Origin: Flavobacteriales bacterium
GTDB lineage: Bacteria; Bacteroidota; Bacteroidia; Flavobacteriales_C; GCA-002722245
DNA: 64,000 bases
Assembly: GCA_049430665.1 (NCBI GenBank)
Contig: JBMTCG010000003.1
Location: 28,022 to 92,021, forward strand
Direction: 5' to 3'
The position numbers and the translations under genes are program-made. The notes beneath the pieces are model-generated. The model searched no databases, had not been told where the DNA came from, and worked only from the letters and a program-made list of their open reading frames with translations. Below are positions 1 through 64,000 of this stretch, piece after piece; position 1 is the first letter of the stretch, and every line of letters starts with the position of its first letter.

Positions 1-974
1 TGCCACAATCCGCTTAAGGAAAAAGTAACGATAGCTGCAAAAACCACAGCGTACTTACCCCATTCTCTCTTGTTGGTAGCTATTGGAGTAAACAAGTAAT
101 CGGCAAACCATGTATTTAAAGAGATGTGCCACCTTCTCCAAAAAGATGCAATAGATTTTGATAGATATGGGAGGTTAAAATTCTTCATTAAATTGAAGCC
201 TAGAATTCTAGCACTTCCAATAGCCATATCAGAATAACCAGAAAAATCGCAATAAATTTGAATGGCAAAGAAGACAGTAGCAATGATGACTGGAAAACCT
301 TCTGAGTTGTAAGGATTGTCGTAAACTGAGGCTACATAAGGCGCCAATCTATCGGCAATAACAGCTTTTTTAAACAAACCAAAAGCAATGAGTTTAGCAC
401 CCGAAACTGCCTTGTTGTAATCGAAAGTTTGCGGTTCTTTTAAATGTGGTAATAGGTGGTTGGCTCGTTCAATAGGGCCAGCTACAAGTTGTGGAAAGAA
501 GGAAATGAATAAGGAGAAATACCCGAAATGCCGCTCTGCTTTAGTGTTGCCTCTATACACATCTAGGGTGTAACTTAGCGATTGAAATGTATAGAAGGAA
601 ATACCAACAGGAAGCAAGATATCAAAATCGGGAAAAGCAGTTTTAATGTTGAACCAACCTAAGATGTTTTCGGTCGATTCTCCAAAAAAATTGAAGTACT
701 TAAAGAAAAACAACATGCCTAAATTGGAGAGAATGCTAATGAACATCCATCTTTTCTTTAAGCTTTTTTCTTTGCTTTTTTCAATTTGAATGGCGCAACA
801 GTAATCTACTATGGTGGAATATAGAAGTAAAAAAATGTACTTTACATTCCAGCACATGTAAAAGAAATAACTAGCTGCGAGCAAAAAAATCCATCTTTTT
901 TTAGATGGTAAAGCATAATACAATGCAAATACAATTGGGAAAAATAGAAAGTATTCTAAAGTATTAAATTGCAT
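1..974 (-). CDS. MBOAT family membrane-bound O-acyltransferase (AlgI/DltB-like), 3' end truncated by window edge
   Basis: Reverse-strand translation from ATG at 974 gives MQFNTLEYFLFFPIVFALYY..., multi-pass hydrophobic, with the MBOAT motifs FYTFQSLSYTLDVYRG, FFPQLVAGPIERA and WRRWHISL. The ORF runs off the window start. Confidence 0.8.
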   Translation of the reverse strand, partial: MQFNTLEYFLFFPIVFALYYALPSKKRWIFLLAASYFFYMCWNVKYIFLLLYSTIVDYCCAIQIEKSKEKSLKKRWMFISILSNLGMLFFFKYFNFFGESTENILGWFNIKTAFPDFDILLPVGISFYTFQSLSYTLDVYRGNTKAERHFGYFSLFISFFPQLVAGPIERANHLLPHLKEPQTFDYNKAVSGAKLIAFGLFKKAVIADRLAPYVASVYDNPYNSEGFPVIIATVFFAIQIYCDFSGYSDMAIGSARILGFNLMKNFNLPYLSKSIASFWRRWHISLNTWFADYLFTPIATNKREWGKYAVVFAAIVTFSLSGLW

Positions 975-985
975 TGCTTAAACTA

Positions 986-1351
986 TTATCTCTGCTGGTG
1001 GGCGCTTTTAATCTTACCGTACACTCTTTCGTAATCGTTACATTTTTTGGCTAAAACGGCTACTACTTTAATTTGAAGCTGGTCGCTTTTCGGATTTTCT
1101 TTATCTATCTCTTTGCCCTGTTCGCCGCTTTTGTGACTTTCCATAATGGCAGCCTGATTTTTAGCGATAGCCTGATTAAGGCAGCTGTTGAATTCAACTT
1201 TTATTTTGGTGGCAGAAAGGGTGTCGGTATTAATTTTTTTCAAACAGATGCATGCCGTGTCGGCAATAACATCTTCGAGTAATACTTGTGCGTTAAGGTT
1301 TGTGCATACACTTAAAAGCAGCGTGAAAGTCAATAAGAAAAATGTTTTCAT
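986..1351 (-). CDS. small secreted protein, unknown function (signal peptide, several Cys)
   Basis: 121-aa ORF with N-terminal MKTFFLLTFTLLLSVCTNLNAQ signal-like segment. No recognisable domain. Divergent from glmM. Confidence 0.4.
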   Translation of the reverse strand: MKTFFLLTFTLLLSVCTNLNAQVLLEDVIADTACICLKKINTDTLSATKIKVEFNSCLNQAIAKNQAAIMESHKSGEQGKEIDKENPKSDQLQIKVVAVLAKKCNDYERVYGKIKSAHQQR

Positions 1352-1466
1352 TTTAATAAATTTAAATTTTTACTTCAGCAGAAAAGTGTATCGAAATCCC
1401 AAATTACTGACCAAAAGTGGTTAGTCCGACTAAAATAGTTATTTTTAGCACGCAAAAAATTTTACA

Positions 1467-2855
1467 ATGACATTAATTAAATCAATTTCGGGAATTAGAG
1501 GAACGATTGGCGGACCGGCAGGTAACGGCCTAACACCTTTAGATACAGTTAAATTCGCAAGTGCATACGGTACTTGGGTGAAACAAAACAGCAAGAAAAA
1601 TAAAGTGAAAATCGTGTTGGGTAGAGATGCAAGAATCTCTGGTCCGATGATTAAATCGATAGTGATCTCTACTTTACAAGGTTTGGGCATCGATGTAATC
1701 GATTTAGATTTATCTACAACCCCAACTGTTGAAGTTGCCGTAGTTGATTTACATGCCGATGGAGGTATAATTCTTACCGCTTCTCACAATCCGAAACAAT
1801 GGAATGCCTTAAAATTATTGAATTCTAAAGGAGAATTTATCAATAGTGAAGATGGTGCAAAGGTTTTGGCTTTGGCCGAAGAAGAAGCTTTTGAATATGC
1901 ATCGGTAGATGATTTAGGTACTGTAATTAAACATGAAGGTGGTTTTATTCCCGAACATGTTAAACATATTTTAGCGCTTCCTTATGTTGATGTGGAGGCC
2001 ATTCGCAAAGCAAAATTTAAAGTGGTGGTTGATGCCGTAAATTCTACTGGTGGTATTGCGGTCCCTTTCTTGTTGAAGGCTTTGGGCGTAACAGATGTAG
2101 TAGAAATGTACTGCGAACCCAACGGTATTTTTCCTCACAACCCAGAACCATTGCCAGAACATTTAACAGAAATTTCTGCAACAATGGTTTCTCAAAAAGC
2201 AGATATTGGTATAGTAGTCGACCCAGACGTGGACCGTTTAGCCATGGTTTGCGAAGATGGTTCTATGTTTGGCGAAGAGTACACTATTGTTTCTATTGCT
2301 GATTATGTGTTGTCGATGAAAGCTGGTAACACCGTTTCTAACTTATCTTCTTCTCGTGCTTTGCGCGATATTACCGAGGCTAGGGGTGGAGTGTATAACG
2401 CAGCTGCGGTGGGTGAGGTGAACGTGGTGAACAAAATGAAAGAAAACAATTCGGTGATTGGTGGTGAAGGTAATGGTGGTGTAATTCTTCCTGAGTTGCA
2501 TTACGGCAGAGATGCCTTAGCGGGTATCGCCATTTTCTTAACGCAGTTGGCTAAAACCGATAAAACGGCTTCACAACTAAAAGCTTCTTTTCCTCAATAT
2601 TATATCTCTAAAAACAAGATAGAATTAACGCCAGAAATCAATGTTGGTTTGATTTTAGAAAAGATGGCTGCGAAATATGCCAGCGAAGATATTAGCACTA
2701 TCGACGGAGTGAAAATCGATTTCCCTAAAGAATGGGTTCACCTTCGTAAATCGAATACAGAACCTATCATTCGTATTTATTCTGAAAGTGCCGATAAAAC
2801 CACTGCCGACAATTTAGCGAACAAAATTATTGCAGACATTAAAGCTTTGATATAA
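1467..2855 (+). CDS. glmM: phosphoglucosamine mutase (phosphohexomutase family)
   Basis: 462 aa. N-terminus MTLIKSISGIRGTIGG is typical of Bacteroidetes GlmM. Active-site serine loop ILTASHNP and metal-binding loop DPDVDR are present. Confidence 0.8.
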   Translation: MTLIKSISGIRGTIGGPAGNGLTPLDTVKFASAYGTWVKQNSKKNKVKIVLGRDARISGPMIKSIVISTLQGLGIDVIDLDLSTTPTVEVAVVDLHADGGIILTASHNPKQWNALKLLNSKGEFINSEDGAKVLALAEEEAFEYASVDDLGTVIKHEGGFIPEHVKHILALPYVDVEAIRKAKFKVVVDAVNSTGGIAVPFLLKALGVTDVVEMYCEPNGIFPHNPEPLPEHLTEISATMVSQKADIGIVVDPDVDRLAMVCEDGSMFGEEYTIVSIADYVLSMKAGNTVSNLSSSRALRDITEARGGVYNAAAVGEVNVVNKMKENNSVIGGEGNGGVILPELHYGRDALAGIAIFLTQLAKTDKTASQLKASFPQYYISKNKIELTPEINVGLILEKMAAKYASEDISTIDGVKIDFPKEWVHLRKSNTEPIIRIYSESADKTTADNLANKIIADIKALI

Positions 2856-3965
2856 TTGAAAGTTTACCTCGATAACGCCGCTACAACACCCCTCGCTGAA
2901 GAAGTGATTGGTGAGATTTCTAGTGTAATGCGTTCTCATTTTGGTAATCCTTCGTCTATTCACCAACAAGGTAGAGACGCTAGGGCTTTGGTGGAAATGT
3001 CGCGCAAGAAAATTGCTACTTTTATTGGTGCGCAATCTTCTGAAATTGTTTTTACATCGGGTGGAACTGAGGCCGATAATTTGGCTATTCACGCCGCTAT
3101 TCGCGATTTAAAAGTGCAGCATATCATTTCTTCTGCTATCGAACATTCTGCGGTGTACAACACTTTGCGTAAATCTCACATCGATGTTCATTGGGTTAAA
3201 ACCAATAAGCAAGGTGAAGTTGATATCAATCATTTGCGTGAATTGTTAGAGAAGTTAGAAGGTAAAGTATTGGTGAGTTTAATGCATGTAAACAATGAAA
3301 TTGGAACGGTGCTGCCAATTCAAGAGGTAAGTTTGTTGTGCAAAGAATTTGGTGCTTTTTTTCATTCTGATACGGTACAGAGTATCGGACATCTTCCTAT
3401 CAATGTGAAGGAAATAACTATTGATTTCATTACTTGTTCGGCACATAAAATTCATGGTTTAAAAGGAGTTGGATTTCTATATACGAATAAGAGAAATAAA
3501 ATAGGTGCGCAAATTATTGGTGGCGGACAAGAGCGCGATATTCGCGGGGGGACAGAGAATGTGTTGGGAATTGTGTCGATGGCGAAAGCGCTTTCATTGT
3601 GCAATATCGAAGAAGAAGCTAAACATGCTCAATCTTTAAAAGATAGATTGTACAATGGTCTTAAAGCTATTTACAACGATGATTTAAAAGTGAATGGAAG
3701 TCTACAAAACGCAACTCCTTACGTGTTGAATGTTTGTTTGCCTGCCAAGCCGAACGCATCCATGTTGTTGTTTAATCTCGATTTAGAAGGCGTTGCTGTT
3801 TCAGGCGGTAGTGCATGTTCATCTGGAAGTCACAAGAGTTCAAGAGTTCTTACCGAATTGGCTATTGATGAGAGTCAGCCCGCCGTTCGTTTTTCGTTTA
3901 GTAGATATAATACAATAGAGGAGATTGATTTTGTGTTGGAAATACTTCAAAAGATTTACGCATGA
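2856..3965 (+). CDS. cysteine desulfurase family protein (class V aminotransferase, NifS/IscS-like)
   Basis: 369 aa. YLDNAATTP start region, PLP-lysine motif SAHKIHGLKGVGFLY, catalytic Cys loop SGGSACSSG. TTG start directly after the glmM stop. Confidence 0.75.
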   Translation: MKVYLDNAATTPLAEEVIGEISSVMRSHFGNPSSIHQQGRDARALVEMSRKKIATFIGAQSSEIVFTSGGTEADNLAIHAAIRDLKVQHIISSAIEHSAVYNTLRKSHIDVHWVKTNKQGEVDINHLRELLEKLEGKVLVSLMHVNNEIGTVLPIQEVSLLCKEFGAFFHSDTVQSIGHLPINVKEITIDFITCSAHKIHGLKGVGFLYTNKRNKIGAQIIGGGQERDIRGGTENVLGIVSMAKALSLCNIEEEAKHAQSLKDRLYNGLKAIYNDDLKVNGSLQNATPYVLNVCLPAKPNASMLLFNLDLEGVAVSGGSACSSGSHKSSRVLTELAIDESQPAVRFSFSRYNTIEEIDFVLEILQKIYA

Positions 3966-4723
3966 AAATCACCTTCCTTGGCACCGGCACCTCTCAAGGT
4001 ATTCCAGTAATCGCATGCGGTTGCGAGGTTTGTACTTCTTCAAACCCTAAAGACAATCGATTGCGCGTTTCGGTGATGATTGAGGTAGATGGAAAAAATA
4101 TCGTGATAGATTCTGGTCCCGATTTTCGCCAACAAATGTTGCGCGAAAATGTAAAAACGCTCGAAGCTGTTGTTTTTACGCACGAGCACAAAGACCACGT
4201 TGCCGGCTTAGACGATGTTCGCGCTTTTAATTATTTCTCGGGCAAACACATGAATGTGTATGCCAACGAGCAAGTTCAAGTAGCTTTAAAACGCGAGTTT
4301 CATTATGTTTTTTCTGGAGAAAATTATCCGGGTATACCTAGGATAAATGTGCATACTATTGATACAGCCCCATTTGAAGTGAGTGGCGTAAAGTTTATTC
4401 CCATTCAGGTGTTGCATTACAAATTGCCTGTGCTCGGATTTCGGGTAAATGATTTCACCTACATCACCGATGCTAATTTCATTTCCGACGAAGAAATAGA
4501 AAAAATAAAAGGCACAAAAGTTTTGGTTTTAAATGCGCTGCGCCGCGAAAAACATATTTCACATTTCACTTTAGAAGAAGCCTTAGAGTTGGTGAAAAAG
4601 ATAAATCCCGAGAAGGCATACTTTACGCATGTCAGTCACCAATTAGGATTACATGATGAAGTAAGTAAAGAACTACCCGCTAATGTGGAGTTGGCATATG
4701 ATGGGTTGGTGGTGGAAATGTAA
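3962..4723 (+). CDS. MBL-fold metallo-hydrolase
   Basis: 253 aa. HxHxDH metal-binding motif (THEHKDHVAGL). 4-nt ATGA overlap with the upstream desulfurase suggests an operon. Confidence 0.65.
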   Translation: MKITFLGTGTSQGIPVIACGCEVCTSSNPKDNRLRVSVMIEVDGKNIVIDSGPDFRQQMLRENVKTLEAVVFTHEHKDHVAGLDDVRAFNYFSGKHMNVYANEQVQVALKREFHYVFSGENYPGIPRINVHTIDTAPFEVSGVKFIPIQVLHYKLPVLGFRVNDFTYITDANFISDEEIEKIKGTKVLVLNALRREKHISHFTLEEALELVKKINPEKAYFTHVSHQLGLHDEVSKELPANVELAYDGLVVEM

Positions 4724-5023
4724 ATTCCGCTTAATATATTTTCCTAATAACTTGAATTTTAGCAGAATATTGAATTTTATTCACCTGTAAATCAGCTTGT
4801 TGTGAAATATTTTTAATTAATCTATTAATCTTATAGACTTTAATATATATTTGCAATCGAATTTTTGTATAAATGAATTTAGTATTAATAAATAGTAATA
4901 TGTCTTTAATTGCAGTGAAAGCAAGAGTTCTTGTTTTTGCTAGCGACTTGGTTTGCTGTTGTTGTTTCAACTAGCAATTCAATTAATTAATATTTATTAC
5001 TCTATTAAATCAGTATACTAAAA

Positions 5024-6415
5024 ATGAAAACAATAATTAAGTCGGGGAAGGGTAAAGGCTTATTACTTATTATATCTTTATTCAGCACAGTTCTGTTCGG
5101 ACAAGTTGATTCTGCCAAGGTTCCTGCTAGGATAAGTGATTCAATTAAAGTAGAGTTGACATGTGTTTTGATTCCTCAGGTGAGCTATTTTCCTCCAATC
5201 GATACCACTTCAACTTCTATAAATATCTCTTTCGAATACCGTCCGCGCACAGAATTACGCAATGGTTTTCGTCAGCTAAGAAGTGACACGACAACGGCAG
5301 CTATTTTCACTTCACATCGTGCACGTTTGAATTTTGATATTCAAAAGAAAAGATTTGCCGCCGCTTTATCGATACAAGATATTCGCACTTTCGGTGCTGC
5401 CGATCCAAAATCGAACGCAGGAACCATTCAAGTGTTTGAAGCATGGGCAGAGCCATTTTTTACTGAACACCTTTCTTTAAGAATAGGAAAACAAAGATTC
5501 ATGTTGGACAACAATCGCTTGTTTGCGCAAAACGATTGGCGAAACAATGGTGGTACGCACGATGCTGCAAAGTTAATTTACAAAAAGAACAAAGTAGAAT
5601 CGCAATTGCTTTTCGCCTGGAACCAAAGTACAGAAGGGAATTATTTTTCCAATTTCAGTCCGGTTGGATTTAACAATTACAAATCTCTTTTGGTGGGTTA
5701 TCTTCAATTGAAATCGAAAAATGAAAAGTTGATTTTTAGCACCACCAATTATTATGAAGGTTTTCAATATGGTAAAAATGGTGCGCATCAAAATTTTAGA
5801 TACACCAATGGCGGACGATTAAAATTTCAAGATAAAAAGTTAGAAGCGGTGGCAATGGGATTCATTCAATGGGGCCACAACAATGTAGGCAAAAGATTAT
5901 CTGCATTTTACTACCAAGCAGAAGGAAGTTATGTCATAAAGTACTTTAAGCTATTGCTTGGTGCCGAATTTAAAAGTGGCAATAGAGCAAATACCAACGA
6001 TTACGATCGTGCTTTTCAATATCCTTATGGCGTAGCGCATTCTTTCAATGGAGCTATGGAATATTTTGCCAACGGTTTCGCTGGTTCGGCAAATGATTTT
6101 GGTTTAATTAATCCTTATTTAGAATTGAGTAAAGTAATCAAGAGTAAACTAAAAATTGCTCTTAGAAATCATTTGTTTTATTCTCAACATTTGGCTTACA
6201 ATAAAACCTACGCACCAAGTAAGTATTTAGGTGTTGAAAGTGATTTCAATTTAACCTACTATCCAAATGGCTATACTAAAATTGATTTAGGTGTTTCTGC
6301 TTTGAAAGCAAGTAAATCAATGGAGTTTATTAATGCGGGTAGCGCCAATTATTTGTCCTACTGGACTTACCTGCAAGCCACCTTTACACCTCAAATATTT
6401 TCCAATAAAAAGTAA
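5024..6415 (+). CDS. outer-membrane beta-barrel porin, likely phosphate-selective, first gene of pst operon
   Basis: 463 aa. Signal peptide (LLLIISLFSTVLFGQ). Alternating hydrophobic/aromatic pattern typical of OM barrels and a C-terminal aromatic-rich end. Stop is 1 nt before the pstS start. Confidence 0.5.
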   Translation: MKTIIKSGKGKGLLLIISLFSTVLFGQVDSAKVPARISDSIKVELTCVLIPQVSYFPPIDTTSTSINISFEYRPRTELRNGFRQLRSDTTTAAIFTSHRARLNFDIQKKRFAAALSIQDIRTFGAADPKSNAGTIQVFEAWAEPFFTEHLSLRIGKQRFMLDNNRLFAQNDWRNNGGTHDAAKLIYKKNKVESQLLFAWNQSTEGNYFSNFSPVGFNNYKSLLVGYLQLKSKNEKLIFSTTNYYEGFQYGKNGAHQNFRYTNGGRLKFQDKKLEAVAMGFIQWGHNNVGKRLSAFYYQAEGSYVIKYFKLLLGAEFKSGNRANTNDYDRAFQYPYGVAHSFNGAMEYFANGFAGSANDFGLINPYLELSKVIKSKLKIALRNHLFYSQHLAYNKTYAPSKYLGVESDFNLTYYPNGYTKIDLGVSALKASKSMEFINAGSANYLSYWTYLQATFTPQIFSNKK

Positions 6416-6416
6416 A

Positions 6417-7385
6417 ATGAAGACTTTAGTTAGATACATATTGTTGTTTGTTGTTGCACCCTTGGTAGTGTTTTCTTCTGCATGTTTTTTTGGCGAAGAA
6501 AAGAAGCCTGATCCATCGGGCTTAGAAGGTTCTATCACTGTTTCAGGTGCTTTTGCTCTGTATCCTTTAATGGTGAAGTGGGGAGAGGAGTTTAGAAAAA
6601 TTCATCCCAACGTAAAGTTCAATATTTCGGCAGGTGGCGCTGGTAGAGGTATTTCTGATGTGATAGGTGATTTGGGTGATTTAGCTTTGGTGTCGAGAGA
6701 TTTAAAAGGTCCGGAAAAAGATAAAGGCGCATATCCCATTGCTGTCACCAAGGATGCTGTGTTGCCTGTTGTGAATTCATCTAATCCCAACATCAACGAA
6801 ATTTTGCAACGCGGCATTTCTAAAGAATCTTTCTATAAATTGTTTGTTGAAAATTCGGTAAGCGATTGGCAACAATTGGGATTTTCCATTTCTTCTAAAA
6901 TGCATGTTTACACACGTTCTGATGCAGCAGGCGCTGCCGAATCGTGGGCTAAATATTTAGGCAAAAAACAAGAAGATTTAGAAGGTGTAGGCGTTTTTGG
7001 CGACCCTGGTTTACTGCAAGCGGTGCTTAAAGATGTTAATGCTGTGGGCTACAACAATATTGGTTATGTTTTCGATTTAAAAACAAAACAGCCTTTGCAA
7101 GGAGTGAAAATTATTCCTATCGACATTAATGGCGATGGTGTGCTAGATGCCAGCGAAAATTTTTATTCTAATCTCGATTCTTTGTTGAATGCTATAAGCG
7201 TTGGTAAATATCCTTCGCCACCTGCGCGCGATTTGTTTTTTGTTACGCATAACAAACCAACCAATAAGTTGTTGGTGGAGTTTATTAAATGGGTATTAAC
7301 TAGCGGACAGCAATATGTGGCTTCAAGCGGTTATGTTACTTTTTCTAAAGAAAAGTTAGAAGAAGAATTAGAGAAATTAAAATGA
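6417..7385 (+). CDS. pstS: phosphate ABC transporter substrate-binding protein
   Basis: The ORF-track entry starts at 6333 inside the porin gene. The in-frame ATG at 6417 gives the lipoprotein-type start MKTLVRYILLFVVAPLVVFSSACFFG. PstS-like SGAFALYPLMVKWGEEF...NISAGGAGRGI. Confidence 0.8.
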   Translation: MKTLVRYILLFVVAPLVVFSSACFFGEEKKPDPSGLEGSITVSGAFALYPLMVKWGEEFRKIHPNVKFNISAGGAGRGISDVIGDLGDLALVSRDLKGPEKDKGAYPIAVTKDAVLPVVNSSNPNINEILQRGISKESFYKLFVENSVSDWQQLGFSISSKMHVYTRSDAAGAAESWAKYLGKKQEDLEGVGVFGDPGLLQAVLKDVNAVGYNNIGYVFDLKTKQPLQGVKIIPIDINGDGVLDASENFYSNLDSLLNAISVGKYPSPPARDLFFVTHNKPTNKLLVEFIKWVLTSGQQYVASSGYVTFSKEKLEEELEKLK

Positions 7386-7395
7386 TTTTTGCTTC

Positions 7396-8289
7396 ATGAA
7401 TATTAGATTACTAAAAGATAAAATTGCGGGTAGAACAATGCTTCTGTTGACTATACTCTCCATCCTCATCGCAGTTTTGGTTGCTTGGGGATTGTTTTAT
7501 CGTTCACTTCCTTTACTCGAAAATTACTCACTAAGTGATTTGCTTTTTTCTTCGGCTTGGAAGCCCGAAAAAGGAGAGTTTGGGTTCTTGGGTTTTATCA
7601 TGGGAACGCTTTGGGTAACAGCCATCGCCATTATTTTAGCTTTGCCTTTATGCTTGTTGGTGTCTATTTATTTAAGTGAATATGCACATCCGCGTTTAAG
7701 AAAATTCATAGTGCCGGTGGTCGATTTACTGTCGGGAATTCCTCCAGTACTTTTTGGCGTATGGGGTGTACTATTTATCATTCCATTAATTCAAGATCAT
7801 ATTGCTCCCAACTTTGTAGAGAACTCTGCAGGGTATAGTGTTTTGGCTGGAGGAATCGTGTTGGCAATTATGATTTTCCCTTTGCTCATCACTTTATTTT
7901 TAGAAGTGTTTTCTGCCGTGCCTCGTGATATGCTAAATGCATCTTTATCATTGGGGGCAACACCTTGGCAAACAGTAAAAAAAGTGTTGTTGAAGAAAGC
8001 AATGCCTGGTATGATTGCTTCAACGGTATTGGCTATTTCACGCGCCTTTGGCGAAACCATTGCGGTGCTAATGGTGTGTGGTGGAAATGTGCCAAGTATC
8101 CCTCATTCTGTATTCGATTCGGGTTATCCTTTGCCAGTGCTCATTGCCAATAATTTTGGTGAAACTTTTTCAGTTCCATTGTACGACTCGGCTTTGCTTT
8201 TTGCAGCGCTCTTGTTGTTTGTTATTATTTTCATTTTTAATGCGATCTCTCGAATTATTTTGGTTCGAGTAAAGAAAAAAATTGAGTAA
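7396..8289 (+). CDS. pstC: phosphate ABC transporter permease
   Basis: 297 aa, 6-TM permease with EAA-like loop (SRAFGETIAVLMV). Sits between pstS and pstA. Confidence 0.8.
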   Translation: MNIRLLKDKIAGRTMLLLTILSILIAVLVAWGLFYRSLPLLENYSLSDLLFSSAWKPEKGEFGFLGFIMGTLWVTAIAIILALPLCLLVSIYLSEYAHPRLRKFIVPVVDLLSGIPPVLFGVWGVLFIIPLIQDHIAPNFVENSAGYSVLAGGIVLAIMIFPLLITLFLEVFSAVPRDMLNASLSLGATPWQTVKKVLLKKAMPGMIASTVLAISRAFGETIAVLMVCGGNVPSIPHSVFDSGYPLPVLIANNFGETFSVPLYDSALLFAALLLFVIIFIFNAISRIILVRVKKKIE

Positions 8290-9136
8290 GATGAAAGCTA
8301 AAAATATAGAAGAAGGTTTCTTTAAAATCTTAATGATTATTTCTGCCTTTGTAGTGGTGGGAAGTTTCTTTTTGATTGTAGGTACCATAGTGGTTAAAGG
8401 TGCGCCGGCTATGAGCTGGGATTTAATTACCAAAGTTCCCTCAGGCGGATTTTTTCTAGGGGGAGAAGGAGGAGTGTTGAATGCTATTATTGGGTCGTTT
8501 TATATTGCTGCAGGTTCTTCGTTATTGGCTTTACTCATTAGTTTGCCAGTGGTGATTTACATTAACGCATATCTTCCAAAACGTTCGTGGTTGGGTAACT
8601 TAACACGAATGGGTTACGATGTTTTGTTTGGTATTCCATCTATCGTTTACGGCGCATTTGGCTTCACCTTGATGATGTATTTGGGTATGCGTTCCTCTTT
8701 GTTGGGCGGTATCATCGCTGTTACTTTATTGGTGATTCCCATCATGATTAGAACGATGGATGAAGTGATTCGCACTGTTCCAAATGAATTGTATGAAGCT
8801 ACTTTTTCTTTGGGAGCAACTCGTTTAGAAACAGCTTGGGTAATATTAAAACAAGTGGCGCCTGGTATTATGACCGCTATTTTATTGGCTTTTGGTAGAG
8901 GTATTGGCGATGTCGCTTCGGTAATGTTTACAGCAGGGTTTAGCGACAATGTTCCTACTTCTTTGAACGACCCAACTGCCACTTTACCTCTGGCTATTTT
9001 CAATCAGCTGAGCAGTCCGTACGAAGAAGTTCGCTCTAAAGCCTACGCCTCAGCATTAATACTCACCATCTTCGTTTTAATCATTAGTGTTTTAGCAAGA
9101 TTATTAAGCAAAAGATTTTCAAAAAATAAAGTATGA
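8282..9136 (+). CDS. pstA: phosphate ABC transporter permease
   Basis: 284 aa TM permease (LAFGRGIGDVASVMFTAGF). Overlaps pstC and pstB by a few nt. Confidence 0.8.
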   Translation: MSKMKAKNIEEGFFKILMIISAFVVVGSFFLIVGTIVVKGAPAMSWDLITKVPSGGFFLGGEGGVLNAIIGSFYIAAGSSLLALLISLPVVIYINAYLPKRSWLGNLTRMGYDVLFGIPSIVYGAFGFTLMMYLGMRSSLLGGIIAVTLLVIPIMIRTMDEVIRTVPNELYEATFSLGATRLETAWVILKQVAPGIMTAILLAFGRGIGDVASVMFTAGFSDNVPTSLNDPTATLPLAIFNQLSSPYEEVRSKAYASALILTIFVLIISVLARLLSKRFSKNKV

Positions 9137-9897
9137 CACCAGTACAACCTCATATTAGTGTTCAAAATTTGAACCTGTATTATGGCGCCAATCACGCCTT
9201 AAAAAATATCAGTATCGATATTCCTGATAAAAAAGTGACTTCATTTATCGGACCGTCTGGTTGCGGAAAAACAACGCTTTTGAAAACCTTAAACCGTTTG
9301 CATGATTCGGCTTTAGAAGTAAAAGTGGAAGGTAAGGTGTTGTTAGATGGCGAAGATATTTATGCCAAAGGAGTAGATGTAACTGCCATTAGAAAAAAGA
9401 TGGGCTTGTTGTCTCAACGTCCTTTTCCTCTGCCTATGTCGATTTACGATAACATCGCTTACGGTCCGCGTATTCACGGCGAAAAAGACAAGCATAAACT
9501 CGACCACATGGTAGAACAGTATTTGAAAGATGTGGCATTGTGGGATGAGGTGAAAGATAGATTGAAAGCACCTGCTTCACGTTTGTCTATCGGACAACAA
9601 CAAAGATTATGTTTGGCTCGCGGTATTGCTGTTTCTCCCGAAATCATTTTGGGTGATGAACCAACCTCTGCTTTAGACCCTGTTTCTACCCAAAAAATTG
9701 AAGAGCTTTTTCTTCAATTGAAAGAGAAATACACCATTGTTTTGGTAACGCATATTTTGCGTCAGGCACGAAGAGTATCTGATTATTGTGCCTTCATTTA
9801 CATGGGCGAAATCATTGAATTTGCGCCAACAGAACAATTGTTGTTAGACCCTAAAGAGAAATTAACGAAAGAATATGTAAGAGGATTTTTGAGTTAA
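9133..9897 (+). CDS. pstB: phosphate ABC transporter ATP-binding protein
   Basis: 254 aa. Walker A GPSGCGKTT, ABC signature LSIGQQQRLCLARG, Walker B ILGDEPTSALD. Confidence 0.9.
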   Translation: MTPVQPHISVQNLNLYYGANHALKNISIDIPDKKVTSFIGPSGCGKTTLLKTLNRLHDSALEVKVEGKVLLDGEDIYAKGVDVTAIRKKMGLLSQRPFPLPMSIYDNIAYGPRIHGEKDKHKLDHMVEQYLKDVALWDEVKDRLKAPASRLSIGQQQRLCLARGIAVSPEIILGDEPTSALDPVSTQKIEELFLQLKEKYTIVLVTHILRQARRVSDYCAFIYMGEIIEFAPTEQLLLDPKEKLTKEYVRGFLS

Positions 9898-9911
9898 TTA
9901 AAGTCTACTGA

Positions 9912-11270
9912 TCACTTTTTGTATTTCAGTTTCATCATCAGTGGCTTTTTAGGCTTTATGATCACATCGGGATTAATGATAGGTTCTTTTTTATCTATCA
10001 ATTCAAAATCAAAATGTTGTAGAAGAAGGGGGAAAATAATTTGGAGCTCTGCCATAGCTAAAGGTTTGCCTACACAGGCTCTTTTCCCTTGTCCGAAAGG
10101 AATATAAACAAACGCTTTCCCCTTCATGTTTTCTGGATAGAAACGTTCGGGATTGAAAACATCTGGATTATCCCAAAATTGAGGATGACGGTGCATAGCA
10201 TAAATACAAATCATCACCAAGGAGTCTTTGGGAAAGTGGTATCCATTTATTGTGTCGTCTTGGTGACTTAAACGAAGCAAAGACCATACAGGAGGATACA
10301 AGCGCATGGCTTCTTGGATAAACATCTTGGTGAGCGGCATCTCAGCAATATTCTGCATTTCAGGAATTTTCCCTTGTAGAACATCGCTTATTTCATTATT
10401 TACTTGTTTCGACCAATGGTCATTTTTAGCATAGCAATAAAGCGACCATGTTAGGGCAGAAGCTGTGGTGTCGAATCCAGCAAAAATAAAGTTCATTATT
10501 TCATCGCGCACTTGCTTGTCGCTAATGAATCCGCTGGCTTTTGCCTGTTCTAAGGTTTGCAAAGCCAAGCCCATTGTCTCTGGTTTTTCTGCGCCAATTT
10601 TTCTAATGTTCGCCACTATGTTTTCAAGGGTTTGCAGCGCTTCTTTTGCAGGGTCATTAGAAATAGCTTTCATCAAAAACAATTTCCTTAACCTGCCTTT
10701 TGTTATTTTTATAAATTGTTGCTTATAACTTGAACTTTTTAAAATGAGGCGCAAACATCGAATGATTTCGCGGTAGTCAACATCAATTGCCGAAGATAAT
10801 TGGGTTTTCAATAAGATGCGAAGCATTAGAATGTTCACATCAAACTCAACATCACAACTGATGTTTTGCTTCGATTTTTCTTTCCACTCTTCAATCAATA
10901 CAGATGTTTCGAAACTTATGGTGTCGAAATAGTCTTTAACGAATTTGTCGTGAAAAGTAGGTTTGAGCAATTGATGTTGTTGCTCCCAAAGTTTACCTTC
11001 ACTGGCGAAAAGTCCGTCACCCAAAAAACTATACAAAGGGCGCATCACCCTTTTTCTAGAATAGTTTTCTTGATTGGTTTTAAGAATATGTTGAATATAG
11101 TCGGGATGATTTACTAAGATTAAACCTTTCTTTTTGGTCAATCGAAAATTAATGATGTCACCTTCAGTGTTAAGCAATTTAACTACTCCGTTAAGGTGAT
11201 TGCGGTAAAAAGTTGGAAACCATTTGATGAAATCCCATTTATTTAGTAAAGGTATTTTTTGAGCTTTCAT
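9912..11270 (-). CDS. cytochrome P450
   Basis: 452 aa. Heme-thiolate loop FGQGKRACVGKPLA, ExxR (QEAMRLYPP), oxygen-binding AGFDTTASAL. Confidence 0.85.
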   Translation of the reverse strand: MKAQKIPLLNKWDFIKWFPTFYRNHLNGVVKLLNTEGDIINFRLTKKKGLILVNHPDYIQHILKTNQENYSRKRVMRPLYSFLGDGLFASEGKLWEQQHQLLKPTFHDKFVKDYFDTISFETSVLIEEWKEKSKQNISCDVEFDVNILMLRILLKTQLSSAIDVDYREIIRCLRLILKSSSYKQQFIKITKGRLRKLFLMKAISNDPAKEALQTLENIVANIRKIGAEKPETMGLALQTLEQAKASGFISDKQVRDEIMNFIFAGFDTTASALTWSLYCYAKNDHWSKQVNNEISDVLQGKIPEMQNIAEMPLTKMFIQEAMRLYPPVWSLLRLSHQDDTINGYHFPKDSLVMICIYAMHRHPQFWDNPDVFNPERFYPENMKGKAFVYIPFGQGKRACVGKPLAMAELQIIFPLLLQHFDFELIDKKEPIINPDVIIKPKKPLMMKLKYKK

Positions 11271-11275
11271 CTCTC

Positions 11276-12043
11276 TTATAGATTATGTATAAGGTGTTTG
11301 ATGTTGTGTTTTAACTTAATGATGAATCGCGCCATGTCAGCGCCATCAATTATAGTGTGGTCGGCAGTAATTGTAAAGGCTAAAATCTCTCGTTCTTCAA
11401 ATCCATTTTCTTTTACAATTTGTTTTTTTTCTACATTACATAAATACATACCTATGGTGTGTAAGTGCAGAGGAATGGCCCAAGTAAGTTCTGAAGTGTA
11501 GGTTCCTGCAGCACTAAAATAGGCGGTGCCAAAAAACATTTTTCTTTTTATTGGTCGTTTAACAATGTAATTGTAATAAGCATGTCTAATCCATCGAGGC
11601 AGTTTTAAAAAAAATATTTGTTTACTGTCGAGTTTAACATGCGTAGATGATTTGGCAGATTTTATTTCATGCTCTATTTCAAATATTTTTAAGCGATTAA
11701 CAGAGCGAATTATTTTAGGCAGTACTACTTTGTTTTCAATCTCTAAGGGAAAAAAAATATCAACGTCTTCAAACAAAAACAATTGGTTTCTATAGCTGTT
11801 GTATGCTTGTATGTTTTTTAGTTCATTTAGTGTAGCTACATAACAATACAAAATATACGCACTTAACGAAAGCGATTTCTTCTCTCTTTTTCTTAACTCT
11901 TTAATTTTTTGTCGTACCTCGGTTACATCTGCTTGAAGAATGCTGTGCACATGAGGTATTTTCTTGCCAATGAAAGTGGCATCTTGAACAAGTATTCTTT
12001 CGAGAGAAAAGGGTTTAACTGTATGTGCGTTATTGTTTTTCAT
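11276..12043 (-). CDS. stand-alone 2-oxoacid dehydrogenase E2-like acyltransferase catalytic domain (CAT fold)
   Basis: 255 aa. C-terminal catalytic motif ADHTIIDGADMARFI matches the DHRxxDG of the E2/CAT family. No lipoyl or E3-binding domains. 5-nt gap to the downstream P450 on the same strand. Confidence 0.55.
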   Translation of the reverse strand: MKNNNAHTVKPFSLERILVQDATFIGKKIPHVHSILQADVTEVRQKIKELRKREKKSLSLSAYILYCYVATLNELKNIQAYNSYRNQLFLFEDVDIFFPLEIENKVVLPKIIRSVNRLKIFEIEHEIKSAKSSTHVKLDSKQIFFLKLPRWIRHAYYNYIVKRPIKRKMFFGTAYFSAAGTYTSELTWAIPLHLHTIGMYLCNVEKKQIVKENGFEEREILAFTITADHTIIDGADMARFIIKLKHNIKHLIHNL

Positions 12044-12253
12044 TATTCTGATGAAGATTCGAAGATAAAAATAATTGATAACTATTTCTCTCTAGCACAA
12101 CAGAGTCCTATTTTGTAAGCATTCGAATTAGTTGCTTTTGAGTCTATTTCTGTGCTGACGATGATTCTGAAGAATAACCATCAATAAATGATTCACTGGC
12201 GGCCATAAAATCAACAGACTTGTTTAACTTCGCTCAGTATTTTTTAAATAGCG

Positions 12254-13633
12254 TTGAACAAGCAAGAAGAACATAACGATCATCTTACACTGCATCAATT
12301 GTCGCTCCATATCAAAGACGCTATTGAAGGCAACTTCATGCAGCAAATATGGGTGGTGGCGGAGATCGCTTCGATGAATATCAATCAAAGTAGCGGACAT
12401 TGTTATTTGGAGTTGGTGGAAAAGTCAGAGAAGTCGGTGCTGGCCAAGATGCGCGCCAATATTTGGTCGTTTAAATTGCAAAATATTCTTAACAAGTTCT
12501 TTCAAGTAACAGGTAGCACTTTACAAGCAGGTATGAAAACCTTGCTATTGGCCGAAGTGCAGTATCATCCTTTGTATGGCATTAGTTTAAATGTGATAGG
12601 TATTGATCCCTCTTATTCTTTGGGCGATTTGGCGCGACGAAAAAAAGAGGTGGAAGAGCGTTTGTTTCAAGAAGGGTTGATCAACAAAAATAAAACATTG
12701 GAATTTCCTTTGGTGCCTCAGCGCATTGCTTTAATTTCTTCGGAAACAGCTGCTGGATATGAGGATTTTATGAATCAATTGGAGAATAATATTTACGGAT
12801 ATCATATAGAAATAAAAACATTTCAAGCTTTGATGCAGGGTGATAAAACTGCATCGTCAATTATTGCGGCTTTAGATAAGATTGAAGCTTCTGCAGCTCG
12901 ATTTGATGTAGTAGTGATTGTTCGAGGTGGTGGTTCTACGGTAGAATTAAGTGCTTTTGATGATTATGAGTTGGGCAAGGCAATTGCCAACTGTTTATTG
13001 CCTGTTTTAACTGGTATTGGTCATGAACGTGATGAATCTATCGCCGATATGGTTGCCCATCATAAACTTAAAACGCCTACCGCTGTAGCTGAATATATCT
13101 TAATGAATTTTCAGAGTTTTGAGGAAATGTTGATAGATGCAAAGTTGAATTTGAAGGAATTACTTGCTTTTCGACTCACCAAAGAAAATACCTTTATCAA
13201 TGAAGCATCAAACGTTATTGCCAGAAAGTCATTGGTGTTTATTCAAGATAAGAAAACAGAAATATCTTCTTTAAATAGAGATGTGAAAGAGTTTTTTGCA
13301 CGTTTGTTAGAGCATAAAAAACGAAATTTATCTGAGGCCAAAAAAGACCTTGTAAACGATAGCATGAAGCTTTTGCGCGAAAAACAATTTGACGCGAAAG
13401 AGAACTTAAGAGCACTTACGGTGGCCATGGCTAAGTTTGTTCAACAAAAGAAATTTGAGATAAAGGTATTGGGACAAAAAGTCAATTTACTCGACCCCGC
13501 AAAGGTTTTGGCCAGAGGATATACGCTTTCTTATGTTGATGGAAAGGTGGTGAAATCGGCACAAGGGTTAAAATCAAATGAAGAGATAACTACTGTTTTT
13601 AAAGACGGAACTATTAAAAGTAAAATCATATAA
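12254..13633 (+). CDS. xseA: exodeoxyribonuclease VII large subunit
   Basis: 459 aa. N-terminal OB-fold region (LSLHIKDAIEGNF...VVAEIAS) followed by the catalytic domain. Immediately followed by xseB. Start is TTG in the track; no in-frame ATG upstream of the conserved N-terminal segment. Confidence 0.8.
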   Translation: MNKQEEHNDHLTLHQLSLHIKDAIEGNFMQQIWVVAEIASMNINQSSGHCYLELVEKSEKSVLAKMRANIWSFKLQNILNKFFQVTGSTLQAGMKTLLLAEVQYHPLYGISLNVIGIDPSYSLGDLARRKKEVEERLFQEGLINKNKTLEFPLVPQRIALISSETAAGYEDFMNQLENNIYGYHIEIKTFQALMQGDKTASSIIAALDKIEASAARFDVVVIVRGGGSTVELSAFDDYELGKAIANCLLPVLTGIGHERDESIADMVAHHKLKTPTAVAEYILMNFQSFEEMLIDAKLNLKELLAFRLTKENTFINEASNVIARKSLVFIQDKKTEISSLNRDVKEFFARLLEHKKRNLSEAKKDLVNDSMKLLREKQFDAKENLRALTVAMAKFVQQKKFEIKVLGQKVNLLDPAKVLARGYTLSYVDGKVVKSAQGLKSNEEITTVFKDGTIKSKII

Positions 13634-13634
13634 T

Positions 13635-13835
13635 ATGAGCAAAAAGAAATCAAGTTATGCCGAATCTATTTTAGAGTTAGAGCAGATTGTGGCCAAAATT
13701 GAAGGAGAAGAGGTAGATGTGGATGAGTTGGCTGAAAATGTGAAAAAGGCTTTGCAAATTATTAAAACGTGCAACCTTAAATTGAAAAATACTGAGGAAG
13801 AGGTGAATAAAATTTTAAAGGAAATGGAAGAGTAA
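13635..13835 (+). CDS. xseB: exodeoxyribonuclease VII small subunit
   Basis: 66 aa, helical, MSKKKSSYAESILELEQIVAKIEGEEVDVDE matches XseB. 1-nt spacing after xseA. Confidence 0.75.
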   Translation: MSKKKSSYAESILELEQIVAKIEGEEVDVDELAENVKKALQIIKTCNLKLKNTEEEVNKILKEMEE

Positions 13836-13887
13836 GCAACTTAATTTTAAATTAATGTTGAGGGCTTGATTTTCTTATTAAATTCGC

Positions 13888-16158
13888 GTGGTGAAAGGAT
13901 TGAAAGATGCCATATTTTATTTATTTGTGATAGGGGGAGGGGTTCTGCTTATCTACTTTTTAATTGGACAAGGTTCGCAGCTGGAAATTGGCGTTCTAAG
14001 TAAAGTTTGTGCAGACGATTTTGGTGGATTGAATCAGATTAAAGACACTCTACATCATAATATCATTCATCCGCTGGCTATTTTACTTTTGCAAATTATT
14101 ACTGTAATTGCCGTGGCTCGAGTGTTTTCGTTCTTGTTTAGAAAGATTGGCCAGCCTTCTGTAATTGGGGAAATTATTGCTGGTATTTTCTTAGGACCTT
14201 CTTTTGTTGGTTACTTTTTTCCTGAGTTTTCATTGCTATTGTTCCCACCTTCTTCGATTCCTAATTTGCAGTTTTTGAGTCAGATTGGACTAATTCTATT
14301 TATGTTCATTGTAGGCATGGAGCTAGATTTTACTGTGCTTCGAAAAAGGGCTAAAGAGGCTTTGTTTATAAGTCATAGTGGAATCATTTTAACCTTTGCT
14401 TTTGGTGTTGTTTTGGCTTATTTTCTTTTTGCTCAATTTGCTCCTCAAAAAGTAGCATTTTTGCCATTCTCTTTATTTATGGGTGTGGCTCTTAGTATTA
14501 CAGCTTTTCCAGTGTTGGCAAGAATTGTTCAAGAACGCCAAATTTCAAGATCACGTTTGGGTTTATTAATCATTACTTCAGCTGCCATTGATGATATTTC
14601 TGCTTGGTGTTTATTAGCGGCAGTTATTGCGGTAGTGAAAGCAGGGTCGGTGGTTAGTTCTTTGTATACCATTGCCATGGCAATTGCTTATGTTGTTTTA
14701 ATGTTTAAAGTTGTGCAGCCATTCTTGAAGAGAATTGGAGATATTAATTCAAAGAAAGATTTTTTAGACAAAAATGTAGTTGCAATATTTTTTGTAACGC
14801 TTTTAATTTCTTCCTATTTAACTGAGATTATTGGTATTCATGCTTTGTTTGGTGCGTTTGTAGCTGGAGTAATTATGCCACCAAGTATGCATTTTAGAAA
14901 TGTGTTTGTTGAAAAAGTAGAAGATGTTTCAATGGTTTTGCTACTTCCGTTGTTTTTTGTTTTTACTGGATTAAGAACGCAAATCGGACTTCTTAATGAT
15001 TTTGCTTTGTGGCAAATTTGTGCTGTAATCATTCTTTTTGCGTCACTAGGAAAATATGTAGGTAGTGGATTGGCAGCTCGATTTGTAGGTAACTCATGGA
15101 AAGATAGTGCTTTAATTGGGGCGTTGATGAATACGCGAGGGCTTATGGAGTTGGTTGTTTTGAATATCGGCTTAGATTTGGGCGTTTTGAGTCCAGAACT
15201 TTTTGCTATGATGGTGATTATGGCGCTAGTAACTACGTTTATGACTGGTCCGGCCCTAGATTTTATCGAATTCCTATTCAAAGACAAATCAATAGATTCA
15301 ATAGGTGAGGAATTGCATAAGAAATACCGACTCATCTTCTCGTTCGGGGATCCAGAGAGAGGTAAAAGTATGGTGGTGCTTTCAGATGCCCTTATGCACA
15401 AAGAACAAGCTCGGTCGGAAGTTACAGCCATGCACCTTCGTTTAAGTAACGAGTTGCATCAGTACAATATGTTGGAGTTGGAAAGAGATACATTCAAGCC
15501 CATAAAGAGTCAGGCTGGAAAACTAGATTTAGCCATTAAAACAGCATTTAAGCCAACAGTAGACATTGATAAAGAAATTGTTGATACTGCCAATAATGGA
15601 GAATATGATTTGTTGATTATTGGCATGGGACCGTCTATTTACGAAGGTACTTTGTTGGGTAGAGTAATTGGCATCACCTCAAAAATCATCAATCCAGAGA
15701 GATTGATTCAAACCTTAACAGGTAAAGAGAATATTATTGAAGGAAGTGTTTTTAATACGCGAGTAAATAACATTATTAAAACGGTTAAAGGCTCTTTAGG
15801 AATTTTTATCGATAAGGGATTGAAGAAACCCGAGATGGTTTTTATTCCTATTCTTTCAGAGAATGATTTATTCTTGTTGAACTACGCTCAAAAGGTCATT
15901 AACAATAAGGGATCTAAGGTAGTTTTGGTTGACGCTCTGGGCATTTTTCAAAACAACATGGAGTTTAAAGAGAAGGTAAATGTTATTGAAAAGGAACATC
16001 CATATCATTTAACGTTTCTTGGAGAAAACACCATTGAAAAGGAATTTTTATCGCAACAAGACCTAATGTTGATTAGTATTGATAGCTGGAGAAAGCTGGT
16101 GTTGAGTCATAGTGAATGGTTGGTCGATGCTCCGTCGGCCTTGATAATTAAGGAGTAG
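13888..16158 (+). CDS. CPA2-family cation:proton antiporter with large C-terminal cytoplasmic (tandem USP-like) domain
   Basis: 756 aa. N-terminal ~450 aa has 12-13 TM helices (Na+/H+ exchanger family, LGPS...GLEL). The C-terminal ~300 aa is soluble with two alpha/beta segments that look USP-like. GTG start. Confidence 0.75.
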   Translation: MVKGLKDAIFYLFVIGGGVLLIYFLIGQGSQLEIGVLSKVCADDFGGLNQIKDTLHHNIIHPLAILLLQIITVIAVARVFSFLFRKIGQPSVIGEIIAGIFLGPSFVGYFFPEFSLLLFPPSSIPNLQFLSQIGLILFMFIVGMELDFTVLRKRAKEALFISHSGIILTFAFGVVLAYFLFAQFAPQKVAFLPFSLFMGVALSITAFPVLARIVQERQISRSRLGLLIITSAAIDDISAWCLLAAVIAVVKAGSVVSSLYTIAMAIAYVVLMFKVVQPFLKRIGDINSKKDFLDKNVVAIFFVTLLISSYLTEIIGIHALFGAFVAGVIMPPSMHFRNVFVEKVEDVSMVLLLPLFFVFTGLRTQIGLLNDFALWQICAVIILFASLGKYVGSGLAARFVGNSWKDSALIGALMNTRGLMELVVLNIGLDLGVLSPELFAMMVIMALVTTFMTGPALDFIEFLFKDKSIDSIGEELHKKYRLIFSFGDPERGKSMVVLSDALMHKEQARSEVTAMHLRLSNELHQYNMLELERDTFKPIKSQAGKLDLAIKTAFKPTVDIDKEIVDTANNGEYDLLIIGMGPSIYEGTLLGRVIGITSKIINPERLIQTLTGKENIIEGSVFNTRVNNIIKTVKGSLGIFIDKGLKKPEMVFIPILSENDLFLLNYAQKVINNKGSKVVLVDALGIFQNNMEFKEKVNVIEKEHPYHLTFLGENTIEKEFLSQQDLMLISIDSWRKLVLSHSEWLVDAPSALIIKE

Positions 16159-16307
16159 CAGAAAAAATAATCGCCGAATTTTATTTGTCAAGTTAAGTTA
16201 TTCAACAATGTTCTGTTGATTGAAAAACCCCATTATTTCTAACTATTAAATGATAATTGGGTTAAAATATCAGTGGGTTTTTAAAAAAAACTGAAACCGG
16301 CAGGAAT

Positions 16308-16825
16308 ATGGGAAATGATTATTCAGTAGAATTAAATGTGAAAAATGCAGCAGAGGTAACGGCAGCATTTGAGAAAGTACATGGCAAAAAATTGCAAATT
16401 GCTTTGATTGATGATGATGAAATGTGTTTGACGGTAGCTAAGCATAAATTGGAAACACTTTTTAATCGGGGGTTGAAATTAGTACTTATAAGAAATATGA
16501 GGATTTTGAAAAAGGCGCCATCAATGCTGAAGTTGTGGTGTTAGATTATATGTATGAGCAACAAATGTCTAATACAAATGGCTTGTCATTACTGGTTAAA
16601 TTAAAAATGAAAAATCCGTCGCCAGCGGTCTACATGTTAACTGGTCACAGTCATATGCACATAGCCGTGCAAGCTATGAAAAGTGGTGCATCAGATTTTA
16701 TAGTGAAGGGTGAAGGGTGCTATGATAGATTGTTGGAAAATGTCTACCAAGTGTTAAAGAAAAAATCGGTGGCCGAAAGAAGAACTTCATTACTCACTCT
16801 TTTCTCCAAAAGAATGGGATTTTAG
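16308..16825 (+). pseudogene. single-domain CheY-like response regulator interrupted by a 1-nt frameshift in a G5 run (16468-16472)
   Basis: ORF 16308..16544 carries the receiver N-terminus (KLQIALIDDDEMCLTVAKHKLETLFNRG). The -1 frame continues from 16466 (SGVEISTYKKYEDFEKGAINAEVVVLDYMY...TGHS...KGE...), including the phospho-acceptor Asp, Thr and Lys. Reading the run as G6 restores one 172-aa receiver protein. Confidence 0.6.
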
Positions 16826-16906
16826 TGGAATAATTGCTACCTTTTGACTTTATCAGGATAAAAAGCTACATGCAAGAGGTTATAAAATTATTGTACATAG
16901 AAGTTA

Positions 16907-19138
16907 ATGAAAACGATGCGCGTAATTTTCACCGTGAAATCTTCTTTGAAAGTTGCTTTAACTATTGTTCCCGATGTTGAAGAAATGTATCTGGAAGTCA
17001 AAAAACAATCGTTCAATATTATTTTTTCAGATTACCATTTACCAGGGCAAAACGGTCTCTCCTTCCTTAGAAATCTAAGGTCGAGGGAAATAAATATTCC
17101 GGTTGTCTTTATCACCGATTATGCCGATCCACAAATAGCAGTGGAAATGATGCAGTCGGGTGCAAGTGACTTTATTCCAAAATCATTATTGAATAGCGAT
17201 GGAATTGAACAATGTGTAAGAAATTCAATTCGCTATTCTGAGCTAGAGAATCAGCGTAAAAATGCAGAGTTGCATTTAAAATCAGCTGAAGATAAATTGT
17301 CAACAGTAATTTCATTTACGCCAATCATCATTTTTTCTTTTGATAAAAACGGAGAAATTACCTTAGCTAAAGGAACTAATTTAGGGTTCAGTGATGATAT
17401 TATTGGAGAGTCGATTTTTGATGTTTTTGAAGGAAAAAAAGAATTTACCAATCAGGCGAAAATCGCTTTGGCGGGTAATGAGGTAACACAGTCGATGAAC
17501 TTTGGCAATTTAGTGTATCAAATTACTTGCACTCCCCGCTTCGATGAGCATGGAGAATTGGTAGAAGTAATTGGTATTGCTAACGACATTACCAAAAGGG
17601 CAGAGGCTGAAGATTCACTGATGAAAGCCAAGATATTGGCCGAACAAACCAGCAAAGCCAAACAAGATTTCATTGCCAACATGAGTCATGAAATAAGAAC
17701 ACCAATGAATGCTATTGTTGGTTTTACCGGCTTGTTGGAAGAAACTAATTTGAATGATGTTCAAAAAGATTATGTTCATACCATAAAGGTTTCGGGAGAG
17801 AATTTGCTGAACTTAATCAACGATATTTTAGATTTTTCAAAGATAGAGGCAGGTAAGCTATTTATAGAAAAGGAAAGTTTTGTTTTGCATAATGTGCTAG
17901 ATGCTATTGAGCGAGTTTTAAAAGGTAAAGCCAGCGAGAAATCATTAGATTTTTTTATCGAAGTTGCTCCTAATGTTCCTCGGTATATTATTGGTGACAG
18001 CAATAGGTTGTATCAGGTTTTAATGAATTTGGTGGGCAATGCAATTAAGTTTACCGATAAGGGTTTTGTAAAAATTAAAGTTGAAAAATCTTGGGAGAAA
18101 GAAGATCGATTTCGATTAAAGTTTTTTGTGATCGATAGTGGAATTGGTATTCCTAAGAATAAGCTTGATTACATATTTGAAAGTTTCAATCAAGTGAGTT
18201 CTGGCGCCACTAGAAAGTATGGAGGAACAGGGTTGGGTTTGTCTATCGTAAAGAAATTGGTTGAGCTACAGAAAGGAACTGTAAAAGCCTCAAGTAAAGT
18301 GGGGGAAGGTTCTGTTTTTGAATTTGAGATTAAATACAAGCTGGATTTAACTCAGCAACCAGAAAAGGAAGGAGAAGTTGTAAATATCGATTTTAATCTC
18401 TTGGAGGGTAAAACAATTTTGTTGGCGGAAGATAATAGGATGAATCAAAAATTCATTATCAATATTTTTGAAAAAACTCCAGCCAAATTGTTTGTGGCTT
18501 CGGATGGAGAAGAAGCCATACAGATGATGAAAGAAAAAGATTTCGATATTTTATTATTAGATATCCAAATGCCCAATAAAGATGGCTTTGAAGTAATAAA
18601 GGAATTGAGAAATACTTTCTCTTCACCGAAAAAAAATATTCCAGTTATAGCGATGACAGCTCATGCTTTTAAAGAAGAGCGCGATGCTTGTATCGCTGCA
18701 GGAATGAATGAACACATAGCAAAACCAATTCATAAGGATGATTTGTTTGCCTTGATTTATGAATATTTATTTGGAAAAAAAATAAGCAATGCTGCTTCAC
18801 CAAGTATGTTAGATGTGAATTATCTCAAAAACATCTCGGAGGGTAACGATGAATTTGTAAAAGAAATGTTGGGTATTTTCTATGAAGATACACCTCCGCT
18901 AATTAAGAAGTTACAAGAAGCTGTTCAAGAACATGACTACAAAAGAATAATGCAATTGGCCCATAAGTATCGATCTCCTTTGGCTCTGCTGGGATTAAAA
19001 GAGCTGGAAGAGTCAATGAAGTTGATAGAATACAAAGCCAAGCAAGAAAACGACATTGAAATAATACGAGAAGAGGTGAATAAATCGGTGGTTCTTACAG
19101 AAAAAGTACTCTCTGAGGTTAAATTTAAATTAGAATAA
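16907..19138 (+). CDS. hybrid sensor histidine kinase/response regulator (REC-PAS-HisKA-HATPase-REC-HPt)
   Basis: 743 aa. H-box ANMSHEIRTPMNAI, N-box LMNLVGNAIKFT, G-boxes DSGIGIP / GGTGLGLSIV, internal receiver ILLAEDNRMNQ...LLLDIQMP, C-terminal HPt (LAHKYRSPLALLG). The N-terminal receiver is incomplete in this frame (see findings; possible true start at 16870 in another frame). Confidence 0.85.
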   Translation: MKTMRVIFTVKSSLKVALTIVPDVEEMYLEVKKQSFNIIFSDYHLPGQNGLSFLRNLRSREINIPVVFITDYADPQIAVEMMQSGASDFIPKSLLNSDGIEQCVRNSIRYSELENQRKNAELHLKSAEDKLSTVISFTPIIIFSFDKNGEITLAKGTNLGFSDDIIGESIFDVFEGKKEFTNQAKIALAGNEVTQSMNFGNLVYQITCTPRFDEHGELVEVIGIANDITKRAEAEDSLMKAKILAEQTSKAKQDFIANMSHEIRTPMNAIVGFTGLLEETNLNDVQKDYVHTIKVSGENLLNLINDILDFSKIEAGKLFIEKESFVLHNVLDAIERVLKGKASEKSLDFFIEVAPNVPRYIIGDSNRLYQVLMNLVGNAIKFTDKGFVKIKVEKSWEKEDRFRLKFFVIDSGIGIPKNKLDYIFESFNQVSSGATRKYGGTGLGLSIVKKLVELQKGTVKASSKVGEGSVFEFEIKYKLDLTQQPEKEGEVVNIDFNLLEGKTILLAEDNRMNQKFIINIFEKTPAKLFVASDGEEAIQMMKEKDFDILLLDIQMPNKDGFEVIKELRNTFSSPKKNIPVIAMTAHAFKEERDACIAAGMNEHIAKPIHKDDLFALIYEYLFGKKISNAASPSMLDVNYLKNISEGNDEFVKEMLGIFYEDTPPLIKKLQEAVQEHDYKRIMQLAHKYRSPLALLGLKELEESMKLIEYKAKQENDIEIIREEVNKSVVLTEKVLSEVKFKLE

Positions 19139-19323
19139 AATTTTGTTGTCGATAAATTTTGGTCGTTTACCGTTCAAAAAAAGCCGTTTAAAGATTAAGT
19201 TTGTTCCTTTGAAAAATAATTGAGCGCGGTGTTCTTTAACTTAATACATTTGCATCACGACTTAAACGTATTACTTGTACGGTGAAAATCGTATAGGTAG
19301 TTTTTTCATAGTTGTTTTGGGGT

Positions 19324-19354
19324 GCCTCGAAAGTTTACTTTCGGGGCTTTTTTT
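19324..19354 (+). terminator. rho-independent terminator (9-bp stem gcctcgaaa/tttcggggc, 6-nt loop, T7 tail)
   Basis: Hairpin with one G-U wobble followed by ttttttt, read directly from the sequence. Lies 186 nt downstream of the kinase stop. Confidence 0.55.
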
Positions 19355-19781
19355 ATTTCTTTTTTGTAGCAGGAATAGGCTCTTCAATGAATCCAAATGC
19401 TAATCGAGTTGAAGTGCCGTTGCTAGAATTTTTAGCTTCTAAAAATAAACTATCTCCTTTCACACTACCAGCAAATTTCATTTTACCTGTTTTGCCGTAA
19501 ACACTGCAAGTAACATAGCATTTACCAAAAGAATAGTCGCCTTTTAAAACTTGTTTAGCATGTTCTTTATTGAAGAATTTCATTACTTCTTGCGGTTTTT
19601 CGATGGATGTGGTATGCAACACTGTGCCATCAGAATAAAAACGCAAATAGGCTGAAGTTACAGAGTCTACAGGGGAGTGGTAAATACCTTCCATTTCTAT
19701 TTTACAACCGGCAGTAGTTGCAGATGGTAAAAATGTTATGCTCATCAGAGCTAGCACAAAAACTAAAACAAATATTCGCAT
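19353..19781 (-). CDS. small secreted protein, unknown function
   Basis: 142 aa with signal peptide MRIFVLVFVLALMSITFLPSA. No recognisable motif. Confidence 0.4.
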   Translation of the reverse strand: MRIFVLVFVLALMSITFLPSATTAGCKIEMEGIYHSPVDSVTSAYLRFYSDGTVLHTTSIEKPQEVMKFFNKEHAKQVLKGDYSFGKCYVTCSVYGKTGKMKFAGSVKGDSLFLEAKNSSNGTSTRLAFGFIEEPIPATKKK

Positions 19782-19854
19782 AGTGAATTTATTAAGCTAA
19801 AGATATAACGATTCTTCTAATCAATTGGTTATTTTTGCAACACAATAAATATAG

Positions 19855-21096
19855 ATGAAAAAATTTGAAGTCCCAGAGTTTTATAGGAGTCCGATAATCT
19901 CTCGCATCAAACAATTGCGCAAAGACAGCGACCCTCGTAAAAAAGATTATACTCCCACTGTTTTAGATTTCGGTGTGGTAAAATTTTTCATAGCTCGTCA
20001 TTTCGTCTTTTGTTACGGAGTGGAAAACGCAATAGAAATCGCTTACAAAGCCATTAGTGAGAATGAAGGGAAACGAATCTTCTTGCTTTCAGAAATGATT
20101 CACAATCCCGAAGTAAACAAAGATTTGGTTTCTAGAGGGGTGAAATTTTTGATGGATACTGCTGGTAATCCATTGATAGATTGGGGCACTTTAACTAGTG
20201 ATGATGTGGTGGTAATTCCTGCTTTTGGAACCACTTTGGAAATTGAAGACAAATTGAAGGCCTTGTCTATCGACCCTTATAAATACAATACCACTTGTCC
20301 GTTTGTTGAAAGAGTATGGAAGATGTCGAAAAAACTAGGCGATGAGCAATATACTATTTTAATTCACGGTAAGCACAATCACGAAGAAACGCGAGCTACT
20401 TTTTCTCATGCTGTAAAATACGGACATGCTCTAATTTTGCGCGATATGGAAGAGGCTCAGAAGTTAGCAGATATCATTTCGGGTAAAATATCCAAAGATG
20501 AATTCTATCAAATTTTTAAGGGTAAGTATTCTGCAGGTTTTGATGTTGAAAGAGATTTAAAAAGAATAGGAGTAGTAAATCAAACTACTATGTTGGCCAC
20601 TGAAACCAAAGAAATTGCTGCCTATTTAAAAGGTGTGATGGAAGATGTGTTTGAGGTAAAAGATTTTAAAGAAGTATTTGCCGACACACGAGATTCATTG
20701 TGTTATGCAACCAACGACAATCAAAGTGCAACCATAGCCTTGTTAGATCAACCAGTGGATATTGCAATTGTAGTTGGTGGATACAATAGTTCAAATACAT
20801 CTCATTTGGCCGAGTTGTGTGAAACAAAATTCCCTACTTTTTACATCTCTTCAGAAAAGGAAATTTTGAGTGAAAAGGAGATTCAGCATTTTCATTATCA
20901 CGATCATCAATTGGTGAAAACCAATAATTTTCTACCTCAAAAAAAAGTGGTAAATATCATTTTAACGTCGGGTGCATCTTGTCCCGATTCAACTGTAGAC
21001 AGCGTTTTGCAAAAGATATTGAGTTATTTTCCTAATGCTTTGTCGGTAGAAGAAATCATGAAAAAATTTGAAGCGAGTATAACATTGAATCCATAG
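19855..21096 (+). CDS. ispH: 4-hydroxy-3-methylbut-2-enyl diphosphate reductase (long form)
   Basis: 413 aa. Conserved IspH blocks [46 protein letters not shown]. ~40-aa N-terminal extension and internal insertions, as in long-type LytB. Confidence 0.8.
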
Positions 21097-21100
21097 CACT

Positions 21101-22129
21101 ATGTACAAATCGATTATAAAACCAATACTTTTTCGTTTTCAACCAGAAACAGCGCACAACCTTGTTTTTTCATCTTTGAAGTTTTTGTTTGCTATTCCGC
21201 TGGTAAAACCTATAGTAAGAAGTGTTTTTGAAGTGAAACACAAAAGTTTGGAACGTACGGTTTTTGGTTTGAAATTCCCCAATCCGGTGGGCTTGGCTGC
21301 TGGTTTCGATAAAGATGCAAAGTTGTACAAAGAATTGGCTTGTTTAGGATTCGGCTTTATTGAGATAGGTACTTTAACTCCCGTGGGTCAACCCGGAAAT
21401 CCGCAGCCTCGTTCGTTTCGTTTGCCTAAAGATGAAGCATTAATCAATAGAATGGGGTTCAACAACCAAGGTGTTCAAGCAGCTGTTGAGCGTTTACGCG
21501 CAAGAGATAAATCGTTTATTATTGGTGGCAACATTGGTAAAAATAAAGTTACGCCCAACGAAGAAGCGGTAAATGATTACGAAAAATGCTTTACTGCACT
21601 TTATCCTTTTGTAGATTATTTTGTGGTAAATGTGAGTTCTCCCAATACACCAGGTTTAAGAGAGCTTCAAGACAAGGAGCCGCTTAAAAATTTGTTGTTG
21701 AAAGTGCAAGAGATGAATCAACAAACCAAAGCGCCAAAACCTTTGTTGTTAAAGATTGCACCCGATTTAACCGATTCTCAATTGGATGATATTGTGGCCA
21801 TCGCAAACGAAGTTAAATTGTCGGGATTGATTGCTACCAACACAACGATTAGTAGAGATGGACTCACCACCGACAAATCAATAGTAGAAAGTATAGGTGC
21901 AGGCGGTTTAAGTGGAAAGCCAGTAAGACAGCGCTCTACCGAAGTAGTGAAATATTTGTGTTCTCGTTTGGGTAAAGATTTTCCTGTAATTGCCGTTGGT
22001 GGAATTTACACTGTAGCCGATGCGCAAGAGAAATTAGATGCTGGTGCTGCTTTGGTTCAAGTGTACACAGGTTTTATTTATGAAGGTCCGGCAATGGTAA
22101 AGAGAATCAATAAAGGCTTAATTAAATAG
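21101..22129 (+). CDS. pyrD: dihydroorotate dehydrogenase (quinone), class 2
   Basis: 342 aa. N-terminal membrane-association helix, [26 protein letters not shown], active-site region [14 protein letters not shown]...G. Confidence 0.85.
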
Positions 22130-22164
22130 TTCAAACCAGCATATATTGCGGCATTAACATTACA

Positions 22165-22584
22165 TTATTTAGGTAGAAGAGCCATTGTTAGTCGACTAAT
22201 ACACACTAGTTTTCCTTGCTCGTTCACAATTTTGATTTCCCAAATGTGCGTTTTCCCTCCAATATGAATAGGGGTGGCGGTGCCGTAGACATAGCCCTTG
22301 CTAACCGGACGAACATGGTTGGCATTGATTTCTAAACCAACTGCGTTGTATTTGTCTTGATTGATCACCAAAACTGAAGCAATGCTGCCTAACGACTCTG
22401 CCAAAACTACCGATGAACCACCATGTAAAATTCCCGCTGGTTGTATGGTTCTGCGGTCAACTTGCATTTTTCCACTCACACTATTGTCGGTAAGTTCGGT
22501 GATTTCTATGCCAATATGTTCCAAAATAGTATTTGGGATAAATTTTTGTAGGTCATCAATTGTGTAGTTTTTATACCAAATCAT
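22165..22584 (-). CDS. PaaI-family hotdog-fold thioesterase
   Basis: 139 aa. HGGSSVVLAESLGSIAS motif and the typical hotdog C-terminal beta strands. Confidence 0.7.
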   Translation of the reverse strand: MIWYKNYTIDDLQKFIPNTILEHIGIEITELTDNSVSGKMQVDRRTIQPAGILHGGSSVVLAESLGSIASVLVINQDKYNAVGLEINANHVRPVSKGYVYGTATPIHIGGKTHIWEIKIVNEQGKLVCISRLTMALLPK

Positions 22585-22632
22585 TTGTTTGCAAAGTTTA
22601 ATGTTGAAGGCATAAAGTTAAGTAATATTTAA

Positions 22633-23370
22633 ATGGCTAATATTTTTAAAGAATTTAGAAATGATATTGTAAAAGCTACAAGAATTCCTTTGTTGTTTTT
22701 GGCGCTGTGTTGGGTAGTGTTTGTAGTGGAGTTGTTCTTGCCGTTTTCTTTCCATTCATTCGGTGTGAAATCGCTTAGCATACAAGGTTTGCGAGGAGTG
22801 TTTTTTATGCCTTTTTTACATGGCGATATCGAACATATTCTAAACAACACTATAGGCATATTTACCTTGGGTACCTTGTTGTTTTTTTCATATAAGGAGA
22901 TTGCGTTGAAAATATTCGTGTTGGTGTTTTTAATATCTGGTTTATGGACTTGGAGTATTCCTAGCAGTGGTTATCATATTGGTGCCAGCGCCATCATTTA
23001 CGGTTTGTTTGGTTTTCTTACATTGAGCGGAATTCTTAGAAAAGAAATGCGACTATTGGCCATTACTTTTTTGGTGATATTTTTACACCAAGGTATCGTG
23101 TGGGGCATTTTTCCTGGCAAGCCTGGTATCTCATGGCAAGGTCATTTGGCGGGCTTTTTATCGGGTATTGTGTTGGCCATTTATTTTAGAAAAGATGGTC
23201 CGCAAAGAGTAAAAAGAATTATTAATGATGATGATTCATTCAACGAATTGCGTTATGGTAAATATTATTGGGACGAAGAAAAACGAAAAGAAGAAATAGC
23301 TAAACAGCAAGCAAACGAAGAATTTAGGTTTGTGTATTTTTATAAGAAGGAAGAAGATGAATCTCATTAG
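22633..23370 (+). CDS. rhomboid-family intramembrane serine protease
   Basis: 245 aa, 6 TM. Catalytic GASAIIYG (GxSG) and the downstream His in HLAGFLSGIVLA. Confidence 0.65.
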   Translation: MANIFKEFRNDIVKATRIPLLFLALCWVVFVVELFLPFSFHSFGVKSLSIQGLRGVFFMPFLHGDIEHILNNTIGIFTLGTLLFFSYKEIALKIFVLVFLISGLWTWSIPSSGYHIGASAIIYGLFGFLTLSGILRKEMRLLAITFLVIFLHQGIVWGIFPGKPGISWQGHLAGFLSGIVLAIYFRKDGPQRVKRIINDDDSFNELRYGKYYWDEEKRKEEIAKQQANEEFRFVYFYKKEEDESH

Positions 23371-24131
23371 ATTTTTTCAAAATCTATATGAAAATGATCA
23401 TCATGTAAACCGTTTATTAATGGCGTTAATGCCTTAACTACATAAATGCCTCTTGCCTTTAATTTTTTGCCGTTGGGTGTAGCAAACAGTTCGTCTTTCA
23501 ATTCTATTTTAATAATCACCTTTTTAATCTTTAAACGGTTTTTTCTCGCTTTTTCATCAAGAATCAATATTTGTTTTGCCACAATATCGAAATCGATTTT
23601 CACATTTTTATTGTTGCTGTAACAACCATCGTTGTCGAAGCTAAGTAGATAATGTTCTTTGCCTAAATCATCTAGTTTGTAGCAGGGTAAACTGTCTTTG
23701 GTAAGTGGCATCATAAAGTCAACACTTAAACCATTTTGATGCGTGTGGTGTGGCCATATTTTTCCTACATGTTCGGTAGAACATTCCATCAATTGAAAAA
23801 TTCTATTTGGATAAATTTTAGCTAAAGAGGCATACATAGCCAACACCGATTTTTTAACTTTAGAATTGGTGTAGGCTCGTCCGGCCAAATAACTTTGATC
23901 GCTAAAATAATAGAAATTATAACCAGCTGGAGGCATTAAGGCGGCGTTGCTTAAAGTGCCATTTGCTTCGGTGCCACCAGAGATACTGGCTAAAGAATCG
24001 TTATTGTTTTTGCTGTGATAATGAGCACAAAGTAAGCTTGCTTTAGGTTTTTTTGTTTTGCTGCTATCGCTTTGTGCCGAACAAGAAATGAATAGTGCGC
24101 TTAAAAATAATGTTGCAATGAAATTTCCCAT
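23367..24131 (-). CDS. mepA: penicillin-insensitive murein endopeptidase-like (peptidase M74, MepA family)
   Basis: 254 aa, signal peptide. Zn-binding motifs HHTHQNGLSVDF and HDDHFHIDF resemble MepA. Confidence 0.55.
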   Translation of the reverse strand: MGNFIATLFLSALFISCSAQSDSSKTKKPKASLLCAHYHSKNNNDSLASISGGTEANGTLSNAALMPPAGYNFYYFSDQSYLAGRAYTNSKVKKSVLAMYASLAKIYPNRIFQLMECSTEHVGKIWPHHTHQNGLSVDFMMPLTKDSLPCYKLDDLGKEHYLLSFDNDGCYSNNKNVKIDFDIVAKQILILDEKARKNRLKIKKVIIKIELKDELFATPNGKKLKARGIYVVKALTPLINGLHDDHFHIDFEKI

Positions 24132-24206
24132 AAATAATGTTTTTATAGGAATAGATTAAAATGAAATGGTAACAGAAAAGGACTAAGATTTAACTTATTT
24201 AAACAA

Positions 24207-27200
24207 TTATTTGATGCAGTTTACAATGCCCACTTCGCTGTGTTTGTCTCCAAAAATATCGGTAAGATAAGCTTTGTAGATGTAGGTGTCTATTTGCACC
24301 ACATAACCATTGTAAATGCCATCCCATCCTTCGCTGATATCGTTAGAAGTGAAAATTAATTCTCCCCAACGATTAAAGATGTATAATTTGAATTCTGTGA
24401 TGTTATATCCATACACATAGAATTTATCATTTAATCCATCTCCGTTTGGCGTAAAGGCGTTGGGTATGTGGTACGACCAAACTGGTATTTGAGTGATTTT
24501 TTTAGTAATGGAATCGGCACAATTGTATTGATTGTTAACCACCAAGGTGATGAAATGGTCGCCCACTTTTGTAAATTGATGTTCGGGATTTTCAATGCCG
24601 TCGGTGCTATCATCATCGTATTTCCACAACCATGAATTTTCACCAGAAGAAGCATTGCTAAAAAATACTTTATTGTTGTCTTCTGTAATTTCACCAGGAG
24701 TGAAAGTGAAGTCGGCATGGGTGATTGGGTTTGCCGTAATCATGTTTTGTATCACGGTGTCTTTAACACAACCTTTATCTGTTGTAGCTCTCAACGAAAT
24801 ATCGAAAGAAAGTGGAGTGCTACCAACATTTTCAAAGCAATTGCTAGGATTTGGAGCGGCAGATGAATTGCCATCGCCAAAATTCCAAGTGTATGAAGCA
24901 ATACTTCCGCTAGCTACTTTTGTAGCATTGGTGAAATCAACACACCAAGTAGCACAACCCTCGGGAGCACTGCTGGTAAATTTTGGTGAAGGAAGTGGAT
25001 GCACCACAATGGTTTTTGATATAGAATCTCTGCAGTTGTGTGCCGATGTGGTTATTAAGGTTACTTTGTGATTGCCTGGTGCAGCAAACAAATGCTGTGC
25101 TTGAGGAGAAGACAACGATTGTCCGTCATCAAATTTCCATTGATGCTGAACAATTTGGTTGGGCGAATGTTGAGAAGAAATTACGCTTGAGTTATTGAAT
25201 ACTGTTGGACTATTAAGGCAAACAGGTGCTGTTGTGAAATTGGGTTGAGGCAAAGGATATATCATTACTGGTTTATCCACTGTGTCTTTACAGTTCTTAT
25301 CAGAGGTAATGATTAAGCGCACTTGTTTGTTGCCGGGAGTTGAGAATTTCTTTTTCGGACCTTTAACTAACGCGCCATTTCCTTCATTGAAATTCCAGTC
25401 GTAATTGGTAATCGTTCCCGCTGGTATGCTGCAGCTTTCAGTAAACGAAGCCGAATCGTTAACGCAGTTTGGTGTTGGTGAGAAATCGGCTATAGGTAAA
25501 GGGTGAACCGTCATTGTTTTGATCATGGTGTCTAAACATCCTTGAGCTGTTGCACCAATCAATTGAATGGTTTTTAAACCGTGTTGCGTGTATTTGTGCA
25601 CAGTGTTTTGTGTTGTGTAGTCGGTACTTGAGTTATTGTCAATATCCCATTTCCATGAAGTAAAAGTAGAGCTGCTAAGGGTTGAGGTGTTGTTTAAATT
25701 TAATGTCGCATTAGCGCACAAATCATTTAATGTAAAATCAACCACTGGTTTTTCAAAATATAAAACGGATTTCGTTATACTGTCAACACAACCACTGTCG
25801 CTGCGTACCAATAATTTAACATTGAAAGTGCCGTGGGTGTCAAACGCTTTTGTAGGGTTGAAATTATTCGTTGTATCTCCAATATCACTGGTGAATTTCC
25901 ATTTTTGATAAGTGATGTTTCCTAGTGTAACAGATGATGAATTGGCAAAGGAAACAGGATGAGGAATACACATATTATTGGCAGAATAAGCCGCGATAGG
26001 TAAAGGATGTACAATGGCTGTTTTCACAATAGAGTCTGCACAACCTTTATCAGAAACCACTTTTAGTTTAGAACTATAACTTCCTTTGTTGGCGAAGGTG
26101 TAAGTTGGATTTTGACTACTGCTTTCTACACTATTGTTATTGTCGAAATCCCATTTCCAAGTTACAATTGTTCCCGTCGATTTATCAGTGTAAGAAGAAG
26201 CTTTCCCTTTACAAACATTTTTAGAACTGAAGTCGGCATGCGGCAAAGGATATATAGTAACAGGTTTCGATATAGTATCCCAACAACCATCACTGCTCGT
26301 TCCTTTTAATAATATGCGGTAAGAACCTGCCGAAGCAAAAAGATGCGTTGCATTTTTGGTTGAATAATCTGTACTGCCATCGTTCATTATATCCCAATTC
26401 CACGAAGCAAAAGTTGCAGCAGAGGCAAGCGTAGAAGAGTTGCTCAAAGCACTACTTATTTTATCGCACACGCTAGTGGTGCTAAAATTAATGGTAGGTT
26501 TTTCAAAAACACTAAGTGTTTTGCTTATGCTGTCTTTACATCCTAAGTTTGAGGCTACCACCAATTTCACAGTTTTGTTGCCGTAGGTGGAGTAGTTATG
26601 TGAAGGATTCTGAGTGTTGTTGGTATTGCCATCGCCAAAATTCCAATTCCATTGTGCAACAGAACCAGAGCTTATTGTAGAAGTATTAGTGAAAACGCTT
26701 GCTTCTGGAAAACAAACGTTGGGAACGGTGAAGTTGGCTACAGGTAAAGGATTAATTACAATAGGGTGTGTAATAGAATCGCTGCATCCGAATTGTGTTG
26801 TTACTTTTAACTTGGCAGTAGCTACAGCCGAATATTTGTATTTTGGATTTTGTAATGATGAGAAAAACTGATTGTTGTTTAAGAAATCCCATTTGTATTG
26901 AGTGATGGTTCCTGTTGATGAATTGATAAAAACAGTGGAGTCGTTCGCGCAAACCGGATTTGAACTAAATGCTGCTACAGGCGCTGGTGCAACAAAAATT
27001 TGCTGAATGGTGTCGTCAACGCATCCATGAATATTGGTAATAGTAAGTTTGGCGTTGTGGGTACCCGATGAAGGATATGTGTAGCTAGGATTTTGAACTG
27101 TGCTATTCGTACTACCATTATTTTGAAAACTCCAGGCCCACTGACTTATAGTTCCGGCTGGATAGCTTTTGTCGGTAAATTTGGTTGCCGAGCCTACGCA

Positions 27201-28628
27201 AGCATTATCCATAACATAACTCGCTGTTGAGATGTCATAGGTGCCCACATGAACGGTGTCGTATGAAAAACATCCACCGGCGGTTCCTTCCATCTTTACC
27301 CAGTATTCACCTTGTTGCTCAACGGAAATACTTTGAGTAGTAGCGCCTGTTGACCATAAGTATGTTTTTGCGCCGGGGGGAGCTGTTATTAATACAGGGT
27401 GACCTTTGCAAGTTGCGGTGTCGCTCAATTTTATTGGTACATCACACTCTCCTTCGATGTAGGCATAGCAAGAGTGTCCGCCTTGTGTACAATCTCCAAC
27501 AGTAAATTCTATGGTTAATGTTTGTCCCATATAAGCTTGCAAAGGAATGAAAGCCGATTTCCAATCAACATAATCTAATGAGCCTCTAGACAACCAAGCT
27601 GTATCGCCATTACCTGCGTAAACATCGTACTTGGCGCATTCTACTGATTGATTGTTTTGGTCGTACAATCGAATTCTAAAGTAAGGTTGATCTACCTGAC
27701 CGTGGTTAGGATTTTGCATCACCACCGCGTAGCTGTAATAGAAATTGTAATTGTTGGGTGTAATGGTAATGTTTCTTTTGATACTTGCTGCTTTCCATTT
27801 ATTACCAAAACCATCGCCAATCATTGCCGAGCAACCTCCTCCTGGTTTAATCATTTGAATAGGAACGTTAGGGTCTAATCCGGGAGTAGAAATAATACTG
27901 TGCTGCACTCCTTGTCTGCCAAAATTGAGATTTAAAACCGGAAAACCAGTACCAGAGGTGGCGGTAGGAGTAATGTTGATGTAACTAAATGCACTTGGAG
28001 GGGGAGTTACGCTAGTGCTTGATATCACATTTCCTTCAAACATTTGCCAACCTGTAAAATCGCACTTTTCAAAATCTATATTTTCGCACTCTAAAGGAGG
28101 AGTAGGTGTTGGGGAAGGCACGGGGGCAGGAGTGAGGAGAGAGTGTTCATTCATGTAGGTAGCCAATTCTTTTTCTGCCTCAATTTCGAATTGCCTTTTG
28201 TCGCTTTCCGTAATACTTCTCTTTTGCAAACATTTATCGCCAAAATCAGAGTAAAGCGCATACATTTTTACCACTAATTTCTCTCTAATAGCAAGATATT
28301 CGTTGTTGTTTCCTTTGAAATGTTTTTGCAGCTTATCCCAATATTCGTGTGACATGAAGTTCTCTCCATAGAATATCTCTAGCTCTTCTGCTACCTTTTC
28401 AGTATCAGCAGAATGCGCGCTATCACTAATGTTCGTTGTACAGGTGAGTTGACCTCTTACATCAAAGGACGCGAAACAAAGATATAGCCAAAAAAGTAGT
28501 TCTAAAAAATTGATTTTCTTGTAGTAAAATGCCCGTAAAACGATTTTGAAAGTAGATTCAAATTCCTTCATGGCCATTAAGATAATGCAAAAATATTTAA
28601 ATGCAAAATTAAGTTCAAGTATCTCCAA
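24207..28628 (-). CDS. large secreted multi-PKD-domain protein with T9SS type B (gliding-motility-associated) C-terminal sorting domain
   Basis: 1473 aa. Pro/Thr linker (PAPVPSPTPTPP), then at least 9 PKD-like ~85-aa repeats (…GCxDS/T…V.PLP…F). C-terminus PNAFTPNGDGLNDKFYVYGYNITEFKLYIFNRWGELIFTS matches the type-B CTD. The track start at 28628 is TTG; ATG at 28577 (MAMKEF...) is the more likely start. Confidence 0.8.
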   Translation of the reverse strand: MEILELNFAFKYFCIILMAMKEFESTFKIVLRAFYYKKINFLELLFWLYLCFASFDVRGQLTCTTNISDSAHSADTEKVAEELEIFYGENFMSHEYWDKLQKHFKGNNNEYLAIREKLVVKMYALYSDFGDKCLQKRSITESDKRQFEIEAEKELATYMNEHSLLTPAPVPSPTPTPPLECENIDFEKCDFTGWQMFEGNVISSTSVTPPPSAFSYINITPTATSGTGFPVLNLNFGRQGVQHSIISTPGLDPNVPIQMIKPGGGCSAMIGDGFGNKWKAASIKRNITITPNNYNFYYSYAVVMQNPNHGQVDQPYFRIRLYDQNNQSVECAKYDVYAGNGDTAWLSRGSLDYVDWKSAFIPLQAYMGQTLTIEFTVGDCTQGGHSCYAYIEGECDVPIKLSDTATCKGHPVLITAPPGAKTYLWSTGATTQSISVEQQGEYWVKMEGTAGGCFSYDTVHVGTYDISTASYVMDNACVGSATKFTDKSYPAGTISQWAWSFQNNGSTNSTVQNPSYTYPSSGTHNAKLTITNIHGCVDDTIQQIFVAPAPVAAFSSNPVCANDSTVFINSSTGTITQYKWDFLNNNQFFSSLQNPKYKYSAVATAKLKVTTQFGCSDSITHPIVINPLPVANFTVPNVCFPEASVFTNTSTISSGSVAQWNWNFGDGNTNNTQNPSHNYSTYGNKTVKLVVASNLGCKDSISKTLSVFEKPTINFSTTSVCDKISSALSNSSTLASAATFASWNWDIMNDGSTDYSTKNATHLFASAGSYRILLKGTSSDGCWDTISKPVTIYPLPHADFSSKNVCKGKASSYTDKSTGTIVTWKWDFDNNNSVESSSQNPTYTFANKGSYSSKLKVVSDKGCADSIVKTAIVHPLPIAAYSANNMCIPHPVSFANSSSVTLGNITYQKWKFTSDIGDTTNNFNPTKAFDTHGTFNVKLLVRSDSGCVDSITKSVLYFEKPVVDFTLNDLCANATLNLNNTSTLSSSTFTSWKWDIDNNSSTDYTTQNTVHKYTQHGLKTIQLIGATAQGCLDTMIKTMTVHPLPIADFSPTPNCVNDSASFTESCSIPAGTITNYDWNFNEGNGALVKGPKKKFSTPGNKQVRLIITSDKNCKDTVDKPVMIYPLPQPNFTTAPVCLNSPTVFNNSSVISSQHSPNQIVQHQWKFDDGQSLSSPQAQHLFAAPGNHKVTLITTSAHNCRDSISKTIVVHPLPSPKFTSSAPEGCATWCVDFTNATKVASGSIASYTWNFGDGNSSAAPNPSNCFENVGSTPLSFDISLRATTDKGCVKDTVIQNMITANPITHADFTFTPGEITEDNNKVFFSNASSGENSWLWKYDDDSTDGIENPEHQFTKVGDHFITLVVNNQYNCADSITKKITQIPVWSYHIPNAFTPNGDGLNDKFYVYGYNITEFKLYIFNRWGELIFTSNDISEGWDGIYNGYVVQIDTYIYKAYLTDIFGDKHSEVGIVNCIK

Positions 28629-28717
28629 TTGGAAAATGGAAAATACGAGTTACAACGTAAGTTAAAATAAGGTAAGATATTGAGAGTTCAATTAAAAGTT
28701 AAGTTGATTAAACATAA

Positions 28718-31700
28718 TTGGTTATTTTAGTGCAAGAACAAATGAGCGAAGAAATACAAAATACAATTCCTAATAAAAAAGGCAAATGGTGGAAACGACT
28801 TTTGTTTGGGTTTGCTGTTTTTCTTTTACTGGTAATTGCTTTGGCCTACGGTATTTTTAAAAGTGCCACCTTTCAAACTTATTTGGTTCAAAAAATTGCC
28901 AATTACATCAATAAAGACCATCGTTCTAAAATCAGTTTAGAAGGTGTTGATATCAAATTTTTAGATAGTGCTTTGGCGTTAGATGGCGTTTTAGTGAAAG
29001 ATTATAGAGGCGACACCTTACTGTTTGTGAACGAACTGGTTTTTGATATCCACAGCTTTGGTATCGACAAGCATTTTGTTGATTCGCGCTTACTTAAATT
29101 GAACCAAGGTTTGATGGATATTAAGGTGTATAAAGGTGACACCATCAATACATTTTCCTTTTTCTTGAGTGAATGGATTGATAAGAATGATACCACACCA
29201 TCACCGCAATGGAGCATCTATTCTAAACAATTGGCGCTTAACAAAATCGACTTTCGTTTTAGCAATGAGAATATTGCACCAACTCCTAATGGCGTTGATT
29301 TTAATCACCTTGATTTGAAAAATATTAATGGAGAGATATGTAGTCTTCGTTTTGCAGGCGATAGTTTAATGGCTAAAATAAGTAAGCTGAGTTTGCGTGA
29401 AAAAAGCGGATTTTCTTTGTATCAGCTTAATGCAGAAGTGAAAAATTCATCTAAAGAGTTGTCGCTACAAAATGTAGATATTTCTTTCAACCGTTCTTTT
29501 TTTAAGGGAAATATTGCTTTTAAATACAACGATTATTTTGCTTACGCCGATTTTATCAATAAGGTAAAAATGAAAATTTTGGTGCTTAAATCAGATGTTT
29601 TGATGAGCGACATTGGTTTTTTTGTGCCCTCTCTAATTGGCTGGAATGAGCATGTTAAACTACAAGGAACCGTTGCGGGTAGAGTAAGTTCTTTGCACTT
29701 GAATGATGTTTTTTTGGGGGTTGGTGACAATACCATACTTAACGGAACAGTGGAGATGGATGGCTTACCTGCCATTGAAAATACTTTTATTTATGCCGAC
29801 TTACACGAGTTTACTTCCGATTATGATGACTTAAGTAATCTCACTTTTCCTATGGGCGACCGTTTTGAAAGTATAGAGATTCCTGCCATGGTGCGTACTT
29901 TAGGAACCATTAATTTTAGTGGTGAGTTTACAGGATTCATAAACGAATTTGTGGCCAACGGTAAATTAAAAACCAAGCTGGGTGAGGTGTTTAGCGATGT
30001 GCAGTTAAGCGTTAACAAAAAAACAGGACACCGATTGGATGGCTATATTAATGTTCCTTCTTTTGAGTTGGGCCGACTGCTCTCCAACAATTTACTAGGT
30101 AAAGTGAGCGTAAATGGTACTACCAAAATCAATTTTGGAAATTCTCCTAACGCTACCTTCGATGGTAATATTCATTCTTTCGATTTCAATGGATACAACT
30201 ACAAACACATCAAAGTTGATGCATCTGCTCACGATCAATATTTTGCGGGTGTGCTCTCTGTAAAAGATAAAAATCTCGATTTCGATTTTGATGGAGAGGT
30301 AAATGTTAAGAGAGACAGCGTGGTCTACAATTTTAATACACGTTTGAATAAAGCAAATTTAACCCGACTCCATTTGCTTGATAGAGATACCAGTTTATCG
30401 GTTTCCGCTATTGCCACAGTGAACTTATCGGGTAATTCTATCGATGAAATTAGAGGTAAAGCTATTTTAGATAGTGTGCGTTGGAAAGAGGGAATGTTCG
30501 ATGAAGACTTCGGTAAAGTTCAATTTCTTACTTCTCAAAATAGATATGGTCGTCGGCTAGACCTAAGTAGCAAGGTAGCCGATGTTTCGGTGTGGGGCGA
30601 TTTTAGTATCGAAAAATTACCCGATTTGGTGGTGCATTATTTTCAACAATTTGCTCGCGAGGTTTTACCTCAAAAGGTAATGGTTCAAAAAAATCAGAAT
30701 GTAAACATCAGTTTTAAAATAGATGATTTTAAACAGATTCAACGTTTGTTCTTGCCCGATGTTTATTTAGAAAAAAATACAGAAGCGCTGTTTAGGTATT
30801 CTGATAAAAGCGGATTGCTGTTCGATTTGTATACCGACAGTTCTTCTTTTCCTGGCTTTAATGTGAAACAGGTTTCTTTGTCTTCAAAGCCTAACCTACA
30901 AGGTGCATATTCTCTTGAGTTAACAGCCGAAAAAATTTATCCAGGCAACAAAATTCCACTCAATCATTTCGATTTTAAATTTACGGTGGCTCAAAATACT
31001 GCCGACTTCACTTGCGATTGGAATAACGATTCCGATTCTCTTAAAAACGATGCGCACATTGGCGCGAACGCGGTGTTTAAATCTATAGATAGCGTCTCCT
31101 TAAATTTTAATGATACTTACTTTCATTTGCAAAACCGCTTGTGGAAACTTAACAAAGAAAATAGTATAGTGTGGAATTCTAGCGCGGGTGAAATCAATAA
31201 TCTTCAATTGAGTATGAACGACAAAACATTGTTTGTTCAAGGTAAATTGGGCTCTAAAGACAACGATGTTTTGCGTCTCGATTTCAATGGCGTTTCTATA
31301 GAATTTTTAAAGTTGGTATTGCCTTCGGTTAAAGTTACGGGAAGCGTTACAGGTAATGTTGATGTAGCATCGGTACTTAGCAATCCTAAAGTAAACTCAT
31401 CGCTTATTCTTAAAGATTTGGTGATGAACAATCAGCCTTTTGGAGAAACCGTTATCAATACTTCTTATTCTTTTGAAGAACAAAAAATAGGGGTAGATCT
31501 TAAAGTAAAAAGAATCACGGGTGGAAATGATGCCGATGGTTATTTGTTAAAGCTAGCGGGCGATTATTTTCCGTTTAAAGAGAAAGATCAACTCAATTGT
31601 GAAATCGATTTTAAAAACTTTAGAATCTCCTTGTTACAACCTTATTTCGATGGGGTCTTATCTGGTATCAACAAAGCCAAAGTTTACGGAAAGCTTAATG

Positions 31701-33214
31701 TTACGGGGGAATTAGAGAGTCCGGTTGTTTTAGGTGAACTTCAATTTAAAGATTTTGCACCTACCATCGACTACCTAAATGTTGCCTACGATTTAAACGA
31801 TAAAGTGTATTTTAAAGAAGATGGAATTTACTTCGAGAATTTTACCGTGAAGGCATTTGCTCCGTATTACAATGCGGTGAAAAATGAAGGAATCGGACAC
31901 ATCAACGGCGTTATTACACACAACCGTTTTCACGATTTTTATTTCAACTTAAGTATTGATGCTAAAAAATTAATGGCACTCAATACCGATTTGTCGCACA
32001 ACAAAAATTACTACGGAAAAGCTTTTGTGAGCGGTGATATTATGATTGGGGGATCTCCATCAAACATTATTATGTACGCCAATTTAAGCACCGAAAAATA
32101 TGAACGATCTTTCAATAGTGTGGATTATACCGTATTGGTTTTACCGCTCGATCAACAAGAAGATGTGCCTATGTTCGATTTTGTTGAGTTCGCAAATCCT
32201 AAAGACACAATCAAAAAAGTGAGCGGAGTGAGAAATATGTTAGATGTTCCATGGTTAGATATGGCTTTAGATATTCATGTAACGCCAGATGCCAGAGTTG
32301 AACTGATTTTCGATTCGCGTGTGGGCGACGAAATAATTGCGCAGGGTAATGCCGATATGCAATTTCAAATAAATACCAATGGTAAGTTTACCATGAATGG
32401 TGTTTACGAAGTGGAAAAAGGAGAATACTTTTTTACCGTAAAAAACTTCTTGGGTAAAAAATTTAAGGTGAGTCAGGGCGGTACAGTCGCTTGGCACGGC
32501 GACCCCATGGAGGCCGATGTCGATTTGAAAGCTTTATATACCCTGCGCACACGAGTGAGCACCATCATGGACCCTATAAAATACACGCCTGCTCAAATAG
32601 AAGAAATGAATACCAATGTTCCGGTAGATGTGGTGATGTACATGAAAGGCAATTTATGGAAACCTACTACCTCATTAGATTTAGAGCTAAACAATGCCAA
32701 TGCGCATGCTACAGAGATAGTGGCCGACAATATTATTGGTGAAAGTGAAAAGGCAAAGCAGGCGGTTTCGCTACTTATGCAAGGTGCGTTTATCATTCCC
32801 GATAACTCAGCATCGGGTTCGTCGGTGCTTAGTGCTGGGTTGTCGAATGCGGGTCAGTTTATCACCGGACAAGTAAATAACTACTTATCTCAAATTACAG
32901 GAGAAGCCATCAATGTTGGTTTCGATTACAATGGCGCATCAGATAGTTTATCCACCGTGAGTATGAACGTAAGTAAAAATTTATACAACGATAAACTAGT
33001 GGTTTCAGGAACTTTCGATTTGGGTAAAGACGCCTCAGATATGGAAGTTCAGTACAAAATAACCAAAGATGTTACTGTAAAAGCTTTTCGTAAATCACAA
33101 CAAAATCAAAAAGACCAAGAGGGTTCTGTACCTACGCAAGGGGCCAGCGTTTTCATTCGCAAAGAATTCGATACCTTAAAAGAATTGTTTACTCGAAAGA
33201 AAAAGGAGAAATAA
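28718..33214 (+). CDS. tamB: translocation and assembly module TamB-like / AsmA-family giant envelope protein
   Basis: 1498 aa. Single N-terminal TM anchor (WWKRLLFGFAVFLLLVIALAYGIF), long beta-rich body, DUF490-like C-terminal region. Divergent from the PKD gene. Confidence 0.7.
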   Translation: MVILVQEQMSEEIQNTIPNKKGKWWKRLLFGFAVFLLLVIALAYGIFKSATFQTYLVQKIANYINKDHRSKISLEGVDIKFLDSALALDGVLVKDYRGDTLLFVNELVFDIHSFGIDKHFVDSRLLKLNQGLMDIKVYKGDTINTFSFFLSEWIDKNDTTPSPQWSIYSKQLALNKIDFRFSNENIAPTPNGVDFNHLDLKNINGEICSLRFAGDSLMAKISKLSLREKSGFSLYQLNAEVKNSSKELSLQNVDISFNRSFFKGNIAFKYNDYFAYADFINKVKMKILVLKSDVLMSDIGFFVPSLIGWNEHVKLQGTVAGRVSSLHLNDVFLGVGDNTILNGTVEMDGLPAIENTFIYADLHEFTSDYDDLSNLTFPMGDRFESIEIPAMVRTLGTINFSGEFTGFINEFVANGKLKTKLGEVFSDVQLSVNKKTGHRLDGYINVPSFELGRLLSNNLLGKVSVNGTTKINFGNSPNATFDGNIHSFDFNGYNYKHIKVDASAHDQYFAGVLSVKDKNLDFDFDGEVNVKRDSVVYNFNTRLNKANLTRLHLLDRDTSLSVSAIATVNLSGNSIDEIRGKAILDSVRWKEGMFDEDFGKVQFLTSQNRYGRRLDLSSKVADVSVWGDFSIEKLPDLVVHYFQQFAREVLPQKVMVQKNQNVNISFKIDDFKQIQRLFLPDVYLEKNTEALFRYSDKSGLLFDLYTDSSSFPGFNVKQVSLSSKPNLQGAYSLELTAEKIYPGNKIPLNHFDFKFTVAQNTADFTCDWNNDSDSLKNDAHIGANAVFKSIDSVSLNFNDTYFHLQNRLWKLNKENSIVWNSSAGEINNLQLSMNDKTLFVQGKLGSKDNDVLRLDFNGVSIEFLKLVLPSVKVTGSVTGNVDVASVLSNPKVNSSLILKDLVMNNQPFGETVINTSYSFEEQKIGVDLKVKRITGGNDADGYLLKLAGDYFPFKEKDQLNCEIDFKNFRISLLQPYFDGVLSGINKAKVYGKLNVTGELESPVVLGELQFKDFAPTIDYLNVAYDLNDKVYFKEDGIYFENFTVKAFAPYYNAVKNEGIGHINGVITHNRFHDFYFNLSIDAKKLMALNTDLSHNKNYYGKAFVSGDIMIGGSPSNIIMYANLSTEKYERSFNSVDYTVLVLPLDQQEDVPMFDFVEFANPKDTIKKVSGVRNMLDVPWLDMALDIHVTPDARVELIFDSRVGDEIIAQGNADMQFQINTNGKFTMNGVYEVEKGEYFFTVKNFLGKKFKVSQGGTVAWHGDPMEADVDLKALYTLRTRVSTIMDPIKYTPAQIEEMNTNVPVDVVMYMKGNLWKPTTSLDLELNNANAHATEIVADNIIGESEKAKQAVSLLMQGAFIIPDNSASGSSVLSAGLSNAGQFITGQVNNYLSQITGEAINVGFDYNGASDSLSTVSMNVSKNLYNDKLVVSGTFDLGKDASDMEVQYKITKDVTVKAFRKSQQNQKDQEGSVPTQGASVFIRKEFDTLKELFTRKKKEK

Positions 33215-33388
33215 AAATCGATATGTCACTTTTTAATTTTTCTGCGTTACTATAAAAAGTAGCCTATGGAAAAGGGAGCTGAAAACAAATTCGAAATCAT
33301 TTTTTTATTGGGAATAGGCGTTGCTATCGTAGTGCTGTCATTTTGTTAGCGCTATTGAAAACACTCTATTTATACTTACCTTTAGCGC

Positions 33389-34618
33389 ATGCAAAAGGTA
33401 TTGTTTATTGGGGCTGTGTGGCCCGAACCCAAATCATCGGCTGGCGGTATTCGCATGATGCAATTGCTGCATATGTTCTTGCGCAACCATTGGCAAATTA
33501 CTTTTGCTTCGTCGGCGGCAGATAGCGAGTTTGCCGAGGATATCATTTCGCTTGGTATCGATAAAGTAAGCATTGAATTGAACAATTCTTCTTTCGATGA
33601 ATTCGTAAAAAAACTCAATCCTAACGTAGTTGTTTTCGATAGATTTATGAGCGAAGAACAATATGGATGGAGAGTGGCCGAAAATGTGCCCAATGCTTTA
33701 CGAATTATAGAAACCATCGATTTGCATTGCTTGCGAACTTCCCGACAAGAGATGTTGAAATCAGGAGAGAATTTAGCCAGTACTCTTTTAAAAAACGATA
33801 CCGCAAAAAGAGAATTGGCCTGTTATTTTAGAAGTGATTTGAATTTGATTATCTCCGATGAAGAGATTCCTATTTTACAAAATGTATTTCGATTTCCATT
33901 AGAACAACTGTACTATTTACCATATAAAATACCTTCGTTAAGCGCTGAAGAAAAAAACAATCTTACTTCATTTGAAGAGCGCGAACATTTTGTAACCATT
34001 GGTAATTTTAAACACGAACCCAACTGGGATTCTGTGCGCTATTTAAAAGAAACCATATGGCCTTTGATTCGCGCTAAAATGCCGCAAGCACAATTGCATG
34101 TGTATGGTTCTTATGCTGGCGCAAAGGTTTTACAGCTGCATAAACCGAGTGAAGGTTTTCATGTTTTAGGTAGGGCAGAAGATGCTTTGGCGGTGATGAA
34201 AAAAGCACGTGTTTGTTTGGCTCCTTTGCGTTTTGGTGCAGGCATTAAAGGTAAATTGGCAGAGGCGATGTTATGCGGAACACCAAGCGTAACAACAGCT
34301 GTAGGGGCAGAAGGCCTAAGTGGTGATATGCCTTGGAATGGAATAATAACAGAAGATGTGAATGCTTTTGTAGACGCGGCAGTAGAGTTCTATCAAGATA
34401 AAAACAAATTTAATGAAGCTCAGCAAAACGGATTTTCCATCATAGAAAAACGATTTGAAACTTTTCAAAAAGAGCAAGATTTCATTACGCACATCAATCA
34501 TTTGCTACAAAATCTACAAGAACACCGCAGCAAGAATTTCGTGGGTTCTATGCTCATGCATCATACTTTACAAAGCACAAAGTATTTGTCGAAATGGATA
34601 GAGGAGAAGAATAAATAG
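33389..34618 (+). CDS. glycosyltransferase family 1/4 (GT-B)
   Basis: 409 aa. C-terminal GT1 sugar-donor motif region ...PLRFGAGIKGKLAEAMLCGTPSVTT... Confidence 0.7.
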   Translation: MQKVLFIGAVWPEPKSSAGGIRMMQLLHMFLRNHWQITFASSAADSEFAEDIISLGIDKVSIELNNSSFDEFVKKLNPNVVVFDRFMSEEQYGWRVAENVPNALRIIETIDLHCLRTSRQEMLKSGENLASTLLKNDTAKRELACYFRSDLNLIISDEEIPILQNVFRFPLEQLYYLPYKIPSLSAEEKNNLTSFEEREHFVTIGNFKHEPNWDSVRYLKETIWPLIRAKMPQAQLHVYGSYAGAKVLQLHKPSEGFHVLGRAEDALAVMKKARVCLAPLRFGAGIKGKLAEAMLCGTPSVTTAVGAEGLSGDMPWNGIITEDVNAFVDAAVEFYQDKNKFNEAQQNGFSIIEKRFETFQKEQDFITHINHLLQNLQEHRSKNFVGSMLMHHTLQSTKYLSKWIEEKNK

Positions 34619-34686
34619 GTATATAGAAAATGTACTTTAATTATTGAACCTCTGCAGCACTGACGGACTAGGTAAAAAGAAATAGA

Positions 34687-35355
34687 TTAAAACTTCGCGC
34701 TAATACTCAAGCCCATTCCTGGCGAGTTATAATAAGAAAAAGAAGAGATGTAGGTTGGTTGAACATGAAAAGACAAGTCGTAGCTCACGTTGAAGTTGTA
34801 CAAGTGGCCGTCTACTGAAGCGTCTAGCACATTACACATGTAAAGAATACCCAAAAAGAAGAAAGATAAATCGCGGCTTCTTCTATAGGAATCGTTTTCG
34901 GTTTGAAATTGGGCTTCGCTCAACAAACTCAATTCATCTGCATCTAAATTGGTGGCAATGTTTCTGTATTTATGTGTGGTGGCGAAATGCATGAAATCGG
35001 CATTCGTTTTTTGTCCGTTAGTAATAGCATTTTTAATGATCAAGCCATCATGCCAAAATTTGTAATATCGAGTGTTGTTGTAAGCCAAATAACCAACTCC
35101 ACCCAGTATCCCATAAACGATGGGTACTTTCCAATATTTACGGTTGTAAACTTGCCCGAGTCCGGGAACTATTGCCGACAACATCGCCGCTTTTTTAGGC
35201 GAATGGTCTTCATTTCTTTTGCGAACTACAGATTGTTTTTCTTGAACAGGTTGAAAAGCGGTAGTATCTGTCTTCGTGCTATCAGTATCTATAGTGGTTT
35301 GCGCCGAAAGTGCAATAGATAAAAAACACAAAAGATATGTCGCCCAAAAACGCAC
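34687..35355 (-). CDS. DUF5683-domain protein (conserved downstream partner of parAB in Bacteroidetes)
   Basis: 222 aa. Signal peptide, then SAIVPGLGQVYNRKYWKVPIVYGILGGVGYLAYNN, characteristic of DUF5683. Immediately downstream of parB on the same strand. Confidence 0.5.
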   Translation of the reverse strand: MRFWATYLLCFLSIALSAQTTIDTDSTKTDTTAFQPVQEKQSVVRKRNEDHSPKKAAMLSAIVPGLGQVYNRKYWKVPIVYGILGGVGYLAYNNTRYYKFWHDGLIIKNAITNGQKTNADFMHFATTHKYRNIATNLDADELSLLSEAQFQTENDSYRRSRDLSFFFLGILYMCNVLDASVDGHLYNFNVSYDLSFHVQPTYISSFSYYNSPGMGLSISAKF

Positions 35356-35357
35356 TG

Positions 35358-36263
35358 CTATAAACCCAAAAGGTCTTTAATTCTTATTAAATCTTGTTCA
35401 GATTTGAACGGAATAACAATGTTTCCATTGCCTTCGGGATTCTTTTTTAGTTTTATTTTATTGCCAAACAAGGCGCTTAAATCTTCTTTTAGTTTTTGTT
35501 CATCGAAAGACAAACCAGCACCTTTTTTCTTAGAAGCGGGAGCAGCAGGTTGTTCTTCGCCAGTTTGACGAGCCAATTCCTCAACCTTACGAACGCTTAA
35601 GTTTTCGGCTACTATTTTTCTGAAGATGTACAACAACACATCTTCATCATCAATAGCCAACAAAGCGCGGGCGTGGCCCATGGTGATCTCTTGTGCTTTT
35701 AATGAAGCTTGAATTTGAGCAGGTAATTTCAATAAACGAAGGTAGTTGGCTGTTGTAGAACGGTTTTTGCCAACACGTTCGCCTAACTCTTCTTGCGTTA
35801 AATGACATTCGTCTATCAAACGTTTGTAGCTTAAAGCAACTTCAATAGGGTTTAATTCCTGGCGTTGAATATTCTCTACCAAGGCCATTTCTAGCATAGC
35901 CTGATCGTTGGCAATGCGAATGTAAGCAGGTATTTCAGTCAAACCGGCAACTTGAGAAGCTCTAAATCTTCTCTCACCAGAGATAATTTGAAACTTATCG
36001 TAGCCCAGTTTTCTAACCGTGATGGGCTGAATAATGCCCAATTCTTTAATAGATTGTGCCAACTCTAAAAGAGCCTCTTTCTCAAACTCGGTTCGAGGTT
36101 GAAACGGGTTGGCCTCAATGTGTTCAACACGAATATTGGCGATGCTTCCAGCAGTTTGGTTGGCTTTATCGGCAGGCAAACTCGATGTGATATCGGTACC
36201 TGAGTTTTCTAATAGGGAGCTTAAGCCGCGACCTAAAGAACTATTTTTTTTAATTGAGCTCAT
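35358..36263 (-). CDS. parB: chromosome partitioning protein ParB
   Basis: 301 aa. ParB box (IQPITVRK...GERRFRAS) and HTH region. Overlaps parA. Confidence 0.85.
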   Translation of the reverse strand: MSSIKKNSSLGRGLSSLLENSGTDITSSLPADKANQTAGSIANIRVEHIEANPFQPRTEFEKEALLELAQSIKELGIIQPITVRKLGYDKFQIISGERRFRASQVAGLTEIPAYIRIANDQAMLEMALVENIQRQELNPIEVALSYKRLIDECHLTQEELGERVGKNRSTTANYLRLLKLPAQIQASLKAQEITMGHARALLAIDDEDVLLYIFRKIVAENLSVRKVEELARQTGEEQPAAPASKKKGAGLSFDEQKLKEDLSALFGNKIKLKKNPEGNGNIVIPFKSEQDLIRIKDLLGL

Positions 36264-37068
36264 CTTCTACATTAATCACTTTATCTTCTTGCGCTATTCT
36301 GGTCATGTTGTTTTTTTGCAACACTTCTCTGGCTAAATTTAAGTAGTTCACCGAACCTTTGCAACTAGCATCGTGTGTTAAAATAGAGTGACCGAAACTT
36401 GGCGCTTCACTCAACTTGGTATTTCTTTGAATAATGGTATCGAAAACCATATCTTGAAAATGCGTTTTAACTTCATCAACTACTTGATTCGACAAGCGTA
36501 AGCGAGTATCATACATCGTTAATAAGATGCCTTCAATGCGCAATTCAGGGTTCAATCGTGATTGCACAATTTTCACGGTATTCAACAATTTACCTAAACC
36601 TTCCAATGCGAAATACTCACATTGAACTGGAATAACCACAGAATCAGATGCTGTAAGTGAGTTAATGGTAATCAAACCCAAAGATGGAGAGCAGTCGATA
36701 ATGATAAAGTCGTAATCATCACGCACCTTATCTAAAGCCAACTTCATCATTTTCTCACGGTTAGGCACATTAATAATTTCTATTTCGGCACCCACTAAAT
36801 CAATATTGGCAGGAATAATATCTACGTTAGGTGTTTCTGTTTTTAAGATAATGTCTTTAGGCTCGGCCTCATTGATGATGCACTCGTAAGTCCCCATTTT
36901 GATGTTGCGAGGGTCGAAACCTAAGCCCGACGTTGAATTGGCTTGCGGATCGGCATCCACCAACAACACCTTTTTTTCAAGCACACCCAAACATGCCGCT
37001 AAATTGATGGCTGTAGTAGTTTTTCCTACACCGCCTTTTTGATTTGTAATCGAAATAATCTTGCCCAT
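36250..37068 (-). CDS. parA: chromosome partitioning ATPase ParA/Soj
   Basis: 272 aa with deviant Walker A KGGVGKTTTAINLAA. Confidence 0.9.
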   Translation of the reverse strand: MGKIISITNQKGGVGKTTTAINLAACLGVLEKKVLLVDADPQANSTSGLGFDPRNIKMGTYECIINEAEPKDIILKTETPNVDIIPANIDLVGAEIEIINVPNREKMMKLALDKVRDDYDFIIIDCSPSLGLITINSLTASDSVVIPVQCEYFALEGLGKLLNTVKIVQSRLNPELRIEGILLTMYDTRLRLSNQVVDEVKTHFQDMVFDTIIQRNTKLSEAPSFGHSILTHDASCKGSVNYLNLAREVLQKNNMTRIAQEDKVINVEDELN

Positions 37069-37212
37069 CTTTTCTCTTATTTATGTCTTCGTTTTCTATT
37101 GCAATATAATGAAAAGTGTTATTGTGCTCTTCATTAAAACTTCTAACTTTGAAATTCTCTGTAAAGGTAGTTCAAAACCGATGTTTTTTACGGAGTAATT
37201 TTAAACATAAAT

Positions 37213-37749
37213 TTGTTAAAGATGAGTGTGATAACAGTGGTTTCGGGCACGAATAGAAAGGGAAGCATGACTTTTCATGTTTCAACCTTAATTCGCGATT
37301 TATTAACAGAGAAGGGTGTTGAGGTGAAGTTGTTGGACTTACAAAATCTGCCTCCCGATTTCCTTTTTACCGCTTTATATGGAAATAAAAACGAGCTTTT
37401 TGAACAAATTGTAAGCGATTATATTTATAGTAGTTCAAAGGTGGTAATGGTTTCGCCTGAGTACAATGGTGGCTTTAGTGGTATTTTGAAAAGTTTTATA
37501 GATGGATGGAATCCTAAGAAGTTAAGCGGACAAAAAGTGGCTTTGGTAGGAGTGGCTTCGGGCCGTTCGGGCAATTTAAGAGGTTTAGATTATCTTACTA
37601 ATGTGTGTCACTACATGAAAATGCCTGTTTATTTCGATAAAGTGCCTGTGTCAAGAGTAGGAGAGTTGGGGAATGAACAAGATGGAATACAGGATGAAGT
37701 TACCAAAAACGTGTTGAGCACGATGTTAGATGGTTTCGTGAAATTCTAA
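37213..37749 (+). CDS. NAD(P)H-dependent FMN reductase-like flavodoxin-fold oxidoreductase
   Basis: 178 aa. N-terminal ITVVSGTNRKGS motif typical of NADPH-dependent FMN reductases. Confidence 0.65.
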   Translation: MLKMSVITVVSGTNRKGSMTFHVSTLIRDLLTEKGVEVKLLDLQNLPPDFLFTALYGNKNELFEQIVSDYIYSSSKVVMVSPEYNGGFSGILKSFIDGWNPKKLSGQKVALVGVASGRSGNLRGLDYLTNVCHYMKMPVYFDKVPVSRVGELGNEQDGIQDEVTKNVLSTMLDGFVKF

Positions 37750-37761
37750 TAGTCTTTGTAG

Positions 37762-37850
37762 AGTCGAAATGCTTTCGTCTTTAAAAGAGTAAATTCCTTT
37801 TACATAAATTTATTGGAAGATTTTCTATTTAAGACGAAAGCATTTCGTCT
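37762..37850. repeat. two copies of a 19-bp palindromic site (AGWCGAAA-N3-TTTCGTCT) in inverted arrangement, 51 bp apart
   Basis: 37762-37780 agtcgaaatgctttcgtct and 37832-37850 agacgaaagcatttcgtct. Each is a 7-8-bp hairpin with a 3-nt loop. The 17-nt core cgaaatgctttcgtctt recurs as a perfect reverse complement. Confidence 0.5.
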
Positions 37851-37864
37851 CTGCGGCAAGACAT

Positions 37865-37898
37865 AAAAAAACTCCAGTCAATCGACTGGAGTTTTTTT
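37865..37898. terminator. bidirectional rho-independent terminator (A7 - ctccagtc/gactggag hairpin - T7)
   Basis: Perfect 8-bp stem with 4-nt loop, flanked by an A-run upstream and a T-run downstream. Sits between convergent genes (37749 end of the + gene, 37917 end of rplS). Confidence 0.7.
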
Positions 37899-37916
37899 AT
37901 TGAATATTTGGTAATA

Positions 37917-38285
37917 CTAAGCCTCAGTAGCGTCAACAGTATTTCTTCTTTCTTTGATTCTTGATTTTTTACCAGTCAATTCTCTTAAGTAGAACAATCT
38001 TGCTCTTCTTACTTTACCTCTCTTATTCACTTCAATTTTCTCGATGATTGGAGAGTTGATTGGGAAAATTCTTTCTACACCTACACCACCAGAAATTTTT
38101 CTAATTGTAAAGGTTTCTGTGATGCCATGACCTCTTTTTTGTAAAACTACTCCTTGAAAAAACTGGGTTCTAGTTTTAGCACCCTCAGTAATTTTATAAT
38201 AAACTGTGATAGTGTCGCCTGCTGAAAAGTCTTGCCATTTCTTGGTTTCCGACAGTTCTAATGTAATCTGTTTCAATAAGTCCAT
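37917..38285 (-). CDS. rplS: 50S ribosomal protein L19
   Basis: 122 aa. MDLLKQI...[21 protein letters not shown]...GVGVERIFP is canonical bL19. Confidence 0.9.
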
Positions 38286-38512
38286 CTCTGTAAAATTTTT
38301 AGCCCCTAAATTGGGGAGGGCAATATTACGAAATAAAAATCAATTTGCAAGACTTTTTTTTAAGTTGTGATTTTCACTATGCGTGGTTGATAAATAGAAG
38401 CTTGGTCTTTACCTCTATATAAGAACAAGCAGTATTTATGCTTCTTATTAGGGGGTATAACTTTCTAGGTAAATGTTCGTAAAACGATTGTCTCTAGTGA
38501 TAAGGCTTTTAG

Positions 38513-41500
38513 ATGAAGAAAGAGTTTAAGTTATTGTATATTACGCACTTGCTTATGAAATGTTTGCATCATAGGCTATTATTTGTGTTGCTGGTTTTTA
38601 TGCTGGCTGCCAATACTGTGTCTTATGCTCAACCAAACCCCAATGCGCCAAGTGCTTCAGAAATCAAGAAAAAACTAAAGGAAGAAGCAAAGCTCAAAGA
38701 AGAAAAGAGAAAGAAAGAGTTGAAAGAGCAAGAAGAAAGAATTGCTCAAAAGAGAAAGGAAGCCAAAGCCAAAGAGGCTCAAATAAAAAAAGAGACCAAA
38801 ATTGCCAAGCAATCGAGGTTGAAAGAGAGAGAGAGAGCCCAAAAAGATTTAGAAGCTAAGATTAAGCGCGATAGAGAGCTTGAGTTGGCTAAAGCCAAAC
38901 AAGCCGTGCAAGAAGAAAAAAGAAAGGCCGATTTGGCACGAAGAGAATTGGCTCAACAAGAAAAGCAAAGAAAGCAGTTGGATGCCGAACGTAAAATACA
39001 AGAGGCCATCAAGGCTTTGCAAGAAAGAGAGAAAGAAGCCGAAAAGAAAAGAGAGGCCGAAGCTTTGGCTAGAAAAGAGAAGCTTTCTAAAAAGGAAGAG
39101 GCTATTAAGAAGCAAGAAGAGAAAGCTTTGGCCGAAGCCGCAAAGCAAGCAGAAAAGCAAAAAAAATATCAAGAATCGAAGAAAAGTAAGTTAAGCGACC
39201 TTAGTGAAGCGCAAAAAGAGGCGGCAGCTCAAAAAGCCAAACAGGAGGCAGAAAGATTAAAAGCCGAAGAGAAAAAGAAAATTGATGCGTCTTTAGCTGC
39301 CGAGAAAGAAAAGGCTCAAATAAGGGCTGAGGAGGCTGAGGTGCAAAGAAAAATTCAGGAGTTTCAAGAAAAGGAAAGACTGGCGCAAGAACAAATTAGA
39401 AAGTTTAAAGAGGAGGCTAAAGCGCGCAGAGAACAAGAAGAAGCTGAGTTTGCTCAAAAGTTGAAGGAAAAACAAGAAGAATTACAACGTCAGAAAGAGA
39501 TTGCCGAATTTAAAGCCAAAAATAAAGACAAAGAGTCCGAATTGGCTAAACAGTTTGAAGAGCAAAAAAAGGCCGAATCAAGTGCAGAAGAGTTGGCGCG
39601 TTTAAAGAAAGAAGCGGCTGAAAAAGCTGAAGCTGAGCGTTTACGCTTATTAAAAGAAGAACAAGAAAAACGTTTGGCCGAAGCGCGTGCATCGGGCAAT
39701 GAGAAGTTGAAATTAGCTGCTGAAGCTGCAGCTAAAGCCGAAAACGATTTGAAAGCAGAGCAAGATAGGGAAATGGCTGCGATGAAGGCGCGTGAGGAAA
39801 AACGCAAAGAAAAAGAAGCGAAAAAATTAGAGGCACTTCGCTTAAAAGAAGAAAAATTATTGGATAAAGAGGGAGGTGATGACGATGATGCGAAGTTGCT
39901 AAAACAAGAAGCGGCAGAGAAAAAGAAAGCCGAATTCGAGAAAAAGAAAGCCGAATTAAAAGCTGAGAAAGAAAAAGAAGAACAAGAGAAGTTGCGTGCA
40001 AAAGAGGCGGCGAAAGTAGATAAGGCTATGGCTGATGCTAAACGAGCAGAACAAATAAAGAAAGAGACCGAAGAAATGTTAAAGTTGGAGGAAGAAGCCC
40101 GACTATTAAAGAAGCAAGCCGACGAGATAAAAAGAGAAGAAGAAAAGAAAAGACAGGAATTACAAGCCAAAGCGAAAGAAGAGGCAAAGAAAAAGGCAGA
40201 AGAGAATACGAAAGTCGCTACTAAAGAAGAGATAGAGTCGGGTAAAAAGAATGCTGAAAAAGACTATAAAGAACGTGCCGATAAAAAAGCTCAGGAGGAG
40301 AAAGCTTTGAAAGAAAAAGATACTGCCAAAAACGCTCAAGAAGAGGCGCGTCTTAGAAAAGAATACGAAAAGAAAATTTTAGAAGAAAAGAAAAAAGCAG
40401 AAGAATTGGCGAAAGCAAAAGATTTTGAAGCCAAAAAACAAAAGTTAAAAGATGATATTGAGCGTCAGAAACAAGAAAATGAAAAAAGTATTGCTGCCGA
40501 AAAAGACAAAACAGTAAAAGAACAACAGCGCTTAGCTAAGGAGCAAGAAGTATTAGCTCTCAAAGAAAAAGAGTTGCAAAAAAAGAAAGAAATTTTGGCT
40601 CAAAAACAAGCCGAGAAGGATAAAGAATTGGCCAAAATAAAAGAAGAGAAAGCTAAAGAAGAGGAAATAAAGTTAGCGGCCAAAAATGAAAGAGAAGCTT
40701 TACAAGCTAAATCTCGTGAATTAAAAGCGCAAAAAGAAAAGGAAAAAGCAGAGGCTTTGGTGGCCGAAGAAAAAGCCAAAACAGAAAAGCTTAAAGCGGA
40801 ATTGAATAAAACAGCCGAAAAACAAAAAGAAGCCGAGATTAAGAATAAAATTCAAACAGAGGCAAAAGAAAAAGTATCTAAAAAGAATCAAGATGATTTG
40901 GTGAAAAAAGCCAAAGAAGATAAACTTAAAAAATTACAAGAGAAGGAAAATAAAGAAACCGAAGAATTGAAAAACAAATTGAAAGTTGAAGATTCTTTGG
41001 CTACTGCCGGACCAAAAAAGAAACTGACTTTTGAGGAGCAAGTGATTAAAGATTACTATGACGGAAAGAAAATAGGCGGATTCAAAAAAGCAGAAAAAGA
41101 AAGAATTCTATTGGCTTACCGAGAGAAACAAGAAATAGCTTTGCAACAGAAAAAAGATTCGATTGCGAACAGGTTGGCTAAAATTAAAGCCGATCAAGCT
41201 AAAGCGTCGCAAGGAGCAATGAATGCTGCTAAAGAGCAAAAGTACATCAACAATAAATTAAAGGAGTTAGAAGAGCAATTGCTTGTAGAAAAAGAAGCCA
41301 AGAATATAGTAGATAATAATTTGAAAAAAATTGAAGAGTCGGGTTTATCTGGAACCAACATCGCGCTTGAGAAAAATATCCTTAAAAAACAATCAGATGA
41401 AAAACAGAAAGAGGTAGAGCGTATTGAAGAAGAGATAGCAAAATTAAAAGGCAGAAAAACGCAATTGGCGAAACAAGAAAAGGGCAAAAAAGAAAGTACC

Positions 41501-44122
41501 AAAAAGAAAAGCGAAGAGCTGGTTAAACAAAGTGAGGAGAGCTTAAAGAAATTAGAAGAGCAAACGGCGGCAACTAAAATTGAATTGCCATCGGAAAGAA
41601 AGGCTCGTTTGAAAAGAGAAAAAGAAGAAGCGAAATTGAAATTGCTAGAGGCTAAACTTAAAGAGCAAGAATTGGCCAAAGAAAAACAAAAAAGCAAAGA
41701 AGAGAAATTAAAAGAATTGCAAGCCAAAGAAGAGCAATTTGCTAAAGAATTGGCTGAAAAGAAAAAGAAAATTGAAGAAGATAAAGCGGCACTTAAAGCG
41801 CAAAAGGAGCAAGATAAATTGTTGGCCGAAGAAAAAGCCATCAAAGCTAAAGAAGCGAAAAAAATTAAAGCAGTTAAAACAGAAAATAAAGTAGATACTG
41901 TTGATGAAGAGTTGGTGAAAAGAGAGAAAGAATTTGAAGCTAAAAAAGCAAAAGAATTAGAGAAATTAAATGCACAGGATGGTGCCATAGACAAAAAGAT
42001 TTCAAAGGAAGAATTGCGTATTCAAGATTTAAAACAAAAAATTGCTGCCGCCGAACTGAAATTAAAAAATGGTAGCGATGCCAAAGATGAGTATGAGAAA
42101 TCATTGGTGAAATTAGAGTATTCAGCCTCTGTTGATGATGAAATAGAGAAGTCGAAATTGAAAAGAAAAGTGGCCGAAAAATCAATTGAAGTTCAGCAAT
42201 CTGTTGAAGAGTTGAAAAGATTAAGAGCCGAATTGGCTAAAGAAGAAAATGGAGGTTCTTCAACTACTTTGGCGAATGCAAAAAGTTCTGATGCAATAGC
42301 CAAAGAGAATGAAGCGAAAGCTGTTGAGGAAGAAAAAAGAAAACAAAAGGAGAATGATGCTTTAGCAGCAGCCAATGCCAAAGCTAAAAATGAAGCCGAG
42401 AAGAAAAGATTGGCGATGGCCGAAAAGGATAGAATAGAAAAGATAAACAAACAAAAAGAATTGGCTAAAGCTGAGTTGGAAAAAACGAAAAAAGAACTTT
42501 CTGATAAGCAGAAGGCAAGCGCTACCAACTTCGAAAAAGACAAAATGCTTTTAGAAAATGAGCGCAAAGAATTGGCTTTAAAAGAGAAGAGAGAAGAGTT
42601 GTTGAAACAAGAACAAGAGAAATTAATTGCCGAAGAAGAAAGAATAAAAAAAGAGAAAGAAATAGCAATTAGCGAAGCCAAAAAAACAGCCGATTTACAA
42701 GAACTAAAAAAACAACAAGAGCTAGAGCGCATTAGAAAAGAAAATGAAGTGAAAGAGAGAATGATGGCCGAGAAACGCTTTAAAGCCGAGTTGGAGAGAG
42801 AGCGTTCGGAAAGAGAAAGATCATTGCGCGATTCGGTATTGAAATCTCAAAAAAGAGCAGATGCTTTGCATGCGCAAAACAAATCGAAATTCGATTCATT
42901 GGCCATGAAAACATTTGAGCAAAATAAAAAAATGCAAGATGAATACACTTTATTGAAATTGAAAAGAGATCAAGATATTTTAAAGCAACAACAAGAGTTA
43001 CAAAAACAGAAAGAAGAGGCTTTAAAAAATAAAAACAATAAGGTTGCGGTGAGTGAAGAGGCTAGAAAAGCTCAAGAAGCGCGTTTGAAGTATGAGGAGG
43101 AATTAAGAAACAATAAAAAGTTAGAAACGCGCACTGCGCAAATGAAAGAAGAAGCTCGACGCAAAGAAATGATGGAGCAGCAAAGAATGAAAACGATAGA
43201 GCGTGAGCGAATGATGATGGCTAAACAAAAAGCAAGAGAGGATTCTATTAATGCTGCTTTAGCATCTAAAGCCGACCGACAAAAGCCTTTACAAGCACAA
43301 ATTGCAGCTAAAACAAATCAGAAAGTTGTTTTAGAGCAAGAGATTAGCGGACTCAAAGACAAAGAGGTTTTGGTGTTGCAAGGCTATGTGAAAGAAAATG
43401 CGAGCTCTAAACAATTGCAATATGAAGCCAATCAAAAAGTAGGCGTAGAGAAATTAAAAAAATCTACCGCTGCATTATTGTCGGAAAAAAAAGCTTTAGA
43501 ATCGAAATTAAAAGCCAAAGAGAATTATCAAACGCGTTTAGAGAAACAAGAAGAACTTAATAAAATCCGTCAGGAATTAAATGTTTTACAAAAACAATTG
43601 GAAAGCACCAATGTGAAAATTGATACCAATGTGATTAATGCTTCTTTGCAAATTCAATATCAAAATATTATACAATCGAGAGAGAAAATTAAACAAGAAA
43701 TTGATGCTTTAGAAAAAGAAATAAAAGTAAAAGAAGACGAATACAACAACGAACTCACTTTATTGAAACAGGAAGAAGAAAAACAGAAAAAGATTGATGC
43801 ATCTAAAAAGGCCCCTATTCGAAATGTTAAAGATTTAAATGTGCAAATGGAGGCTTACCAAAAGGAGTTGAAAAATGCTGTTAGTCCCGAACAAAAAGCT
43901 AAAATTTACAAAGGCATAAAGGAACTTGAAAAAGCTTATCCAGAAGGAGTGTACGAGGAGTTGATTACCGAATCGAATAGAACAGTGAAAAGAATTGTAG
44001 TGAGCAAAGCAGGTAAAGTGTCTATCTACAAAATGATAGTGTATAATTGGGGTGGAACCTTTTTCTTTAAAGATGATAATACGATTACCAAACAGGTGTT
44101 CGATAGAGAGACAACGTACTAA
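38513..44122 (+). CDS. giant (1869 aa) secreted E/K/A/R/Q-rich predicted single-alpha-helix / coiled-coil rod protein with small C-terminal globular domain
   Basis: Uninterrupted 5.6-kb ORF in an AT-rich genome. N-terminal hydrophobic signal-like segment (LLFVLLVFMLAANTVSYA|QP). About 1700 aa of highly charged low-complexity helix-former sequence (EEKRKKELKEQEERIAQKRKEAKAKE...). Last ~110 aa non-repetitive (…VKRIVVSKAGKVSIYKMIVYNWGGTFFFKDD…). Confidence 0.7.
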   Translation: MKKEFKLLYITHLLMKCLHHRLLFVLLVFMLAANTVSYAQPNPNAPSASEIKKKLKEEAKLKEEKRKKELKEQEERIAQKRKEAKAKEAQIKKETKIAKQSRLKERERAQKDLEAKIKRDRELELAKAKQAVQEEKRKADLARRELAQQEKQRKQLDAERKIQEAIKALQEREKEAEKKREAEALARKEKLSKKEEAIKKQEEKALAEAAKQAEKQKKYQESKKSKLSDLSEAQKEAAAQKAKQEAERLKAEEKKKIDASLAAEKEKAQIRAEEAEVQRKIQEFQEKERLAQEQIRKFKEEAKARREQEEAEFAQKLKEKQEELQRQKEIAEFKAKNKDKESELAKQFEEQKKAESSAEELARLKKEAAEKAEAERLRLLKEEQEKRLAEARASGNEKLKLAAEAAAKAENDLKAEQDREMAAMKAREEKRKEKEAKKLEALRLKEEKLLDKEGGDDDDAKLLKQEAAEKKKAEFEKKKAELKAEKEKEEQEKLRAKEAAKVDKAMADAKRAEQIKKETEEMLKLEEEARLLKKQADEIKREEEKKRQELQAKAKEEAKKKAEENTKVATKEEIESGKKNAEKDYKERADKKAQEEKALKEKDTAKNAQEEARLRKEYEKKILEEKKKAEELAKAKDFEAKKQKLKDDIERQKQENEKSIAAEKDKTVKEQQRLAKEQEVLALKEKELQKKKEILAQKQAEKDKELAKIKEEKAKEEEIKLAAKNEREALQAKSRELKAQKEKEKAEALVAEEKAKTEKLKAELNKTAEKQKEAEIKNKIQTEAKEKVSKKNQDDLVKKAKEDKLKKLQEKENKETEELKNKLKVEDSLATAGPKKKLTFEEQVIKDYYDGKKIGGFKKAEKERILLAYREKQEIALQQKKDSIANRLAKIKADQAKASQGAMNAAKEQKYINNKLKELEEQLLVEKEAKNIVDNNLKKIEESGLSGTNIALEKNILKKQSDEKQKEVERIEEEIAKLKGRKTQLAKQEKGKKESTKKKSEELVKQSEESLKKLEEQTAATKIELPSERKARLKREKEEAKLKLLEAKLKEQELAKEKQKSKEEKLKELQAKEEQFAKELAEKKKKIEEDKAALKAQKEQDKLLAEEKAIKAKEAKKIKAVKTENKVDTVDEELVKREKEFEAKKAKELEKLNAQDGAIDKKISKEELRIQDLKQKIAAAELKLKNGSDAKDEYEKSLVKLEYSASVDDEIEKSKLKRKVAEKSIEVQQSVEELKRLRAELAKEENGGSSTTLANAKSSDAIAKENEAKAVEEEKRKQKENDALAAANAKAKNEAEKKRLAMAEKDRIEKINKQKELAKAELEKTKKELSDKQKASATNFEKDKMLLENERKELALKEKREELLKQEQEKLIAEEERIKKEKEIAISEAKKTADLQELKKQQELERIRKENEVKERMMAEKRFKAELERERSERERSLRDSVLKSQKRADALHAQNKSKFDSLAMKTFEQNKKMQDEYTLLKLKRDQDILKQQQELQKQKEEALKNKNNKVAVSEEARKAQEARLKYEEELRNNKKLETRTAQMKEEARRKEMMEQQRMKTIERERMMMAKQKAREDSINAALASKADRQKPLQAQIAAKTNQKVVLEQEISGLKDKEVLVLQGYVKENASSKQLQYEANQKVGVEKLKKSTAALLSEKKALESKLKAKENYQTRLEKQEELNKIRQELNVLQKQLESTNVKIDTNVINASLQIQYQNIIQSREKIKQEIDALEKEIKVKEDEYNNELTLLKQEEEKQKKIDASKKAPIRNVKDLNVQMEAYQKELKNAVSPEQKAKIYKGIKELEKAYPEGVYEELITESNRTVKRIVVSKAGKVSIYKMIVYNWGGTFFFKDDNTITKQVFDRETTY
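38640..43800 (+). repeat. purine-rich low-complexity coding repeat region (GAA/AAA/GCN-dominated) inside the giant ORF
   Basis: Seen directly: long runs of aaagaag / gaaaaag / gccgaa units. These generate spurious S/F/L/A-rich antisense ORFs in the six-frame track. Confidence 0.5.
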
Positions 44123-45159
44123 TGTTTTCTTTTAATTTTATTGCTACTTGTTCTTTCCAATTTATCTACATGCACTATCTCTTTAATTTGCTCGAATTTA
44201 TGGAGTTCTTGATTCACTTTTTCTAGAGAAATTTCTTCTTCCCCTTCTACAATTAAAATTAGTTTATTAATTAGTTTATCATCGGGAATGGAGCTCACAA
44301 TGAAGTCAGAGGCAATGTGTTTTTTGATTTTTTGTTCTATGCTTTCAGGATTTATTTTAACTCCTCCTGAGTTGATGATGTTGTCGAATCTGCCTCTCCA
44401 TTCAAATGAAAATTTATCGATGAGTGTTACGCAATCGTTGGTGTAAATAGCATTCGCATCTAGCGATGGTGCGAAAATAATGAGGCAATTGTTGTCGTTA
44501 ACACCAAAATGAATTCCTTCGAGTGCTTTGTAGTACTGTTGATGGTGCGGCCAAATTTGTTTAACCGCAATATGACTTACAGTTTCTGTCATTCCAAAAG
44601 TTTGAAATACTTCTGTTTTTACTTCTTTTAATAAAGAATGCAAGCTTTCATTGATTTCCCCTCCGCCTATAATGACTTTTTTTATCCTGTTGAATTTTGA
44701 TTTTTCAGATGAACTCAAAATTTCAAAAACTTGATTGGGTACAAAGGCGGCAAAATCCAAATCGACATCGATATTTTTTAGTGGATTTGATAGGGGTTCG
44801 GTGATAAATAAATTCCAACGATTTACTGCGCTTCGCGCTATCATCATTTTTCCCGCAATAAAATCGGTAGATAGACATAATAAAGCTTTTGTGCCTTCTT
44901 TAATTGCAAAGGTTTGTGCCGTTAAAAGTGCGCTGTTTTTTATTTTGTTTTTTGGAATGGTAAATAGTTTTGCTTTTCCCGTTGTGCCCGAGCTATGCGC
45001 TACTATAGAGTCATTGCTGTTTAGCCACTGTGTTGTGAATTCTGCGACTTTTCTTATCCATTCTTCATTGCTGCCTTTAAGTGTTTCGCAGTAGCTGCAT
45101 ATTTCAGCGTCGCTTTGGCTAGAGAAATCGAGATTAATATATTTTAAATTTGAATTCAC
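44119..45159 (-). CDS. menE: AMP-dependent synthetase/ligase, short form (O-succinylbenzoate-CoA ligase-like)
   Basis: 346 aa. ANL motifs SSGTTGKAK (P-loop), FGMTET, GGVKI, C-terminal KIKRK. The size matches the short Bacteroidetes MenE. Confidence 0.6.
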   Translation of the reverse strand: MNSNLKYINLDFSSQSDAEICSYCETLKGSNEEWIRKVAEFTTQWLNSNDSIVAHSSGTTGKAKLFTIPKNKIKNSALLTAQTFAIKEGTKALLCLSTDFIAGKMMIARSAVNRWNLFITEPLSNPLKNIDVDLDFAAFVPNQVFEILSSSEKSKFNRIKKVIIGGGEINESLHSLLKEVKTEVFQTFGMTETVSHIAVKQIWPHHQQYYKALEGIHFGVNDNNCLIIFAPSLDANAIYTNDCVTLIDKFSFEWRGRFDNIINSGGVKINPESIEQKIKKHIASDFIVSSIPDDKLINKLILIVEGEEEISLEKVNQELHKFEQIKEIVHVDKLERTSSNKIKRKH

Positions 45160-45195
45160 AGTAGCAAAGGTATTAAAAGTTATCTTTGCCCCGCC

Positions 45196-47466
45196 ATGCT
45201 AAAAACCAGCCGAATCATATTGCTTTTTTTGTCAATAAGCACTGTGTTTTTCACTTATTTGGTGCTTACAAGTGTGAAGGTTGATTATCGCTATGAGAAT
45301 TTCTTTCCGAAAGGAGATGCAGAACTCGACTACTTTCAAAAATTTAGCAAAGAGTTTGGAAGTGATAACGATTTTTTAATTATTGGACTCGAAAACAAAG
45401 CAGGAGTCTTCAATCAGAAGTTTTTACAAAATGTGAGTGCGCTTTCTGATTCTCTCGCTTTGCTGGCAAGCGTTACCGAAGTTATTTCCCCTACAAGAAA
45501 GTTGAGTTATATAAAGGCTGGTGATTTTGGTGATATTAATGAGTTTCCTTATTTACATCATAATGATCCCGAATTCTATCAAAAAGATTCCTTGCGAATA
45601 TTTAACAATCCTCAACTAGTTGGTACTTTCTTTTCTAAAGATAGGAAGGCTGTTTGTATTTATGTTAAAACAAAAGATAGATTGGCTAAAAAACCTTCAG
45701 ATAGATTGCTGAAAGATATAGATAGATTGCAGCAAAAAATACCATTTGATGAATTTCATTCTGTTTCTAGAATTCGCGGTCAATCCTATGCAATAAAGGT
45801 TTTGGGTAAGGAGCTTTCGCTATTTATTAGTGCATCTATACTCATGTTGATTGTGGTATTGTGGTTTTCTTTTCGTTCAACTTTGGGTGTTGTAGTGCCT
45901 CTAATTACAGTGTTGGTTTCTTTAGTTTGGACTTTAGCTGTAATGTATTTTATGGGTAAGGATTTAAATGTGCTTACTTCCTTGTTGCCTACAATGGTGT
46001 TTATTGTTGGTATGTCGGATGTGGTTCATATACTCACCAATTACATCGAGGAATTACGAAATGGAAAAAGTAAGGAGGAAGCCATTAGAATTACCATTAA
46101 AGAGGTGGGATTTGCCACCTTTTTAACTTGTGTTTCTACCGCTATTGGGTTCTTTACTTTAATGACTGCAAATATTGAACTAATTCAAGATTTCGGACTC
46201 TACTGCGGTATTGGGGTTATTATCGCTTATTTGATGTCTTTTCTGCTGTTGCCTAGTGTTTTAATGAACGTTAAAACGCCTAAAATTGTTTTGCGTAAGG
46301 GTAACGATGCGCTTTGGCAGAAAGCATTACGCACTACCTTGTTGTGGACCATTAAATACCCTAAGCGAATATTACTTATTAGTGGAATAGTAACAGCTTT
46401 GAGTGTGGTTGCTATGTTGAACATTAAAATAGACAATTACTTATTGGAGGATTTTTCAGATAGCGATCCTCTAAAGCAAGATTTCGATTATTTTGAAGAA
46501 AAATTTGGCGGTGCCCGTCCGCTAGAAGTTGTTTTAGATCTAAAAGACTCTAGCGCTAGCGCATTCGACTACGAAGTATTGGTTGCTATAGATAGCGTTG
46601 AAAAGTACTTGGCTAAGAACTATCAATTAACCAACATTACATCACCTCTTTCCTTTATAAAAGAAGCCAATAAAGCTCAACACTCTGCAAGTCAGAAATT
46701 TTACAATTTACCTGATTCTAAAGAGAAATATTTGGCTCTTAAAGAGAAACTTGATGTTTTTGGAGCCTTCGAAAAAACAGAAGAAATTCTTAAAAATTAT
46801 ATTTCTAGAGACGGTCATTCGCTTAGAATTAGTGCAAAGATGCCAGATTTAGGTGGTCGAAAAATGAAGAAGCTCAATAGCGATTTTTACCATTTCGCTG
46901 CGAAGAATATCGATTCAAAATTACTTACTGTTCACTTAACAGGAACAGTGCACTTAATTGACTTAAACAATGAATATTTATCAAAAAATATGATAAATGG
47001 ATTGTGGCTTTCGGTAGCATTTATTGCTTTGATTGTAGGCTGGCAATTTAGAAGTATTAGAATGATCATTATTTGTATTATTCCTAACATCATCCCTGGC
47101 TTTGTAGTGGCTGGTTTTATGGGGGTTGCCGACATCAACCTACGCATTTCTACTTCCATTATTTTTTCCATAGCTTTTGGTATCGCGGTAGATGATACTA
47201 TACATATTATGAGTAGGCTAAAACAAGAAAGAAACAAAGGAAAATCTTTTTTATATGCGTTAAAACGAACCTATTTATCTACTGGTAAAGCGGTGGTGGT
47301 AACTTCTGTTATCTTGTCGTGCGGATTTTTAACGCTTTTGCTATCGAATTTTAACAGCACTTTTTATGTAGGGTTGTTAGTAGGCCTTACGCTATTGATT
47401 GCAATTATATGTGAAATGCTGCTGTTGCCAGTACTTCTTATTTATTTTTACAAGGACAAAAAGTAA
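45196..47466 (+). CDS. MMPL/RND-superfamily transporter (two 6-TM bundles with periplasmic loops, SSD-like)
   Basis: 756 aa. N-terminal TM, large loop, 5 TM (…GMSDVVHIL…), second large loop, 5-6 TM (…AFGIAVDDTIHIM…). Duplicated RND/MMPL topology. Confidence 0.7.
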   Translation: MLKTSRIILLFLSISTVFFTYLVLTSVKVDYRYENFFPKGDAELDYFQKFSKEFGSDNDFLIIGLENKAGVFNQKFLQNVSALSDSLALLASVTEVISPTRKLSYIKAGDFGDINEFPYLHHNDPEFYQKDSLRIFNNPQLVGTFFSKDRKAVCIYVKTKDRLAKKPSDRLLKDIDRLQQKIPFDEFHSVSRIRGQSYAIKVLGKELSLFISASILMLIVVLWFSFRSTLGVVVPLITVLVSLVWTLAVMYFMGKDLNVLTSLLPTMVFIVGMSDVVHILTNYIEELRNGKSKEEAIRITIKEVGFATFLTCVSTAIGFFTLMTANIELIQDFGLYCGIGVIIAYLMSFLLLPSVLMNVKTPKIVLRKGNDALWQKALRTTLLWTIKYPKRILLISGIVTALSVVAMLNIKIDNYLLEDFSDSDPLKQDFDYFEEKFGGARPLEVVLDLKDSSASAFDYEVLVAIDSVEKYLAKNYQLTNITSPLSFIKEANKAQHSASQKFYNLPDSKEKYLALKEKLDVFGAFEKTEEILKNYISRDGHSLRISAKMPDLGGRKMKKLNSDFYHFAAKNIDSKLLTVHLTGTVHLIDLNNEYLSKNMINGLWLSVAFIALIVGWQFRSIRMIIICIIPNIIPGFVVAGFMGVADINLRISTSIIFSIAFGIAVDDTIHIMSRLKQERNKGKSFLYALKRTYLSTGKAVVVTSVILSCGFLTLLLSNFNSTFYVGLLVGLTLLIAIICEMLLLPVLLIYFYKDKK

Positions 47467-47620
47467 ATTCCCTTTACTATCAAGTGTTTGAGAATGAATT
47501 TCATCCAGCATTATTAACAATTGAAACTAAAGTTGTTGAAAAATTTGCTTGGTATGCGTTTTTACCTTTAAATTTGACTGCGCAAAGTGAGGGACTTTGC
47601 CTTAACCTTAGTAAAACAAC

Positions 47621-48109
47621 ATGAATCAAACTGAAGCTCAAAAAATCATCAAAGATACTGAGTATCTAAACAACAGGATTTTGTCTTTTGATAATCCTAA
47701 AGCAACTTCTGGCGGACGTCAATACTGCAGAGTAATTGATAAAAAGTATTTGTTTTCTAGTACCGATGAGAAAAATAAACAGGGTGCTGTGAAAATTCGT
47801 TTTAAAGATGTGATGACCGGACAAGAGTTTATGGAGCAGTTGACTGCCGTGGCTCGTCAGTTCACGAAAAAGGTTGTAGAGGAGACAGATGATGTGAAAA
47901 CTAATCTATTGGCTGTTTTGGCAGATGAGACCGAGCCTGTTAAATCTTTGGAATGGGTAATGACTCAGTTTAAAGCTAAAGCACCTAAAGTGTTTGCTCA
48001 AAATAAAGATAAAGTAGAAAATTACTTAATGGAGTTGTGGTTGGAAAGTAAAATCACAAGATCTACTTTCAAATCTAAAAACCTTACGGTTTATGCTTTG
48101 AAGAAGTAA
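47621..48109 (+). CDS. hypothetical cytoplasmic protein, unknown function
   Basis: 162-aa ORF, no signal peptide, no recognisable motif. Followed by a strong terminator. Confidence 0.45.
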   Translation: MNQTEAQKIIKDTEYLNNRILSFDNPKATSGGRQYCRVIDKKYLFSSTDEKNKQGAVKIRFKDVMTGQEFMEQLTAVARQFTKKVVEETDDVKTNLLAVLADETEPVKSLEWVMTQFKAKAPKVFAQNKDKVENYLMELWLESKITRSTFKSKNLTVYALKK

Positions 48110-48128
48110 TTTCAAATAAGAATTAAAT

Positions 48129-48163
48129 AAAAAACCTTCCGTCTACCAACGGAAGGTTTTTTT
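48129..48163. terminator. bidirectional rho-independent terminator (A6 - ccttccgt/acggaagg hairpin - T7)
   Basis: Perfect 8-bp stem with 6-nt loop, T7 tail on + and A-run on the other side. Lies between convergent ORF 47621..48109 and relA. Confidence 0.7.
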
Positions 48164-48184
48164 ATTTCGCAATGTGCAAATACA

Positions 48185-50392
48185 CTAAGCGGTTGCTTCC
48201 ATTAAGCGCTCTACTTTATGCACACCATTAATTACTTTGAATTTTTCCATTAAGTTTTTCAAGTGATCTACGCTGGTTACGTAAAGCATAATTTTGCCTT
48301 CAAAGAATCCTTCCTCAGAAGTAAAAAATATCGATTTGATATTGATGTTTTCTTCCATAGAAATGATGGTCGTTATCTTATTTAGTAAACCAAAGTCATC
48401 TATACCAATGAATTGAATACCTGTCAAGAATGCTACATTTTGATTACCATGCCATTGCGCTTTAATGGTTCGAGAAGCGAAGTTCGAAAGCAAATGCATT
48501 GCGTTCGGGCAATTGGTTTTGTGAATTTTTATGCCTTCATCGGCGCTATTGAAACCAAATACTTCGTCGCCAGGAATAGGATTGCAACAAGGTGAAAGTG
48601 AATATTTGATGTTTTCATCGGCACCAATATTCAACATACCAATTTTGCCTGGTTTCGATGGTTCTTTTTCTTTTGCAGATTTTTTCTTTTTATTCTCTTC
48701 TTTCTGTTTGAAGAAATTTTCTAGTTCTTCGAATTTAATGGCATCAGTAGCTATTTTGTAATACAAGTCTGTAGCTACTTTTATCTGGAAGTGCATAATG
48801 AGTTGTCCCAGAACATTAGGATTCACCAAAATATCCAGCTTCTCCATCCATGTTTTGAAAATCTCTTTTCCTTCAATAGCAATCCTTTTTTGGTCTTCTT
48901 TTAAAGCCTCTTTAATACAGCTTTTGGCCTTAGCTGTAACTACAAAATTCAACCATTCTTCTTTTGGCGTTTGCTTTTTAGAGGTAAGAATCTCTATTTG
49001 CTCACCACTTTGTAATTCGTAGTTTAATGGAACTAATTTGTGATTCACTTTGGCGCCAATACATTGGTCACCAACACGTGAGTGGATTTCGTACGCAAAG
49101 TCGAGAGCGGTTGAACCTGCTGGTAAATTTTTGATGTCTCCTGCCGGAGTAAAGGCGTAAATCTCATCGGCGAAGAAGTTCATTTTAAAGTCGTCGATGA
49201 ACTCTAAGGCATTGTTGTCACCCGACTCCAGCATCTTCGTGATCTTAGAAATCCATACATCTAAATGGTTCTCTTGTTCCGCATTTAATGCTTTGTATTT
49301 CCAATGTGCAGCTAATCCTTTCTCTGCAATTTCATCCATTCGTTTGGTGCGAATTTGAACTTCTACCCATTTACCATCTTGGCCCATTACTGTAGTATGC
49401 AGTGATTCGTACCCATTTCCTTTTGGGGTGGAGATCCAGTCACGCAATCTATCAGGTCGAGGGGTGTATAAATCGGTAACGCTCGAATATACTTTCCAAC
49501 AATCGGTTTTTTCGTCTTCGGGTTTAGAATTTAAAATGATGCGAATGGCGAAAATGTCGTACACTTCATCAAAAGTCACCTCTTTTTTCTTCATCTTTTG
49601 AGCGATGGAAAAGATGCTTTTAGTTCTACCTTTAATATCGAAATCAAAACCTTTGTCGGTTAACGCATTAATAATAGGTAAGCTAAATTTATTGATGTAG
49701 CGCGTTCTTTTCTTTTGGGTAGAGGCAAGGTTTTCCTCTATATTCTTGTACAATTCAGGTTCGGTGTACCTTAAGCCTAAATCTTCAAGTTCGGTTTTAA
49801 TAGCATATAATCCCAAGCGATGGGCTAAAGGAGCGTAGATGTTTAATGTTTCGTAGGCAATTTTAAGTTGCTTGTGTCGCGGCATAAACTCCATCGTTCG
49901 CATGTTGTGCAAACGATCGGCTAGTTTGATGAGGATTACTCTTATGTCGTCGGAAAGCGTAAGTAATATTCGTTTAAAGTTTTCGGCCTGAATGGAGAAT
50001 TGATTTTCTCCTGTATCGGCCATTGATGATATTTTGGTGAGTCCGTCTACGATGTTGGTCACTTTCGGACCGAACATTGAATTAATATCATCTAAAGTGA
50101 TGTGAGTATCTTCAACCGTATCGTGCAGTAAGGCACAAATGATAGAAGTAGTACCCAAACCAATTTCATCGGCCGTAATTCTTGCTACTTCAATAGGGTG
50201 GTATATATAAGGTTCACCCGATTTTCGGCGCATATCTTTGTGCGCATCGATGGCAACTGTTAAAGCCTTTCTAATTAATTTTTTTTCTTGGTCGGTTCTT
50301 GCCTTTTTACCTGCTCTAAGCAGTCCGCGGTATCTTTTAAGAATCTCTTGTTTTTCTTTTTCTAAATCAATCACTACTGTAGGTTCGCTCAT
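48185..50392 (-). CDS. relA: bifunctional (p)ppGpp synthetase/hydrolase RelA/SpoT family
   Basis: HD-domain motif (ICALLHDTVEDT), synthetase domain, TGS and ACT regions. The track ORF begins at a GTG at 50470. The first ATG (MSEPTVVIDLEKEKQEILKRYRGLL, at 50392) matches typical N-termini and leaves room for a promoter (TAnnTTTG-like box at 50413-50420, minus strand). Confidence 0.8.
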   Translation of the reverse strand: MSEPTVVIDLEKEKQEILKRYRGLLRAGKKARTDQEKKLIRKALTVAIDAHKDMRRKSGEPYIYHPIEVARITADEIGLGTTSIICALLHDTVEDTHITLDDINSMFGPKVTNIVDGLTKISSMADTGENQFSIQAENFKRILLTLSDDIRVILIKLADRLHNMRTMEFMPRHKQLKIAYETLNIYAPLAHRLGLYAIKTELEDLGLRYTEPELYKNIEENLASTQKKRTRYINKFSLPIINALTDKGFDFDIKGRTKSIFSIAQKMKKKEVTFDEVYDIFAIRIILNSKPEDEKTDCWKVYSSVTDLYTPRPDRLRDWISTPKGNGYESLHTTVMGQDGKWVEVQIRTKRMDEIAEKGLAAHWKYKALNAEQENHLDVWISKITKMLESGDNNALEFIDDFKMNFFADEIYAFTPAGDIKNLPAGSTALDFAYEIHSRVGDQCIGAKVNHKLVPLNYELQSGEQIEILTSKKQTPKEEWLNFVVTAKAKSCIKEALKEDQKRIAIEGKEIFKTWMEKLDILVNPNVLGQLIMHFQIKVATDLYYKIATDAIKFEELENFFKQKEENKKKKSAKEKEPSKPGKIGMLNIGADENIKYSLSPCCNPIPGDEVFGFNSADEGIKIHKTNCPNAMHLLSNFASRTIKAQWHGNQNVAFLTGIQFIGIDDFGLLNKITTIISMEENINIKSIFFTSEEGFFEGKIMLYVTSVDHLKNLMEKFKVINGVHKVERLMEATA

Positions 50393-50480
50393 TGTTGCTA
50401 AAGTTTGAATGTCAAAAATAAGGCATTTGCCCGAGAATATTGTACTTTCAAAAGGATGGTATTGTTGCACAAAGACAAAT

Positions 50481-50520
50481 AAAAAAGCCCCCGTTCGTCA
50501 GCTGACGAACGGAGGCTTTT
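50481..50520 (-). terminator. rho-independent terminator for the chitinase gene (15-bp near-perfect stem around cagctg, U6 tail on minus strand)
   Basis: gcccccgttcgtcag / ctgacgaacggaggc hairpin. On the minus strand it is followed by tttttt (plus-strand aaaaaa at 50481-50486). Confidence 0.6.
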
Positions 50521-50533
50521 AAACTATTATTTA

Positions 50534-53146
50534 TTACTTAACTACAGAGAAAGTTTTGTTAACAGTTTCACCGTTAACAGAAACATTCAATAAGTAAGAA
50601 CCAGCTGCTAAAGAGCTAACGTCGATAGTAGAAAGGTTTTCGCCAGCGCTCAAATTTTGAACGTTGTTAAACATCACTCTACCAGCTAAATCGTAAACTG
50701 TAATTGTGCTAAGTCCAACTTTAACAGCAGAAACATTGATGTTTAAGTTGCTGTTAGATGGGTTAGGGAACAAGTTAACAGAAGTAACTGTTACCGGAGC
50801 AAGCTCATTAACGCTAACACCAGAGATTACATTGAAGTTTACAGATGAATTAGAGCTATTAGAAGAGTTGTCTGTAGCAATAACTTTTAATGTATATGTT
50901 CTAGATGGGTAGTAAGTAGTTGGAGTCCAAGTTGAAGAATAAGTTGAACCCGAATCACCAGGAGTAAGAGTAGCAATTTTATTAACACCATCCCAAATTT
51001 CAAAAGAAACCGAAGCAACAGAACCTTCATCGGTTACAGTAGCTTGTAAATCTATACTTACCGCGTAATCAAAGTTTTGATTGTTGGTAGGTTTTGTAAT
51101 AGTGATTGCTGGAGGTCCGCAAGTTACTACTGTTGCAGTAGCAGGCGTTCTTCCACAAGATGCATTAGCTCCAGTTTCAATTACAAATTTGTATAAACAA
51201 CCGTAGTGAACGTGTGCACCAACATCTGTTTTTTCTGCCGTAGAGAACACAGCACCCCCTGTAGCACCATTAAAGTCAGTGTATGAATTTTTCTCAATAT
51301 CAAAAACACCAGATTGAGCGAAGCCGGCACCTTTCATTGCAGAGAAGCCAATTGCACCAGAAGTTAATTCAACGTAGATGAAATAGTCACCAGGAGTTAA
51401 AGTAATATCAACAGGAACATCTTGAATATCATAGCCATCCCCTGTTGACGTTTTTGTGCCATAAGTGTATTGAGGAGATTGCGCAACAAATGAATTGTTA
51501 GATGAATTCGATACTTTAATTCTAAAAGTTGCACCAGAAGTATGAGATACATACACACGAGCAAATTTTATAGTTAAATCTTTAGTAACTGCAATTCTTT
51601 GCGCTCTATACTCAGCAGTGGTTTGTGTCCAGAATGATGCTCCAGTAACATCTGAGTATGTAGCGATAGGTGACGTATAAGTATTTACACCTGCAGCTTT
51701 TTCTTCAGCATAATACGTAGTATTAGTGTTGAATACTTGAGTCAATGTTGTTCCGGTTCCTACTTTAGTACCAGATACAGCTGCGTCGTACCAGTCATAA
51801 GTTTTTCCGCCCACAGGATTGGTAATCGATAAAGTTAAACTTGTTCCAGCACATCCATTAGCACCACTTGTACTAAAAGGAGCACCGGCAACAATAACGA
51901 TTTCATCTTCTTTTGTACAACCAGAACCTTGAGAGATAACAACTTTATATGTTCCAGCTGCACTAGCTGTGAATGTTGTTCCAGTTTGTCCACCTTGTAA
52001 TGCATTGTCTTTATACCAAGCGAAAGTTCTACCACTTGCTGTAGCAACACCTGGATCTAAAGTTACGGTGTTTGGAGCACAAATGCCTTTGTCCGGACCC
52101 ATATTAGGTTTTGGGATATTACAAAGAGTACTTAAGTAAGTATCTATACCAGCTAGTAAAGAGTATTGGTGGCTTGGCGCTAAATCCTGACCCAAATCCC
52201 AAATTAAGATACCAGCAGCGCCTTTGTTTACAACTAAATCAATTTTTGATTTAAGGGTGTTGATACCATTGTATCCATAAGAACCATTAACATCACTAGT
52301 GTAGATAGTGTTGCTTGGCGTCCAGTCTCTGTACATAGCTTCAGAGCTTCTGTTAGAAGTACCTCTAGCATAGAATGGAACACCTAAGTACATTTTGTTG
52401 TAAGGAACACCTAATGCATTCCAGTCAACCATAGAAGAGTTAGCATCATTATATGAAGCGTGGTTTGTTACATCGTAGTTGTTTCCAGAAGGAAAATCGT
52501 ACGCCATGATGTGCCATTCGTCTACAAGTCCGGCATTGGTATTGAAAAATGAAGGGTCAATGTATTTGGTGTGATTAACAGTGTTTTTTGTTTCACCACC
52601 TACAGCAACAGCCACTTTCAAGTTAGGGTTGCTTGATGCAGCGATTTTCTGATCTAATAGGATCATAAAATCTTTGTGAGCTGTAATTGCCGTTGGGTCT
52701 TTAGGAAACTCCCAGTCGATAGACAAACCATAACAACTAGTGCTAGAATTTGTAGCGAAATTTACCAAGGCAGTAGCTAAATTGTTTCTGAAAGTTGAGT
52801 TTTGACAAACTGAGCTTAAGCGCGCAGCTCTTTGTTCACCTGGATCTGCACCACCTAAAGACAACCAAAGGTTTGTTCCTTTGTTGTTTGCGGCATCACG
52901 AACTACGGTATACTTGTTCATATCGAAACCGTACAACGCATCACCTGGGTTATTGGTAATTAGAGTTCCATCAGTATTAGGGTTGATGAATGAGAAAATG
53001 ATGTCGGTTAACTTGTCGCATTGCGCCGACACATCAGTTGTTGATCGGTACGAAGGGAAGTACCCGATAACTTTTTTGTTCTGAGCAAACAAGCCAAAGG
53101 CTAGCAAGGCAAAACCAAAAGTCAAATAGTAATTGATTTTTTTCAT
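50534..53146 (-). CDS. glycoside hydrolase family 18 chitinase with T9SS type A C-terminal sorting domain
   Basis: 870 aa. Signal peptide. GH18 blocks NLWLSLGGAD, YGLSIDWEFP (catalytic DxE), HIMAYDF. Several Ig/FN3-like beta domains. C-terminal ~80 aa (LFPNPSNSNLNINVS...VNGETVNKTFSVVK) is a Por-secretion type A CTD. Confidence 0.8.
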   Translation of the reverse strand: MKKINYYLTFGFALLAFGLFAQNKKVIGYFPSYRSTTDVSAQCDKLTDIIFSFINPNTDGTLITNNPGDALYGFDMNKYTVVRDAANNKGTNLWLSLGGADPGEQRAARLSSVCQNSTFRNNLATALVNFATNSSTSCYGLSIDWEFPKDPTAITAHKDFMILLDQKIAASSNPNLKVAVAVGGETKNTVNHTKYIDPSFFNTNAGLVDEWHIMAYDFPSGNNYDVTNHASYNDANSSMVDWNALGVPYNKMYLGVPFYARGTSNRSSEAMYRDWTPSNTIYTSDVNGSYGYNGINTLKSKIDLVVNKGAAGILIWDLGQDLAPSHQYSLLAGIDTYLSTLCNIPKPNMGPDKGICAPNTVTLDPGVATASGRTFAWYKDNALQGGQTGTTFTASAAGTYKVVISQGSGCTKEDEIVIVAGAPFSTSGANGCAGTSLTLSITNPVGGKTYDWYDAAVSGTKVGTGTTLTQVFNTNTTYYAEEKAAGVNTYTSPIATYSDVTGASFWTQTTAEYRAQRIAVTKDLTIKFARVYVSHTSGATFRIKVSNSSNNSFVAQSPQYTYGTKTSTGDGYDIQDVPVDITLTPGDYFIYVELTSGAIGFSAMKGAGFAQSGVFDIEKNSYTDFNGATGGAVFSTAEKTDVGAHVHYGCLYKFVIETGANASCGRTPATATVVTCGPPAITITKPTNNQNFDYAVSIDLQATVTDEGSVASVSFEIWDGVNKIATLTPGDSGSTYSSTWTPTTYYPSRTYTLKVIATDNSSNSSNSSVNFNVISGVSVNELAPVTVTSVNLFPNPSNSNLNINVSAVKVGLSTITVYDLAGRVMFNNVQNLSAGENLSTIDVSSLAAGSYLLNVSVNGETVNKTFSVVK

Positions 53147-53303
53147 AGTTAAAAAATAATAGTTAATTAATAGTTCCCCCTCTTAAAGGGATTCCTAAGG
53201 TTAGAAAAAAAGTCTACTTCTCAAAATTTATTTTTTCACAAATTGTACGTTTTTTTAGCTTAAATTTAGCCTAAAGACAACTTTTAAATGGTAGTGAGAT
53301 AAT

Positions 53304-53687
53304 ATGAAAAACATTGATAGTAAAGGGAAGTTGGTAGCGTTAATTGCTCATGATAACATGAAACCATTGTTGGTTGCATGGGCAGAGCGACATGTACATA
53401 AGTTGAAAAACTATAAACTTGTAGCAACTGGAACCACGGGTAAAAGGGTAGAGGAAGCAACTGGTTTGAAGCTTAAGAAATATAAAAGTGGTCCGTTAGG
53501 AGGTGATCAGCAAATAGGTGCTTTAATTGCAGAGCAAAAATTGGATGCATTGATCTTCTTTTGGGATCCTTTAGAACCAATGCCTCACGACCCAGATGTA
53601 AAGGCTTTACTAAGGCTGTGCAGTGTATACAACATACCTGTGGCTTGTAACGAAGCTACGGCAGAGATGGTGATAAAGTGTTTATAG
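53304..53687 (+). CDS. mgsA: methylglyoxal synthase
   Basis: 127 aa. LIAHDNMK..., [24 protein letters not shown] are conserved MgsA blocks. Confidence 0.85.
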
Positions 53688-53693
53688 GGAATT

Positions 53694-54572
53694 TTATTTC
53701 TTTCTATTTTTTTCGATACGTTTTAAGCTTTCTATGTTGAAGCCTAAAACAGGGATGCTGATTTTAGCCAGCGTGTTTTTTACCGTACTGGTTTTAAAAA
53801 ATCTATCTATAAAGGTGTTGGTGTGGGAAGTAATACAAAGTAAATCGGCACCGTGATTTTCAATATACTCTTTAATACCATCAGAAATGCTCACGCTAGG
53901 TTCAATTTCTGCTGAAATTTTTTCATAGTTGAAATGCAGCACTTTTCTTTGAAATTGCACTAAATCTTTAGCGTTAATGATATGTTTCCCATCATCTATA
54001 TGTAGCAAAGTTAAATGTGCTTCAAACATTTGGGCAAACCAAACTAGGTAATGCTCAATAGCTTTGTCTTTATTGCTTATCTCGGTAGAATATAGGATTT
54101 TCTCAATTTTAACATCGTTGTATTTGTGGGGAATAATAAGGACTGGACAAACACTGCTTCTCAATATTTTAAGAGCGTTTGAGCCGAATAGTCGGTCTTC
54201 AATAGAGTTAATTCCCTGAGAAGCCATCACCACTAAATCCACTTGTTCGTTTTCTATAAAATCGAAAACGATATCTTGAAAAGAGCCATCAACAATATGT
54301 TCGTGAAGCGAAGACTTAACGCGCATTCTCAAATCGGCAGAATATCGGCGCAGTAAGAAGGAAGCGGCATCTCTAAAGTCGGTGATTTCCCCATACATCA
54401 TCTTGTCGGGGTCTAGTTCATCCATTTTTCTTTGAATGTGCTCTTCGTATTTCGTTTTGTAGCAGTAAAGTAAATGTAGTTCGGCTCCAGTTTTATTGGC
54501 TAGGTAAACAGCGAAATCGGCTGCGTTTGCTGCTGCTCCAGATAAATCTGTTGTTAAGAGAATTTTTTTCAT
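53694..54572 (-). CDS. universal stress protein, tandem UspA domains
   Basis: 292 aa, two ~140-aa alpha/beta USP repeats (…DLVVMASQG… and …ADLLCITSH…). Confidence 0.7.
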   Translation of the reverse strand: MKKILLTTDLSGAAANAADFAVYLANKTGAELHLLYCYKTKYEEHIQRKMDELDPDKMMYGEITDFRDAASFLLRRYSADLRMRVKSSLHEHIVDGSFQDIVFDFIENEQVDLVVMASQGINSIEDRLFGSNALKILRSSVCPVLIIPHKYNDVKIEKILYSTEISNKDKAIEHYLVWFAQMFEAHLTLLHIDDGKHIINAKDLVQFQRKVLHFNYEKISAEIEPSVSISDGIKEYIENHGADLLCITSHTNTFIDRFFKTSTVKNTLAKISIPVLGFNIESLKRIEKNRKK

Positions 54573-54643
54573 TTCGCCTAGTATACCATTTTCTGCTGCA
54601 AAAATACACTAAAAGCATTTAGTAAAACAATAAAAAACGGAGA

Positions 54644-55726
54644 TTATTTAGGAGCGTTTTTGTAGATGAAAAAAGCAATGAAGGAGAAAAACATGTTGGG
54701 CAGCCAAACCGCAACTACCGGGGACAGACTACTGTTGGTGGCAAATACTTCACCAACTCTAGAAAGGAAAACGTAAACGAGTCCGAGACCAATGCCATAC
54801 ACCAAATGCATACCCAAGCCTCCTTTTATTTTTCTAGAGGAAATACATGCGCCAATTACTGTTAAAATCAATATAGAGAAGGGAATAGCAGTTCTTTTGT
54901 GCAATTCTAATCGAAATCTTTTCACCAAATTGGAACCTTTCTTTTCTTCTTCGTCGATAAATTGAGAAATCTCAAAATAATTCATGGTTTGAATACTGCT
55001 GGGCTTAGAGCTGAAATCTTCGGGAGAGAAGGGGAAGATGGTGTCTTTGCTATCGCCGCGAATTTCTTTTTCTTCCACACCATTGAGGGTTCTTTCTCGC
55101 CATGTCTTGGCAATCCATTTTGCCTTTAAAGTATCCCAAACAATTCTATCAGCAGAAAACATAGATTTCAGCTCTCCGTTTTCCATTTTTCTAATGCTAA
55201 AGTTATAGCCAGTATTGGTGTTTTTACCGTAGTTGCTAATGTACATGTCTATGCCTGGAGAAAGTATCCGATGAATGTTTGAGCCTACATCTATATTTTG
55301 ATCGTCTCTATAGTAGCGATTTTCGAACTCAAGTTTTGTTTTGTTGCTTATTGGAATTACAAAATGATTGGTGAACAGAGAAACGAGGAATAAAAAACCA
55401 CCTGCGATGAGGTAAGGACGCAAGAAACGTTGATAACTAATTCCTGAACTTAGAATAGCTACAATTTCGTTGGTGCTTGCCAGTTTAGAAGTAAAAAAGA
55501 TAACCGCTAAAAAGATAATGAGTGCACTAAGTATGCTGTATAGCCAAGGAATAAAGGTGCAATAGTAATCAAAAATGATGGCTTCAACTGGAGCGTTGTT
55601 TCCTAAGAAATCATCAATTTTTTCGCTTACGTCGAACACTATGGTAATCAAAATAAAAATACCGATAATGAAGAAAAAAGTCCCCAAAAATTTCTTGATG
55701 ATATATATGTCGAGTTTCTTAAGCAC
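54644..55726 (-). CDS. LptF/LptG-family (YjgP/YjgQ) LPS export permease
   Basis: 360 aa. 3 N-terminal TM, periplasmic beta-jellyroll region, 3 C-terminal TM. Conserved Bacteroidetes synteny directly downstream of tgt. Confidence 0.75.
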   Translation of the reverse strand: MLKKLDIYIIKKFLGTFFFIIGIFILITIVFDVSEKIDDFLGNNAPVEAIIFDYYCTFIPWLYSILSALIIFLAVIFFTSKLASTNEIVAILSSGISYQRFLRPYLIAGGFLFLVSLFTNHFVIPISNKTKLEFENRYYRDDQNIDVGSNIHRILSPGIDMYISNYGKNTNTGYNFSIRKMENGELKSMFSADRIVWDTLKAKWIAKTWRERTLNGVEEKEIRGDSKDTIFPFSPEDFSSKPSSIQTMNYFEISQFIDEEEKKGSNLVKRFRLELHKRTAIPFSILILTVIGACISSRKIKGGLGMHLVYGIGLGLVYVFLSRVGEVFATNSSLSPVVAVWLPNMFFSFIAFFIYKNAPK

Positions 55727-56856
55727 TACAATCTATTGGCTAGTTTTTTAACCATGGTGTTTTTCCATGATGCAAAAGTGTTGTTTAAAATTTGCTTGCG
55801 CGCTTCATTGGTCAGCCACACATAAAAAGCTAAGTTGTGAATACTGGCAATTTGTTTTCCTAAAATTTCGTCGCATACAAAAAGGTGACGCATATATGCT
55901 TTAGAATATTCTTTATCTACATAGCTTGTTCCGTTTGCGTCTAAAGGAGAAAAATCACTTTCCCATTTTTTGTTTTTGATGTTGATGATTCCTTCGCTAG
56001 TGAATAGCATTCCGTTTCTGGCGTTACGAGTTGGCATCACACAATCGAACATATCAATTCCTAAAGCGATGTTTTCTAAAATGTTTACAGGGGTACCAAC
56101 ACCCATTAAGTATCTAGGTTTTGTAACAGGTAAGATGTTGCAAACTAGTTCACTCATGGCATACATGTCTTCATGAGGTTCACCAACCGATAATCCGCCA
56201 ATGGCATTTCCTTCTGCTTCAAATTTGGCGATGACTTCAGCTGATTTCTGGCGCAAATCTTTGTAAACGCTTCCTTGAACGATAGGAAAGAGGGTTTGAT
56301 TGTAGCCATACAAAGGCTCTGTGCTGTTGAATCTATCGAAACATCTTTTTAACCAACGATGGGTGAGGTCTAAACTTTTTGCCGCGTAACTGTATTCGCA
56401 AGGGTAAGGAGTGCATTCATCAAAAGCCATAATGATGTCGGCGCCAATGATGCGCTGAATATCCATCACGTTTTCGGGAGTAAACATGTGGTATGAACCA
56501 TCAATATGCGATTGAAATTTAGCGCCTTCCTCTGTTAGTTTTCTTTTATCGGCCAATGAATACACTTGATAACCGCCACTATCGGTAAGCAAAGGTTTTT
56601 TCCACCCGTTGAATTTATGGAGTCCGCCTGCCGCACGAATCACATCCAATCCCGGTCTTAAATACAAATGATAGGTATTTCCTAAAATGATTTGAGCCTT
56701 TATATCTTCATCTAATTCACGCTGATGAACAGTTTTAACTGTAGCCGCTGTACCAACAGGCATGAAAATGGGGGTTTCTATAACGCCATGATCGGTTTCA
56801 ATTAAACCTGCGCGGGCTTTGCTGTTCGCGTCTTTATGTTGAAGAGTGAAATTCAT
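55726..56856 (-). CDS. tgt: queuine tRNA-ribosyltransferase
   Basis: 376 aa. TDSGGYQVYSL, catalytic Asp region and a C-terminal Zn-binding Cys/His cluster. Confidence 0.9.
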   Translation of the reverse strand: MNFTLQHKDANSKARAGLIETDHGVIETPIFMPVGTAATVKTVHQRELDEDIKAQIILGNTYHLYLRPGLDVIRAAGGLHKFNGWKKPLLTDSGGYQVYSLADKRKLTEEGAKFQSHIDGSYHMFTPENVMDIQRIIGADIIMAFDECTPYPCEYSYAAKSLDLTHRWLKRCFDRFNSTEPLYGYNQTLFPIVQGSVYKDLRQKSAEVIAKFEAEGNAIGGLSVGEPHEDMYAMSELVCNILPVTKPRYLMGVGTPVNILENIALGIDMFDCVMPTRNARNGMLFTSEGIINIKNKKWESDFSPLDANGTSYVDKEYSKAYMRHLFVCDEILGKQIASIHNLAFYVWLTNEARKQILNNTFASWKNTMVKKLANRL

Positions 56857-56938
56857 TGTGTGGCAAATATAAACAGAAAATGCACCTTTATTTTAAGAAA
56901 AGCGGAAAGTAAGCGCAAGATTTTTAATTTTACAGGGT

Positions 56939-58048
56939 ATGCCGGTTTTCTTAAGTCTTATATTCTACCTTTATTTAGCTTGTACTATTTCTATCATATT
57001 CTTCTTGCTGTATTTTGTAAGAAGAATTAACAAGTACAAAGAGTTGCCACTTGAAAAAAGTATGGTGCCTGTTTCTGTAATTGTTTGTGCGCATAATGAG
57101 GCCTTGAACCTAAAGAAAAATCTTCCCTTTATTTTAGAGCAAGATTATGCTTCTTATGAGGTGATAGTGGTAAACGATAGGTCGACAGATGCTTCGCGCG
57201 ATGTGGTTTTAAGTTTCATGAAACAATATTCGAATTTGAAGTTGATAGATATTAGTGAGCAGGAGAAAAGAGGTGTGGGGAAAAAATATCCTTTGAGCAG
57301 AGGGATTGCCGAAGCGAAAAACGAACATTTATTGCTTACTGATGCCGATTGCCGCCCGCAGAGTAAAGATTGGATGAATTACATGATGAGCGCATTTACC
57401 CCAGGAAAAGAAATTGTTTTGGGTTTTGGTAAATATGAAAAACGAGCAGGTTGGGTAAACAAGTTGGTGCAATACGATACCTTTTTTGTGGCCATTCAGT
57501 ATTTTTCTTTTGCTTTAGCGGGCTTGCCATACATGGGGGTTGGAAGAAACATTGCTTACAAAAAAAGTTTATTTGAAAGGCAAGGCGGTTTCGCATCGCA
57601 CGAAAGTATTGCTAGCGGAGATGATGATTTGTTTGTGATGCAAGCTGCAACCAAAGAGAATACAGCAATAATGATGCATACCGATTCGCATACTATCTCG
57701 GTTGGTAAAGAAAATTTTGAGCAATACTGGTTTCAAAAAACCCGCCACCTTTCAACGGGTAAATGGTACAAAGGAAAATTGCTTTTTCACCTTTCTGTAA
57801 TTAGTACTAGCTTCTTGGCTTTTCCTTTGCTGTTGTGGCTTAATTTGCTTTTAAACAATTTAGTGTTGGTAGTTTTGGCGGTTTGGTTGTTAAAACTTAT
57901 CTTACATTATTATACCTTTAAATCTGCATTACTAAAGCTTGCTTCAGGAGTAAATTTAATTTTATCGCTTATGTTTGGTAATATATTAATGATACTTAAC
58001 CAAGCGGTTGCTTATAGAAATTTGATAATTAAAAAAAACAAATGGTAG
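56939..58048 (+). CDS. glycosyltransferase family 2 (membrane-anchored)
   Basis: 369 aa. N-terminal TM, GT2 motifs SVIVCAHNE and VIVVNDRSTDAS, DAD (LLLTDADC), C-terminal TM helices. Confidence 0.75.
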   Translation: MPVFLSLIFYLYLACTISIIFFLLYFVRRINKYKELPLEKSMVPVSVIVCAHNEALNLKKNLPFILEQDYASYEVIVVNDRSTDASRDVVLSFMKQYSNLKLIDISEQEKRGVGKKYPLSRGIAEAKNEHLLLTDADCRPQSKDWMNYMMSAFTPGKEIVLGFGKYEKRAGWVNKLVQYDTFFVAIQYFSFALAGLPYMGVGRNIAYKKSLFERQGGFASHESIASGDDDLFVMQAATKENTAIMMHTDSHTISVGKENFEQYWFQKTRHLSTGKWYKGKLLFHLSVISTSFLAFPLLLWLNLLLNNLVLVVLAVWLLKLILHYYTFKSALLKLASGVNLILSLMFGNILMILNQAVAYRNLIIKKNKW

Positions 58049-58077
58049 TACCAGGACCGAATCTTTCTGACAAAGCG

Positions 58078-58650
58078 ATGCACGATTATCGTTTGGTGCA
58101 AGAAGCTATCAATAACAAATCTGAAAGAGCATATGCCGAACTAATGGATCGATACAGAGATTCCATTTATTTCATGCTTTTGAAAATGGTGAACAGTAAA
58201 GATGATGCCGATGATTTAACCATTGAGGCTTTTGGTAAAGCATTTAGAAAATTACATCAATACACTCCCAACTACGCATTTAGTACATGGTTGTTTAAAA
58301 TTGCTTCTAATAACTGTATCGATTTCATTAGAAAGAAAAAGAAAAACACTTTCTCTTTAAATCGTTCTGTTGATGAAGATGGCGGAGAAATGGAAATGGA
58401 TATTAAAGCCGATGTTTTAGATCCAGAAGAAAATTACATTAGAGATCAAAAAATCCAAATGATGCAAGATATGGTAAAAAAATTAAAACCACGTTACCGC
58501 ACTTTGGTTGAGTTGAGATATTTCAAAGAATTGTCTTACGAGGAGATTGCTGAGCAATTGGACTTGCCTTTAGGTACAGTTAAGGCACAGTTGTTTAGAG
58601 CTCGTGAGTTCTTGTTTCAAATCATGAAAAATACAGAAGGAAGTATTTAA
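58078..58650 (+). CDS. RNA polymerase sigma-70 family (ECF-type) sigma factor
   Basis: Region 2 (FSTWLFKIASNNCIDFIRKKK) and region 4 HTH (LSYEEIAEQLDLPLGTVKAQLFRAR). The track ORF starts at 58042; ATG at 58078 (MHDYRLVQEA...) fits typical ECF N-termini. Confidence 0.7.
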   Translation: MHDYRLVQEAINNKSERAYAELMDRYRDSIYFMLLKMVNSKDDADDLTIEAFGKAFRKLHQYTPNYAFSTWLFKIASNNCIDFIRKKKKNTFSLNRSVDEDGGEMEMDIKADVLDPEENYIRDQKIQMMQDMVKKLKPRYRTLVELRYFKELSYEEIAEQLDLPLGTVKAQLFRAREFLFQIMKNTEGSI

Positions 58651-59301
58651 TTGGAACTGCTTAAAAAATATTTCCCCGATTTAACTCCTAAACAAGTTCA
58701 ACAATTTGAACAATGTCTTCCACTTTACACTTTGTGGAATGAACAAATCAATGTTATTTCGAGAAAAGATATTGAGCATTTGTACGAACGTCACATCTTA
58801 CATTCTTTAGCAATTGCTAAAGTAATTCAGTTTAAAAAAGGTACAAAAATTATGGATGTAGGCACTGGTGGAGGTTTTCCAGGTATACCACTAGCTATAC
58901 TTTTTCCAGAAGCTGACTTCTTGTTGGTGGATTCAATTGGTAAGAAAATAAAAGTGGTTAAAGAAGTTTCTGTCGCCATAGGTTTAAAGAATTTAAGAGC
59001 AATGCACATCCGCGCCGAAGAAGTAGATGAGAAGTTTGATTTTGTTGTGAGTCGTGCAGTTACTACACTTCCCGATTTTATGGCGTGGGTGCAAAATAAA
59101 TACTTAATAAAGAGTTTTAATGATATGCCAAACGGACTCCTTTATCTAAAAGGAGGCAACCTGGATGAAGAAATTTCATCTGTGGTAAATAAAACAAAGC
59201 TTTTCAATATCAGCGATTTCTTTAGCGAAGAGTTCTTCGACACAAAGAAAGTTGTGTATGTGAAAAGATTTGGAGTATTTTTCTACTCTAATTACATTTA
59301 A
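58651..59301 (+). CDS. rsmG: 16S rRNA (guanine527-N7)-methyltransferase
   Basis: 216 aa. SAM-binding DVGTGGGFPGIPLAI, and the conserved RsmG N-terminus ...LYTLWNEQINVIS. Confidence 0.8.
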   Translation: MELLKKYFPDLTPKQVQQFEQCLPLYTLWNEQINVISRKDIEHLYERHILHSLAIAKVIQFKKGTKIMDVGTGGGFPGIPLAILFPEADFLLVDSIGKKIKVVKEVSVAIGLKNLRAMHIRAEEVDEKFDFVVSRAVTTLPDFMAWVQNKYLIKSFNDMPNGLLYLKGGNLDEEISSVVNKTKLFNISDFFSEEFFDTKKVVYVKRFGVFFYSNYI

Positions 59302-59337
59302 GTTTTTAAACGAGCATTTTTTTCAGACCCCTAGCAC

Positions 59338-60753
59338 ATGAAAGTAGCAGTTATTGGTGCCGGACCCGCAGGTATGACCGCTGGGTACGAGTTGTCAAAA
59401 AAAATAAAACAAGTTGAAGTTTTTGAGGCGAGTTCTTCGGTAGGTGGAATGGCTAAAACCATTGAGCTTTGGAACCAAAAAGTAGATATCGGTCCACACC
59501 GATTTTTTTCCTCCGACAATAGAATCAATGAATTGTGGCTTGAAGTGGTAGGTAAAGACTACGAAATGGTGGATCGCTTAACGCGCATTTATTACAACAA
59601 AAAGTTTTTTCATTACCCTATCAAAGGAATGGATGCACTTAAGAATTTAGGAATCATTGAGGCAACGCGCTGTATGGCGCATTATGGCATTGAAAAGATC
59701 AATCCAACAAAAGATATTTCTTCTTTTGAAGGGTGGGTGACCAATCGTTTTGGTAAACGTTTGTATCAAATTTTCTTTAAAACCTACACCGAGAAGTTGT
59801 GGGGTATTCCTTGTACCGAATTGGATGCCGATTTTGCAGCACAAAGAATCAAAAAATTTAGTTTGGGTGAAGCCGTAAAAACTGCATTGTTTGGTAATAA
59901 AGGAGAACACAAAACTTTAGTAGATCAGTTTGCATATCCGCACGGAGGCACAGGTATGGTGTATGAAAGAATGGCTTCTTTTGTGAAGAAGCAAGGAGGA
60001 GAGGTTAATTTGAGTACACCTGTTCATCGCATCATCACCAAAAACAATAAAATAAAAGCTTTAGAATTTGAAGATGGTACTGTAAAAGACTACGATTATG
60101 TGGTGTCATCTATGCCTCTTACTTTAATGGTAGATCGTTTGCCAGAAGTACCCGATAAGGTGAAAGAAGCTGCGGCGAGTTTGAAATTTAGAAATACCAT
60201 CATCGTTTATTTGAATGTAAATCAAAAAGATTTGTTTCCCGACAATTGGTTGTACATCCATTCAGATAAATTGAAAATGGGACGCTTAACTAACTTTAGA
60301 AATTGGGTTCCACAATTGTATGGAAATGAAAATAGTACTATTTGCGCTTTAGAGTATTGGTGCTACAATGAAGATGATTTTTGGAAATGGGATGACAATA
60401 AATTGATTGAATTGGCGAAAGAAGAATTGCTCGAAACAGGCTTGATTGGCGATGCTCAAATTACTGCAGGTTCGGTATATAAAATTCCACGATGTTATCC
60501 AGTGTATTCATCGGGTTATCAAAGTAAATTGAAGATAGTAGAAGATTATTTATCTACCATTGAAAATCTTCATGTAATTGGCAGATATGGTGCTTTTAAA
60601 TACAACAATCAAGATCATAGTATTTTAATGGGGATGTTGGCTGCCGAAAATATTTTAGAGAATACGAAACACAATTTGTGGGAAATCAATACCGATTACG
60701 AGAGTTATCAAGAGTCGTCGGTAATTACCAAAACGGGTTTGCAAAAGAAATAA
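59338..60753 (+). CDS. NAD(P)/FAD-dependent oxidoreductase (Rossmann GxGxxG; amine-oxidase / UDP-galactopyranose-mutase-like)
   Basis: 471 aa. N-terminal dinucleotide-binding MKVAVIGAGPAGMTAGYEL, and a GGMAKT...GPHRFF block resembling flavin-dependent mutase/oxidase folds. Confidence 0.65.
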   Translation: MKVAVIGAGPAGMTAGYELSKKIKQVEVFEASSSVGGMAKTIELWNQKVDIGPHRFFSSDNRINELWLEVVGKDYEMVDRLTRIYYNKKFFHYPIKGMDALKNLGIIEATRCMAHYGIEKINPTKDISSFEGWVTNRFGKRLYQIFFKTYTEKLWGIPCTELDADFAAQRIKKFSLGEAVKTALFGNKGEHKTLVDQFAYPHGGTGMVYERMASFVKKQGGEVNLSTPVHRIITKNNKIKALEFEDGTVKDYDYVVSSMPLTLMVDRLPEVPDKVKEAAASLKFRNTIIVYLNVNQKDLFPDNWLYIHSDKLKMGRLTNFRNWVPQLYGNENSTICALEYWCYNEDDFWKWDDNKLIELAKEELLETGLIGDAQITAGSVYKIPRCYPVYSSGYQSKLKIVEDYLSTIENLHVIGRYGAFKYNNQDHSILMGMLAAENILENTKHNLWEINTDYESYQESSVITKTGLQKK

Positions 60754-62331
60754 ATGACTGCGAGAAAACTCTATATTTCAGTTCTAATTAGTCTGTTTCT
60801 CCTTTCGGTTATTGTGCGCTTAGATAATCTTACGCAGCACATGGGAAAACATCATGAGTTCATTACGGGACATGTTTTAACAGCTAACACAAATTTTGAG
60901 AACGACGGATTGTTTGCCTTGCATTTTTCACCTGCATATACTTTTAATAATAAAGCAGATAGATTAGTTCCTAAGTATTTTATTCATGATGATAATAATG
61001 TGCAGTACTATGTGTCTTATCCACCATTTAGTTTTTTAGCAGCTTATTTTTGGCAAATTCCTTTTGGAGGTCCGTCGGTTGCTGCCATTAGGTTGTTTTC
61101 CTTATGTATACATTTTTGTTGTGCCTTACTTGTCATTTCACTTTTGAATGCACTTTTCAAAAAGAAATTAAGTGATGGGTTTTACTTGCCATCGCTTGTT
61201 GGTTATATTGTCTATTTGTTTGCACCCGGAAATTTATGGTTTCATTCGAATGTTTATTTTGCCGATACCTTAGTGCAGCTTTTTGTGTTATCAGCATTTT
61301 ATGTTTTGGTTAAGTTTTCTAAAGGTGAATATTCCACAAAGAAATCATTAATACTTTTTTTTGTAATCTTTTTTCTTGGCGTTTATACCGAATGGCTCAT
61401 GTTTTTTCTTTCCATTGCTTTTGGTGTTTTCATGTTGCTTAAGGCGAGAAAAGACAAAAGCTATTGGAAACCGCTTCTGGCTCTTTCATCGGGTGTTGTT
61501 TTGTCGCTAGCGCTCACCTTTTTTCAATACAGTTCTATTGCTGGAATAGATAAATTGTTGGAGGAGGAAACTTCAAAAATTGAACAGCGCAGTGGAATGG
61601 TTAAGGACGCTGCAGAATACAATAGAAGTTATTATGAATTCGATTCATTTTTGAGTATTGATGAGCATTATAGTTTAAACTACGGTTGGGTAAGACTCAT
61701 GTTTGTGCTTTGTTTGTTTTTCTTGTTTCTCTTATTACTCAATCGAAAAAAGAGAGCAGATATTTTTGCGAGAAACATGCTTTTAGGTGAAGTGCTATTG
61801 TTGTTGGTTCTGGGTATTTTAATGCATCATTTTATATTTTTCAATTTCACGTCAGTTCATGATTTTTCAACTTTGAAATCGAGTACTTTATTCTCCATTT
61901 TTATTGCTTTTTCATATCATGAGTTAATGATTTTTATTACCGATCGTAAACCTCAGTTTGTTGAAAGTGCAAAAAAAATACTTGCTGCTTTGTTGTTCAT
62001 TCTTTCTTGCTTGTCTGTTCAAGAGTATTATTCGGTAAATAGTAATGAAAATAGGAACGTTGATCAGTTCAACTTAGGGGAAATTATCAAGCAAAAGGTG
62101 AAGGAAGATGAGCTGGTGGCTACTGTTTTTTATGTATCTCCCGAGATGATGTTTTATAGTAAACGAAATGTTAAAAGTTTTCCTTCCTTAGAAGAATTTT
62201 CATCGTATGTTAATTCTATTCATTTCGATAAATTGGTTTTCATTGGAAAGAAAGACGACAATACCTACCTATTTACAAGAATGAAAAATGGTGCAGTGGT
62301 GGAAGAAAGAGAAATTCCTATGAAGCGTTAA
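60754..62331 (+). CDS. polytopic membrane protein, GT-C-like (ArnT/PMT-family-like) putative glycosyltransferase
   Basis: 525 aa, ~11 TM helices. Loop after TM1 has a DD/HDD cluster (FIHDDNNVQYY). Abuts the oxidoreductase with a 0-nt gap. Confidence 0.45.
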   Translation: MTARKLYISVLISLFLLSVIVRLDNLTQHMGKHHEFITGHVLTANTNFENDGLFALHFSPAYTFNNKADRLVPKYFIHDDNNVQYYVSYPPFSFLAAYFWQIPFGGPSVAAIRLFSLCIHFCCALLVISLLNALFKKKLSDGFYLPSLVGYIVYLFAPGNLWFHSNVYFADTLVQLFVLSAFYVLVKFSKGEYSTKKSLILFFVIFFLGVYTEWLMFFLSIAFGVFMLLKARKDKSYWKPLLALSSGVVLSLALTFFQYSSIAGIDKLLEEETSKIEQRSGMVKDAAEYNRSYYEFDSFLSIDEHYSLNYGWVRLMFVLCLFFLFLLLLNRKKRADIFARNMLLGEVLLLLVLGILMHHFIFFNFTSVHDFSTLKSSTLFSIFIAFSYHELMIFITDRKPQFVESAKKILAALLFILSCLSVQEYYSVNSNENRNVDQFNLGEIIKQKVKEDELVATVFYVSPEMMFYSKRNVKSFPSLEEFSSYVNSIHFDKLVFIGKKDDNTYLFTRMKNGAVVEEREIPMKR

Positions 62332-64000
62332 TTGTTGTTGCTGAATTGCAGTTCGCTCAACTTTTTGTAAACTCCGTTTTCTTTTCCTGAAAGTTCATGA
62401 TGTGTACCTTTTTCAACAATCTCACCATTTTGTAAAACCAAAATCTGATTGGCATTTTTGATGGTGGATAGTCGGTGCGCAATAACGACCGATGTTCTGT
62501 TTTGCATCAAATTGTCTAAAGCCTCTTGCACCAGTTGTTCAGATTCTGAATCTAATGCGCTTGTTGCCTCATCTAAAATCAAAATTGATGGATTTTTCAA
62601 TACTGCACGTGCAATGGCGATGCGCTGTTTTTGTCCGCCCGATAGTTGAATTCCTCTGTCGCCCACCAAAGTTTGGTATCCTTCAGGAAAGCCATTTACA
62701 AAATTATGCGCATTGGCTTTTTTAGCTGCTTCAATTACTTCTTCTTTACCAGCAGATGGTTTGCCATAGCGAATGTTTTCTTCAATCGTACCGCCAAACA
62801 AAATCACCTCTTGAGGTACATATGCAATGTTACTTCTCAATTCGCTGAGGTTGTATGAGTTTTTTTCTTTTCCATCGAAAAGTATGGTGCCTTCTGTGGT
62901 TTCATAAAATCCCAATAGTAAAGAAGCCAAAGTTGATTTTCCCGAACCAGATGAACCCACCAAAGCAACAGTTTCACCTTGATTAATACGCAAGTTTACT
63001 TTGTTTAATACCTGCACATTCTTTCTTGTTTCGTAATAGAAAGAAACGTCTTTCATTTCAATATCTCCCTTTAAGGGATCTTGTGAATTTGTAGAGTGAG
63101 AGGTGTTTACAGGTTCGAGCGTTTCTTGCATTAAATTCATTAGGTTTTCGGTCGCACCTAATGATTTTTGAATTTTAGAGTAGAGGTCGGGAATTGAGCC
63201 TATTGAAGTACCCAACATAACCGTTAAAAATAAAAATTGAAAGAAATGAGCTTGTTCTAAATCTCCCGATTTCACTTGTTCAATACCTTGCCACATAATG
63301 AAAACGATAGCCCCAAACATAACAACCATGATGAAGGCGATGAACAATCCGCGCCACAATGCCGATTTCATCGACAGTTTCTTAATGTCATCAACAGTTT
63401 TTTTGTAATTGTTAATTTCAAAAAATTCATTGGTGTAGGCTTTCAAGTTTTTGATTCCCATTAGGGCTTCTTCCACTACTGAGTTCGATTTAGCAGCTTC
63501 ATCTTGGGCAGCACGAGATAGTTTTTTGATGTATTTGCCAAATATCATTGCTACGATAGCCACCACTGGAATTACAGAAAGCATGATTAAGGCCAATTTG
63601 GTGCTGTAAATGAAGATGATCACCACACTAAACGAAACTACAATCAACTGACGAATAAATTCGGCGATACTAGTGGTCAATGTTTCTTCAATCATATTCG
63701 TGTCGGTAGCAATACGTGAAGTTAATTCACCCACTTTGTTTTTATCGAAGAAAGAAATTGGAGAGCTCACCAAATGTGTAAATGCTGCCAAACGTAAATC
63801 GCGAAGAGTGCCTTGTGTTACCCAACTAAACAAATACACTCTAAAGAAAGAGAAAATAGCCAATGCAGGCATCAATATCGCTAGGGTAATCAACACCCCA
63901 TAAACAGTATCTGTAGCACCCAGTTCAAATTCAAAAGGAACATTGCTGGCATAGTCGCTTCCCAGTAGCTTAGCGATGAGCATAGGCATAGCAACCGAAA
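62328..64000 (-). CDS. ABC transporter ATP-binding/permease fusion (MsbA-like exporter), N-terminus beyond window end
   Basis: 6-TM domain followed by an NBD with Walker A GSSGSGKST, signature LSGGQKQRIAIARA and Walker B ILILDEATSALD. The ORF is open to the window edge. Confidence 0.85.
   Translation of the reverse strand, partial: SVAMPMLIAKLLGSDYASNVPFEFELGATDTVYGVLITLAILMPALAIFSFFRVYLFSWVTQGTLRDLRLAAFTHLVSSPISFFDKNKVGELTSRIATDTNMIEETLTTSIAEFIRQLIVVSFSVVIIFIYSTKLALIMLSVIPVVAIVAMIFGKYIKKLSRAAQDEAAKSNSVVEEALMGIKNLKAYTNEFFEINNYKKTVDDIKKLSMKSALWRGLFIAFIMVVMFGAIVFIMWQGIEQVKSGDLEQAHFFQFLFLTVMLGTSIGSIPDLYSKIQKSLGATENLMNLMQETLEPVNTSHSTNSQDPLKGDIEMKDVSFYYETRKNVQVLNKVNLRINQGETVALVGSSGSGKSTLASLLLGFYETTEGTILFDGKEKNSYNLSELRSNIAYVPQEVILFGGTIEENIRYGKPSAGKEEVIEAAKKANAHNFVNGFPEGYQTLVGDRGIQLSGGQKQRIAIARAVLKNPSILILDEATSALDSESEQLVQEALDNLMQNRTSVVIAHRLSTIKNANQILVLQNGEIVEKGTHHELSGKENGVYKKLSELQFSNNN

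What the first reader, a model, noticed from the sequence alone, without database searches (positions are those of the whole stretch)
38513..44122. 1869-aa secreted protein that is essentially one giant E/K/A-rich helix (SAH/coiled-coil rod) with a small C-terminal head
This is the largest gene in the window. After a Sec-type hydrophobic N-terminus (…LLFVLLVFMLAANTVSYA / QPNPNAPSAS) the protein runs about 1700 residues with almost no aliphatic or aromatic core residues. It is made mostly of Glu, Lys, Ala, Arg and Gln (…EEKRKKELKEQEERIAQKRKEAKAKEAQIKKETK…). That is the signature of ER/K single-alpha-helix (SAH) segments or very long coiled coils.

The last third becomes more Q/M/N-rich with heptad-like hydrophobic spacing (…LKQQQELQKQKEEALKNK…, …LNVLQKQLESTNVKIDTNV…). 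Only the final ~110 aa look globular (…RTVKRIVVSKAGKVSIYKMIVYNWGGTFFFKDDNTITKQVF…). The ORF stays open for 5.6 kb in an AT-rich genome where the other frames close every few dozen codons, so it is maintained by selection.

A fully helical rod of this length would be about 250 nm, far longer than the cell envelope. Possible roles are an extracellular or periplasm-spanning spacer or tether, a surface fibre, a polyanion- or cation-binding matrix, or a molecular ruler. I do not recognise it as a member of a characterised bacterial family.
Basis: partly seen in the sequence, partly recalled or inferred. Interest (0 to 1): 0.8.

Follow-up and report, generated by a model that had tools for sequence, protein, structure and literature searches.

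The report
Giant exported charged-helix rod protein
This is a real, strongly conserved gene of Flavobacteriales bacteria. It encodes an exported 213-kDa protein that is almost entirely salt-bridged alpha-helix, with a tightly conserved length. The protein ends in a small, previously undescribed domain shared by hundreds of uncharacterised Bacteroidota envelope proteins. What it does is still unknown.

Summary
**Observation: confirmed.** ORF 38513-44122 (+) encodes 1869 aa (K 21%, E 18%, A 13%) and is the largest gene in the window.

- **Start and export.** Orthologues start with TTG at the position of Met15, so the true start is probably 38555. A signal peptide follows, with a conserved A/S-x-A/S|Q cleavage site (the Bacteroidetes "Q-rule").
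- **The rod.**
  - Opposite charges are enriched at i+3/i+4 (z = 5-6). Residues 50-800 have no significant heptad seam, which fits a single alpha-helix (SAH).
  - Residues 800-1300 and about 1590-1800 are amphipathic.
  - AlphaFold2 predicts 87% helix for the rod part (670-1808) of the modelled stretch, with about 15 short hinges.
- **Selection.** dN/dS is 0.06-0.08 for the rod and 0.009 for the tail.
- **Length.** 22 complete orthologues (freshwater and marine Flavobacteriales) fall into length classes of about 1831, 1895, 2215 and 2394 residues. Two proteins 46% identical differ by only 16 gapped residues over 2213.
- **C-terminal domain.** The last 60 aa form a beta-meander plus a short helix. 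The domain matches no Pfam, NCBIfam or PDB entry. It ends 585 clusters of exported Bacteroidota proteins, many with the layout CarboxypepD_reg-TPR-charged linker-domain.
- **Not T9SS.** It is not a canonical type IX secretion (T9SS) tail. Two canonical T9SS cargoes in the same window serve as positive controls.

**Best reading (inferred):** a length-gauged envelope strut or tether docked through the C-terminal domain.

**Classification:** new variant of a known kind.

The parts
38513..38554 (+). Fourteen codons between the first ATG and the probable true start. Probably 5' leader rather than coding sequence.
   Evidence: Orthologues in L004, L007 and L008 start with TTG at the position aligned to Met15, and their upstream frame is not conserved. 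This is an inference.
38555..38629 (+). Signal peptide, Met15-Ala39 (MKCLHHR / LLFVLLVFMLAA / NTVSYA). The predicted SPase I cut lies before Gln40.
   Evidence: The n-h-c organisation is read directly from the sequence. A small-x-small|Q motif is conserved in all 22 complete orthologues. Gln at +1 fits the Bacteroidetes Q-rule (PMC5837995, PMC10653852). Cleavage itself was not tested.
38651..40996 (+). SAH-like segment, residues 47-828. It is rich in E, K, A and R, with conserved Gly hinges at 395, 454-455 (GGDDDD) and 577.
   Evidence: 56% of residues are charged. Opposite charges at i+3/i+4 give z = 5.7/5.2 and like charges z = -5.8/-6.3. Heptad or 3.5-residue periodicity is not significant, z <= 2.3. 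SAH-like windows cover 47-394, 403-453, 456-576, 578-680 and 684-828. dN/dS is 0.079 for residues 40-800.
41018..41152 (+). Conserved non-SAH motif in mid-rod, residues 836-880 (KKKLTFEEQVIKDYYDGKKIGGFKKAEKERILLAYREKQ).
   Evidence: Conservation is locally raised, at 0.75. The motif is recognisable in the 27-32%-identical P0011 (NETFKEKVIREYLEGKPIKGSKKKEKLYIIEEYQ). AF2 predicts a short helix flanked by coils at low confidence. Its function is unknown.
40997..42268 (+). Jointed amphipathic helical region, residues 829-1252, with several short G/S/P hinges.
   Evidence: Conserved hydrophobic positions show 3.5-3.6 residue periodicity, z = 4.0. AF2 predicts helices broken at about 823-839, 850-858, 943-947, 1021-1025, 1121-1130, 1154-1164 and 1246-1272, with pLDDT 88-93 for about 910-990. 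Matches to antiparallel helical hairpins in the PDB are weak, E > 0.09.
42269..43276 (+). Second mainly SAH-like helical stretch, residues 1253-1588.
   Evidence: SAH-like windows cover 1253-1353, 1365-1455 and 1505-1566. AF2 predicts a 236-residue uninterrupted helix at 1273-1508 with pLDDT about 45-73. Over residues 1300-1800, i+4 opposite charges give z = 4.9 and like charges z = -5.9.
43277..43933 (+). Q/N/L-richer helical region in front of the head, residues 1589-1807. It is the best-conserved part of the rod.
   Evidence: Conservation is 0.67-0.79. AF2 gives pLDDT 83-94 over about 1589-1759, which suggests packed helices. The strongest local 3.5-residue periodicity windows lie at 1706-1769.
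43934..44119 (+). C-terminal domain, residues 1808-1869 (YPEGVYEELITESNRTVKRIVVSKAGKVSIYKMIVYNWGGTFFFKDDNTITKQVFDRETTY). It has 4-5 antiparallel beta-strands and a short terminal helix.
37917..38285 (-). rplS (ribosomal protein L19), the only conserved neighbour, transcribed divergently from the rod gene. This is context, not a demonstrated functional part.
   Evidence: Pfam Ribosomal_L19, E = 6.7e-45. It lies immediately upstream on the opposite strand in L002-L008, L011 and 11 metagenome loci. It was not found upstream in the 2394-residue class (L023, L025).

Best explanation
**Shown**
- The gene encodes a protein with a conserved Sec/SPase-I signal peptide.
- The mature chain has about 1830 residues (213 kDa, pI 9.35, net charge +78) and is about 85-90% alpha-helix.
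- Roughly two thirds has the charge patterning of ER/K single alpha-helices: complementary charges at i+3/i+4 and no hydrophobic seam.
- The remaining third is amphipathic helix interrupted by about 15 short conserved hinges.
- The chain ends in a 60-residue beta-meander domain under very strong constraint.
- That domain defines a large, unnamed, apparently Bacteroidota-restricted family of exported proteins. In those proteins a charged helical linker precedes the same C-terminal domain.
- Sequence register and total length of the rod are conserved: few indels and discrete length classes.

**Inferred**
- After export and cleavage, Gln40 probably cyclises to pyroglutamate. The protein then stays in the cell envelope, because it lacks a recognisable T9SS tail.
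- The C-terminal domain docks it to an envelope partner, either a protein or a glycan polymer.
- The salt-bridged helices act as a stiff, segmented strut or tether of defined contour length. The upper bound is about 250 nm. The real span is shorter if the amphipathic parts fold back as hairpins.
- Such a length exceeds the usual periplasmic width of tens of nanometres (general knowledge). The rod would therefore have to lie along the envelope rather than across it. It could act as a spacer, scaffold or ruler, and its net positive charge could contact anionic envelope polymers.
For: - **Signal peptide.** It is present, and the A/S-x-A/S|Q site is conserved in 22 of 22 complete orthologues. The Q-rule literature is PMC5837995 and PMC10653852.
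- **Helicity.** AF2 predicts 87% helix for residues 670-1808.
- **SAH signature.** Charge pairing z-scores are +5 to +6 and -6, with no heptad signal in 50-800. 66% of the mature chain lies in SAH-like windows.
- **Selection.** dN/dS is 0.058-0.079 for the rod and 0.009 for the C-terminal domain.
- **Register and length.** There are 5-9 gap runs among seven orthologues at 45-87% identity. Length classes are 1830-1847, 1891-1900, 2213-2219 and 2394. L027 and L031 are 46% identical with five gap runs totalling 16 residues over 2213.
- **Charge.** Net positive charge (+64 to +107) and pI 9.25-9.5 are conserved in all eight genome-derived orthologues.
- **C-terminal domain family.** The profile hits 585 clusters. 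Nearly all full-length members have signal peptides with Q at +1. The 200 residues before the domain are on average 41% charged.
- **No T9SS tail.** None is detected, although Pfam detects CHU_C (3.5e-15) and Por_Secre_tail (5.5e-13) in two other proteins of the same window.
Against: - No localisation, expression or interaction data exist. All carriers found are uncultured (metagenome-assembled genomes or metagenome contigs).
- The partner of the C-terminal domain is unknown. Gene neighbourhoods give no functional partner; only rplS is conserved.
- Retention in the periplasm is argued only from the absence of known export tails.
- A domain sitting at the extreme C-terminus of many exported proteins is also what a new sorting signal would look like.
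- AF2 confidence for most of the rod is only 45-75. A monomeric helix cannot be told from an oligomeric coiled coil with these tools.
- Amphipathic periodicity in 800-1300 (z = 4.0) and the 3/4/7/11 spacing of conserved hydrophobic positions leave room for coiled-coil or hairpin packing.
- Length classes differ between clades (1830 to 2394), so no single length is required.
Confidence: 0.45

Rival explanations
1. The protein is a cell-surface or extracellular fibre. It crosses the outer membrane, and the conserved C-terminal domain is a new Bacteroidota sorting or attachment signal (a third kind of T9SS tail, or a tail for another route). The rod then forms a long surface filament, adhesin or matrix component.
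For: - The domain sits at or within a few residues of the C-terminus of exported proteins with different N-terminal parts, and every named source is Bacteroidota. Sorting tails show this pattern.
- The organism has T9SS cargo genes.
- A contour length of about 250 nm fits an extracellular fibre better than the periplasm (inference).
Against: - It matches neither the type A nor the type B T9SS tail models at E <= 10, whereas both are readily detected in the same window.
- The predicted fold is a 4-5-strand meander plus helix. The T9SS tail is a 7-strand 3+4 beta-sandwich (PMC11285876).
- No PorP/SprF-like or other transport gene lies next to it in any locus.
- The N-terminal parts of family members are not very diverse. 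They are CarboxypepD_reg plus TPR, or the rod.
Confidence: 0.2
2. The protein is a TolA-like, inner-membrane-anchored transducer or tether. The N-terminal hydrophobic segment is an uncleaved signal anchor. The charged helix spans or explores the periplasm, and the C-terminal head binds an outer-membrane or peptidoglycan-associated partner.
For: - The three-part layout matches TolA: hydrophobic N-terminus, long K/E/A-rich helical domain, small C-terminal alpha/beta head.
- No tol-pal locus has been identified in Bacteroidetes, so the TolA role appears unfilled there (PMC12204202).
Against: - The small-x-small|Q cleavage motif is conserved in 22 of 22 orthologues.
- No TolA, TonB or TolA-C models hit.
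- No tolQ/tolR/exbBD genes lie within about 10 kb in any locus.
- The helical part is 5-15 times longer than the published range for TolA domain II, 110-335 residues (PMC12204202).
Confidence: 0.08
3. The rod is not a single alpha-helix. It is a conventional homo-oligomeric (dimeric or trimeric) coiled-coil fibre, or a fully folded-back antiparallel helical bundle, much shorter than 250 nm.
For: - Conserved hydrophobic columns prefer spacings of 3, 4, 7 and 11.
- 3.5-residue periodicity gives z = 4.0 in 800-1300 and 2.4 in 1300-1800.
- AF2 pLDDT exceeds 88 in about 910-990 and 1589-1759, which implies helix-helix packing.
- Foldseek matches the model weakly to antiparallel hairpins such as HP0958, CT398 and EnvC.
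- Very strict conservation of register and few indels would be expected if two arms must pair.
Against: - Residues 50-800 show no significant heptad or 3.5-residue signal, z <= 2.3, and no autocorrelation of hydrophobics at 7.
- Only 14-17% of residues there are LIVMFYW, about half of what an a/d core needs.
- Charge pairing at i+3/i+4 is the dominant signal.
- The Foldseek hits are not significant, E > 0.09.
Confidence: 0.2
4. The frame is a non-functional or decaying low-complexity ORF, kept open by purine-rich composition.
For: - Biased composition also keeps antisense ORFs of up to 266 codons open.
- One orthologue on a metagenome scaffold is split by a 13-bp duplication.
- There are no expression data.
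Against: - dN/dS is 0.075, with dS of about 1.
- 21 intact orthologues of 1870-2438 codons were found, down to about 25% identity.
- Conservation is position-specific at 50-80%, against about 12% expected from composition (the expectation is my own calculation).
- There are no tandem DNA repeats of note.
Confidence: 0.01

Closest known systems
ER/K-type single alpha-helix (SAH) domains, for example in myosin VI/X and the KER region of CAF-1
   Same: - Very high E/K/R content.
- Complementary charges at i+3/i+4 and depleted like-charge pairs.
- No hydrophobic seam over long stretches.
- Such domains are known to act as stiff spacers, constant-force springs or binding surfaces (PMC5812594, PMC10335832).
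   Different: - Described SAH domains, such as the 128-Å KER helix of CAF-1 (PMC10335832), are far shorter and sit inside cytoplasmic or nuclear eukaryotic proteins.
- Here SAH-like sequence covers about 1200 residues of an exported bacterial protein. It is interleaved with amphipathic, hinge-separated helices.
- Monomeric helicity has not been shown.
TolA (domain II helix plus C-terminal domain III) of the Tol-Pal system
   Same: - Hydrophobic N-terminus.
- Long K/A/E-rich helical middle.
- Small C-terminal alpha/beta head.
- Envelope location.
   Different: - No sequence or fold match to TolA or TonB domains.
- A conserved signal-peptidase site instead of a membrane anchor.
- No TolQR or ExbBD partners nearby.
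- The rod is 5-15 times longer than TolA domain II, which is 110-335 residues (PMC12204202).
Periplasm-spacing coiled coils (Braun's lipoprotein Lpp; Thermotoga Omp-alpha; OmpM-type tethers). Comparison from general knowledge.
   Same: - Exported helical rods.
- Their length is thought to set a distance in the envelope.
- They are anchored at an end.
   Different: - Those rods are short (tens to a few hundred residues), oligomeric, heptad-based coiled coils with lipid, porin or SLH anchors.
- This protein is more than 1800 residues, largely lacks heptads and has a new C-terminal domain.
T9SS cargo proteins of Bacteroidota (type A Por_Secre_tail / type B CHU_C tails)
   Same: - Found in the same phylum.
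- Sec signal peptide with Gln at +1.
- A conserved domain at the extreme C-terminus.
   Different: - The tail is not detected by either model, with positive controls in the same window.
- The predicted fold is a 4-5-strand meander plus helix, not a 7-strand sandwich (PMC11285876).
Unnamed Bacteroidota family: signal peptide - CarboxypepD_reg - TPR repeats and/or charged linker - YPEG...WGG-FYFKN C-terminal domain (for example P0019, P0022, P0052, P0057). Its N-terminal half resembles PorE-type proteins.
   Same: - The same C-terminal domain.
- The same Q-rule signal peptides.
- A charged, Ala-rich helical linker directly before the domain.
- Stand-alone genes in housekeeping contexts.
   Different: - The window protein and its orthologues lack the CarboxypepD_reg and TPR modules. 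Instead the charged helix is expanded to 1800-2400 residues.
- The family itself is uncharacterised; members are annotated as "hypothetical protein".
- PorE ends in OmpA_C rather than this domain (PMC12204202).

Membership tests
ER/K single alpha-helix (SAH) domain | Dominance of E, K and R, with few hydrophobic, Gly or Pro residues | tested here: met
   K+R+E+D make up 56% in residues 50-800. 66% of the mature chain lies in 28-residue windows with >=50% charged residues, <=5 LIVMFYW and no G or P.
ER/K single alpha-helix (SAH) domain | Oppositely charged residues enriched at i+3/i+4, and like charges depleted | tested here: met
   z = +5.7/+5.2 and -5.8/-6.3 in residues 50-800. The same trend holds in 800-1300 and 1300-1800 (shuffles within 50-residue blocks).
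ER/K single alpha-helix (SAH) domain | No heptad hydrophobic seam | tested here: inconclusive
   The feature is met for residues 50-800, z <= 2.3. It is not met for 800-1300, where z = 4.0 at periods 3.5-3.6. It is borderline for 1300-1800, z = 2.4.
ER/K single alpha-helix (SAH) domain | Monomeric, stable helix in solution | not testable with these tools
   This needs CD plus AUC or SEC-MALS on recombinant fragments. AF2 predicts helix but cannot give the oligomeric state.
TolA | TolA/TonB-type C-terminal domain | tested here: not met
TolA | Uncleaved N-terminal membrane anchor working with adjacent TolQ/TolR (or ExbB/ExbD) genes | tested here: not met
   A conserved small-x-small|Q signal-peptidase motif is present. 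No such genes lie in the flanks of the window or of the related loci.
TolA | Long K/A/E-rich helical domain II | tested here: met
   Composition and AF2 helicity fit. The length is 5-15 times the published range (PMC12204202).
T9SS cargo | Type A (Por_Secre_tail/TIGR04183) or type B (CHU_C/TIGR04131) C-terminal domain | tested here: not met
   No hit at E <= 10 in Pfam or NCBIfam for the last 90-267 residues. Both models score 1e-13 to 1e-15 on other proteins of the same window.
T9SS cargo | Seven-stranded 3+4 beta-sandwich fold of the tail | tested here: not met
   The AF2 model has 4-5 strands in a meander plus a terminal helix, pLDDT 83-93. The reference fold is described in PMC11285876.
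Trimeric autotransporter / coiled-coil adhesins | YadA-type beta-barrel anchor and heptad coiled-coil stalk | tested here: not met
   No YadA_anchor or related Pfam hit. The strands of the C-terminal domain are charged or polar. There is no heptad signal in the N-terminal half.
Unnamed Bacteroidota YPEG...WGG-FYFKN C-terminal-domain family | The conserved roughly 60-residue domain at the extreme C-terminus | tested here: met
   A profile built from the window and 3 relatives finds 585 clusters at E <= 1e-3 and 76 at <= 1e-10. In nearly all of the top 150 the match ends at or within a few residues of the C-terminus.
Unnamed Bacteroidota YPEG...WGG-FYFKN C-terminal-domain family | Signal peptide with Gln at +1, and a charged helical linker before the domain | tested here: met
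   Both features are seen in the window protein and in most of the 51 members of at least 400 residues among the top 152 hits.
Unnamed Bacteroidota YPEG...WGG-FYFKN C-terminal-domain family | N-terminal CarboxypepD_reg domain and TPR repeats (the common architecture) | tested here: not met
   The window protein has no Pfam hit at all. P0019, P0022, P0052, P0057 and P0064 carry these domains. The rod type is therefore a distinct subfamily.

The most novel reading that the evidence does not exclude
The rod is a true extended, segmented single-alpha-helix strut whose length is under direct selection. Supporting facts are the discrete length classes of about 1831, 1895, 2215 and 2394 residues, and variation of <=0.3% among proteins only 46% identical. 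It would act as a molecular ruler or longitudinal scaffold of the Flavobacteriales cell envelope. It would be docked by a new Bacteroidota-wide envelope-anchoring domain. This would be the first bacterial envelope structure built on the ER/K SAH principle, and far longer than any SAH studied so far.
Probability: 0.2. Interest if true: 0.8.

Novelty: new variant of a known kind. Interest (0 to 1): 0.6.

Why it matters
- **An unstudied regime for SAHs.** Single alpha-helices are known as short cytoplasmic spacers in eukaryotic proteins. An exported bacterial protein with more than 1000 residues of SAH-type sequence and a tightly conserved length would extend the principle to the bacterial envelope. 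It would also give a natural test system for how length is measured or used there.
- **A new domain family.** The C-terminal domain found here marks several hundred clusters of exported Bacteroidota proteins that have no Pfam or NCBIfam model and no annotation. Defining it, and finding what it binds, would annotate a whole family at once.
- **A gap in Bacteroidota envelope biology.** No Tol-Pal locus has been identified in this phylum (PMC12204202), so how its envelope layers are tethered is only partly understood. Long helical proteins with a dedicated docking domain are plausible missing parts.

Tried and rejected
- **Family scans.** Pfam and NCBIfam scans of the whole protein, the N-terminus, the middle and the C-terminus gave nothing above noise. 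A Pfam scan of 45 family C-termini found no recurrent family. LysM and Choline_bind_1 each hit one of 45 members, so they remain leads only.
- **PDB sequence searches.** Neither the whole protein nor the domain profile gave a match.
- **Fold searches.**
  - The 1200-residue model matched only generic helical hairpins, E > 0.09.
  - The afdb50 library was not available.
- **Structure prediction.** A shallower alignment was used instead.
- **Word-indexed homologue searches.**
  - The last 187 aa gave 3 hits.
  - The domain profile gave 13 short "hypothetical" hits.
  - The mid-rod gave no hits at all.
- **Names.** Cluster look-ups returned none.
- **Gene neighbourhoods.** Neither the orthologues nor three CarboxypepD_reg-TPR paralogues have a conserved functional partner.
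- **Other scans.**
  - Rfam found nothing.
  - There are no meaningful tandem repeats.
  - The sigma-70 promoter and terminator scan was at background.
- **Literature.**
  - Searches for exported or periplasmic SAH or giant charged helices in Flavobacteria found nothing relevant.
  - The giant coiled coils of Dreissena byssus are N-rich and unrelated.
- **Hypotheses considered and rejected.** Trimeric-autotransporter-like anchor, pseudogene, and canonical T9SS cargo (see the membership tests).

Full report
**1. The observation**

It is the largest ORF in the window.

- Composition is K 21.4%, E 18.4%, A 12.6%, L 9.5%, Q 7.1% and R 5.0%. There are only 25 Gly and 9 Pro.
- The coding strand is strongly purine-rich, with AT skew 0.30-0.53 and GC skew 0.23-0.32. 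This also explains antisense ORFs of up to 266 codons inside the gene. The claim that other frames "close every few dozen codons" is therefore not accurate.
- Hydrophobic residues are sparse but not absent: 14-17 per 100 in residues 100-800 and 17-29 per 100 later.

**2. It is a real gene under strong selection**

- The identical protein is encoded on an independent public assembly with the same neighbours (L001).
- A genome scan with the C-terminal motif found seven loci, all Flavobacteriales metagenome-assembled genomes. Each has an intact ORF of 1870-2284 codons ending in the same domain.
- A metagenome scan added 27 loci, freshwater and marine. Fourteen of them carry complete ORFs.
- Against the 87%-identical orthologue L002:

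| Region | dN/dS |
|---|---|
| Rod thirds | 0.079, 0.077, 0.058 |
| Last 62 codons | 0.009 |

- dS is about 1.
- Position-specific identity among seven orthologues is 46-80% in every 50-residue block. Composition alone would give about 12% (my calculation).
- There are no significant DNA tandem repeats.
- The pseudogene or low-complexity-artefact reading is excluded.

**3. Start and export signal**

- Orthologues in L004, L007 and L008 start with TTG exactly where the window has Met15. The likely start is therefore nt 38555.
- The N-terminus then reads MKCLHHR-LLFVLLVFMLAA-NTVSYA|QPN. This is a textbook n-h-c signal peptide.
- All 22 complete orthologues keep a small-x-small|Gln junction: SYA|Q, VFA|Q, TRA|Q, VAA|Q, SYS|Q, SFS|Q, YAQ and HAQ.
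- Gln at +1 is the Bacteroidetes "Q-rule" for signal peptidase I substrates, which are then cyclised to pyroglutamate (PMC5837995, PMC10653852).
- There is no lipobox. Cleavage itself is inferred.

**4. Anatomy of the rod**

- *Charge pattern.* In residues 50-800, oppositely charged pairs are enriched at i+3 and i+4 (z = 5.7 and 5.2). Like-charged pairs are depleted (z = -5.8 and -6.3). Like charges recur at i+6 to i+8. This is the salt-bridge pattern of ER/K single alpha-helices.
- *Hydrophobic periodicity, N-terminal part.* Periodicity at 3.5 or 7 residues is not significant in residues 50-800. This holds in the single sequence (z <= 2.3) and for hydrophobic positions conserved across eight orthologues (z = 1.4).
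- *Hydrophobic periodicity, later parts.* Amphipathic periodicity is significant in residues 800-1300 (z = 4.0) and weak in 1300-1800 (z = 2.4).
- *SAH coverage.* SAH-like windows cover 66% of the mature chain.
- *AlphaFold2.* The model of residues 670-1869 uses a 9-sequence alignment and has mean pLDDT 68.
  - It gives 87% helix before the head, with about 15 short breaks.
  - Several breaks coincide with conserved Gly/Pro/Ser sites.
  - One uninterrupted helix of 236 residues spans 1273-1508.
  - Confidence above about 83 occurs only in about 910-990 and 1589-1759. That suggests helix-helix packing there.
- *Fold search with this model.* Foldseek matches it only weakly to generic antiparallel hairpins, E > 0.09.
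- *Mid-rod motif.* A non-SAH motif at residues 836-880 is conserved even in relatives only 27-32% identical.
- *Contour length.* The 250-nm figure is an upper bound. The rod is best described as a chain of stiff charged helices with hinges, parts of which probably fold back.

**5. Register and length are conserved**

- Seven orthologues at 45-87% identity align with only 5-9 gap runs each.
- The 22 complete mature proteins fall into length classes:

| Length (residues) | Clade | Identity within the class |
|---|---|---|
| 1830-1847 | Chryseobacterium-like clade that includes the window | 68-100% |
| 1891-1900 | Freshwater Flavobacteriales | 60-97% |
| 2213-2219 | Clade that includes the marine (TARA) contigs | 45-98% |
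| 2218 | Separate lineage, about 24% identical to the 2213-2219 clade | 99% (L005/L020) |
| 2394 | L023 and L025 | 94% |

- L027 and L031 are 46% identical, yet differ by five gap runs totalling 16 residues over 2213.
- The 1830 and 1895 classes differ mainly by one 65-residue and one 15-residue indel.
- Net charge (+64 to +107) and pI (9.25-9.5) are also conserved.
- A linker that only had to be long and charged would be expected to tolerate indels. This one does not. That points to selection on length or on helix-helix register.

**6. The C-terminal domain**

- About 43 of the last 61 positions are invariant among relatives that are only 48-60% identical over the last 187 aa.
- A profile search of 1.84 billion cluster representatives found 585 proteins at E <= 1e-3 and 76 at <= 1e-10. 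In nearly all of the top 150 the match lies at or within a few residues of the C-terminus. A few are spurious, fragmentary or carry a longer tail (P0034, P0079, P0010).
- The consensus is ...L-x-E-L-A-x-K-YPEG[VI]TEE-x5-N[RK]T-...-Y-x-K-[VI]-x-[YH]-x-WGG-x-[FY]YFKN-x2-SI[ST]-x3-F-x2-ET.
- Most of the 51 members of at least 400 residues among the top hits have Q-rule signal peptides. Many carry an N-terminal CarboxypepD_reg domain and TPR repeats. The 200 residues before the domain average 41% charged.
- The module "charged helical linker plus this domain" is therefore family-wide. The window protein is a subfamily that drops the N-terminal modules and expands the helix.
- AlphaFold2 with 45 sequences predicts a helix leading into a 4-5-strand antiparallel meander and a short terminal helix, pLDDT 83-93.
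- Public annotations say only "hypothetical protein".
- The aromatic WGG-FYFKNG hairpin reminds me of choline/cell-wall-binding repeats. Only one of 45 members touches that Pfam model, at E = 0.045. This is a lead, not a result.

**7. Context**

- The neighbours are housekeeping Bacteroidota genes:
  - upstream: TamB, a GT1 glycosyltransferase, DUF5683, ParB, ParA, an FMN reductase and rplS;
  - downstream: an AMP-binding enzyme (convergent, with a 4-nt overlap), an MMPL transporter and RelA/SpoT.
- The only conserved neighbour is rplS, divergent and immediately upstream.
  - It is present in all seven genome loci, in L011 and in 11 metagenome loci.
  - It is absent upstream of the 2394-residue class.
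- Downstream genes differ between clades.
- Three CarboxypepD_reg-TPR paralogues are likewise stand-alone genes.
- No operon partner suggests a function.
- The same window encodes two canonical T9SS cargoes:
  - 24207-28628 (-): nine PKD domains plus CHU_C, E = 3.5e-15.
  - 50534-53146 (-): GH18 plus Por_Secre_tail, E = 5.5e-13.
- The organism therefore uses T9SS, and the models work on it. The rod's tail matches neither model, and its fold differs from the 7-strand T9SS sandwich (PMC11285876).

**8. Interpretation**

*Shown:* the protein is exported, basic, largely helical and largely SAH-patterned. It is jointed, constrained in length and register, and carries a new, widely shared C-terminal domain.

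*Inferred, confidence about 0.45:* it stays in the envelope, docked by the C-terminal domain. It serves as a strut, tether or ruler of defined contour length lying along the envelope rather than across it. This follows because even partly folded back it would exceed the usual periplasmic width of tens of nanometres.

Rivals:
- Surface fibre with the C-terminal domain as a new sorting signal: 0.2.
- Conventional oligomeric coiled coil or fully folded-back bundle (a structural rival, not a functional one): 0.2.
- TolA-like inner-membrane-anchored transducer: 0.08. It is weakened by the conserved cleavage site, the absence of TolQR or ExbBD, the absence of a TolA/TonB fold, and a rod 5-15 times the published length of TolA domain II (PMC12204202).
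- Non-functional ORF: 0.01.

**9. Novelty**

- Long helical spacers with a terminal docking domain are a known kind (TolA, Lpp, SAH linkers).
- This one fails the membership tests for TolA, T9SS cargo and autotransporter-type fibres. It is far longer than characterised SAHs, it is exported, and it carries an undescribed domain.
- I rate it a new variant of a known kind.
- Interest is moderate to high, because of the unusual length conservation and the unannotated domain family. The rating is limited by the complete lack of functional data and of a cultured carrier.

Noticed in passing
window 24207-28628 (-) and 50534-53146 (-): Two canonical T9SS cargo genes. One is a 1473-aa protein with nine PKD domains and a CHU_C (type B) tail. 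The other is an 870-aa GH18 chitinase-like protein with Ig/PKD domains and a Por_Secre_tail (type A) tail. They show the organism uses T9SS and served as positive controls.
   Followed up: partly
window 37917-38285 (-) and the equivalent position in L002-L008, L011, L015-L017, L020, L021, L027, L028, L031, L033, L035, L038: rplS (L19) is always the divergent upstream neighbour of the rod gene, across clades that share only about 25% rod identity. The exception is the 2394-residue class (L023, L025). Whether this reflects shared regulation or only frozen gene order is unknown.
   Followed up: partly
L009 1820-2758 (protein P0003): On a 2.9-kb, 2.8x-coverage metagenome contig, an FAD/NAD-binding reductase ORF runs in frame into the last roughly 73 residues of the rod protein at 93% identity. 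This is probably an assembly chimera, but a real deletion or fusion cannot be excluded.
   Followed up: partly
L011 5544-5566: A distant orthologue (about 2226 codons in total) is split into 865-aa and 1367-aa ORFs by a 13-bp direct duplication, AAAAATCTTAGAT. This is either an assembly error or a real frameshift in one population.
   Followed up: partly
L018 302-1414 and L036 3838-4491: In two short metagenome contigs (L018 at 1.9x coverage) the frame carrying the C-terminal domain is closed by an upstream stop after only 370 and 217 codons, although more contig sequence lies upstream. These may be assembly errors or disrupted copies.
   Followed up: no
window 39490-40170, 41194-41994, 42193-42732 (all -): Antisense ORFs of 226, 266 and 179 codons lie inside the gene. 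They are expected by-products of the purine-rich sense strand (GAA/AAG codons read as TTC/CTT), not genes.
   Followed up: no
window 41018-41152 (residues 836-880): A conserved non-charged motif, LTFEEQVIKDYYDGKKIGGFKK...ILLAYREKQ, sits in the middle of the rod. It is recognisable in relatives only about 30% identical. It could be a hinge or a binding site.
   Followed up: partly
window 44119-44122: The stop region of the rod gene overlaps by 4 nt the end of the convergent 346-aa AMP-binding-enzyme gene at 44119-45159 (-). There is no intergenic terminator.
   Followed up: no
window 47621-48109 (+): A 162-aa ORF has no Pfam match but is 94% conserved in L003. It is an uncharacterised small protein.
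   Followed up: no
L005 12208-17784 (+): A 1858-aa bacterial alpha-2-macroglobulin gene lies 2 kb downstream of the rod orthologue in one metagenome-assembled genome. It is not conserved in the other loci.
   Followed up: no
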